Source: Candidatus Saccharimonadota bacterium (GTDB lineage: Bacteria; Patescibacteriota; Gracilibacteria; Absconditabacterales; Absconditicoccaceae). From it: a stretch of 32,000 nucleotides of DNA. Made by a program: the position numbers and the translations under genes. The notes under the pieces are model-generated. The model saw only the letters and a program-made list of their open reading frames with translations, had not been told where the DNA came from and searched no databases. This document shows, in pieces, positions 1-32,000 of the stretch. The stretch spans positions 660,001 to 692,000 of the forward strand of contig CP006913.1 in the NCBI GenBank assembly GCA_000503875.1. Direction: 5' to 3'. Every line of letters starts with the position of its first letter. Position 1 is the first letter of the stretch.

Positions 1-1334
1 TTATAGAAAGTGTGGTTGCCAAATTATTCAATAAAGAAACATTGGATAATTTTATGAAAAGTTTTCTCAAAGATGACAGCCAATGGGATGAATGTATTCT
101 TTATATTACTGATTATAAACATTACAAAAAAAACTTCTTTGCTTGAGTACAAAAATATTTAATTACTGCTCTCAAAAAAGAAGGAATAGACCCTTTTGAC
201 GAAGATATTGAAGAATCTGGTTCACGAATTGGTGATGATGAAGAAAGCATAGAAAATCTCAAAATACCAGAAAGAATCAAAAAAGAATCAAAAATTATGG
301 AAAAAATTCTTAATTTTTTTATAACCCTTCTTTGATGATTTTGGATAGCAAGGGGCGAAAGCTTATTCTTAAGATTATATAAACCAAATCTTCTCAAAGA
401 ATTAATTACAACTAATTACGAAAATTTAAAAGAAACCGCTTTGCATACCTATTGATGACTTCTTTATAGCTACGGAAAAAATATATTTTATTACAAATAT
501 ATCTCAGAAAACGTAAGACTTGGAAGACAAAAATTCTATCTTCCTACCAAAAGCACCTCCAAAAACACCTATTCCAATTTTCACATTTTACGTTTAATGG
601 ATGAAAGCGCACTAGCCATTATATTACAAGATATAAACCCCAAAGACATCAAAATATACAACAAAAATAAGCTTTTAATCGAACTTTTTAAAAATCATTT
701 TGGAAAAGAAATATCCAATTTAGTCCAATTAGAAACGACTGATTTTATCAAAACAATATACCAAGATATAGAGCATATTTTCACAAACAAAAACCTGACT
801 ACTATTCTCGAACGTAATTTCAATCAAACTGATCTTTATCATATCAAAGAAAGTTTATATAATATTGATTTTCGAATAAGTAAGGCATATTATCAAGAGA
901 ACAAAAAACAACATGAAAATCAATCACTTTTTGATGGAAATACTTTGTTAGAAATATATGCACAACACAAAGAAACATTATTATGATTTCTTCTCTATCT
1001 AACAAGAATGATACAAAAGCATCCAAATGATAAAGAATTTTTTATTACCCTATACAATAGAAATATTATCCATATTGCTGATCAAGGAATACCAATACGA
1101 AATACTATAATAAGCAATCTTTTCGAAAAATATAAAGACATATTACAAGAAATAATAACCATAGATGATAATTTAGATTTTCTGAGAATAGGTGAAGAAA
1201 ATTTAGAACGATTTACCAAAAAAGTACCAATTCCAGATATTCAAAAACAAATTACTGGAGAAGATTATCTTTGGTTTAAAGGATACCTCAAAAATATCAC
1301 CTACTACAATAAACGCTTTTTTATTCCTAAATAA
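1..1334 (+). CDS. hypothetical protein, C-terminal ~443 aa (5' end outside window)
   Basis: The frame starting at nt 3 is open to TAA 1332-1334 when TGA is read as Gly. The in-frame TGA at 984-986 joins track ORFs 597-986 and 1008-1334, and several TGAs lie upstream. No family recognised. Confidence 0.6.
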
Positions 1335-1339
1335 TATAT

Positions 1340-1774
1340 ATGAAGTGCCCAAAATGTAACAACATGGATACTAAGGTTATTGACTCAAGAAGTATAGAAG
1401 CTGGTCAAACTATCAAACGTAGAAGAGAATGTGAATTTTGCAATAACAGGTTTACTACTTTTGAGAGAAGATGAACTACAGAACTTATTGTTATCAAAAA
1501 AGATTGAACCAAAGAAATGTATGATAGACAAAAGTTAAAAAAAGCGCTTCTTCTTTCTTTTGCCAAAAGAGATATCAATCAAGAAGAATTAGAATGACTT
1601 TTAAACAGCCTAGAAACTCAACGATCTAGTGATTGAAATGAAGTAACATCAGTACAAATTTGAGATGATATACTCAAATCACTAAAAAAAATAGATGCAG
1701 TTGCCTACATAAGATTTGCTTCTGTTTATAGATCATTTAATAACTTAGAAGATTTTAAGAAATTTATAGACTAA
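1340..1774 (+). CDS. nrdR: transcriptional repressor NrdR (144 aa)
   Basis: N-terminal CPKC...CEFC zinc ribbon, RRRECEFC and FTTFER motifs, and C-terminal [13 protein letters not shown] (ATP-cone). Five in-frame TGAs, two at positions that are Gly in remembered NrdR sequences (KKD-G-TKE, VQI-G-DD). Confidence 0.9.
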
Positions 1775-3258
1775 TTCTGAAGTGCCCATTCCAACACCTC
1801 ATCTTCTGGGGTGTCTTTTTTATTAGTGATAATTTTATCGGGAGAAATTCCTATTTCATCAATATTTTTTTTGGATTTTCACATATATCGTTTTGCTACT
1901 GTATATTTAAGCATACTTCCATCATCATATTTCATAAGTTCTTGAACAGATCATTTTCCAAAAGATTTTCCACCTACCAGCAAAGCACCTGTTAAATAAT
2001 CTTTGATAACTCCTGCAAAAATTTCAGAGGCCGAAGCTGATCATTGATTAATCAATACACGAACAGGGATATTTTGGATTTTCGCAGACGGCGAATTCCA
2101 TGCAACAATTTCTTCTGTCATAAATTTAGATTTAATAATAACTGATATCTCTCATGTTGGTACAAAATAATTAAGCATACGAACAACTTCATTTAAGCCT
2201 CATCCTGGATTATTTCTAACATCAAAAATATATTTTGTACATTTTTTAGTAGATAAATCTATCATTGTTTCTTGAAAACTATTAGCAACTCAGAAATCAA
2301 ACATAGCTATATTTACCAAACACACATTTCAATTTTGTTGAGAATATATTTTAGATTCAATATTTGCAATAACAATTTTTGATCTCACAACAGAAAATTC
2401 CAAGATTTTTCCATCTCTGAGAATTTTAAGTTTTACCGTAGTTCATGATGGTCATTTAATCAAAGATGTCGCAGTATTTATAGACATATCTTTATCAACA
2501 AATGTATTGTTAATTTGAACAACCCTATCTCCTCACAACAATCAAATTTTCTCTGCTGGAGATCCTTTAATAGGTGAAATAATAATTAATTCTCCAGGCA
2601 TATTCATTTCTATATAAGCTCCAATACCATAATATTCACCCTGCATTTCTTCATTAAATGTAGTAGCTTCTGTTGGAGGAAAAAAAGAAGTATAAGGATC
2701 ATCTAATCATTCAACCAATCATTTAATTGACCCATACAATAAAGATTTTTGATTAAGTCAGGTATCTGAGACATAATTAGTCAATAATTTTTGATATACA
2801 TCCAGAAATAATGGATTGGACGTAACGTCATTTTCTTCTAGCATAAGTTCTGAAGAGCTATACGTATCAAGCAAAGTTTGAATTTCAAGCAATACTTCTG
2901 TAAACCAATCAACAGTTACTAATGCTTTTTTATCTACAAAAACATCCAAAGAAAAAGAAGGAGCAATAATATTTATAACCTGCTGCTGGGTTATCTGTTT
3001 ATTCAAAGGTAATTCTATATTAGCATTTGGAAATATATCCAAATAAACAGCTTTTTGTAAAATTGGATATAAACTATTTTGCTTAGAAATATTGGGATAT
3101 TTAAGTTCTATATAATTATAACTAGAAGGGATTTTTTGTTTTTGAAGAACAACATTAACATACGTGGTCAAAATTTGTTCAAATGTTAATCCATATTCAG
3201 CAAAAACTGGTGTTACAAAACTTATTATCATCAATACAAACAATCAGATTTTTTTCAT
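1771..3258 (-). CDS. ctp: S41 family C-terminal processing peptidase with signal peptide (495 aa)
   Basis: Starts [20 protein letters not shown]. Carries S41 motifs [21 protein letters not shown], a PDZ-like segment, [20 protein letters not shown] and GISPD. Extends track ORF 2758-3243 across many TGAs. Frame-checked from ATG 3258 to TAG 1773-1771. Confidence 0.85.
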
Positions 3259-3321
3259 AGATGAGAATCATTAATAAAGTATCATCTGTATATTCATTGC
3301 TACGATTGTTTCAAGTTTGAT

Positions 3322-3353
3322 TTTAAAAAAAGGGGCTAGTATTACAGCCCCTT
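3322..3353 (-). terminator. Rho-independent terminator of the 3358-3693 gene
   Basis: Stem AGGGGCT (3331-3337) / AGCCCCT (3346-3352), followed on the minus strand by a U-run (plus-strand A-run 3325-3330). Confidence 0.7.
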
Positions 3354-3357
3354 AGTG

Positions 3358-3693
3358 TTATTGAAATATAATTATGTCTTCTATATCCTTTCGATGGAAA
3401 TGTCTTTCTCCATCATAAAGAATATTAATCAAGTCCCTAAGGACTGAACAAGCGTTATGCTGGACCGAATTAGTCGGTTCAAGCAAGAATAAAACGTTGT
3501 CTTCGAATAAGATGGCAAACCCATCAGAACGAATAATTAAAGAAGTTTTTTGAGAGAATTTAAATTTTTCAAAGAAGAAATTTAAATTCTCTGCATCAAT
3601 TTTTTTAACCTTGGTACTGGTATTTAGATATCCCGTAACCAAACGATCAAAAAGCTCTTTCTCCGTAAATACTTTTTGAGATGTCTCTGTCAT
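3358..3693 (-). CDS. hypothetical protein (111 aa)
   Basis: Intact ORF ATG to TAA with its own terminator. Divergent from the RelA/SpoT-like gene. No family recognised. Confidence 0.6.
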   Translation of the reverse strand: MTETSQKVFTEKELFDRLVTGYLNTSTKVKKIDAENLNFFFEKFKFSQKTSLIIRSDGFAILFEDNVLFLLEPTNSVQHNACSVLRDLINILYDGERHFHRKDIEDIIIFQ

Positions 3694-3775
3694 GATTTTT
3701 TTTGGTTTTTTTTGTTATAGTGCACCAAGCAGTATACATAAGATATTTCCAAAAACAACCTTTTTTTGTAAAAAC

Positions 3776-3803
3776 TTGCTTTTTCTGTAAAATATTATAT
3801 AAT
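3776..3803 (+). promoter_or_regulatory. sigma70-type promoter for the 3834 gene
   Basis: TTGCTT (3776-3781), 16-nt spacer, TATAAT (3798-3803). Confidence 0.5.
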
Positions 3804-3833
3804 AGGTGGCTTTAAATTATTGTAATAATAGTT

Positions 3834-5411
3834 ATGAAAAAAATCACAGAACAAGAACATATTCAAGATTGACATGGAAAAATGCAAGCATGTACCAATT
3901 TAGAATATACAAAAAATAAAATTCATGAAACAATAGCGCGTGATTTAACGGTTTGTTGTACAGAAAAATCTGATGAACATAAGCCATCAGGATTAGATCT
4001 TTTCAATACAAAAGATTTATCAAGAAATAGCTTCAATTTCATTGTAAGTACTATGGTTCAAAAAATAGAACAAAAAAAATCAAAAATACTATTCAATCGC
4101 GATAAGTCTGAATTTACCAAAGAATGATTTGTTTATATAAATGAAATTCTAAATGAAGCTGTAGAATATTACACGACACATCTTCTTCGTAATATAGGCG
4201 ATAATTTTGTAGAAAACAAGAACAAAAAATGAGGTAAAATACATTTTACCAGCACAGAAGAGGTATGGAAATTTTTTAATTATCCTGCTTTAGACAAAGA
4301 AAATTGATCTCCAGCAAAAAAACAAATATATTGTTCTCTTTTGAAAATAGCCTACGCAATCAACGATATCAAAACCAACGAAGATATGATCAATACCGCT
4401 GAAGAAGAATTTTGAGAAATCAAACAAAATGTATTCTTTTCACAATTTCTTGATTATAAGTGACAAGAAGCATCTGAAAGTATCAAAAACGAAGAAAATA
4501 ATTTTCGTTATATCAAATTACAAACAAAGTGTGAAAAATCTATGAAAAGAAATATTATTTTTAACTGCGCTGGAAGAGTAAAAAGAAAAGAACAAATTCT
4601 CGTAAAAGAAATATCAGATCCAAAATATGATAGCGTAGAAGTAATCAAAGATATTTATGGTATTAGAAATGAAGTTAAAACGAGAGAAGATGCACTTTTT
4701 CTTCTAGAATATATGTGGATTCATATCCTCAAAAGATCAGGAGAAATTTCTTATAAAAATATTTTTGGAAATAATTTAGAAGAAAGCCAACGTTTTGTAA
4801 GGGCACATGCAGGTGAATTAGATCCAGAATTTTATGCAGAAGTCTATAAGTCACTCAAAGAAGATACCACTCCTGGAAAAAATAATAAAGATTACAAAGA
4901 TGTAAAAATACGTGGAGATTTGAGTGGACATTCTTGTGAAATCCAGATTAACCTTGTTGATAATAAAAATGAAACGGGATATTCTCATCACTTAATTTTT
5001 GATTGTAAGAAAAAAATTAGAGCGCTTTCAAGATTACAAGGATATATTTCTGAAATTCTTATTCGTAGATATATCAAAGAAGCTATTGAAAAAAGTATAG
5101 AAGAAGCCAAAAAATATTGATGACATGCTGAATTAGTTGGATTAGGAGGATATCATGGATCCGTAGAAAAAATCACAAAAGAACATATAATGAAAGCTGA
5201 AAACACTATCTTTGATTATCTTTTTGAAGAAGAAAAAGATATTTTGAAATTAGAAATACCAGGAGTTAACGCAAATTTACATAATTATATTTCTCGTAGC
5301 ACGTGGAATCATTTTCATAAATGAGGAAAATATGTGAATTTATTTCCTAAGTGAGCTATGGTAAAAGCAGGAAGTAAAGGCGAAAGAACAAATAAAGAGG
5401 TTAAAGTGTAG
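3834..5411 (+). CDS. RelA/SpoT-like nucleotidyltransferase domain protein (525 aa)
   Basis: Joins track ORFs 3882-4127 and 4542-5120 through in-frame TGAs. The central region carries the ordered motifs AGRVKRKEQILVK, DIYGIRNEV, KDYKDV, EIQI and SHHLIFDCKKK, which resemble RelA_SpoT synthetase-fold motifs (GRVKS, DxxGxR, DYI, EIQIRT, HxxYK). Confidence 0.55.
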
Positions 5412-6642
5412 CAACTATCTTTTCAAACTGATCTACTCTATCATACACATTTTTGAACATATCAAAACTTGCAGCTCATGGACTAAAAATAACATGAGAT
5501 AATGCAAGTTTTTTTGCTTGTTCAACAGCTGTTTCTACCGCTTTTTGCAACGAAGGAACAACGATATAAGGAACTTGAGCTTGCCAACATACTTTGATAA
5601 GTTTCTCTGCGGTTTGTCACATCAAAACTGCATATCAAACTTTTGAAATAAATAATTCTGATAATCAACTATAGTCATCTCCTTTATCATATCATCATGC
5701 TATCAACACACATTTTTGGTCAAACGACGATAATGCTGCGGACAACGAATGGGAAGAGGTACAAATTCCATCATCATAAATTTTAACTCCATCAATTTCA
5801 CGAATCAATCCCAAACGATGAGGAAGTGGATGAATTCAAGAAATAACTTCGATAAAACGAGTTTGGGCAACTTGAGGGTCCCATCAACAAGCTTTGCAAT
5901 AACAAAGAACGAGTTCTTGAACCGTTGCCAGATTAATTTTATTATGAGCTCCAAGAAATTTTGTAGGACTTAGATCAAATGACTCCTCTACCTTGGTACC
6001 ACGATTACTCAATAATTCATCCAACAATGACCAGCTGCTCGCTGGCACAAAGAAGGCGTCTCTTGTGCGACGCAACAGCGTCAACTTGCTCTCTTGATAT
6101 TCATCAAAATCTTTGTGCCAGTCCAGATGATCCCTCGCAACATTAAGCAAAATACTATAATCAAAGACGAAATCACGAAGTCCATACAGCATAAACGACG
6201 AACATTCTACCACAAAAATATGGTCTTCATCTTGTTTTTTCTGTTCAATAATTTGAGCCAAAGTTTCAGAAACGGGTATATCAAAATTTCCTGTTATCCG
6301 TACATTTTTTTGTGGAAACATTTCTTTCAACACATGATACGTTACCCACGTCGTTGTAGATTTTCCATTCGTAGCAGTAATTCCAATCCAAGTAGTATTT
6401 TTCAAGCCAATACTCGGCAGCAGACCGGAAAGAAATTGTAATTCTGATTGTATTTTATGTGAATAGCTTTGATATATATGATGAGACTGTTTTACTCCTG
6501 GTGACACCAAAATTACATCAGCATCAGCCAAAATAGCATCATCAAGATCCTGATCATCCATAATACTATGTTGTATATTCATAACGGACAATAAATGTCC
6601 TACTCCATTTCCTACTTTTCCTTTTCAGAATACAATGATCAT
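5401..6642 (-). CDS. murD: UDP-N-acetylmuramoylalanine--D-glutamate ligase MurD (413 aa)
   Basis: N-terminus MIIVFGKGKVGNGVG, then GITATNGKSTT, NVARDHLDWH, HRL, IAGGYDKG (GG encoded TGA TGA) and SPGAASFDMF. Frame-checked from ATG 6642 to TAA 5403-5401. Confidence 0.9.
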
Positions 6643-6744
6643 CTCCAATCCAAAACAAATAAAATGTTTCCTTGAAATACCTTGTTGAATATGTACATAT
6701 TCCTGGAAAAATAACAATATAAATTTTAAACGTAAATCAAACCA

Positions 6745-7527
6745 ATGATAGGATTTTTCGATAGTGGATTTGGCGGCTTACAAACGATGAAAGACTTCCA
6801 AGAACGCTACCCACAATACAATTATATGTTTCTTGCAGACAGCAAAAACTGCCCCTTTGGAGCCAAAGATGGAGAAACAATTAAACAACTCACCTTTGAT
6901 GGAATACAGCGATTATTTGACCACGGCGCAAAAATAGTTATCCTGGCTTGTAATACGGCTGCTGCCTACGCAGTAAGAAGTCGACAAACACAATATCCAG
7001 AGAAAAAAGTGCTTTCGATAACTATTCCTGGAGTAGAAAAGATTCTTACTGAAGAACACAACGAGAGAAAAATAGGAATTCTCGCTACACAAGCGACAAT
7101 TTTATCAAATATTTACACCGATCTTTTTCATAAATTTGGAGGAAAAAACAATCCTGATTTCCAATTTATTATGGCTCCAAAACTTGTAGAACTTGTAGAA
7201 TCTGGGGAAACCAACGAAGAAGAAATTGAATTTATTGTACAAGAACACATCAACAAATTTCACAATATTGATACACTTATTTTGGGTTGCACACACTTTC
7301 CTATTTTGATAGAACATATCAAGAAATTTTTTACCGGAGATATTATAGATCCGTCCAAAGAAGCTGCGATTCAATTTGGAAATTACCTGGAAAGACACCT
7401 AGAGATCAAGGACCAACTGACATCAGGTGGACAAACTACGTACTACACCACCTGATCCCCAGAAATATTTTCTACCATAGGCTCTAGAATCGCAGAAAAA
7501 CAAATCACTGCCCAACTTATTGAGTAA
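6745..7527 (+). CDS. murI: glutamate racemase MurI (260 aa)
   Basis: FDSGFGGL, ACNTAAA and GCTHFP motifs. One in-frame TGA at 7453-7455. Ends at TAA 7525-7527. Confidence 0.9.
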
Positions 7528-8131
7528 TTTTTCCTAAATTTTCCTTAAATTCTTCTACACTAAGATCTTTTTTAAATACCATTCAATCTATTACCATAGA
7601 TCATATTTTGGGCATTTCAATTAATTTTGGTAAAAGTGTATATTTTTTCCTTCATAAAGAATCTTCTCAATTTTTTGCTAATGAAAGAACTACCAAATAT
7701 TTAAAATTATTTTCTTTCTTTAAATATCCATATGGAGATGTTTGCACAAATCTATAATTTTCCAAAAAATCTGGTGTTCATAAAGCAGTTTCCCATCATC
7801 ATTGTGCTGCTTTAGACCATGATCAAATAATCAAATCTCATGTCCCCAATTTATTTACTACATAATTAATTCCATTTTGTATTTTCTCTGTTACAGCAGA
7901 TTTTTGACCAAAAATATATTCAATCAATTTTTCATTAGCTGCTTCAAGTATTACTGTTTTTTCTAATTCAGCGAATGCCGTATCAATAGCTATTTCATAT
8001 ATATATGCATTTCTTTGACTATTTTTTTGCAAAACAACGAACAATTCTTGCTCTGAACAATCGGAATACTCTGGAAATCTTTTTTTAATTGAATCTAAAT
8101 ATTCATGAGAATACTGCTGTTTTTCAATCAT
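7517..8131 (-). CDS. hypothetical protein (204 aa)
   Basis: Track ORF 7838-8131 extended codon by codon through 9 in-frame TGAs to TAA 7519-7517. Overlaps the murI 3' end by 11 nt. Confidence 0.6.
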
Positions 8132-8164
8132 TTTTTAATAATAACAATCTAAATATATGCCATA

Positions 8165-8226
8165 CTTATAATTATTTACCATCTTTTGTCAATAAATATT
8201 GACTTCTAATAGAAAATAGATATAAC
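8165..8226. promoter_or_regulatory. back-to-back divergent sigma70-type promoters
   Basis: Minus strand: TTGACA (8192-8187), 16 nt, TATAAG (8170-8165). Plus strand: TTGACT (8199-8204), 16 nt, TATAAC (8221-8226). The two -35 boxes form the near-palindrome TTGTCAATAAATATTGACTT. Confidence 0.55.
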
Positions 8227-8261
8227 AATAAAAAACAAATAATAAAATGGAGGACAAAACA

Positions 8262-8588
8262 ATGAACAAAAATAAGACATACCGCCTTGGAAATCAAAGC
8301 AAAGAATATCGATTATCAGAAGATTTTCTTGGATTTGTTCCAGAAGGATTTACTAACTGGGATAGTTGGAATGATATATTGGGTGAAAAAAAATATCCTT
8401 GCGATTTATTCTTGGTAAAAGGAGAAGAAAAAATTTCATTTTTTCTCAAAACAATTATCATCAAAGATGCTTTTCCTATGAGCTTCTTCTCAGAAGAAAG
8501 AGCAAAAGATTGGAATATGTTCGCAATTTGCTCTCTTGCTGGTAACAAAGACGAAGAATTTATTATTCCATTGTTCCCATACGAATAA
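8262..8588 (+). CDS. hypothetical small protein (108 aa; alternative start 8247)
   Basis: GGAGG at 8249-8253 lies 8 nt upstream of ATG 8262. TAA stop, followed by a terminator. Confidence 0.65.
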   Translation: MNKNKTYRLGNQSKEYRLSEDFLGFVPEGFTNWDSWNDILGEKKYPCDLFLVKGEEKISFFLKTIIIKDAFPMSFFSEERAKDWNMFAICSLAGNKDEEFIIPLFPYE

Positions 8589-8611
8589 ATGTAATAACAA
8601 TTCTCTATAAT

Positions 8612-8638
8612 CAAGCTCGGTAATCCGGGCTTTTTTTA
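8612..8638 (+). terminator. Rho-independent terminator
   Basis: AGCTCGG (8614-8620) / CCGGGCT (8625-8631) plus a T7 run. Near-identical copy at 11602-11630. Confidence 0.75.
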
Positions 8639-8699
8639 TAATTGAAAACTTATTGCCAAAGAATATACTGATACTAGTTTATCTCATATCTCCACAACC

Positions 8700-8948
8700 A
8701 TGCAAAAGATCTATACCCAATGTCAGTCCTGCGGCATGCCTTTGAAGATGGACAAAGGAAATAGCGGTTCACTGATATACTGTAGTTCATGTTACAAAAA
8801 CGGTAAATTTACTTATCCAAACATATCACTAAAGGAAATGCAGAAGCTAGTCAACGACATATTAAAAAAGGAAATGAAGCGACGAGGTTTTTTTAGATGG
8901 TTAGCAGTAATGCAAATACCGAGATTAGAGAGATGGAGGAAAAAGTAG
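8700..8948 (+). CDS. zinc-ribbon domain protein (82 aa)
   Basis: CQSCGMPL...YCSSCY, two CxxC pairs with the CGMP signature typical of the putative zinc-ribbon family. Confidence 0.65.
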   Translation: MQKIYTQCQSCGMPLKMDKGNSGSLIYCSSCYKNGKFTYPNISLKEMQKLVNDILKKEMKRRGFFRWLAVMQIPRLERWRKK

Positions 8949-9742
8949 TTATTGAAAATTATCCTACAAAGAGTATACTAACACTGCTTTATTATTTATT
9001 CTATTATATGGAAAAAGAACCTTCAACATTACAACAAGAAATAAATACATTAATCACAAAAATTGAACAAGAATTTGATTGAGTTACTCTATGAAACGGA
9101 ATAGGAATTACAGAAGCTATTGCAGTAGATGAATGGTTAGATGAAAATGACAAAGAACGCAAGAAATCAAGAGTATCTGACGAAAGAAATGATCGAAAAA
9201 AATATATTTGCAAAAGAGAGCCAGAAGAAAATTCCTTTGATCATTGGCGATGTTTTTCAGATATTGAATGACGAAGATTCCTTTTACCTGCCTATATGAT
9301 ATCAAGATTAAAAAATTTCTATTTTGCAGATGATGGAATTGTTTTAACAAACTTTGAAAATGAGGAATGGATTAATGAAGAGAATCCTCATAATGAAAAA
9401 TTAGATAGCATGATAAAAGAACTAAAAGAGTTATCCAATGTAGACAAATATAAATCAATGAAAAAAGAAGCATACAATGAAATGATAAAAGAAAGTGAAA
9501 AACTCATAAAAGAAATAGAAAAAGAAAGAAATATCGAGATAAAAGATCCAAAAAAAGATTTTGAAAAGTTATTTTCTGCTGTTTTAACACCTGCACAAAA
9601 AAAAACTATTTTAGACTTCTTAAGTCTTCAAATTAAAATAGCAAATACACAAGAAGTAGCATGAGAACAAGTCGAAGAAAAAGAAAATTTTATAAAATTA
9701 ACAGAAAAGAAAATTAAGTTAGTTAAAAATTTTATAGAGTAA
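8933..9742 (+). CDS. hypothetical protein (~269 aa; start uncertain: 8897, 8933 or 9008)
   Basis: Track ORFs 8897-9082 and 9296-9664 share a frame and are joined by TGAs. Ends at TAA 9740-9742. Lys/Glu-rich, coiled-coil-like C-terminal half. Confidence 0.55.
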
Positions 9743-9766
9743 ATCTGATTTATTTTTAATAATAAT

Positions 9767-10303
9767 ATGAACATCTTTATCATAGGTCCTTGATGAGTAG
9801 GCAAATCAACAAGTGGCAGAATTTTAGCTGATATACTTCAATACAAATTTATCGATTTAGATAAAGAATTTTGCAAAGAAATAGGAGATATCACAGCATA
9901 TATTCCAGCACAATGATATAAAAACTACTGCGAAGAAAATTCTAAATTATTTTATAGATTACTAGAGGAAAACACAGAAGACACGATTTTTGTTCTTTCA
10001 TCAGGATTCTTAGTACACGAAAATCTAGATAAACTGACCACTAAGCACAAAAGAACAATAAAAAAAGGACTTTCTATTTTACTTCTCCCCTCTGAATCCA
10101 AAGGGAAAAGTACAGAAATCGTAGTAGAAAGACAATTATCGAGAGGTTTTGGATTAAATGAAGAAAGAGAAAGACAAAAATTTAGAAAACGTTTTGATAT
10201 CTACAAAAAGTTTGGAAATATAAAGATTTTTTCGACTGATATGCCGGAAAACATAGCCAAAGAGATGGAAGAAAAGGTAGCGAAATTTCACAAAAAAACC
10301 TAG
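9767..10303 (+). CDS. P-loop NTPase, shikimate-kinase-like fold (178 aa)
   Basis: Walker A GPGGVGKST, with the two central Gly encoded by TGA TGA (9791-9796). Layout resembles AroK and related small kinases. Confidence 0.6.
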
Positions 10304-10305
10304 TA

Positions 10306-10333
10306 TTGACTTTTAATAGAAAATATGTATTAT
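10306..10333 (+). promoter_or_regulatory. sigma70-type promoter (homologous to the one at 8199-8226)
   Basis: TTGACT (10306-10311), 16 nt, TATTAT (10328-10333). GGAGG at 10355-10359 precedes ATG 10368. Confidence 0.6.
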
Positions 10334-10367
10334 AAAGAAAATATAAAATAAAAAGGAGGATAATAAA

Positions 10368-10610
10368 ATGGATAAAAAAGACAAGGCTTTCGTACTAGGA
10401 GCTATTCTATTAATAGGGGGAATATTATCTATTCTAATAATTGGGATAGTAACTACGTATTTTGATTTTTTATTGAATACAATGGATTTAAGGATAGAGA
10501 TGCCAGGCTTAAAGGAAGTTCATTCCTCAATCAGCTTTTTTACATCTATATGTTTAATTTTAATTGTATTGGGTGCGCTCATAACAGCATTAAATGTTAA
10601 CAAGAAATAA
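10368..10610 (+). CDS. small membrane protein, two predicted TM helices (80 aa)
   Basis: Strong SD. Hydrophobic stretches FVLGAILLIGGILSILIIGIV and SFFTSICLILIVLGALITAL. TAA stop plus terminator. Confidence 0.7.
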   Translation: MDKKDKAFVLGAILLIGGILSILIIGIVTTYFDFLLNTMDLRIEMPGLKEVHSSISFFTSICLILIVLGALITALNVNKK

Positions 10611-10614
10611 TTAG

Positions 10615-10647
10615 AAAACCCGGTTCTCCGGATTTCTTTTTTTTTAT
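10615..10647 (+). terminator. Rho-independent terminator
   Basis: AACCCGG / CCGGATT hairpin followed by a long T-run. Shares the downstream TATAATTGAAAA with the 8612 terminator. Confidence 0.65.
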
Positions 10648-10738
10648 AATTGAAAAAACTTTCCTAATTTCGACGAATTTATCCAGGATTTGAAGAATTA
10701 TTGAATAAATATAGAGTAATTTTTTTCTCAAACTATAC

Positions 10739-10766
10739 TTGACTTTTTACAAAGAATATCTATAAT
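10739..10766 (+). promoter_or_regulatory. sigma70-type promoter
   Basis: TTGACT (10739-10744), 16 nt, TATAAT (10761-10766). Confidence 0.6.
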
Positions 10767-10796
10767 AATAAAAACGCAAACCTAAAATAAAAAGAT

Positions 10797-11576
10797 ATGT
10801 ATAACGTAAAATCAATCAACTTGAGAGAACTAAATATAGTTCTTGTGAAGAGATCAACAGACAGTACTGTTAAAGTTGAAGCTCCAGAAAAAACAAAAAT
10901 TACCGAGAAAGATGGTACGCTTACAATTGAAGGCGATGGATTATCAACATCTAAAGGTAATATAACAATTACTGGTGGAAATATCTTCGGAAACATGTTC
11001 TCATCATCAAAAACTGTGATAAGAGGTTCTGGAAATATATCTATCAATAATGGAGGAAAATCAGTCAATATTGTTGGCGATAAGGTTTATATTGATGGTA
11101 AATTGGTATCAGGTAAAGACGATGGCAAAGAAATGCCTGAAGAAAAACCTGTTATAATTTACATACCTGATGACTTAAATTGTACTATCGAAGATTGTAA
11201 CAACGTCCAATTTGAAGAAGATTTCAAATTTCAAATTATCGTTTTACAAACACAAGGTTTTGGCGATATAAGAAGTAAAAACATCGAGGCACAATCAGCA
11301 ACTTTAACTGCTTCAGGCCAAAGTGAGATCAAAATCGCTAGTTTAAATACCTCGGTTATGGTAGGAACCGCTAGCGGTCAAGCAACACTTAAAGTGAAAG
11401 ATGGAAAATTTATGCAAGCAATCATTACATCAAGCGGTCAATCAACATTAAAGGTTGAAGGGATAATTGAAAATGTAATTGCTAATTCCAGTGGTCAATC
11501 AACTTGTAAATTTACAACACCAACGAATCGACCAAACATTTCAAAAAGTGGTCAATCTACATGTAAAGCTATTTAA
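10797..11576 (+). CDS. beta-strand repeat protein with SGQ(S/A)T motifs, DUF2807/DUF4097-like (259 aa)
   Basis: Five C-terminal repeats: ASGQSEIKI, ASGQATLKV, SSGQSTLKV, SSGQSTCKF, KSGQSTCKAI. Gly/Asn-rich N-terminal half. No signal peptide seen. Confidence 0.6.
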   Translation: MYNVKSINLRELNIVLVKRSTDSTVKVEAPEKTKITEKDGTLTIEGDGLSTSKGNITITGGNIFGNMFSSSKTVIRGSGNISINNGGKSVNIVGDKVYIDGKLVSGKDDGKEMPEEKPVIIYIPDDLNCTIEDCNNVQFEEDFKFQIIVLQTQGFGDIRSKNIEAQSATLTASGQSEIKIASLNTSVMVGTASGQATLKVKDGKFMQAIITSSGQSTLKVEGIIENVIANSSGQSTCKFTTPTNRPNISKSGQSTCKAI

Positions 11577-11601
11577 TTTAATTCAATTAATTTCAGAAAT
11601 C

Positions 11602-11630
11602 AAGCTCGGTTTATCCGGGCTTTTTTCTTT
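11602..11630 (+). terminator. Rho-independent terminator (copy of the 8612-8638 element)
   Basis: AATCAAGCTCGGT...ATCCGGGCTTTTTT is shared with the 8612 terminator. Confidence 0.75.
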
Positions 11631-11691
11631 TATTGAAAAAAAATATCTAATCCCTATAAGCTAAACCATCATCATTTACCCTCACCTCCTT

Positions 11692-13503
11692 ATGCTCAAA
11701 GAAGACATCATATACGAATTATATCAGTCCCCTAGTCTTGAAAAGCTCAAAGAACTCAAGAAGAATTTTTCTCAAATCAATAAACTCAAAGACTTAGTAA
11801 GTAATGTCGCGTTGATTCAAACCTACCGTGATCTCCTTGCTACGGGCAAGATTACCGCAAACAAAGAAGTCGAGCAATTACTCAAAAAGAGATCCATCAG
11901 ATCTGAGTCGGGAATTGTTGCGGTGCAGGTACTGACCAAACCTTTCTGGTGTCCAGGAAACTGTATTTTCTGTCCCAACGATCCTGAAATGCCCAAGAGT
12001 TACATCAAGACAGAACCAGGTGCTGCCAGAGCTTTGCTCAACCAATTTGACCCCGTTAAACAAGCGTATAATAGACTCAAATCCTTGAATTTATCAGGAC
12101 ATGATACCGACAAAATAGAAATGATCGTCCTCTGAGGGACGTGGGATGTGTACCCAGAAGACTACAAAATCGAGTTTATCAAAGGACTCTATGATGCCTG
12201 CAATACCTTTGATCAATTGGAAATCGACCACCAAGGACTCGATGAAGTGCAAGAAGATAAGAGATATAAATATACCATCACCAACCAAGACACCATCAAA
12301 TACTCCAAAACCATTGAAGAAGCGATCGAAATCAATGAAACCGCTCCCCATAGAATCATCGGATTGACCATTGAAACCAGACCAGAATATGTAACTGACG
12401 CCAATTGCCAGCTCCGAAGAAAACTCGGAGTAACGAGATTGGAAATAGGGATTCAATCTATGTACGATGACGTTTTGGCAGCCAATAAAAGAGGTCATAC
12501 CGTTGCCCAAATCGAAACTGCCTGCCACAAACTCAGACAGTACGGATTCAAGTTTTGCGTGCATATTATGCCAGGACTGTACAAGTCTAGCCTAGAAAAA
12601 GATATCGGAACCTTCCAACAAATATACGATAATCCTTACATCAAACCTGATGAAATCAAATTCTATCCGACATCAGTAATTCCCAACACCGAACTCTTCA
12701 ATCTCTACAAATCTGGTGAATACAAACCTTTGGAAACCGAAGAAATCGCACATATTATCGAGACAACATTGACGACCATTATCCCTCCGTATACGAGAAT
12801 CAAGAGATTGATCCGCGATATTCCTGCAACCGAAATTGCCGCAGGAAGCAACGTAACCAACCTCAATCAACTCGTCCACACCAAATTACAAAACGAACAA
12901 AATCAGAATATCAAATCACGATATCCATTCTTTCAACGCTTATATGGAGACTTCACACAATACGCTACATTCGACGAATATCTAGCCAGCAAAGACGAAA
13001 AACAAACCAGTATTATCGGCGTTGCCCCTGATCTCACCTCTTCGAGAGAGTATATCTCCTTAGACACGAGAAGCAGAGAAATTAGACATAATACCAATCA
13101 CCACGAAGAAACAGCTAACTTAGTTATTAGAAAATATCTCAGCAGCGTAGGCGCTGAGTACTTTATCAGTTTCGAAGATTCATTAGGATATCTCTATGGA
13201 TTTGCCAGATTATTACTCCCGAAAGAAGGTTCAACGATAGACCGAGAATGATTAGGCGCAAATACTGCACTCATTAGAGAGCTTCACGTCTATGGAAACC
13301 TCCAATCTCTCAAAAAAGCAGCTCAAGAACAAGGTGTACAACATACAGGATTTGGTAAACAACTCATGCACATCGCAGAACAAATCGCTCAATCAAAAAA
13401 ATATATCAAACTCTCAGTCATCTCAGGAGTCGGAGTGAAACAATATTATGAAAAAATTTGATATACCAAAGAAGGCACATATGTTGTGAAAAAATTTAAA
13501 TAA
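11692..13503 (+). CDS. elp3: Elp3-like radical SAM / GNAT acetyltransferase (603 aa)
   Basis: Radical-SAM cluster CPGNCIFCP, GGTW (first G is TGA 12133-12135), ETRPEYV, TRLEIGIQS, RLIRDIP, IRELHVYG and a C-terminal GNAT (QHTGFGKQLM, ISGVGVKQYYEKIGY). Joins track ORFs 11692-12135 and 12148-13251 and continues to TAA 13501-13503. Confidence 0.88.
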
Positions 13504-13506
13504 TAT

Positions 13507-13648
13507 ATAAAGTGAGCATTTACATTTTTAGGTAAAGAAAATACATGGAGCCGGTTTGTTTGTGTTTTCTACCGTTAAGAAAATGTAACAGCTCACGAGG
13601 GGTTTTTGGTTACTTTTTGACCTGGGAGCAAAAAGTAACATAAAAAAA
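13507..13648 (+). repeat. structured intergenic repeat, copy 1 (core 13512-13639)
   Basis: About 97% identical to copy 3 and about 94% to copy 2. Long hairpin GTGAGC.TTTACATTTT / AAAATGTAA..GCTCAC enclosing a second stem, then GAGGGGTTTTTGG, then the 11-bp hairpin GTTACTTTTTG / CAAAAAGTAAC. The transcribed strand is unresolved. Confidence 0.85.
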
Positions 13649-13673
13649 TAAATATAGCAGAACGTAAAATATC

Positions 13674-13706
13674 AAAAAAGATCCACCTCAGTGGACCTTT
13701 TTTTTT
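13674..13706. terminator. bidirectional terminator-like hairpin
   Basis: TCCAC / GTGGA stem flanked by A6 upstream and T9 downstream, just 3' of the minus-strand gene stop at 13712. Confidence 0.55.
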
Positions 13707-13711
13707 AGAAA

Positions 13712-15985
13712 TTATTTATATAATGCTTTTACTTCTTCTAATGTAATATCCGGATTAACTCACGCATCCTTCATCAAATCAAATAATTTTTCAATACTAG
13801 AATCAAAACTAGGAATATTGATAGGTAATTTATTTGGATATGGATAGTTATTGTTTACTACACTTTTTTGTAATTCTACACTCTTAAATCCATATTCAAA
13901 ATACGATTTTAATGATGTTTTGGAAAGAACTGCCATCTCTGTATAATTTTTTTTAAGATCAGCTAATAGTGCTTTTTGTGTTTCCAACACTTTAGTATCT
14001 TTTACAATAGATTCTTTCAATGATCTCATTTTTGAAACAATAATATTTATTTGTACCAGAATATCTTTTTCTTTTTGATTTTTTTGTTCTGGAGATCATG
14101 TTAATTTTTTGATCAATAATCTATTTGTATTCTCTTTATCCTTCTGTTCTACTAATGATGTATTATTATTATCAATTCTTTTTTGAATATCATCAACCTT
14201 TATTTGAATATTTTTGATTTCCATTTTTTTAAGTTGCATATGATAACCATAAACAAAAGATTCTATAGCATATTGAGTTGCCATAATGTTATTATCAATA
14301 TAGTCAATTACTTGATTTATTTGTGCAATTTCTTGATTTTTTCTTTCTATATAATTAGTTTCAAAAGATTTTCTTTGTTCCAATAACTGACCTGTTTGAG
14401 TCAAAGCTTTTTCTGTATCATGAAGATTATTGTATAACACAGTAAGTTCATTGATAATTTGAATAACTCTTTTATCGTCTTTCGTTTCTGTCTTTTCTTT
14501 TTCTTTAGCTGCGATAGAAACTTTTATAGATTCAACTGATTGTGTTAATTCTTTCTTTTGTGATTGTAAGCTAACCACATCAGTTTTGATAAATGAATTA
14601 TTATCTTCAAGTTTTAAAATAGCTTCTTTATTTTGGGATAATACTGATTTATACATAGTATAAAGTTTTTCTAATTCTTGAGAATATCTCACATATTCTT
14701 TAAGTAGCTTTTGAACAGTAATTTCTCTTTGTTTGATAACTGATGTTCCTGTAGTAAATTGTTCACTAAGCTTTTCATTTATTTTTTGCAATTCTATTGT
14801 CAAACTATCAATCCCTGTATTATAGAGATCTATTGTTTTTTGAAGACTTATCATTTGTTTTTGAATCTGATTATCTTGAACATCTATTTCTGCTTTTGAT
14901 TCTTGTTTAAAACGATCTGAAATAGCTGAATATTTTTTGTTTTTTTCATCCAATAACAATTTTTGAATATCAGTAAGCTTTGATGCATTTTGATCAATAT
15001 CGTTTTGTTTAACTGGCAGTAAATTACTTTCAATAACTAAATCAGAATCTATGTGTTCCAAAGAATCTGTTATTTCAGTAATTTCTTTTTTGAGAGATTC
15101 ATTTGTTTGCATAAGAGCAACTTTTTTTTGAAAATCATCTTCAGTAATATTTGTTCCCAAAGCCTCATATGTAGTAAATTCTTTTTCAGTATTTTCTTGT
15201 TTAGTTTCTTTATCTTGAAGATCTGAAGAAAGACTTATTTTAGAAGATTCCAAGCTATATACCAATTGTAGCAGTGTTGAATAATCTTGTTGTAAAGAAT
15301 CATTTACTGCAACTTGGTCATTATATACCTGTTCTTTTTCTTGGATACTTGCTTTTGCTTGAGCCAAAAATAGAGCTATAGATCAAGAAGAAAGTAAATT
15401 TTGATTTTGTTTACCTTCTGATTTTTGAGAAAGTAATGCCTTAAAAGCAGTAAATCTTGCTATATATGTATCAATTAGATCATAAGAAATTTCTTTAGGC
15501 CCTGTAGCAAATCTTTCTTCTTTAAGAACAACTACTTTTTGTTTCAAAGAACCAAAAAATGTCATAATTTTATCTACAAAAGGACCTACTTGAGAAGAAC
15601 TTTGAAGAGATTCAGCTTCTGATATAAGTGATTTAATTACACCATCCAAAGAAATTTCTCTTTTTTCTTTAGTAAAAAGAACTTCATGTTCAAATTCTTT
15701 CAAAACTTTAGAAATCATTTCTTTATTTTCTTGCAATTCTTTTTTACCTTCTTCAACTCTCATTTCTCTTTGAATTTCAAGAAGAAGTTGCGTAAAATAT
15801 TTATCTTTTGCAGTCAAAGACTGATCTTTAGCATTCAAAGTAGAATCTTGAACATTTTTATTTTGAGCCATCACTTCATTTGTTGATAATGCTGCAAAAA
15901 GTGAGAAAGTTACTAATAAGGCAGTAAGTTTATTAGTAGAAAAGGAATTGCCTAATGATGAGCGGAGTTTCATGAGTAATACCAT
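13712..15985 (-). CDS. large secreted or anchored coiled-coil protein (~757 aa; alternative start 15973)
   Basis: Track ORFs 15383-15985, 14096-15367 and 13760-14029 share one frame (all low coordinates = 2 mod 3). They are separated only by TGA codons, and both junctions were checked codon by codon. N-terminus MKLRSSLGNSFSTNKLTALLVTFSLFAALSTNEVMA resembles a signal peptide. The rest is Lys/Glu/Gln-rich with heptad-like periodicity. Confidence 0.75.
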
Positions 15986-16077
15986 ATAATATAAATATCA
16001 TTATCTGTTTTATATAAAAAAGGAACAAAAAGTCAATATCAAAACAAAGATTTAAAACAGAAGAGTAATACCTACAA

Positions 16078-16132
16078 AATTTGATTTATCAAATTGCCAA
16101 AATTTGACAAAAATGGGTAAATCCAATACAAT
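16078..16132 (+). promoter_or_regulatory. promoter with an upstream perfect palindrome
   Basis: AATTTGAT-tt-ATCAAATT (16078-16095), then TTGACA (16104-16109), 17 nt, TACAAT (16127-16132). Confidence 0.5.
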
Positions 16133-16162
16133 AGAATATCTTTAATTCTGAATAATAGACGT

Positions 16163-16612
16163 ATGGAATATTGAGAAATTTTAGCACATTTAAAAGCAGA
16201 TCATATCTGCCCTTTTTGCCAAGAAACACATCCTCATATGATTCACGAAAACGAACATATGTATATTATCCCTGCTAGAGCGCCTTATGTCGAGGACCAT
16301 TTGCTTATTATTCCAAAAAGACACGTTATTCTCCTCCAAGAGCTCAATCATCCAGAACTTATTTCTCTTCATGAACTAGTAGATACACGAACAAATAAAC
16401 TTCATACTAAACATGAAGCTGTTAATCTCCTACTAAGAGATGGATTAGCGGATACAGGAAAAAGTCAAAAATCAGTCAATCACCTTCATTTCCATCTTAT
16501 CCCTGACTGCCCTATCTGAGAAAAAACTGGGAAAGGCGAAGCAAATCGTCAATTTCTAGAAGATCATACATACACAATTCTTGCTGAAACTATAAGAGAA
16601 ACCTATAAATAA
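16163..16612 (+). CDS. HIT (histidine triad) family hydrolase (149 aa)
   Basis: NHLHFHLIP histidine triad, N-terminal CPFC, LLIIPKRH. Two in-frame TGAs. Frame-checked from ATG 16163 to TAA 16610-16612. Confidence 0.8.
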
Positions 16613-16641
16613 ATCTAAATTTTTATATAATATAAATAATC

Positions 16642-17106
16642 ATGAATATCTTATTTGTCTGTAAAGGAAATATTTTTCGTAGTATGTCTGCGGAATATCT
16701 CACAAAAAAACATCTAGAAAAAATAGGTATGGAAGCTATCAATGTTTCATCTGCAGGAACTGAAGCAAATCCACAAGCAGCACATCCAACAACAGTAAAT
16801 CGTTTAAAACATTATCATTGCGATCCTAACAATCATACCCAAAGAAAAATTTCCAAAGAAATTTTAGCACAACAAGATCTGATTATCTGTATGGGAAACA
16901 ATCATAGAGAGGTTATCGAAGATATGGGATTCGACTGTTTACTATTTAATGAAATAGCTTTTGATATCTCTACTGATGTTCCTGACATAGAAGAATTCCT
17001 GGCTCCAGGCTATACAGAACAACAAAAATCTGACTATATAATCAAAACGATAAACTATATTCACAACGCTATTCCACACTTGATTGACCATATTATCCAA
17101 AAATAA
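16642..17106 (+). CDS. low-molecular-weight protein-tyrosine phosphatase / ArsC-like (154 aa)
   Basis: N-terminal P-loop ILFVCKGNIFRS (CX5R-S signature). Confidence 0.8.
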   Translation: MNILFVCKGNIFRSMSAEYLTKKHLEKIGMEAINVSSAGTEANPQAAHPTTVNRLKHYHCDPNNHTQRKISKEILAQQDLIICMGNNHREVIEDMGFDCLLFNEIAFDISTDVPDIEEFLAPGYTEQQKSDYIIKTINYIHNAIPHLIDHIIQK

Positions 17107-17131
17107 GCTCCTCCTCCAAAGGAGTTTTTTT
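17106..17131 (+). terminator. Rho-independent terminator
   Basis: CTCC...GGAG hairpin followed by T7. Confidence 0.6.
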
Positions 17132-17194
17132 AATTGTATTTTTGGAGAGAAAGTATAAGATACTCAAGCAATTTTTAGAAAATATAAGAAACCA

Positions 17195-18496
17195 ATGAAT
17201 ACACCAAAAATAGTTGCCCCAGGAGGATCCTACCAAAAAGCTATCGTAGCGAGTACCTACGGAGCCGATGAAGTATATGTCGGGGTTCCGTTCACTTCGC
17301 TAAGAATGAGACAAAACAAGATCACCGGATTCGACGAGCTCAAAAGAACCGTAGATGCTCTGCATGCCCGCGGAACCAAAGCCCTTTTGACGATGAATAT
17401 TTTTCCAAGAAATACCGATATTTCTATCTTTGAGCAGACCGTAGAACGTATCGCTGATGTAGGCGCCGATGCTATTATTTTTTCTGATCCAGGAACCTAT
17501 AAAACTATTAGAAAATATGTACCAAATATGCCACTCCATCTCAGTACACAAACAAGTACCCTCAACTCTGCTTCCGTTGCTTTCCGAAGAGATCTAGGAG
17601 TAAAAAGAGTTGTTCTTGCCAGAGAATTGCACATCGATGAAATCGCTCAAATCAAAAAAGATGTTCCAGATATGGAGCTCGAAGTTTTCGTTCATGGAGC
17701 GATGTGTATGAGTTATTCAGGAAGATGTTTGCTCGGTGATTATATGAATGGAAGACAAGCCAACAAAGGTGAATGTTCTCATTCATGCAGATTTAAATAC
17801 AAAGTACGACTAGAAGAAGAACGCAGACCAGGAAAACTTTTCCAACTAGAAGACGATGAAAATGGCGTTCATATTTTATCATCCAAAGATCTTTGTACTA
17901 TCGATAGACTCGCTGAATTAATGCCCCACGTAGATGCCATGAAAATAGAAGGAAGATCAAAATCAGAATTTTATGTAGGTAGTGTTGTAAAAGCGTATAA
18001 ACATGTTCGTGACGCTATCGTTGCTGGCACGCCAATCGATGAAAATATCAAAAATCTCGTAAATGTAATACCGCATAGACAATATCGATCAGGATTTGTT
18101 TTCAACAAACTCGCCGATTACCCAGAAGGAGAAGAACCGAAACAGAAAAACGAGTCAGTCATTGCGAACGATAGTGCAGCAATCCAGATTGAAACTACAG
18201 AAACCTCGACCACCCTCAACACTGCTGGTCCTCTCTTTAACCGCAACAATTTTTGAGTTTTCTCAGATAAATATATAGAACATAACGGCAAAAAATATTT
18301 TCAAATAGATCCCAAAGAAGTTATCACCAGAGGGATGAAGATTAAATATATCGCAAAAGATGGAATAGGTACGCTAGAAATTCTCGATATTCTCAACAAC
18401 AAAGGAAAAGAGATAGAAAAGGGTGACTGCAATAAACCAGACGTTTATATTTTGACAGATAAAGAACTGACAGGACGAGAATTGTTATATGATTAA
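17195..18496 (+). CDS. peptidase U32 family protein (RlhA/TrhP-type) (433 aa)
   Basis: EVFVHGAMCMSYSGRCLLGDY..GRQANKGECSHSCRFKY is the U32 signature region. VLARELHIDEI also present. Extends past TGA 18254-18256 to TAA 18494-18496. Confidence 0.85.
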
Positions 18497-18499
18497 AGA

Positions 18500-18527
18500 T
18501 TGACTTTTAAAATAAAAAAGATATAAC
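18500..18527 (+). promoter_or_regulatory. sigma70-type promoter
   Basis: TTGACT (18500-18505), 16 nt, TATAAC (18522-18527). Same ATTGACTTTTAA architecture as the promoters at 8199 and 10306. Confidence 0.55.
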
Positions 18528-18576
18528 GCGGATGAAAAAAATAAAAAAAACAAAAAAAATCTAAAAAATCTAGAAA

Positions 18577-18903
18577 ATGAAAAAGATTACATTTATTCCA
18601 TCTCCTACAAGGATAGACAAGATGGATATCAAAACACCTGAAAAAGCCGAAGAATGGATTCAAAAAGGATTCTTTTTGACTGAAAATCTTTTTGAACAGC
18701 TGATTATGGTGTTTAAAGATGTAAAGATCATTTTGGAAAGCGATCAACATCGTATTGGTGAAGACGTTGATCTAGGAACTGAATTAGAGATCATCTCTTT
18801 GACAACAAAAATTCGTTTCCAAAAAGGGTGGTTCTATCTATCAGATCTTTTAGGGTTAGTGAACACTGGCAAAGTGAAGATGACGTTTGTCGTGAATGAG
18901 TGA
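18577..18903 (+). CDS. hypothetical protein (108 aa if TGA 18901-18903 ends it; otherwise read through in frame to 19410)
   Basis: ORF with no internal TGA. The TGA is followed 3 nt later by a strong terminator. Under strict table 25 the frame stays open into the next gene. Confidence 0.5.
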   Translation: MKKITFIPSPTRIDKMDIKTPEKAEEWIQKGFFLTENLFEQLIMVFKDVKIILESDQHRIGEDVDLGTELEIISLTTKIRFQKGWFYLSDLLGLVNTGKVKMTFVVNE

Positions 18904-18905
18904 GT

Positions 18906-18943
18906 AAACAGGGTTTCGGTACTTTCCGATTCCCTGTTTTTTT
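18906..18943 (+). terminator. Rho-independent terminator
   Basis: AACAGGG (18907-18913) / CCCTGTT (18932-18938) followed by a T-run to 18943. Confidence 0.75.
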
Positions 18944-19014
18944 ATATTGCTCTTGTATCTCAACGCTCAATTGATAGAAATAGGACATACATTTTACCTT
19001 ATAACTATTTTCTT

Positions 19015-19410
19015 ATGGAAGAAACCAAAAAAAATTGGAGCATCTATAGAGTTTATCTTCTTATCGCAAGTCTCGTATGACTTATTGGAGGATTAATTTC
19101 TTTGGGTATTGCTCTTACGTCACTAGGACAAAGATTGATTATCACAAACGACGAATATGTAAGAGGCAGAATGATGTATGAACTACAACAATGTAAAGAA
19201 TCATATTATTATGGTAAATCTGCTGATACAAAATGGAGTCCTACTGAAGATCAAATCAAAGAATGTGAAGCAAAAAAAACTGACGATCTTATTTTCGCAA
19301 GAAGATTGGAAGTAAAAGAAACTGTTTTAGGAGGCGGAATTCGAGCAATTCTTTTCGCTGTACTTTTTTTCACTCATTACCCAAGATTTAGAAAAGAAAA
19401 CAACGCATAA
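19015..19410 (+). CDS. membrane protein (131 aa)
   Basis: ATG 19015. TM segment YRVYLLIASLVGLIGGLISLGIALT (one TGA Gly) and a C-terminal hydrophobic segment. TAA 19408-19410 plus terminator. Confidence 0.6.
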
Positions 19411-19428
19411 TTTAAAAAAACAAGAGAA

Positions 19429-19455
19429 GAAGATGCTCCAGGGCATCTTTTTTTA
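19429..19455 (+). terminator. Rho-independent terminator
   Basis: AGATGC (19431-19436) / GCATCT (19443-19448) plus T7. Confidence 0.75.
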
Positions 19456-19514
19456 AAAAATCAAAAAGCATCTGATCAAGGTCGATAGCACAGTGGAAAA
19501 AGGAATTTACACTA

Positions 19515-19660
19515 ATAAAAAAGGTGAGCGTTTACATTTTTAGGTAAGAAAATACATGGAGTCGAATTTGTTTGTGTTTTCTACCGTTAAGAAAATGTAA
19601 CAGCTCACGAGGGGTTTTTTGGTTACTTTTTGACCTGGGAGCAAAAAGTAACATAAAAAA
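19515..19660 (+). repeat. structured intergenic repeat, copy 2 (core 19524-19652)
   Basis: Same architecture as copy 1. Flanked on both sides by ATAAAAAA (19515-19522 and 19653-19660). The apical loop differs (GTCGAAT versus GCCGGT) while the stems are conserved. Confidence 0.85.
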
Positions 19661-19777
19661 TATCCCAGCGGAACGAAAAAAATATATTTAATGCATATTT
19701 TTTATACTTGCAAAAAAGCAATCATTTCACTACCATATACCCAACACCCAACATTTATCACCCAACACAATTAAACA

Positions 19778-20992
19778 ATGCTCCTTATCTGAGATATCCA
19801 TATCACTTCAAAACATAAAGAGAGAATCATTCAAGAACTCAGAGCATATATCAATGCTCATCCATCAGAAAACACTATCATTTTTCTTGGAGACTACGTC
19901 TATCATTTTTCCTATGACAGAACTGCTCTGCTCTCACTTTATCATTTTTTCGTAGAACTTTTTGAACAAGGTAAATCTGTCTATATTCTCTCAGGGAATC
20001 ACGATCGATTGGGAAGTTCTTTCGTCTTCGAAGAAGCTCAAAAAGCATTTTCTATTATTCAAAAATACGACACTAAACACCAAGGAAATCTCCATTTTAT
20101 TACCCAACCAACAGTGGTTACTATCGAAAACCAAAAAATCATTCTCTTTCCTTTTATGCTTCAAGTACCAGAACAACAACCAAAACAACAACCATCTTGG
20201 ATCAAAAATATTGAATATTTAGCAACATCATCCAACAAAAACGAACAAATATCATGGAAAATAAACAATTGTTTGGCAGCGTTGCTTGAACAATATCCAG
20301 ATTCTTTAGTTATCCACCATTATTATTTTAACAAAACCAAATTTCCTGGTCAAAAATCTCAATTTTCTTACAAAGATATCGCACTTAGCCAAGAACTTCT
20401 TGATATGCCAGATATCCAATTTCTTTCAGGACATCTTCATCAAGCATATTCTCACAAAAATTATCTTTGCACGGGAAGTGTACGATCAACTAGCCCTTTG
20501 GAAATTAATCAAGAAAAATTTCTCTTTCAATATGATACTGCAAACAAAACATATAATGCAGATCCCATACGCATCAACCCATATCTTCAATACGATCAAG
20601 GACAAAAAATCTCTCAAGAAACACTAAAAGAGACGATATTTCAACAAACAATCAATAGTAAACAAAATTTTCTTGGAACACAATCTATACAAATAAATAA
20701 TTCTGATTTTATTCCATCGCAATATATAAGCATAACCATCGTTTGAGAAAGTTTAGAATACGAACATATCGAAGAATATATAGAAGATAATCTTCTCAAT
20801 CAAATAGGTCAAATTAAATTAAAAAAACAATTAGTAAACACTAATGAACTTTTGGAAAAGCTTCAACTTTCCTCAGAAGGGAATCAAAGTTTCTCTGATT
20901 GGAAGCAACTTCTCAAAGACTATATTCTCCAAAAATATCAAGGAGAATATCCAGAATACGAAACCATTTTGCAAGAGTTAAAAGTCCTCTAA
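19778..20992 (+). CDS. calcineurin-like metallophosphoesterase, SbcD/Mre11-like (404 aa)
   Basis: Ordered motifs GDIH, GDYV.H, GNHD and GHLH. Joins the upstream part to track ORF 20009-20746 and beyond via TGAs. Ends at TAA 20990-20992. Confidence 0.7.
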
Positions 20993-21007
20993 AAAGTGCT
21001 TCAAAAT

Positions 21008-21036
21008 TTGACAGAAAACATGTTTTTGGATATAAT
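21008..21036 (+). promoter_or_regulatory. consensus sigma70 promoter
   Basis: TTGACA (21008-21013), 17 nt, TATAAT (21031-21036). Confidence 0.7.
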
Positions 21037-21079
21037 TTAAGGGTAAACTGCATATCTCTTTATTATACAAAAACAAAAA

Positions 21080-22186
21080 ATGATAGATTCTTCAGACATC
21101 ATCTTATACAAAAAGAAAGGATTTGACGGTGAAAAATACATCAAACTTCAGAAAGAAGCAATTTTAAAAAGAATTTCTCAATTCAATAAATGAAGATTAT
21201 ACCTAGAAATTGGTGGTAAATTTTTGTATGATACCCATGCTGCCAGAGTACTTCCAGGTTTCATTCCCGAATCCAAAAAACATATTTTTGCTGCACTAAA
21301 AGATGAGATAGAAATACTTTTTTGTGTAAATGCATCCGATATCTTAGCAGATAGACAATTAACTAACCAAGATATCACCTACAAAACTCAAGTACAAACA
21401 TTAATTAAAAGGATAGAAATAGAAATCTGACTCAAACCACATATTGTTATCAATAATATCGATATCCAAGATAGTTTCGATAAAATTTTGGAATTTGAAC
21501 AAGATTTTCAACGTAAAAATTATAGAGTTTGGGAAAGATATAAAATACCTGGATATCCTCATAATACGAAAGGAGTTTTAAGCGAAAGTGGATTCGGAAA
21601 CGATGATCATATCCCTTTGACAAAAAATCTTGTTCTCGTAACAGGAGCTGCTTCCAATTCTGGAAAACTCTCTACGTGTTTAGGACAAATCTACAATGAC
21701 CACCAAATTGGGATAGAATCTGGATATGCAAAATATGAAACATTTCCTATTTGGAATCTTCCATTGAAACATCCAGTAAATTTAGCATATGAAGCAGCAA
21801 CTGCTGATATAAACGATTATAATATGATTGATCCATATCACAAGAAAGCGTACAATAAAGATTCTGTAAATTATAACAGAGATGTTGAAGCCTTTGAAGT
21901 AATTATGGGAATCGTAGAAAAAACTATTTCTAAAGAAAATTTTATGAGTACATATAAATCACCGACAGATATGGGAATCAATGATGCTGGCTTTTGTATC
22001 ACCGATGATGAAATAGTTACCATTGCTTCTCTCGAAGAAATCAAAAGAAGAAAACTTTGGTATCAACAAATGATTGATAGAAATGAATGAGAAACAAAAC
22101 GAACAGAACAATGCAATATATTAGAAAAAGAATGCAATGAATATGCTCAACAAAAGAAATATAATCTTAATCAAAAAATACATTAA
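21080..22186 (+). CDS. UPF0371 / DUF1846 family protein (368 aa)
   Basis: N-terminus [48 protein letters not shown] matches the remembered family signature. Joins track ORFs 21224-21430 and 21488-22090 (all in the same frame). Confidence 0.75.
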
Positions 22187-22197
22187 TAAACTAAAAC

Positions 22198-22238
22198 AAA
22201 GATGCCGAGTTTTCCAAAAGAGATCTACGGCATTTTTC
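22198..22238 (+). terminator. terminator-like hairpin after the DUF1846 gene
   Basis: GATGCCG (22201-22207) / CGGCAT (22228-22233) plus T5. The loop is long (20 nt). Confidence 0.5.
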
Positions 22239-22243
22239 ATAAG

Positions 22244-22268
22244 AAAAAAACCTCTGATTGCTCAGAGG
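22244..22268 (-). terminator. Rho-independent terminator of the 22363-22890 gene
   Basis: CCTCTGA (22251-22257) / TCAGAGG (22262-22268). The plus-strand A7 (22244-22250) gives the U-run on the minus strand. Confidence 0.7.
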
Positions 22269-22362
22269 ATTCTTTGTACAATATACTCGACCGCCAAAAT
22301 TATTATTTATTTTGAATGCGAGAGGTGTATGCTATATCCCTATAGAGATAGGGTATAATATC

Positions 22363-22890
22363 TTATAAGAATGGACATAATGATATATCACAATTAATAT
22401 CTTCACAGAAATTTGCATCTACTCATGTAATATTTGCTCCTGAAAGAGCTGTTATAATATCACACATTTTACAAATAATTTCTTCTGTACAAGAACTTTT
22501 CTCTGCTTCATCTCAAACAGAAATACATTTAGCACCATCACAAACCAACGTTGTATTCACTCTATTAGTTACTGACGCTACTGCTGCAGTAAATACTGAA
22601 GTATTTATATTGGTTGCATTAAGAGCATTTGTAGTAATACCTGAAGCTATAATACTTCCTGATGTCCCATCAAAAGAAATAGTTGCTACTGTATTTGATG
22701 TTCCACTTGGAGAAAGAAACATTTTTTGTAAATAGACAAAAGAATTAGAAACATATGGATTCAATATCAAATCTGCTGATGAAAACAGAAGTACTGCTGA
22801 TGCTCCCAAAAAGAACAAAGCTAATGCTTTTAAAAGACTATTTCTCTTCAACATATCTGATTGATGAAGAAGGTTTTTACGTACAAACAT
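22363..22890 (-). CDS. secreted Ser/Thr/Asn-rich protein with Cys-rich C-terminal tail (175 aa; possible start at Met13)
   Basis: Track ORF 22513-22890 extended codon by codon through TGA to TAA 22365-22363. Signal-like MLKRNSLLKALALFFLGASAVLLFSSA. The tail SSCTEEIICKMCDIITALSGANITGVDANFCEDINCDISLCPFL carries 7 Cys. Confidence 0.6.
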
Positions 22891-23011
22891 GGTAAATATA
22901 TAATGAATAAAACTCTATACTAAGTATAAACACAATAGTTTAAAATCAAAAAAAATCTGACATTCTCAATACGATAGGATTGACAATTTATAATAAAATT
23001 ACAAAATAATA

Positions 23012-23039
23012 TTGAATCGCAATTTCAAAATGCTACAAT
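23012..23039 (+). promoter_or_regulatory. sigma70-type promoter for sod
   Basis: TTGAAT (23012-23017), 16 nt, TACAAT (23034-23039), preceded by TG (extended -10-like). Confidence 0.5.
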
Positions 23040-23117
23040 TCTATTCAGCCAAGAACTAAGTATTACTAAATACTAAGTCTTAAGCGCTAAATATTTTTAC
23101 GTTCTAAACAAACAACC

Positions 23118-23732
23118 ATGATAACACTACCACAACTTCCTTTTGCAAATACTGCTCTAGCTCCAATTATAGAGAGCAAAACAATTGACCTCCACTACGG
23201 AAAACATCATCAAGGATACGTAAATAAACTCAATGAATTGATCAAATGAACTCCTTTCGAAAACTCGGATTTGGAAACAATTATCGCAAGCGTTGACGCT
23301 TGACCAATATTCAACAATGCCGCCCAAATCCGAAACCACACTTTCTATCGAAATTCTCTTCGCTCTGCTTTAGAAAACAATTTACCTAGCGATGACTTCT
23401 TGCGAGCCATAGAACAAAAACGAGGATCTTTTGATGCGTTTAAACAAGAATTTATCACCAAAGCCACCAATAACTTTTGATCAGGTCGAACCTGGCTCGC
23501 AAAAACACCACATAATGAATTAGAAATTATCAATACCTCAAATGCTGGAACCCCTCTCAGACAAGAAACAGTAATTTGAAATAAAGATTGAATAGCATAT
23601 ATTCCCCTCTTTACTATTGATGTTTGGGAACATGCTTATTATCTAGACTATCAAAACCGCAGACCAGATTATCTCACCAACATTCGATCCCTCATCAACT
23701 GGAGTTTCGCAGAAAATAATTTTAGTAAATAA
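23118..23732 (+). CDS. sodB: Fe-type superoxide dismutase (204 aa)
   Basis: [17 protein letters not shown]-x-NHTFY-x-NSL, FGSG-x-[21 protein letters not shown] and NI-x-SLINW, where x is CGA at positions that are Trp in E. coli SodB. Several TGA Gly codons. Confidence 0.92.
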
Positions 23733-23834
23733 AATATAGTATTCGATCCAGTAATCTCTCAATACGAGCAATAAAAAGAACAAACAACCCTTTCGTGATA
23801 GTTTCACTAGTGATTAAAGTCAAAATCTAAACTA

Positions 23835-24043
23835 ATAAAAAAGTGAGCGTTTACATTTTTAGGTAAAGAAAATACATGGAGCCGGTTTGTTTGTGTTTTT
23901 TACCGTTAAGAAAATGTAACAGCTCACGAGGGGTTTTTGGTTACTTCGAACACTCAAAGAATCTGTACCTTATTGCTTTGAGATGAGAGAAGGATACTTA
24001 TTAGTGTACTTTTTGACCCGGCAGCAAAAAGTAACATAAAAAA
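23835..24043 (+). repeat. structured intergenic repeat, copy 3 (core 23843-24035) with a nested 60-nt insertion at 23947-24006
   Basis: Same element, flanked by ATAAAAAA (23835-23842 and 24036-24043). The 5' arm of the second hairpin is interrupted by 60 nt bracketed by a duplicated TACTT (23942-23946 and 24007-24011). Confidence 0.85.
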
Positions 24044-24070
24044 AATATATTATATATAAACAGTACACCA

Positions 24071-24409
24071 ATGAATAAAAGAAAACGTTGATATCAAGCC
24101 GAAAATATAGCAAAACAATACTTTATTAAACAATGATACAAAATACTACATCAGAATTATACTATTCGTTGATGAGAATTAGATATTATAGCAGAAAAAG
24201 GAAACAATCGCATCTTTATAGAAGTCAAAGAAGTAGAGCAAACCAACGACCTTCACAATTACATTTCACCAAGAAAACTTCAAACAATATACAAAACAAT
24301 TCAATTCTTCAATCATGAATACACAACAGACAAGCAACTTCGCATTGACCTTGTTTTCATAAAAGAAAACAATATACTTTATCACTACGAAAATATTAGC
24401 AATAACTAA
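24071..24409 (+). CDS. yraN: YraN-family (UPF0102) endonuclease-like protein (112 aa)
   Basis: GYQAENIAKQYFIKQGYKILHQNYTIRGGELDIIAE....IFIEVK matches the G..E..A...L...G......N.....GE.D.I...FVEVK pattern. Four TGA Gly codons. Track ORF 24133-24318 is out of frame. Confidence 0.8.
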
Positions 24410-24415
24410 CATTAT

Positions 24416-25585
24416 ATGAAAAAATATCTTGCTTGAATATACGTTATATTGGGAATTCTTATCTGATTTTTTTGATATCAAGAATTTTCCAAAACACCTG
24501 TAATAAACAATCAAAACTATGAACGTTTTTGAGAAGTTTTAACAACTCTTCAAAATTTATACTACGATCAAGAAAAAATCAATACATGAGAAATGATAGA
24601 AAATGCTATAAAAGCATACGTAGACGCTCTAGAGGATCCTTACACATCGTATTTAGATGCAGAAACCAATTCTGGATTCCAAGAAGAGCTTAAATGAGAA
24701 TCAAATTTTGAAGGAATATGAGCGGTGATCAGCAAAAAAGATTATTACGTTCTTGTAGAAGAAGTCATCAAAGATTCTCCAGCTTTCAAAGCAGGTGTGC
24801 AACCATTAGATAGGATAGTCTTTATTGGCTCTGGAGAAACCAAAAATCTTTCGATCAATGAAGCAGTAAAACAAATTAGATGACCAAAATGAAGTATCGT
24901 CTCAATATTAATAGAAAGAGTAAATAAAGATGAGACCAAAGAACTTTTGGAAAAGAAAGTAACAAGAAATACTATATCTGTTCCTTCTGTTACAAGCAAA
25001 ATATTAACTTGAGAAAAAAATATTGGATATTTGGAAATATCTGTCATAGGCGAAGAAACAGAAAATCTGCTCAAAAAAGAGCTTCTCAGCTTCAAAAATC
25101 AAAAAATACAGGGAATTATTATCGATCTTAGAGGTAATGGAGGCTGATTTTTGCCTATAGCAGTTGAGATAGCATCACATTTTGTACCGAAAAAAAAATT
25201 AATTGTTTCTTCAAAATACAAACAATTATGAGAAGAAGAATTCTATTCTAGAGGTTACGAAAGTTTAAATGTCCCTGTTGTAGTGCTCATAGATGGTTTC
25301 ACTGCTTCAGCTGGAGAAATTATCGCGCTTGCATTACAAGAACAAATAGGATCAAAACTTATAGGAACTCAAACATTTTGAAAAGGTTCTATTCAAACTA
25401 TGGAAGACTTCGATGACTGAGCATCACTCAAATATACTATCGGAAAACGATATAGTCCAAGTGGCAAAAATATCGATAAAATAGGTATTACACCTGACAT
25501 TGTACTAGAGTTTGATAGTGAAGCATACAAAAATAATATCGATAACCAACTAGAAAAAGCAAAAGAAACACTCCTAAATATGTAA
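24416..25585 (+). CDS. ctp: S41 family C-terminal processing peptidase, membrane-anchored (389 aa)
   Basis: N-terminal TM segment, then YVDALEDPYTSYL, FEGIGAVI, a PDZ-like segment, DLRGNGGG, DGFTASAGEI, TFGKGSIQ and GITPD. Absent from the standard-code track because of about 20 in-frame TGAs. Confidence 0.85.
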
Positions 25586-25615
25586 CAAATTCGAATTTAT
25601 TTCGTATACATAAAG

Positions 25616-25945
25616 ATGACAGTAACCGTAAAAATAGAAAATAGTGAAGGAAAAGAACTCGGTTCGTTTATTGCAGACGATAGAAAAAGTCTGAGTCAAA
25701 TGGCTCAAGACAACAATATTGATATCCCTGTCTCTTGTTGTATGGGAGCTTGCTATGTTTGTGCATGCCAGATAAAAAAGGGGGCGGAACACGTTAAAAT
25801 AGATAAACTGATGCCACCTGCCATACTCCCCGCCCAAGACGAAAATAAAAATTTCAAAGAGATCTTCACCTGCGTGTGAGGAATCCAAACAGAAAAAATA
25901 AAAAGCAAAGAAAATTTCGAAGTAATATTACAGAAGAACATCTAA
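25616..25945 (+). CDS. 2Fe-2S ferredoxin-like protein (109 aa)
   Basis: CX4CX2C (SCCMGACYVC) plus a distal Cys (FTCV). One TGA. Ends at TAA 25943-25945. Confidence 0.7.
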
Positions 25946-25970
25946 TATTTGATTATTTATAGCAAACCAT

Positions 25971-26537
25971 ATGCGCCACTTTGATCAAGAATTGATTAAA
26001 AAGCTCAAACAACAAGATCACTCAGCGTTCAACACCTTCTATCTAGAAACTGTTGATATGTTTTCTCGTTATATAGAAGCCAATTATTTTATAAATACAC
26101 AAGATGCTCAAGATCTCATTGCAGATTTTTACGTAAAATTTCGAGAATGAGTAAAAAAATACGATGAAAATCAATCTTTTTCCTGATATTTTCGAACTGT
26201 TTTTAAAAATCTTCTAAAAGATCATTTCAAAAAAAATCATGATATCCCTTTTACTGATTTGGTTGTAGAAGATCAAGATATGACATTTGAAGAAACACTT
26301 GTTGATGAAGAAGAAGTTATAGGAGATCTTTTACAAAAAGATTTTGAATTAACAAAGATACAACAAGCAATGAAAGATCTAGATGATTGAAGTAGAGATA
26401 TTATTTATTGGAAGTTTATAGAAGAAAAATCAAATGAAGAAATTGAAATATTATTATGAATATCAAATGACAATGTAAGACAAAGAATCTCTAGAGCGAT
26501 TAAACAACTCAAAGCCCGCCTAGAAAACTTGCTATAG
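25971..26537 (+). CDS. sigma-70 family (ECF-like) RNA polymerase sigma factor (188 aa)
   Basis: Region 2: DLIADFYVKF-x-EGVKKYD....FSGYF-x-TVFKNLLKD (x is CGA at the usual Trp positions). Region 4: ILLGISNDNVRQRISRAIKQLK. Entirely missing from the standard-code track. Confidence 0.8.
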
Positions 26538-26740
26538 CATAATTATAAAATCATTTTAAAAAAAGTCAACATATGTTCATTAAAGAACAGAACAAAAAAA
26601 AACAGATAACCTAATTATAAAGCCAATTATAACAAATAAATAAGATTTTCTGCTTTTCTTGAAAAATCTCTTGAAATAGCTGTCCTGTATACTAATATCT
26701 AGTAGTACAACACAATTTTATTTTATAACAATTGTACACA

Positions 26741-27016
26741 ATGACAAAGACAGCTCTTATTGCTAGCTTGGCTGAAGAACTTGGAGTTTCTAAGAAACTT
26801 GCTGCTGAATTAGTTAACGCTTTCATCGACACAGTTATTGCTGGTGTTAAAAAAACAGGAGAAGTTAGAATTCAAGGTTTCGGAACTTTCAAAGCTTCAA
26901 AAAGAAAAGCTAGAGAAGGTGTTAATCCACAAAACCCATCTCAAAAAATCAAAATTCCTGCAATGAAAGTTGTTACTTTCAAAGCTGGTGCTGATTTCAA
27001 AGCTGCTGTGAAATAA
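26741..27016 (+). CDS. hup: DNA-binding protein HU (91 aa)
   Basis: MTKTALIASLAEELGVSKK......GFGTFKASKRKAREGVNPQNPSQKIKIPAMKVVTFKAG is a classical HU/IHF fold sequence. The track start at 26732 is a TTG, so ATG 26741 is preferred. Confidence 0.9.
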   Translation: MTKTALIASLAEELGVSKKLAAELVNAFIDTVIAGVKKTGEVRIQGFGTFKASKRKAREGVNPQNPSQKIKIPAMKVVTFKAGADFKAAVK

Positions 27017-27040
27017 TTTCTTTCTTCACACACTTCAAAG

Positions 27041-27068
27041 AAACTTTCTCTTCGGAGAGAGTTTTTTT
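27041..27068 (+). terminator. Rho-independent terminator with UUCG tetraloop
   Basis: 10-bp stem 27041-27050 / 27055-27064, loop TTCG (27051-27054), then a T-run. Confidence 0.8.
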
Positions 27069-27093
27069 GTTTGCATAAGAAAAGAAAAACTAT

Positions 27094-27167
27094 ATAAGCT
27101 AATAGCTTATAGTCGATAGCTTATAGTTACTGACTTTCAGCTGCTAGCTATTAACTATTAGCTAAAT
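27094..27167. repeat. AGCT-core palindromic/tandem repeat cluster A
   Basis: ATAAGCTA / ATAGCTTAT palindrome. ATAGCTTATAG occurs twice with a 14-nt period (27102-27112 and 27116-27126). AGCTATTA (27146-27153) and ATTAGCTAAAT (27157-27167) follow. Confidence 0.7.
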
Positions 27168-27201
27168 TAATAATTTTTTAATTTTTAATTATTAATTTTT
27201 A

Positions 27202-27594
27202 ATGAACGGATACACATTTCTAGCCTTAATTCTCTGATGAGCAATAGGATATGCTATTTTTTATTTTAGGTTTCAACATAAAGATACGGTAAATCATCTT
27301 AGGAGTAGCTTAAAAGAAGCCAACAAAGAATTACAGTTTGTACAGGCAGAACTTGACGAATTTACCGAACAAAACACAATCCTCAAAGAAGAAATCACTA
27401 AATTATTAGAAAAAAATGACGATCTAACTGATGTTGTAACAGAATTAAGTAAATATTATGTACATATCAAAAAAGCAGCAGAGAAAACAACTGAACTAAA
27501 CAAGTATCTTCAAGAGCCAGATGGTGATATTTTAGAAAAAATAGATAATATCAATAAAAACAACAAAGAATCTGAAGAAAAAAAATTTTTTTAA
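27202..27594 (+). CDS. membrane-anchored coiled-coil protein (130 aa)
   Basis: N-terminal TM segment FLALILGGAIGYAIFYF (GG is TGA TGA), then a heptad-like Glu/Lys/Leu region. TAA 27592-27594. Confidence 0.6.
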
Positions 27595-27610
27595 AAAGAC
27601 ATATTAAAAT

Positions 27611-28234
27611 ATGGGATATGATAGTAAACATGTAGAAATAAAATCACCTCAAGAATGATATAATCTTATTGCTGATGAATATGGAAAATATCATAAACAT
27701 CTCGATTCATTCGATAAGTGATTTTTTCAAAGAATTCTTCCTAGAAAAATTGATGATATGCGTATTATTGATTTAGGAGCTGGTGATGGAAGAATGCGAA
27801 AATTTTTTAAAGATAGTCCTATTAAACAATATACAGCTTGTGATATTTCAGAAAAATTACTTAAAAAACATCCAGGTACAAAAAAAGTTGAAAAAATAAT
27901 TTGTGATTTAGAAAAAGAACTACCTTTTCAAGACAATAGTTATGAATTAGCTATTTCTTTCTTTGTTTTGGAACATATAGATAATATCCAATGATTATTA
28001 CAAGAAATTTATAGGATATTAACCCCAGGAGGACAACGAGTTATTGGTCATTTTTTACAAAGACGTGAATTTCTTTGGAAAAAAGATAAAGAAATATTTA
28101 AAATAGAATTATTTAATCATAGAATTCAAGATATAGAAAAATTAGCTAAAGAAAATTTTTTCTCTGTAGAAATATTTCCCATTGCAGAAAAATGAACAGT
28201 TATTTGATATGTCATTTCATTAAGAAAAGATTAG
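27611..28234 (+). CDS. class I SAM-dependent methyltransferase (207 aa)
   Basis: Motif I IIDLGAGDG, then FVLEHI and LTPGGQ-x-VIG. Joins track ORF 27758-27994 on both sides. TAG 28232-28234 lies within the terminator stem. Confidence 0.75.
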
Positions 28235-28255
28235 GTATTTGCCTAATCTTTTTTA
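28224..28255. terminator. bidirectional Rho-independent terminator
   Basis: AAGATTAGG (28227-28235) / CCTAATCTT (28242-28250) with a T-run downstream and an A-rich stretch upstream. Sits between convergent genes. Confidence 0.75.
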
Positions 28256-28259
28256 GAAA

Positions 28260-28670
28260 TTATTTTTTACATTCTTGGGATACTCTCGTTTTAAGTTCAT
28301 TTGCTTTACGAATATATCAAGGAAGCGTATCTGGTAATGTTTTCATCGGTTCATTTTGTAAAGCAGAAAGCGTGTCTTTTAGCTTTTGAATAAGTTGAGG
28401 AGTATTACAACCATTTGCTTCAGCAATTCTCAAAAGTTCTTCATATGCTTTTTCATAATCAAATTTAGTTTTTAATGCTTCAGAATTGTTATTTACAAAT
28501 TTATTATACAATATTTCAACCCTTTGAACCATAACATCAAACCCAGAAAAAATAGCTATCTTTTCTGCAGGATATTTTTGAATATAGAGATAACAAAAAA
28601 ACAAAAGTACAATACCAATAAGGAATTTAATGACGTTATTTTTGAAAATTTGTTTCATTTCTTTGTCCAT
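28260..28670 (-). CDS. membrane-anchored hypothetical protein (136 aa)
   Basis: Track ORF 28317-28670 extended codon by codon through TGA to TAA 28262-28260. N-terminal TM segment FLIGIVLLFFCYLYI. Confidence 0.6.
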
Positions 28671-28795
28671 AGCAAAAAATCAGATAGTAAAATCAAAATA
28701 TTGATGTTCTTATAGTGTTTCTTCACTATATTTCAACACCAAATATAATTTATAATTGATAATGAATAATGTTTACGTATATATTACATGTTTTA

Positions 28796-28831
28796 GGCTG
28801 TAAGCTATTAGCTATAAGCCATTAGCTAAAT
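28796..28831. repeat. AGCT-core repeat cluster B (related to cluster A)
   Basis: GGCTGTAAGCTATTAGCTATAAGCC near-palindrome. AGCTATTA (28803-28810) and ATTAGCTAAAT (28821-28831) occur in the same order as in cluster A. Confidence 0.65.
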
Positions 28832-28835
28832 ATAT

Positions 28836-29963
28836 ATGAAATTAGCAGCTATTCATTGTTGGGTATCACCATGATGAGCTTTGGAAGTATTAAAAGACCT
28901 TATAAAAGAAGAAAATAGAATTTCATGATTTTCTGATATCAAAATTTTTACCAGTTATAGTGAAATTGAGACAATTCTTATCGATAATAAAAAAATAAAA
29001 ATAATAACCGCTATTCCAAAACGATTAAATATATTTTTCAAACGAAATACCAAAAAAAAGATCCCTATTTTAGGTCAAATATTTGACTATCGTAATCTTA
29101 TGTTTTTTTATCCGCTTTTGATGAAGATAATTTCTCGAAAAATAAAAAGATATAAACCAAACAAGATTCTGATTTCTTCTTTTGCTATCGCCAAAAATAT
29201 CCAACAATGTAAAACAATTTCAAAAGAAAATATAGATACAACATTGTATCTTCACTCCCCTATGCAATATATTCGAAGTCATAGCCAAGAATATCAACAA
29301 AAACTCACTGGACGAAAATGACGAATATTTAGAAAAATCACTCCTCGTTTACAAAAACGAGACCTCCAATATACAAAATATGATAAAGTATATTCCAATA
29401 GTACGTATACAAAAAACCTTGCGAAAAAAATATACAATATAGAAAGTGAAGTAAAATATCCAAAAATAAATCAGACTTTCTTAAATGAAAATATAATAAA
29501 GGAACCCCAAGAATATATAGTTTGTGTATGAAGAATCGTAAAATTTGTAAGAGAAATTGACCTTATAGTAAAAGCATTCAATAAGTTAAACTATCCTCTA
29601 ATAATTATTTGAAGTGGTCCTGACGAAAAAGAAATAAAGAAACTAGCGCAAAAAAACATCACTTTCACGGGCCGAAAAGATCCAATAACTATGATAGATA
29701 TAATAAAAAATGCCAAATGAACAATAAACATGACAAAAGAAAGTTTTTGAATATCTACAGCAGAATGTTTGTGTTTATGAGTACCAGTACTTGGATATAA
29801 TGAAGGTGCTACGCCAGAATTAGTTGATAAAGAATCTTGAATTCTTATTAAAAATAAGACAGACAATGATATAATTACCGCTTTTAAGCTATTTATTTCA
29901 ACAAAACGAGATAGAAACAAAATAGCAGCACGCGCAAAAACAATTTTTATTCAAAAACAATAA
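28836..29963 (+). CDS. GT4-type (group 1) glycosyltransferase (375 aa)
   Basis: C-terminal KESFGISTAECLCLGVPVLGYNEGATPELV (the E..G....E....G.PV signature) and IIIGSGPDEKEI. Many TGA and CGA codons. Contains track ORF 29100-29321. Confidence 0.75.
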
Positions 29964-29966
29964 TAC

Positions 29967-30713
29967 ATGATTCAAATACGATTATATGCATTAGGAAGTA
30001 CATTTATAATAAGTCTTATAGCTCTTATAGGAATTGTATTTCTAGGATTTCACCAAGAAAAACTCAAAAAAATTGTTATTTACCTAGTAAGTTTTTCTGC
30101 AGGAGCTTTGTTATGAGACGTATTTATTCATCTTTTACCAGAAATCGCAGAAAATGGTTTTTCTCTTCAAACATCTTTATTTGTTTTGGGAGGAATTTTG
30201 TTTTGACTTATCACCGAAAAAATAATCCATCGAAATCACTGTCATATGCCAATAACAAAGCATCACGTCCATCATTTTGCAGTTATGAATTTAGTAGGAG
30301 ATTTTGTTCACAATATCATAGATGGACTGATAATTTGAGCTAGTTATTTGATAAGTATTCCCGTAGGAATAGCGACTACCCTAGCGGTTCTTCTTCATGA
30401 AATACCACAAGAAATCGGAGATTTCTGAGTATTAATTCACGGAGGAATGTCCAAAAAAAGAGCGTTATTTTTAAACTTTCTTACAGGATTAAGCGCTATA
30501 ATATGAGTAATTATTGCTCTATTGATTAATGACTATACAAACAATATTACATCATTTCTTATTCCATTTGCAGCAGGATCATTTATTTATATTGCAGGAT
30601 CAGATTTAATTCCTGAACTTCACAAAGAAAATAAATTCTGACAAGCTTCATTACAAATCATCGCATTTACAATGGGAATTGGAATTATGTTACTTCTACT
30701 TTTAGGAGAATAA
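29967..30713 (+). CDS. ZIP family metal (zinc) transporter (248 aa)
   Basis: GDFVHNIIDG and HEIPQEIGDF motifs, a His-rich loop HCHMPITKHHVHH, and multiple TM segments. Largely invisible in the standard-code track. Confidence 0.85.
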
Positions 30714-30746
30714 AAAAATCCTGCTTCATTATACATAAGCAGGATT
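30712..30746 (-). terminator. Rho-independent terminator (strong on the minus strand)
   Basis: 10-bp stem AATCCTGCTT (30717-30726) / AAGCAGGATT (30737-30746). The plus-strand A7 (30712-30718) gives a U7 run on the minus strand. Confidence 0.8.
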
Positions 30747-31243
30747 CATTCTTTAGATGTATTAATTCGACGTATTCTCTTTTTTATATAACGAATAAAT
30801 ATATTAACAAAACCAAAGAGAAGTACACCAATAAATGCAATTATAGCCCCATTCTTAATATTTTCTGGAGTTATTCTATCTCTATACCAAAAGAGAAATA
30901 ATCTAGCTACGTAAAAAAGGTAAATTGAAAAGAAAATAGCTAAACCATCTGCCAAAAGATATATCCAAAATAACGATTTCACAGAAATAAATTTAAAAAA
31001 AGCACGTACGGTCTGAGATTTTCTAAATCGGATCTGTGCCCACATAAGAAGACCAAAACCTACAATTACAAATTCAAAAAATATACTCAAAAACCGAACC
31101 CATTTTGTTGTTTCTAAATCAATTTTTCCCAATCGATACTCTGCAAAAAAAGCAAGAGAGTTAATAATGAAAAATATCAACAAAAGAAAAATAATAGATA
31201 ACTTAGAAAACAAAAACAATTTTAGTTTCTTTAGCTGTTTCAT
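30746..31243 (-). CDS. multi-pass membrane protein (165 aa if TGA 30748-30746 ends it; strict table 25 extends it to TAA 30589-30587)
   Basis: ATG 31243 with four or more hydrophobic segments. The frame after the TGA runs 53 codons antisense into the ZIP gene. Confidence 0.55.
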   Translation of the reverse strand: MKQLKKLKLFLFSKLSIIFLLLIFFIINSLAFFAEYRLGKIDLETTKWVRFLSIFFEFVIVGFGLLMWAQIRFRKSQTVRAFFKFISVKSLFWIYLLADGLAIFFSIYLFYVARLFLFWYRDRITPENIKNGAIIAFIGVLLFGFVNIFIRYIKKRIRRINTSKE

Positions 31244-31420
31244 ATTTTATATATTTTTATTTATACAATAAGCATATATATTTACAAATCAAAATCAACA
31301 GAAGTCAATTAATCTGACTTTCCCTTTCTTTTTGAAAGAAAAACCATAGAAATTACGAAGCCCTATAAAAGGGCAAAATTCTATAAAGAATAAAAAACAA
31401 TTTTATACTTACAAAAAAAT

Positions 31421-32000
31421 ATGCAATTTTATGACGAAGTCAAAATAACGGTACAATCAGGAAAAGGATGAGATGGTATCTCTACATGAAGAAGAGAAAA
31501 ATGAGTAGCTTTTGGATGACCAGCCGGTGGAAACGGTGGAAAAGGATGATCAATTATTTTCAAAGCATCAAAAGATGAGAATACTTTGTTGGCATATAGA
31601 TTTAGAAAAATTTTCAAAGCAAAACCAGGCTTTCCAGGAAGATCCAAAGATCAATATTGAGCTAATGCAGAAGATATTATTCTTTCTGTACCTATTGGAA
31701 CATTAATAAAAAACAGTGCTGGACAAGCACTTCATGTTTTTAAAAAAGATCAAGAAGAACGAACGGTATTAAAAGGTTGAGAATGAGGTGTTGGAAATAT
31801 GCATTTCAAAGATTCTATTCATCAATATCCAGATTTTTTCCTTATGGGAGAACCTGGACAAGAAAAAGAAATTACATTAGAATTACAACTTTTGGCAGAT
31901 GTAGCATTGATTGGAAGTCCTAGCGTAGGAAAATCTTCGATCATCAATACTATTTCTCACGCAAAAGCAAAAGTTGCTGATTATCCATTTACGACATTGA
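31421..32000 (+). CDS. obg: GTPase Obg, N-terminal part (3' end outside window)
   Basis: MQFYDEVKITVQSGKGGDG...GGPAGGNGGKGG...KGGEGGVGN and the G1 motif GSPSVGKSS. Eight TGAs at Gly positions of the Obg fold (first at 31469-31471). Confidence 0.92.

Follow-up and report, generated by a model that had tools for sequence, protein, structure and literature searches.

A dispersed intergenic repeat of Absconditabacteria with a conserved, predicted pseudoknot core and a candidate triple helix

What is the structured element that recurs between unrelated genes of an Absconditabacteria genome, and would it act as RNA or as DNA? In the window, by which we mean the whole 32,000-nt stretch of contig CP006913.1 that was analysed, sequence reading and pattern searches found exactly three copies, all on the + strand and all intergenic, as the initial annotation had reported. 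Patterns taken from the two ends (24 nt and 21 nt) matched three times each against 0.00 matches expected (100 shuffles), and nhmmer with a profile of the core detected no fourth copy in the window. The source, a member of the Absconditabacteria, is near-identical to GCA_003543185.1 and uses TGA as a sense codon; reading TGA as sense raises ORF coverage from 15.5 kb to 39.7 kb and leaves all three copies between genes. The refined bounds are 13512-13641 for copy 1 (A-run on to 13648), 19524-19654 for copy 2 (A-run on to 19660, then a semi-conserved tail to about 19682) and 23843-24037 for copy 3 (A-run on to 24045), the greater length of copy 3 being due to a 65-nt insertion within the 5' arm of its small hairpin, P2. 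Loci elsewhere are cited by L numbers. The features of the window are:

13512..13648, + strand: copy 1, whole element (hairpin P1, predicted pseudoknot core and A-run), from sequence, patterns and folding
13512..13596, + strand: P1 of copy 1, an 85-nt hairpin (99.4% of cells paired in the alignment of 15 copies, three pairs with double-sided changes), with outer stem GTGAGC/GCUCAC, middle stem UUACAUUUU(U)/(G)AAAAUGUAA followed by GGUA/UACC, inner stem GAAAAUACA/UGUGUUUUC and a variable apical loop of about 15 nt
13597..13608, + strand: GAGGGG, U5 and G of copy 1, from complementarity and covariation; proposed pseudoknot strand S1a, GGG at 13600-13602; proposed third strand of the triple helix, U5 at 13603-13607
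13609..13639, + strand: P2 of copy 1, an 11-bp hairpin (GUUACUUUUUG / CAAAAAGUAAC) with loop ACCUGGGAG at 13620-13628; proposed S1b, CCU at 13621-13623
13674..13703, bidirectional: canonical intrinsic terminator between convergent genes, from the terminator scan
19524..19660, + strand: copy 2, whole element (P1 19524-19608; GAGGGG, U6 and G 19609-19621; P2 19622-19652)
19661..19682, + strand: tail of copy 2 (TATCCCAGCGGAACGAAAAAAA), a degenerate counterpart of hairpin P3
23843..24045, + strand: copy 3, whole element (P1 23843-23927; GAGGGG and U5 23928-23938; interrupted P2 23939-24035)
23947..24011, + strand: 65-nt insertion in the P2 5' arm of copy 3 (GGUUACUU^UUUG), with TACTT on each side

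Copy 1 starts 8 nt past the stop codon of a radical-SAM gene (11692-13503) and upstream of the terminator at 13674-13703. This terminator shows ordinary termination signals in use in the genome and would place copy 1 within the 3' UTR of the upstream gene. Copy 2 is located past the terminator of its upstream gene (about 19430-19455), with a metallophosphoesterase gene (19778) 126 nt further on, and copy 3 is found between an Fe/Mn superoxide dismutase (SOD) gene (23118-23732) and a UPF0102/YraN gene (24071-24409). The copies are spaced 6.0 and 4.3 kb apart, spanning 4-5 conserved genes. The insertion in copy 3 forms a hairpin of its own (CUCAAAG...CUUUGAG) and is without counterpart in the orthologous copies L002 and L017; we rejected it as a second repeat family, since it is unique within the window and the examined loci. 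A 20-nt hairpin is accepted at the same fixed position of P2 in L016/L019, and such additions resemble the expansion segments of structured RNAs. In other lineages the hairpin P3 (UCGCC-AGC-GGGCGA-AA) follows 3' of P2; a P3-like tail is present in about six of the Absconditabacteria-type copies and is weak in copy 1 (13656-13670).

Both hairpins fold as first described. The + strand of copy 1 folds at -41 kcal/mol (z = -4.6), which none of 200 shuffled sequences equalled, and RNAalifold on 15 copies predicts both P1 and P2. Across the 15 Absconditabacteria-type copies, 99.4% of cells hold standard pairs on the + strand, compared with 45-55% in slid controls, and the covariation check indicated that both hairpins exist and have been maintained in evolution. 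From the sequence comparison it is well supported that P1 is free to vary between lineages while its pairing is preserved by compensatory changes: in L010 A-U has become G-C and C-G has become A-U, the inner stem runs through the series C-G, U·G and U-A, and the P1 variants of L011 are TGC/GCA, TGT/ACA and CAT/ATG. In L017, L018, L013 and L011, P1 is swapped for unrelated hairpins and the P2 module is unchanged. P2 itself covaries, GGUUAC/GUAAC changing to GCCUAC/GUAGG in L011a/b with L011c as a U·G hybrid of both, and in 20 cores it is essentially fully paired (a single mismatch in two), with wobbles on the sense strand only. The initial annotation had found the strand evidence conflicting; G-U wobbles on the + strand in the window and in many lineages, together with the U·G intermediates that link compensatory states, identify the + strand as the folding strand. 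An sRNA terminator on the minus strand, the other option, is not supported, as the U-run past the big hairpin is seen at copy 2 only and is not conserved. The four stem arms had moreover been read as two inverted pairs of one shared word, possibly protein-binding sites on DNA. That reading is not supported: the word is genus-specific and the P1 arms change by compensation (TTTACA/TGTAA to TTTGAA/TTCAA in L010, TTTATA/TATAA in a second L010 copy), the similarity of P1 and P2 being restricted to one genus and lost by compensatory change elsewhere. For the longer Gracilibacteria versions, minimum-free-energy folds are ambiguous and z-scores weak.

The segment formerly described as a linker forms, together with the P2 loop, the most conserved part of the element, and is predicted to be a pseudoknot with a probable triple helix. 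The conserved unit, CGAGGGG-UUUUU-GG-UUACUUUUUG-ACCYGGNAG-CAAAAAGUAAC, lies directly 3' of P1. An H-type pseudoknot, in which the bases before the U5-6 run (GGG in the window) would pair with CCY where the P2 loop begins, is well supported by the complementarity of linker and loop: across about 12 lineages the anchored score was 57 against 37.9±3.9 for permuted pairings, reached in 0 of 100,000 permutations, and an earlier test on seven lineages gave 32 of 5040. The predicted stem, S1, is represented by eleven different complementary pairs, namely GGG/CCY, GGGG/CCCC, GCG/CGC, GCGCG/CGCGC, AAGCG/CGUUU, AGGAC/GUCCU, CUUGAU/AUCAAG, GCGGCA/UGCUGC, UGUGGC/GCUACA, GUCGC/GCGAC and UGGC(C)/(G)GCCA. 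Running parallel to the A strand, the U-run (loop 1, L1) can probably fill the major groove of P2 along its U5/A5 part and form U·A-U triples there. Its length tracks that of the P2 purine tract (U4:A4, U5:A5, U6-7:A6-7; Spearman 0.79, with lineages that are not phylogenetically independent). In the L113/L115/L170 subfamily L1 reads CUUCUUUUU, mirroring the 5' arm of P2 (CUUUUUCUUG), and when set parallel to AAGAAAAA it offers eight of eight Hoogsteen-compatible positions (U·A / C+·G). A loop-1 tract mirroring the pyrimidine strand is thus present, in few independent events, and the triple-helix covariation at the level of composition comes from this one subfamily.

The initial annotation had recognised no known RNA family in the element, and the searches agree: Rfam 15 gave 0 matches at the gathering score over the whole window, a search of 12 loci returned nothing except a tRNA, and E-value thresholds added sub-threshold chance matches only, none of them to SAM-II, SAM-V or preQ1-II. 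Searching the literature by sequence strings and by concept retrieved nothing relevant. A tRNA or tmRNA was dismissed, ARAGORN being blank at the elements. The terminator scan flags 13674-13703 and 19430-19449 only, not the elements, whose U-run is placed before P2, 7 nt past P1. A consensus sigma-70 promoter scan is likewise blank inside them, and the arrangement TTGACC-N17/18-TAAAAA, which can be picked out by eye, is lost in Gracilibacteria copies. We also rejected a small protein-coding gene, as the 32-codon frame that opens with ATG in copy 1 is out of register in copy 2, and the ATG is missing from the copies of the genome assembly JAQUVI01.

Is the repeat, then, a miniature mobile element, as had been proposed? 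The ATAAAAAA repeats flanking copies 2 and 3 had been taken for a possible target-site duplication; they are not one, because the 3' ACAT(A/T)A(A/G)AAA belongs to the element, and the upstream A-run is missing at L002, the orthologue of copy 3 (...CACAAAGCAG followed by GTGAGC), and at most other copies. An A-tract target preference, unseen at orthologous or paralogous copies, was discarded too; the upstream flanks of 16 copies have only A-richness in common. Recent mobility is not supported, given the lack of terminal inverted repeats and of a duplication and the loci shared among 3-4 species. The ends (GTGAGCRYTTACA... and ...AAAAAGTAACAT) do not form terminal inverted repeats, the inverted repeats being internal to P1 and P2 separately, and no parent IS with matching ends was seen at the sampled loci. 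The element differs in size and sequence from REP and REPIN units, which are palindromes of 20-40 nt with 5' GTAG that go with a RAYT transposase gene; its unrelated left flanks and genus-confined P1-P2 likeness do not fit an IS200/IS605-derived palindrome-associated element, which would show a constant target or cleavage sequence of 4-5 nt at the left end and alike sub-terminal hairpins at either end; and GTTACTT and TGTAAC violate the RYYYAAC / GTTRRRY consensus of integron attC sites, with no integrase in the window. A TR/VR pair of a diversity-generating retroelement was rejected, as the copies are non-coding, their differences are not adenine-specific and they are conserved across species. 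Inverted copies bracket an IS110-type ORF in L024 and a Mu-like prophage in contig IMGVR_UViG_3300037470_000544 (L035/L056), a pattern typical of REP-like DNA targets.

Among other bacteria that recode UGA, the core was found at identical loci in related Absconditabacteria and behind unrelated P1 domains in Gracilibacteria, and it was found also on Proteobacterial and phage contigs, a reach that had previously been missed. Three loci are shared by 3-4 species, SOD-YraN, RsmE-like-Mur ligase and PRTase; the site is filled in 4 of 4 genomes sampled at SOD-YraN, in three at the Mur-ligase locus and in two at the PRTase locus, and no empty orthologous site was seen among the sampled genomes at these loci. 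At SOD-YraN identity is 74-86% over the flanking coding sequence and 73-75% at its third positions, and the 44-nt core differs at two loop positions only, even with P1 replaced (L017). By this comparison the core appears to be under selection and more conserved than coding sequence at that locus. The copies are most likely old, vertically inherited at fixed loci and kept alike by selection and gene conversion, and they do not look recently transposed. A genome of about 1 Mb carries at least 3-5 copies. The P1 apical loop is the most variable part, and its variants cluster by genome, not by locus, a pattern that fits drift or gene conversion better than target tracking. E. coli genomes contain no homologue, and plasmid collections hold single copies only, in Diaphorobacter and Pseudomonas antarctica. 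Among leads that were pursued and dropped, a link to the Bacteroides plasmid pBI143 is a 23-nt BLAST match in the replication-gene region with no hairpin, attributed to chance; a general tie to phage-end repeats (TTATCTCA) found the motif in only 2 of 23 pattern matches (L035 and L113, already known), the rest being chance; and TTTTTGGTTACTTTTT gave 120 matches in viral contigs, mostly chance, with the hairpin in eight, of which L041 and L132 are chance or degenerate.

In the candidate phyla radiation (CPR; here Absconditabacteria and Gracilibacteria), none of the 21 copies with both neighbours called is antisense to both, and between tandem genes the element is in sense orientation in 11 of 11 copies (6 of 6 distinct loci). 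Among Proteobacteria, antisense placement relative to both neighbours is seen in at least one copy (L023) and in the degenerate L100. The genes beside the copies are housekeeping genes without relation to one another, confirmed by Pfam (radical SAM, SOD, UPF0102, Mur ligase, RRF, UvrB, PRTase, CorA) or named by eye from translations (GltX, LigA, RsmE-like, RlmH-like). Divergent gene pairs flank the element at four loci, the downstream gene is convergent at five, and the distance from copy to start codon ranges from 26 to 230 nt.

The explanation we favour, tentatively and at less than even confidence, is a co-transcribed, nuclease-resistant RNA module acting like REP or ENE stability elements. 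We infer that the element would be transcribed as part of neighbouring mRNAs, whether in a 3' UTR, a 5' leader or the gap between cistrons, and in sense in every case where both CPR neighbours share a direction. Its very stable hairpin and triple-helix knot would serve in cis as nuclease-resistant punctuation that defines and protects RNA ends and uncouples the stability of adjacent genes, resembling enterobacterial REP stabilisers in function and ENE/MALAT1-type triple helices in structure. The position of copy 1 between a stop codon and an intrinsic terminator counts in favour. On the other side, all structural arguments would suit folded single-stranded DNA too, the RNA being inferred; a good intrinsic terminator stands between the upstream gene and the element at copy 2 and L004, which are therefore not simple 3'-UTR stabilisers; at the four divergent loci there is no upstream mRNA to protect; and the antisense L023/L100, the bracketing of an IS110-type gene and a prophage by inverted copies, and an S1 of only 3 bp in the window's own copies also weigh against it. 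It is possible, though conjectural, that the core constitutes an undescribed bacterial RNA fold that crosses phyla, in which a U·A-U/C+·G-C triple helix would lock a pseudoknot anchored on a hairpin, and that it works as a prokaryotic counterpart of the ENE/MALAT1 stability elements. It would have spread as a dispersed-repeat module in Patescibacteria (Absconditabacteria, Gracilibacteria), in Proteobacteria and in the phages of these groups, perhaps by exchange between a host and its episymbiont or predator.

A rather doubtful alternative, which nevertheless deserves weight, is a REP-like DNA element that folds in single-stranded DNA (the lagging-strand template or a transposition intermediate) and is recognised by a strand-specific HUH/RAYT-like transposase or another recombinase, the copies being its relics or substrates and landing sites for other mobile elements. 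It would account for a multi-copy extragenic palindromic element at which assemblies break (L172 and L173 end inside), for a copy truncated at its 5' side (L008), for foreign sequence entering P2 repeatedly at one position, for the long inverted duplication of the unit in L020 and for the bracketing and antisense placement described above, and replication direction could equally explain the co-orientation with genes. However, there is no conserved flanking tetranucleotide beside the missing terminal repeats and duplication, no transposase adjoins any CPR copy, copies are fixed at orthologous loci of 3-4 species, the core is more conserved than coding sequence, and RNA more typically shows G·U/G·T wobbles and U·G evolutionary intermediates of this sort. 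That the copies are independently expressed small RNAs, with the constant pseudoknot and triple helix as a stabilising or protein-binding 3' scaffold and the variable P1, especially its apical loop, as copy-specific information such as target pairing, seems unlikely to us. The layout of constant 3' module and variable 5' domain agrees with it, as does the high variability of the apical loop; copy 2 and L004, past a terminator, would need their own promoter, and A/T-rich -10-like hexamers often stand just 5' of GTGAGC by eye. Yet the unrelated upstream flanks provide no conserved promoter, the scan finds none in or at the elements, no terminator lies 3' of P2, and the loop variants group by genome. 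A ligand- or ion-sensing pseudoknot of the SAM-II or preQ1-II type that controls the downstream gene is very improbable: its topology matches, with a U-rich loop 1 of an H-type pseudoknot set in the major groove of an A-U helix, but Rfam models of those classes remain unmatched even at E<=10, the downstream genes are functionally unrelated and convergent in five loci, the purine strand carries neither a Shine-Dalgarno sequence nor a terminator, and the start-codon distance varies widely. We give equally little credence to a signal in double-stranded DNA, either an outward promoter inside P2 (TTGACC-N17/18-TAAAAA) or an operator for a dimeric regulator on the 11-bp inverted arms. The arms of P2 form a perfect palindrome around a spacer of 9 bp, and in Absconditabacteria copies TTGACC in the P2 arm and loop has, by eye, a suitably spaced A/T-rich -10-like sequence; but the consensus scan is blank, Gracilibacteria copies have GC-rich sequence where the -10 should be (GTAACACCCCG, GTAACGCTCCG), linker-loop covariation, compensatory arm changes and one-strand wobbles make no sense for duplex recognition, and in the five convergent contexts nothing lies downstream to drive.

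RNA end-protection elements built on a triple helix occur in eukaryotic lncRNAs and in some viruses and transposons; to our knowledge, none has been described in bacteria. If the core is such an end protector, it would represent a new structural class in bacterial post-transcriptional control and would account for a 130-nt repeat that tiny, streamlined CPR genomes preserve at fixed loci with greater fidelity than their protein-coding sequence. Should it prove a substrate of single-stranded-DNA recombination, it would be an unusually elaborate REP-like site, common to very distant bacteria, which IS110 elements and a Mu-like phage use as a landing pad. In both cases the motif is compact, at about 45 nt, covaries clearly and is fit for a covariance model, a wide search and biochemistry.

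Among known systems, the attC sites of sedentary chromosomal integrons, such as the VCRs of Vibrio cholerae, are likewise co-oriented, imperfect-dyad repeats of about 125 nt downstream of genes, with conserved structure and variable sequence, and are recognised as folded single strands; the element differs in lacking R''/R' core sites and intI, in its spacing of 4-6 kb over several housekeeping genes rather than single mobile cassettes, and in a constant pseudoknot without attC counterpart. MITE-like repeats (Correia/NEMIS, ERIC/IRU, RUP, BOX, Rickettsia RPE) share the length of 100-200 nt, the long hairpins, the intergenic position and, as predicted here, co-transcription, and can change mRNA processing and stability. 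They carry terminal inverted repeats and usually target-site duplications, both absent here, and show presence/absence polymorphism, of which the sampled loci gave no sign, the element being fixed at syntenic sites. With the SAM-II, SAM-V and preQ1-II riboswitches and the telomerase RNA pseudoknot, it has in common the predicted strand order (S1 5' strand, U-rich L1, S2 5' strand, S1 3' strand, L3, A-rich S2 3' strand), with L1 parallel to the purine strand; it differs in showing no sequence or covariance-model match and no regulon, sequestered Shine-Dalgarno or template, and in being multi-copy and embedded in a repeat. REP/BIME sequences of enterobacteria and pseudomonads are species-specific simple palindromes, and REPs are known barriers against 3'-5' exonucleases; the element is 130-250 nt long, of low copy number, with a predicted pseudoknot/triplex core conserved across phyla and no RAYT gene seen near it, and resembles them in being multi-copy, strictly extragenic, hairpin-forming, possibly co-transcribed with neighbours, homogenised within genomes and, in L024, associated with an IS110-family insertion. 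We know of no bacterial ENE. ENE/MALAT1-type elements occur in eukaryotic lncRNAs, herpesvirus PAN RNA and the transposon RNAs of plants and fungi; their stem captures a downstream A-tract by way of a U-rich internal loop, whereas here loop 1 of an H-type pseudoknot would be the third strand. In both, two U-rich strands would clamp an A-rich strand through U·A-U (and C+·G-C) major-groove triples, which for our element are deduced from covariation, an A-rich run lies 3' of the structure (here in Absconditabacteria copies), and protection of RNA ends is the proposed role.

The element, both widespread and uncatalogued, is a real, selected and strand-specific fold that joins a variable hairpin to a conserved pseudoknot. 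Sequence reading and pattern searches placed exactly three copies in the window, all intergenic and all on the plus strand:

13512-13648 (+), copy 1
19524-19660 (+), copy 2
23843-24045 (+), copy 3, between the genes for Fe/Mn superoxide dismutase and the UPF0102/YraN protein (SOD|YraN locus)

This confirms the three-copy structured intergenic repeat of the initial annotation. The chance expectation for the element's end patterns in the window is 0.00, and a profile search found no further or degenerate copies there. On its plus strand, copy 1 has a folding energy of -41 kcal/mol (z = -4.6), forming the big and the small hairpin described earlier, here P1 (85 nt in the window) and P2, and copy 3 is longer solely through a 65-nt insertion in the 5' arm of P2. 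Window 6642-27107 differs in length from NCBI GCA_003543185.1 contig DPJE01000003.1 by one indel. Two further assemblies of this organism, made independently, stop precisely within element copies (L172 at one end, L173 at both), at points equivalent to window 13618 and about 19546-19650; the repeat thus breaks short-read assemblies. Two terminator-like hairpins of near-identical sequence, AATCAAGCTCGGT(A/TT)ATCCGGGCTTTTTT, were also noted at 8609-8637 and 11598-11626, each downstream of a different gene and separated by 3 kb. Standard translation breaks up the window genes. With TGA as sense, ORFs cover 39.7 kb instead of 15.5 kb, and the TGA codons fall within glycine-rich motifs, e.g., GPGGVGKS; the host code is thus 25 (UGA = glycine).

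A 21-mer scan of the genome collection yielded 8 additional copies in three other MAGs, namely JAQUVI01 (Absconditabacteria, 5 copies), CAZUIS01 and CAZZEA01. Scanning metagenomes with "linker + start of P2" alone recovered additional copies of the Absconditabacteria type. Unexpectedly, it also turned up instances in which this module follows an unrelated hairpin, with the following members:

L017: SOD|YraN locus, as for copy 3, with a different P1
L011, L013/L015, L018/L022: contigs of other UGA-recoded, Gracilibacteria-like organisms, carrying the module
L009/L020: contig of 63-64% G+C, carrying the module

Members from other sources:

L023: plasmid of Diaphorobacter
L024: plasmid of Pseudomonas antarctica
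L026, L035/L056, L079, L113, L115, L170: phage-labelled contigs

No Rfam 15 family matches any member at gathering or permissive thresholds, the element was not found in E. coli genomes, and literature searches by sequence string or concept returned no description of it. The 11.8-kb L011 contig holds three co-oriented minus-strand copies (90-130, 6671-6711, 9305-9335) within about 9 kb, a clustering that mirrors the window, with tandem sub-repeats CGCGGGCAAGGYGCATAG after P2. In L013, a tRNA-like sequence at 120-200 (minus; GGGTCGTAGTTTAATGGTAGAAT...), uncalled by ARAGORN and Rfam, adjoins tRNA-Arg(CCG) and may represent a tRNA that is interrupted or has degenerated.

On the plus strand of 15 Absconditabacteria-type copies, 99.4% of P1 cells are standard pairs, compared with 45-55% in controls with one strand slid, and RNAalifold predicted the same helices. 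P1 carries compensatory changes: in L010 the middle stem has two adjacent pairs changed on both sides (TTTACA/TGTAA to TTTGAA/TTCAA), a second L010 copy reads TTTATA/TATAA, the inner stem runs from C-G through U·G (window) to U-A, and the three L011 copies have TGC/GCA, TGT/ACA and CAT/ATG at the same positions. P1 is wholly different between genera, yet its closing helix always ends just before the core. Variation is greatest in the P1 5' half and apical loop, and the 3' half and core are near-invariant. Since P1 variants cluster by genome and not by locus, they point to gene conversion among copies within a genome.

Across 20 cores representing about 12 lineages, pairing of P2 is essentially complete, two cores having a single mismatch. 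P2 covaries from GGUUAC/GUAAC to GCCUAC/GUAGG in L011a/b, L011c being a hybrid of both forms (U·G/U·G), and its top pair changes from G-C to U-A in L011b, L056 and L079. Just 5' of the U-run, 3-7 nt complement the P2 loop (pseudoknot S1) with eleven distinct sequence pairs. Swapping linkers and loops between lineages lowered the summed anchored complementarity from the observed 57 to 37.9±3.9, and 0/100,000 permutations reached the observed value; an earlier test on 7 lineages gave 32/5040. The L020 palindrome forms S1 as GGGG/CCCC in one arm and GCG/CGC in the other.

The strand order of the core (S1-5', Y-tract, GG, P2-5', S1-3', P2-3') would lay the Y-tract, which in the window is the U-run, along the P2 major groove in parallel with the purine strand; U·A-U triples require this polarity. 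The Y-tract length tracks that of the A-tract (Spearman 0.79, over lineages that are not phylogenetically independent), from U4:A4 in L024b to U6-7:A6-7 in L024a, L035, L056 and L079. L113/L115/L170 have a longer P2, CUUUUUCUUG/CAAGAAAAAG, and their Y-tract, CUUCUUUUU, mirrors the Watson-Crick pyrimidine strand, with 8/8 U·A or C+·G positions; in antiparallel Watson-Crick register, nine positions would include one mismatch and a single G·U wobble. By our own geometric reasoning, an 11-bp P2 is compatible with five triples if one or two G residues span the other 5-6 bp of deep groove.

The initial interpretation is partly supported. The novel structured element stands, as does the plus strand as the folding strand, all P2 wobbles lying on the sense strand, whereas the minus-strand terminator and the reading of four arms as one word found no support, target-site duplications and terminal inverted repeats were absent at the copies examined, as were neighbouring transposases at those of Absconditabacteria and Gracilibacteria, and the significance of the "linker", whose bases pair with the P2 loop, had been missed.

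Most lineages other than the Absconditabacteria type carry a short G+C-rich hairpin, P3, after P2, as (U)CGCC-AGC-GGGCG-AAA or CCGCC-GUAAG-GGCGG; copy 2 and some other Absconditabacteria copies are followed by a tail, AUCCCAGCGGAGCGAAAAA, that resembles a degenerate P3. Extra hairpins are tolerated at GGUUACUU^UUUG of P2: 65 nt in copy 3 (23947-24011, TACTT on both sides, own hairpin CUCAAAG/CUUUGAG, no other occurrence in the window or compared loci) and a different 20 nt, CTTGCCTACCGGCAGGCAGG, in L016 and L019. The second L010 copy has an additional 41-nt insertion after the U-run.

Several loci are shared across species: four genomes have a copy at SOD|YraN, three at RsmE-like|Mur ligase and two upstream of a PRTase gene. 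Coding sequence flanking the SOD|YraN copies shows 74-86% identity (73-75% at third positions). Two loop positions are the only differences in the 44-nt core, and P1 is about 90% identical or replaced. Among copies of the candidate phyla radiation, here meaning Absconditabacteria and Gracilibacteria, 0/21 with both neighbours called are antisense to both; copies in tandem gene pairs are in sense (11/11; distinct loci 6/6). Neighbouring genes converge at five loci and diverge at four. Copy 1 follows a stop codon and precedes a canonical terminator; at copy 2 and L004 a terminator comes before the element. The neighbouring genes have unrelated housekeeping functions. The L008 copy is 5'-truncated, lacking the left half of P1 (about 4245-4330, minus), and adjoins a tandem array whose units are about 13 nt long (TAGAACTTAGAGC...).

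Proteobacterial placement is less regular: L023 runs antisense to the genes on both sides, and L020 is a long inverted duplication. In L024, two outward-facing copies (3017-3060, minus; 4656-4705, plus) bracket a classic Pseudomonas REP and an IS110-type transposase ORF (MDYDSAFVGIDVS..., start 3258) that looks like a pseudogene. Copies likewise enclose a Mu-like prophage: the L056 copy adjoins Dam and tail-fibre genes, and the L035 copy follows terminase, portal and gpF; L113 shows the same phage type, then the motif, then host hemB (positions within the contig inferred from locus lengths). In L056 (about 4440-5010), the phage-end-like repeats are separated from the motif by an insertion of some 500 nt that has long terminal inverted repeats (CGCTGCCGGGTCGTTTTGACTCGCATCC...), and a fragment of this insertion also interrupts P3 of that copy.

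We infer the triple helix and also that the folded molecule is RNA, and any function is assigned on the same footing. Our tentative preference is a co-transcribed RNA acting in cis, whose rigid knot would resist nucleases and mark or protect transcript ends. It is favoured by the sense bias at tandem loci and the 3'-UTR position of copy 1, by RNA-style wobble intermediates and expansion-segment-like insertions, and by conservation exceeding that of coding sequence. The main rival, a REP-like element folding as single-stranded DNA for a recombinase or as a landing pad, draws on the copies that bracket the IS110 ORF and the prophage, on antisense placement and on the truncated copy, and we regard it as possible if rather doubtful. 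A small-RNA family with a constant scaffold comes next and seems unlikely. Unrelated downstream genes make a riboswitch-like sensor very improbable, and a duplex promoter or operator is equally hard to credit, because duplex recognition leaves the linker-loop covariation unexplained.

The element is best filed among structured extragenic repeats, its core being an uncatalogued pseudoknot of triple-helix type; REP stabilisers and ENE triple helices, as analogues, further favour its reading as a cis-acting RNA.

Follow-up and report, generated by a model that had tools for sequence, protein, structure and literature searches.

Predicted reading of CGA as tryptophan, in addition to UGA as glycine, in a RAAC1_SR1_1 species of the Absconditabacterales

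In the RAAC1_SR1_1 species of the Absconditabacterales (SR1; Candidatus Absconditibacteriota) the codon CGA very probably, and CGG probably, encodes Trp, in addition to the use of UGA for Gly. We are equally confident that the CGN box would be split, with CGU and CGC kept for Arg and with CGA and CGG captured for Trp. The reading of CGA as Trp is supported independently by the amino acid composition of alignment columns, by Pfam scores, by the exchange of codons among orthologues and by a published Codetta call. It is a genuine second change of the code, but one known since its prediction in 2021, and the conceptual novelty of the window (the whole stretch of 32,000 nucleotides analysed here) is none.

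Shulgina & Eddy (eLife 2021, PMC8629427) used Codetta to predict the change of CGA/CGG to Trp in Absconditabacteria (SR1), a prediction to which the first-pass annotation of this DNA had rightly referred. Sense-codon reassignment in bacteria was unknown until that year, and CGA to Trp is among only five predicted cases. The window was matched to contig DPJE01000003.1 of assembly GCA_003543185.1. In Figure 4-source data 1 of the study by Shulgina & Eddy (PMC8629427) UGA is assigned to Gly and CGA to Trp both in this assembly and in its sister RAAC1_SR1_1, and both are listed with the tRNA counts ACG 0, GCG 1, UCG 1 and CCG 1 and a GC content of 0.31; for GCA_003543185.1 the call for CGG is '?', the count of tRNA(CCA) is 1 and the genome-wide ratio of CGA to UGG is 25:56 per 10,000 (PMC8629427). 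Nothing presented here differs in kind from that study (PMC8629427), as the phenomenon and the clade are the same; what is added is an analysis of codon exchange that spans about 32 kb of orthologous sequence in synteny, a table of single sites, evidence that the CGG of MurD stands for Trp, and the CGA:UGG ratio of the window, 49:40. The first-pass statement that the window shows the reassignment directly holds for evidence at the level of sequence but not in the biochemical sense: no peptide, proteomic or biochemical proof of Trp at CGA was found in the searchable literature.

Concerning UGA, its decoding as Gly is indicated in the window, where the GC content ranges from 0.27 to 0.37. There are 147 in-frame TGA codons, and the open reading frames comprise 16,695 codons when TGA is taken as sense, versus 6,686 when it is taken as a stop. 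Opposite TGA, orthologues carry GGN in 87 of 298 cases and TGG never.

One of the genes with CGA codons encodes a superoxide dismutase (SOD). Its features are given below, with column counts from about 97 homologues, most of which belong to other clades.

23118..23732, plus strand: Fe/Mn SOD gene, start ATG at 23118, stop TAA at 23730-23732, 204 codons with 5 TGA (predicted Gly), 6 CGA and 3 TGG; Sod_Fe_N and Sod_Fe_C
23331..23333, plus strand: CGA, aa72 (AAQI-x-NHTFY); W in 89/97 outside homologues; CGA in 5/5 relatives
23349..23351, plus strand: CGA, aa78 (HTFY-x-N); outside W 78, F 11; CGA in 5/5 relatives
23403..23405, plus strand: CGA, aa96 (DDFL-x-AIE); the exception, a variable polar column with D 30, A 25, E 16, K 13
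23421..23423, plus strand: CGA, aa102 (QK-x-GSF); outside W 43, F 36, Y 5
23487..23489, plus strand: CGA, aa124 (FGSG-x-TWL); outside W 88/97
23685..23687, plus strand: CGA, aa190 (TNI-x-SLINW); outside W 76; TGG in relatives L004 and L010

Eight columns of the alignment are dominated by Trp, five of them with CGA and three with TGG in the window, and the hypergeometric probability of finding at least five of the six CGA codons in such columns is 1.2e-7. The first-pass annotation had placed the codons at 23331, 23349, 23487 and 23685 on conserved Trp positions of SOD, and all four are indeed there, in the W-dominated columns aa72, aa78, aa124 and aa190; its count was short, as the gene has six CGA codons in frame and those at 23403 and 23421 went unmentioned. 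At the exceptional position, aa96, the relatives have CAA (three), GAA (one) and CGA (one), so that the codon lies one transition from Gln CAA. The idea that Trp sites of the highest conservation favour CGA was also considered and rejected, since the invariant Trp columns of SOD use CGA and TGG alike; conservation of the Trp type among relatives is likewise similar for the two codons (93% vs 94%).

The protein of the window is identical to the SOD of RAAC1_SR1_1, the only difference being the R that the database entry shows for each CGA. The NCBI copy carries Arg at these six positions, and the ENA/Logan copy carries Arg at the same six and, in addition, Trp at five Gly positions. Public annotations thus agree with the view that CGA is still Arg, with proteins that accept Arg in place of Trp or with genes in decay, but under it five invariant or nearly invariant Trp residues of a single SOD would all become Arg, and we consider it hardly credible. 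If CGA is Trp, all public translations of these genes have errors at Trp positions, and such errors distort homology searches, structure prediction and proteomic searches. Peptides of SOD offer clean test sites, because the choice of Trp or Arg changes tryptic cleavage: with Trp one peptide would span ...AAQIWNHTFYWNSLR, while with Arg trypsin would release ...AAQIR and NHTFYR.

Reading CGA as W rather than R raises the Pfam scores of 20 families by about 57 bits net, a sum that an Arg reading forgoes. The largest gains are those of Sod_Fe_C (+14.7 bits), DUF6714 (+10.2), Sod_Fe_N (+10.1) and Sigma70_r2 (+7.5), followed by Peptidase_U32 (+5.1), Radical_SAM (+4.5) and the two S41 domains (+4.3 and +3.5); for the CGG of MurD, Mur_ligase_M gains 1.2 bits with W. 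As controls, taking genuine AGA codons as W lowers the score by 41.8 bits (U32), 17.3 (sigma r4), 10.5 (S41), 10.4 (DUF6714) and 6.6 (SOD), and taking TGG as R lowers that of SOD by 17.1 bits. Five families favour Arg, namely MurI (-3.2), Glycos_transf_1 (-2.6, stemming from two C-terminal CGA sites), Zn_ribbon_2 (-2.2), ATP-cone (-0.8) and DUF1846 (-0.7). We do not regard them as counter-evidence, since variable columns or broad family models are involved: the MurI value is explained by the breadth of the family model, its two sites resolving to F/W/Y and L/I/W columns, and the NrdR site behind the ATP-cone result resolves to Leu.

In all, 49 CGA codons and one CGG lie in credible genes of the window. 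Those outside the SOD gene are the following.

3..1334, plus strand: clade-specific protein, N-terminus beyond the window; CGA 225, 873, 1098 and 1209, with TGG in relatives at 3/4
1340..1774, plus strand: NrdR; CGA 1622-1624 (aa95), CGA in 4/4 relatives
1771..3258, minus strand: second S41 peptidase; CGA 1888-1890 (aa457), at the same motif position as in the first S41 and CGA in 6/6 relatives
5401..6642, minus strand: MurD; CGG 6298-6300 (aa115), the sole one among the credible genes
6745..7527, plus strand: glutamate racemase MurI; CGA 6910-6912 (aa56) and 6982-6984 (aa80)
8897..9742, plus strand: DUF6714 protein; CGA 9194, 9248 and 9272, assessed by Pfam score
11692..13503, plus strand: Elp3-like radical SAM/GNAT protein; CGA 12415 (TGG in 2 relatives), 12919 and 13243
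17195..18496, plus strand: peptidase U32 family protein; CGA 17585, 17807, 18086 and 18476, with TGG in relatives at 3/4
24416..25585, plus strand: S41 C-terminal processing peptidase; CGA 25448-25450 (aa345)
25971..26537, plus strand: ECF-type sigma factor; CGA 26142-26144 (aa58) and 26193-26195 (aa75)
27611..28234, plus strand: class I methyltransferase; CGA 27797 (TGG in 4/4 relatives) and 28037 (TGG, CGG and twice CGA)
28836..29963, plus strand: group-1 glycosyltransferase; 9 CGA (29022, 29043, 29136, 29274, 29313, 29322, 29358, 29673 and 29907) and 1 TGG
Within or near 16163..22186, plus strand, further single CGA: HIT 16388, membrane protein 19342, metallophosphatase 20006 and 20483, DUF1846 22100
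Right side, further CGA: ZIP 29979 and 30231, Obg 31760
Left side, further CGA: Zn-ribbon 8880 and 8883, DUF2807 11529

Several of these sites can be compared with known proteins. The two CGA codons of the sigma factor stand at aromatic positions, where solved ECF sigma factors have Y/Y/W and Y/Y/F, and relatives have TGG at both (L005 at one, L004 and L008 at the other). This agrees with the first-pass annotation as far as the aromatic character is concerned, but its placement of 26193 on the conserved Trp of the 'WL' motif does not stand: the codon lies two residues after that invariant Trp, which aligns with Tyr73 of the window protein. The proposed aromatic position of the S41 codon at 25448 is borne out by its alignment with the W of B. 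subtilis CtpB 'LYKWLTPNG'. For the U32 protein no matches were obtained among solved structures, and the codon at 17585, which the same annotation had singled out, is TGG in relative L005. Among 150 representatives of MurI the column of aa56 holds F 65, W 25 and Y 25, and that of aa80 L 61, I 49 and W 14; three relatives have TGG at aa56. NrdR aa95 aligns with a Leu of the E. coli protein, adjoining Arg. The codons of the glycosyltransferase are kept as CGA in three relatives, including the one at 29274 in the YI-x-SH motif pointed out earlier (3/3), apart from 29136, which is TGG in two and TAT in one, and 29907, which is CGG in one; aa280 of this protein belongs to a column that varies among S, N and K in solved structures. 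Of the further single sites, 16388, 19342, 20483 and 30231 are TGG in one or more relatives, and no Arg codon was found in relatives at any of the sites. Conserved Arg motifs (KRRRE, QNRRPDY, RLIRDIP, RQRISRA), for their part, use only AGA, CGT or CGC, exactly as first noticed.

To this we add the codons that orthologues carry opposite each CGA, compared in as many as 17 loci from related members of the order, with the DUF6714 protein left out. These 194 codons include CGA 141, TGG 29, CAA 5, CGG 4, TAT 4 and TTT 2, and none of them encodes Arg or Lys. Conversely, TGG codons of the window face CGA in 24 of 70 cases, while AGA, CGT and CGC of the window are paired with an orthologous CGA in 2 of 808; when only the five close relatives are counted, no such pair exists for AGA (418), CGT (74) or CGC (59). 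Fisher tests on codon exchange gave p = 4e-18 (changed codons) and 1e-23. CGT and CGC exchange with each other and behave as Arg. Within the clade, then, CGA can stand in for UGG but not for codons of Arg. The persistence of Arg at CGA is difficult to reconcile with this pattern: a change from CGT to CGA would be silent, in the third position, and is not seen, CGA and TGG replace each other freely in spite of the two substitutions between them, and at least five genomes share these genes intact and in synteny, which also speaks against decay.

It could also be proposed that the residue encoded by CGA is not Trp but a different bulky one, hydrophobic or aromatic, such as Phe, Tyr or Leu, given that F, Y, L or I is found opposite several CGA sites in outside homologues (sigma factor, MurI aa80, NrdR, SOD aa102). 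Columns dominated by a single residue, though, are dominated by W (78-92% in SOD and 99% in uracil-DNA glycosylase, UDG, where the CGA of a relative stands in a column with W in 109 of 110 sequences), swaps among orthologues reach TGG 29 times versus 4 for TAT and 2 for TTT, and Codetta infers Trp for GCA_003543185.1 (PMC8629427). We judge this proposal very improbable, Trp being the residue to which the columns and the swaps point.

The same would probably apply to CGG. The first-pass annotation knew of only one in-frame CGG, but a second exists in MurD (6298-6300, minus strand), while the gene status of the ORF with the first (30587-31246, minus strand) is not established. In 12 relatives the MurD codon is replaced by TGG (six), CGA (one), CAT (two), TAT, TCA and AAA, and in four cases CGG stands in a relative opposite a CGA of the window.

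CGA and TGG are not used in the same proportion everywhere. Their ratio is 49:40 in the window but 16:43 in L214, a region of 22 kb from the same organism with the core genes FtsH, RecG, DnaB, AspRS and GatB (Fisher p = 0.0012). CGA would thus be the majority Trp codon here and a minority codon in core genes, and we tentatively suggest, while considering it rather unlikely, a bias between gene classes due to an unequal speed or accuracy in the decoding of CGA and UGG. If such a bias is real, its possible causes are residual ambiguity of CGA, a limited supply of tRNA(UCG), or the misreading of UGG by the tRNA-Gly(UCA) that reads UGA.

This bears on the hypothesis that CGA is ambiguous, being read mostly as Trp and in some fraction as Arg or another residue, as in a reassignment still in transition. 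The difference between the gene sets is what a codon of higher cost or lower accuracy would give, and in variable polar columns (SOD aa96, glycosyltransferase aa280, and aa171 in the UDG of a relative, where the codon is CGG) Arg fits as well as Trp or better; as stressed by Shulgina & Eddy (PMC8629427), only experiment can exclude ambiguity. But a single transition separates each of the polar cases from Gln (CAA to CGA, CAG to CGG), a change from Gln to Trp at tolerant sites explains them equally, the 194 codons opposite CGA are free of Arg and Lys, and the published tRNA inventory has no tRNA-Arg reading CGA (PMC8629427). Ambiguous decoding therefore seems improbable to us, although less so than the other two alternatives, and Trp remains the preferred reading.

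Genes for the tRNAs were searched for as well. ARAGORN and Rfam detected none in the window, in its six syntenic relatives or in 12 MurD-anchored Absconditabacterales loci. A tRNA(CCG) with A1:U72, G73 and U20 (no A20) was found in 13 related contigs of low GC content (L093, L100, L119, L136, L142, L152, L154, L160, L165, L186, L201, L210 and L213), and its acceptor features are those of the tRNA-Trp(CCA) of the same contigs. In the 12 of these contigs retrieved by a pattern scan TGA must be read as sense, and the matches of UDG and RecG in L165 and L152 assign this contig family to the Absconditabacterales. A tRNA(CCG) of apparent Trp identity is thus present in related contigs only and was not seen in this genome. 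About 400 kb of related loci yielded only the CCA and CCG species and no tRNA(UCG). A metagenome scan for a U/CCG anticodon without A20 gave at least 120 matches, and among those listed were only the Absconditabacterales-type tRNA(CCG) and organellar tRNA-Arg(UCG) genes, with no SR1-type tRNA(UCG); L159 and L095 were rejected as mitochondrial genomes, and L167 and L190 as tRNA arrays of a genome in which UGA is Trp. A pattern restricted to UCG had a single match, irrelevant, in viral contigs. Since 12 tRNA(CCG) genes were matched and no tRNA(UCG), the UCG species probably differs in the D-arm or the anticodon loop. L214, reached through UDG and RecG, the neighbours of tRNA(CCG), carries tRNA-Trp(CCA) and RNase P RNA but neither tRNA(UCG) nor tRNA(CCG), and the text part of the supplement of the NAR 2026 paper (PMC13092985) contains no Absconditabacterales tRNA sequences.

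The mechanism that we consider most likely follows the codon-capture scenario of Shulgina & Eddy 2021 (PMC8629427). Without tRNA-Arg(ACG) there would be no tRNA with inosine-34, so that Arg in the CGN box would be served only by tRNA(GCG), reading CGU and CGC. Dedicated tRNA(UCG) and tRNA(CCG) would read CGA and CGG; having lost the Arg identity base A20 and gained the Trp marks G73 and A1:U72, they would be charged by TrpRS and not by ArgRS. A low G+C content may have made CGA and CGG rare, keeping the switch affordable, and CGA could later have spread by synonymous exchange with UGG. The identity elements of bacterial TrpRS are normally C34, C35 and A36, and charging of tRNAs with UCG or CCG anticodons would need a relaxed or altered recognition. 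We infer both the charging by TrpRS and its tolerance of U34 and G36 in the anticodon.

Among known codes, NCBI translation table 25 (SR1, Gracilibacteria) shares UGA as Gly but keeps CGA and CGG as Arg, so that its translations place Arg at Trp positions; the behaviour of CGA as Trp in the window departs from this table, in which all codons other than UGA are standard. Closer in kind are the changes of CGG to Trp in Anaerococcus and RFN20 Bacilli (Onthovivens) and of CGG to Gln in Peptacetobacter (PMC8629427; discussed in PMC13092985), where, as here, an Arg codon of the CGN box would have been captured in a low-GC genome by a tRNA of changed identity. In those bacteria, however, CGG alone changes, and CGA stays Arg because tRNA(ICG) reads it, whereas both CGR codons would change in the Absconditabacterales, a clade without tRNA(ACG) that uses tRNA(UCG). 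The changes of AGG to Met in Enterosoma-type Bacilli and of CUG to Ser or Ala in yeasts are also sense-to-sense and decouple the anticodon of a tRNA from its charging identity, but they concern other codons, amino acids and lineages, and their codon is common or known to be ambiguous (PMC8629427).

The interpretation of CGA as Trp, which the first-pass annotation had drawn from the superoxide dismutase (SOD) gene and a few neighbours, is supported by homologue columns, profile scores and orthologue codon exchange. We consider it very probable that CGA is read as Trp, the doubt that is left concerning mostly a possible ambiguity of decoding. The central gene is the following:

23118-23732, plus strand: Fe/Mn SOD gene, 204 codons, ATG to TAA

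Under table 11 its reading frame is broken by five TGA codons; over the whole window (G+C near 0.30), ORFs of at least 100 codons total 6,686 codons, rising to 16,695 once TGA is sense. The reading of UGA as Gly was confirmed in the close relatives described below: of 298 codons opposite TGA, 87 were GGN and none was TGG. No tRNA or other Rfam family was found in the window. The four SOD CGA codons originally named are all present, while two more, at 23403 and 23421, had been missed. SOD was aligned with 120 database homologues, and about 97 of these, mostly from outside the clade, were used for column counts.

Residues of outside homologues at SOD positions encoded by CGA
aa72: W 89
aa78: W 78, F 11
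aa96: D 30, A 25, E 16, K 13
aa102: W 43, F 36
aa124: W 88
aa190: W 76

Eight SOD columns are dominated by Trp, five of them encoded by CGA and three by TGG, and six positions drawn at random would place five or more in these eight columns with a probability of 1.2e-7. The Arg-dominated columns aa181 and aa182 are encoded by CGC and AGA, as expected from the claim that conserved SOD Arg is never CGA, and in the homologue alignments examined no CGA codon occupied an Arg-conserved column. In the S41 peptidase, the CGA that had been placed at an aromatic position is matched in B. subtilis CtpB by the Trp of 'LYKWLTPNG'. The sigma-factor CGA pair also aligns with aromatic residues of solved ECF sigma factors (Y/Y/W and Y/Y/F), although the register given for 26193 was wrong by two residues, Tyr73 being the residue that matches the invariant Trp of 'WL'. 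The residue aligned with the NrdR CGA is Leu.

Every protein was also scored twice against Pfam, CGA and CGG being taken once as W and once as R; the net difference over families was about +57 bits in favour of W.

Pfam score with W minus score with R (bits)
Sod_Fe_C: +14.7
DUF6714: +10.2
Sod_Fe_N: +10.1
Sigma70_r2: +7.5
Peptidase_U32: +5.1
Radical_SAM: +4.5
Peptidase_S41: +4.3 and +3.5
OBG: +1.7
HIT: +1.5
Mur_ligase_M: +1.2
Zip: +1.0
Methyltransf_11: +0.7
Metallophos: +0.1
DUF1846: -0.7
ATP-cone: -0.8
Zn_ribbon_2: -2.2
Glycos_transf_1: -2.6
Asp_Glu_race: -3.2

As controls, reading genuine AGA codons as W cost 41.8 bits in U32, 17.3 in sigma region 4, 10.5 in S41, 10.4 in DUF6714 and 6.6 in SOD, and reading the three SOD TGG codons as R cost 17.1 bits; CGA sites thus act as TGG sites do, contrary to AGA sites. 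Where W scored slightly lower, the cause lies in broad family models and in variable columns, which always count against a rare residue such as W. The negative MurI score (Asp_Glu_race) is not borne out by direct alignment with 150 representatives, where its CGA columns are F 65/W 25/Y 25 and L 61/I 49/W 14.

Codon exchange among orthologues is independent of any profile. A close set of five syntenic relatives (L004, L005, L008, L009 and L010) was reached through SOD homologues, together with L006, another assembly of the window's organism and identical to the window; a further set, reached through MurD, added twelve more Absconditabacterales loci. These orthologue loci share between about 37% and 97% amino-acid identity with the window.

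Codons of the close set opposite window codons
CGA (n = 144): CGA 109, TGG 21, CGG 4, CAA 4, TAT 3, TTT 1, GAA 1, GTA 1
TGG (n = 70): TGG 41, CGA 24, CGG 1
AGA (n = 418): AGA 308, AAA 62, AGG 9, CGA 0
CGT (n = 74): CGT 53, CGC 10, CGA 0
CGC (n = 59): CGC 28, CGT 26, CGA 0

The standard code predicts that CGT to CGA, a silent third-position change, should be common, and it was seen 0 times in the close set; CGA to TGG requires two substitutions, yet it is the commonest change. When only changed codons are considered, CGA differs from CGT/CGC in having Trp-type rather than Arg-type partners (Fisher p = 4e-18). Over all loci, the 194 codons opposite window CGA include CGA 141, TGG 29, CAA 5, CGG 4 and TAT 4, with no codon for Arg or Lys among them; for window AGA, the more distant loci had CGA in only 2 of 185 cases. 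Credible genes hold 50 in-frame CGA or CGG codons, 46 of them with orthologue data: at 19 of these, one or more relatives have TGG, 18 are kept as the same codon, and at nine the relatives have CGG or a codon for an aromatic residue, Gln or Glu.

It is possible that CGA decoding retains residual ambiguity, and three sites could be cited for it: SOD aa96 (23403), a polar variable column with three CAA and one GAA among relatives; DUF1846 aa341, with TAT, TAT, CAA or CGA in relatives; and, on a related contig, a CGG of the uracil-DNA glycosylase (UDG) gene that falls in a Q/K/R column. Each is one transition away from a Gln codon, and the simplest reading is that Gln was replaced by Trp at a surface site that tolerates it.

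CGG had been judged beyond assessment from a single codon. A further in-frame CGG lies in MurD (6298-6300, minus strand), where six relatives have TGG and one has CGA, and CGG stands opposite window CGA four times in relatives; these data, though thin, support a reading of CGG as Trp. The codon originally noted belongs to the following feature:

30587-31246, minus strand: membrane-like ORF with 3 CGA, 1 CGG and 4 TGG

This ORF was left out of the counts because of its weak match in one relative (L008) and its overlap with the ZIP 3' end. Within 30587-31420, the gap between the ZIP transporter and Obg genes is about 700 bases long, against about 80 in L004, 35 in L009 and 110 in L008. Another ORF, the longest at its place (26695-27033, minus strand), was rejected as an artefact: the real gene is HU (Bac_DNA_binding; 26741-27016, plus strand), and it is solely the conservation of HU that keeps the antisense frame open and makes it look 'conserved' in relatives.

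In credible window genes CGA outnumbers TGG (49 to 40), while a 22-kb core-gene region of the same organism (L214, 1-22064, with FtsH, RecG, DnaB, AspRS, GatB and ClpP) has 16 CGA and 43 TGG (Fisher p = 0.0012), a ratio agreeing with the published genome-wide 25.4:56.3 per 10,000. The relatives' syntenic regions are also CGA-rich, CGA and CGG making up 0.46-0.77 of Trp codons. The difference may come from gene class or expression, or simply from sampling. With CGA as Trp, the glycosyltransferase at 28836-29963 would have 10 Trp in 375 residues, nine as CGA, with seven in the N-terminal half, where no Pfam or solved-structure match was found. A 757-codon coiled-coil-like protein without Pfam match (13715-15985, minus strand) has neither CGA nor TGG, and is about 50% identical in relatives, against 70-95% for neighbouring genes.

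Public entries for the SOD differ in translation. The window SOD equals that of RAAC1_SR1_1 (Candidatus Absconditibacteriota in NCBI taxonomy) at all residues except the CGA positions, where the NCBI entry wrongly has Arg at six of six codons; an ENA/Logan entry repeats these six Arg, adds Trp at the five TGA (Gly) codons, and looks like a table 4 translation. An 'R' in Trp columns of database SOD homologues marks other clade members. Assemblies were linked through a second gene:

16642-17106: low-molecular-weight phosphatase, a protein without TGA and without CGA codons

It is identical on contig DPJE01000003.1 (462 kb) of GCA_003543185.1, in an ENA assembly made from the sediment-metagenome run SRR944699 (PRJNA167727) and in a Logan contig.

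Concerning tRNAs, a pattern scan over metagenome contigs gave, among the matches listed, a Trp-type tRNA(CCG) on at least 12 contigs (GC 0.27-0.32), essentially one sequence: AAGGTCG-TA-GCTC-ATCGGTA-GAGC-A-GTGGT-CTCCGAA-GCCAT-GTGYA-GTAGG-TTCAATT-CCTAC-CGACCTT-G. TGA must be sense on these contigs, ORF coverage being 0.0-0.45 with TGA as stop and 0.76-0.93 with TGA as sense; a thirteenth (L213) was reached via UDG. This tRNA has A1:U72, G73 and U20, and it shares its acceptor features with the tRNA-Trp(CCA) lying 3.8 kb off on two contigs. The UDG and RecG proteins of two contigs (L165 and L152) match entries named Candidatus Absconditabacterales, and their genes have CGA at a column with W in 109 of 110 homologues. 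The organism's own tRNA-Trp(CCA), with A1:U72 and G73, adjoins RNase P RNA in L214; no tRNA(CCG) was found in this RecG-UDG neighbourhood. The scan also returned mitochondrial-type contigs (L159, L094, L120, L095, L167 and L190) with nad, cox and atp genes or tRNA arrays, TGA as Trp and a normal tRNA-Arg(UCG); L159, with CGA at Arg positions of cox3 'WWRDVIRE', serves as negative control of the method.

Around UDG (L165 6930-7849; L201 6659-7564; L213 9906-10678; L214 13126-14677; L212 6484-10687) the adjacent RNA genes vary by Absconditabacterales lineage: tRNA(CCG) is directly upstream in three, the L214 neighbours are DUF378, tRNA-Trp(CCA) and RNase P RNA, and in L212 tRNA-Trp(CCA) abuts RNase P RNA. 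UDG itself (L165 7175-7849; homologues P0121-P0240) is 64-68% identical to Bacteroidota UDGs (Chitinophagales, Bacteroidales), a closeness unusual for such distant phyla that may reflect horizontal transfer.

The computational prediction mentioned in the first-pass annotation exists: Shulgina and Eddy (eLife 2021; PMC8629427) used BUSCO alignments, Codetta and the identity elements of tRNAs to predict CGA and CGG to Trp for the whole Absconditabacteria clade. In the literature searched no experimental confirmation was found; a 2026 preprint still has the reassignment as 'computationally predicted', and a 2026 NAR paper takes it as established (PMC13092985). In the published model both codons were rare beforehand owing to low GC content; the clade has no tRNA-Arg(ACG) and apparently no TadA, so that no inosine tRNA joins CGA to CGU/CGC and the box's Arg is read by tRNA(GCG), while CGA and CGG are decoded by tRNA(UCG) and tRNA(CCG), which, having G73 and lacking A20, are expected Trp acceptors (PMC8629427). 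TrpRS would then charge both, tolerating U/C34 and G36. The source data (Figure 4-source data 1) include GCA_003543185.1 as 'Candidatus Gracilibacteria bacterium' (GTDB quality check failed, CheckM completeness 0.50, GC 0.31), with UGA Gly, CGA Trp and CGG '?'; tRNA genes ACG 0, GCG 1, UCG 1, CCG 1 and CCA 1; and, per 10,000 codons, AGA 289, CGU 45, CGC 12, CGA 25.4, CGG 1.7 and UGG 56.3 (PMC8629427). Since this call covers the assembly, CGA as Trp was already known, and the value left lies in annotation correction and in test peptides toward experimental proof. RAAC1_SR1_1 (GTDB UBA5124 sp000503875, order Absconditabacterales) received identical calls (PMC8629427).
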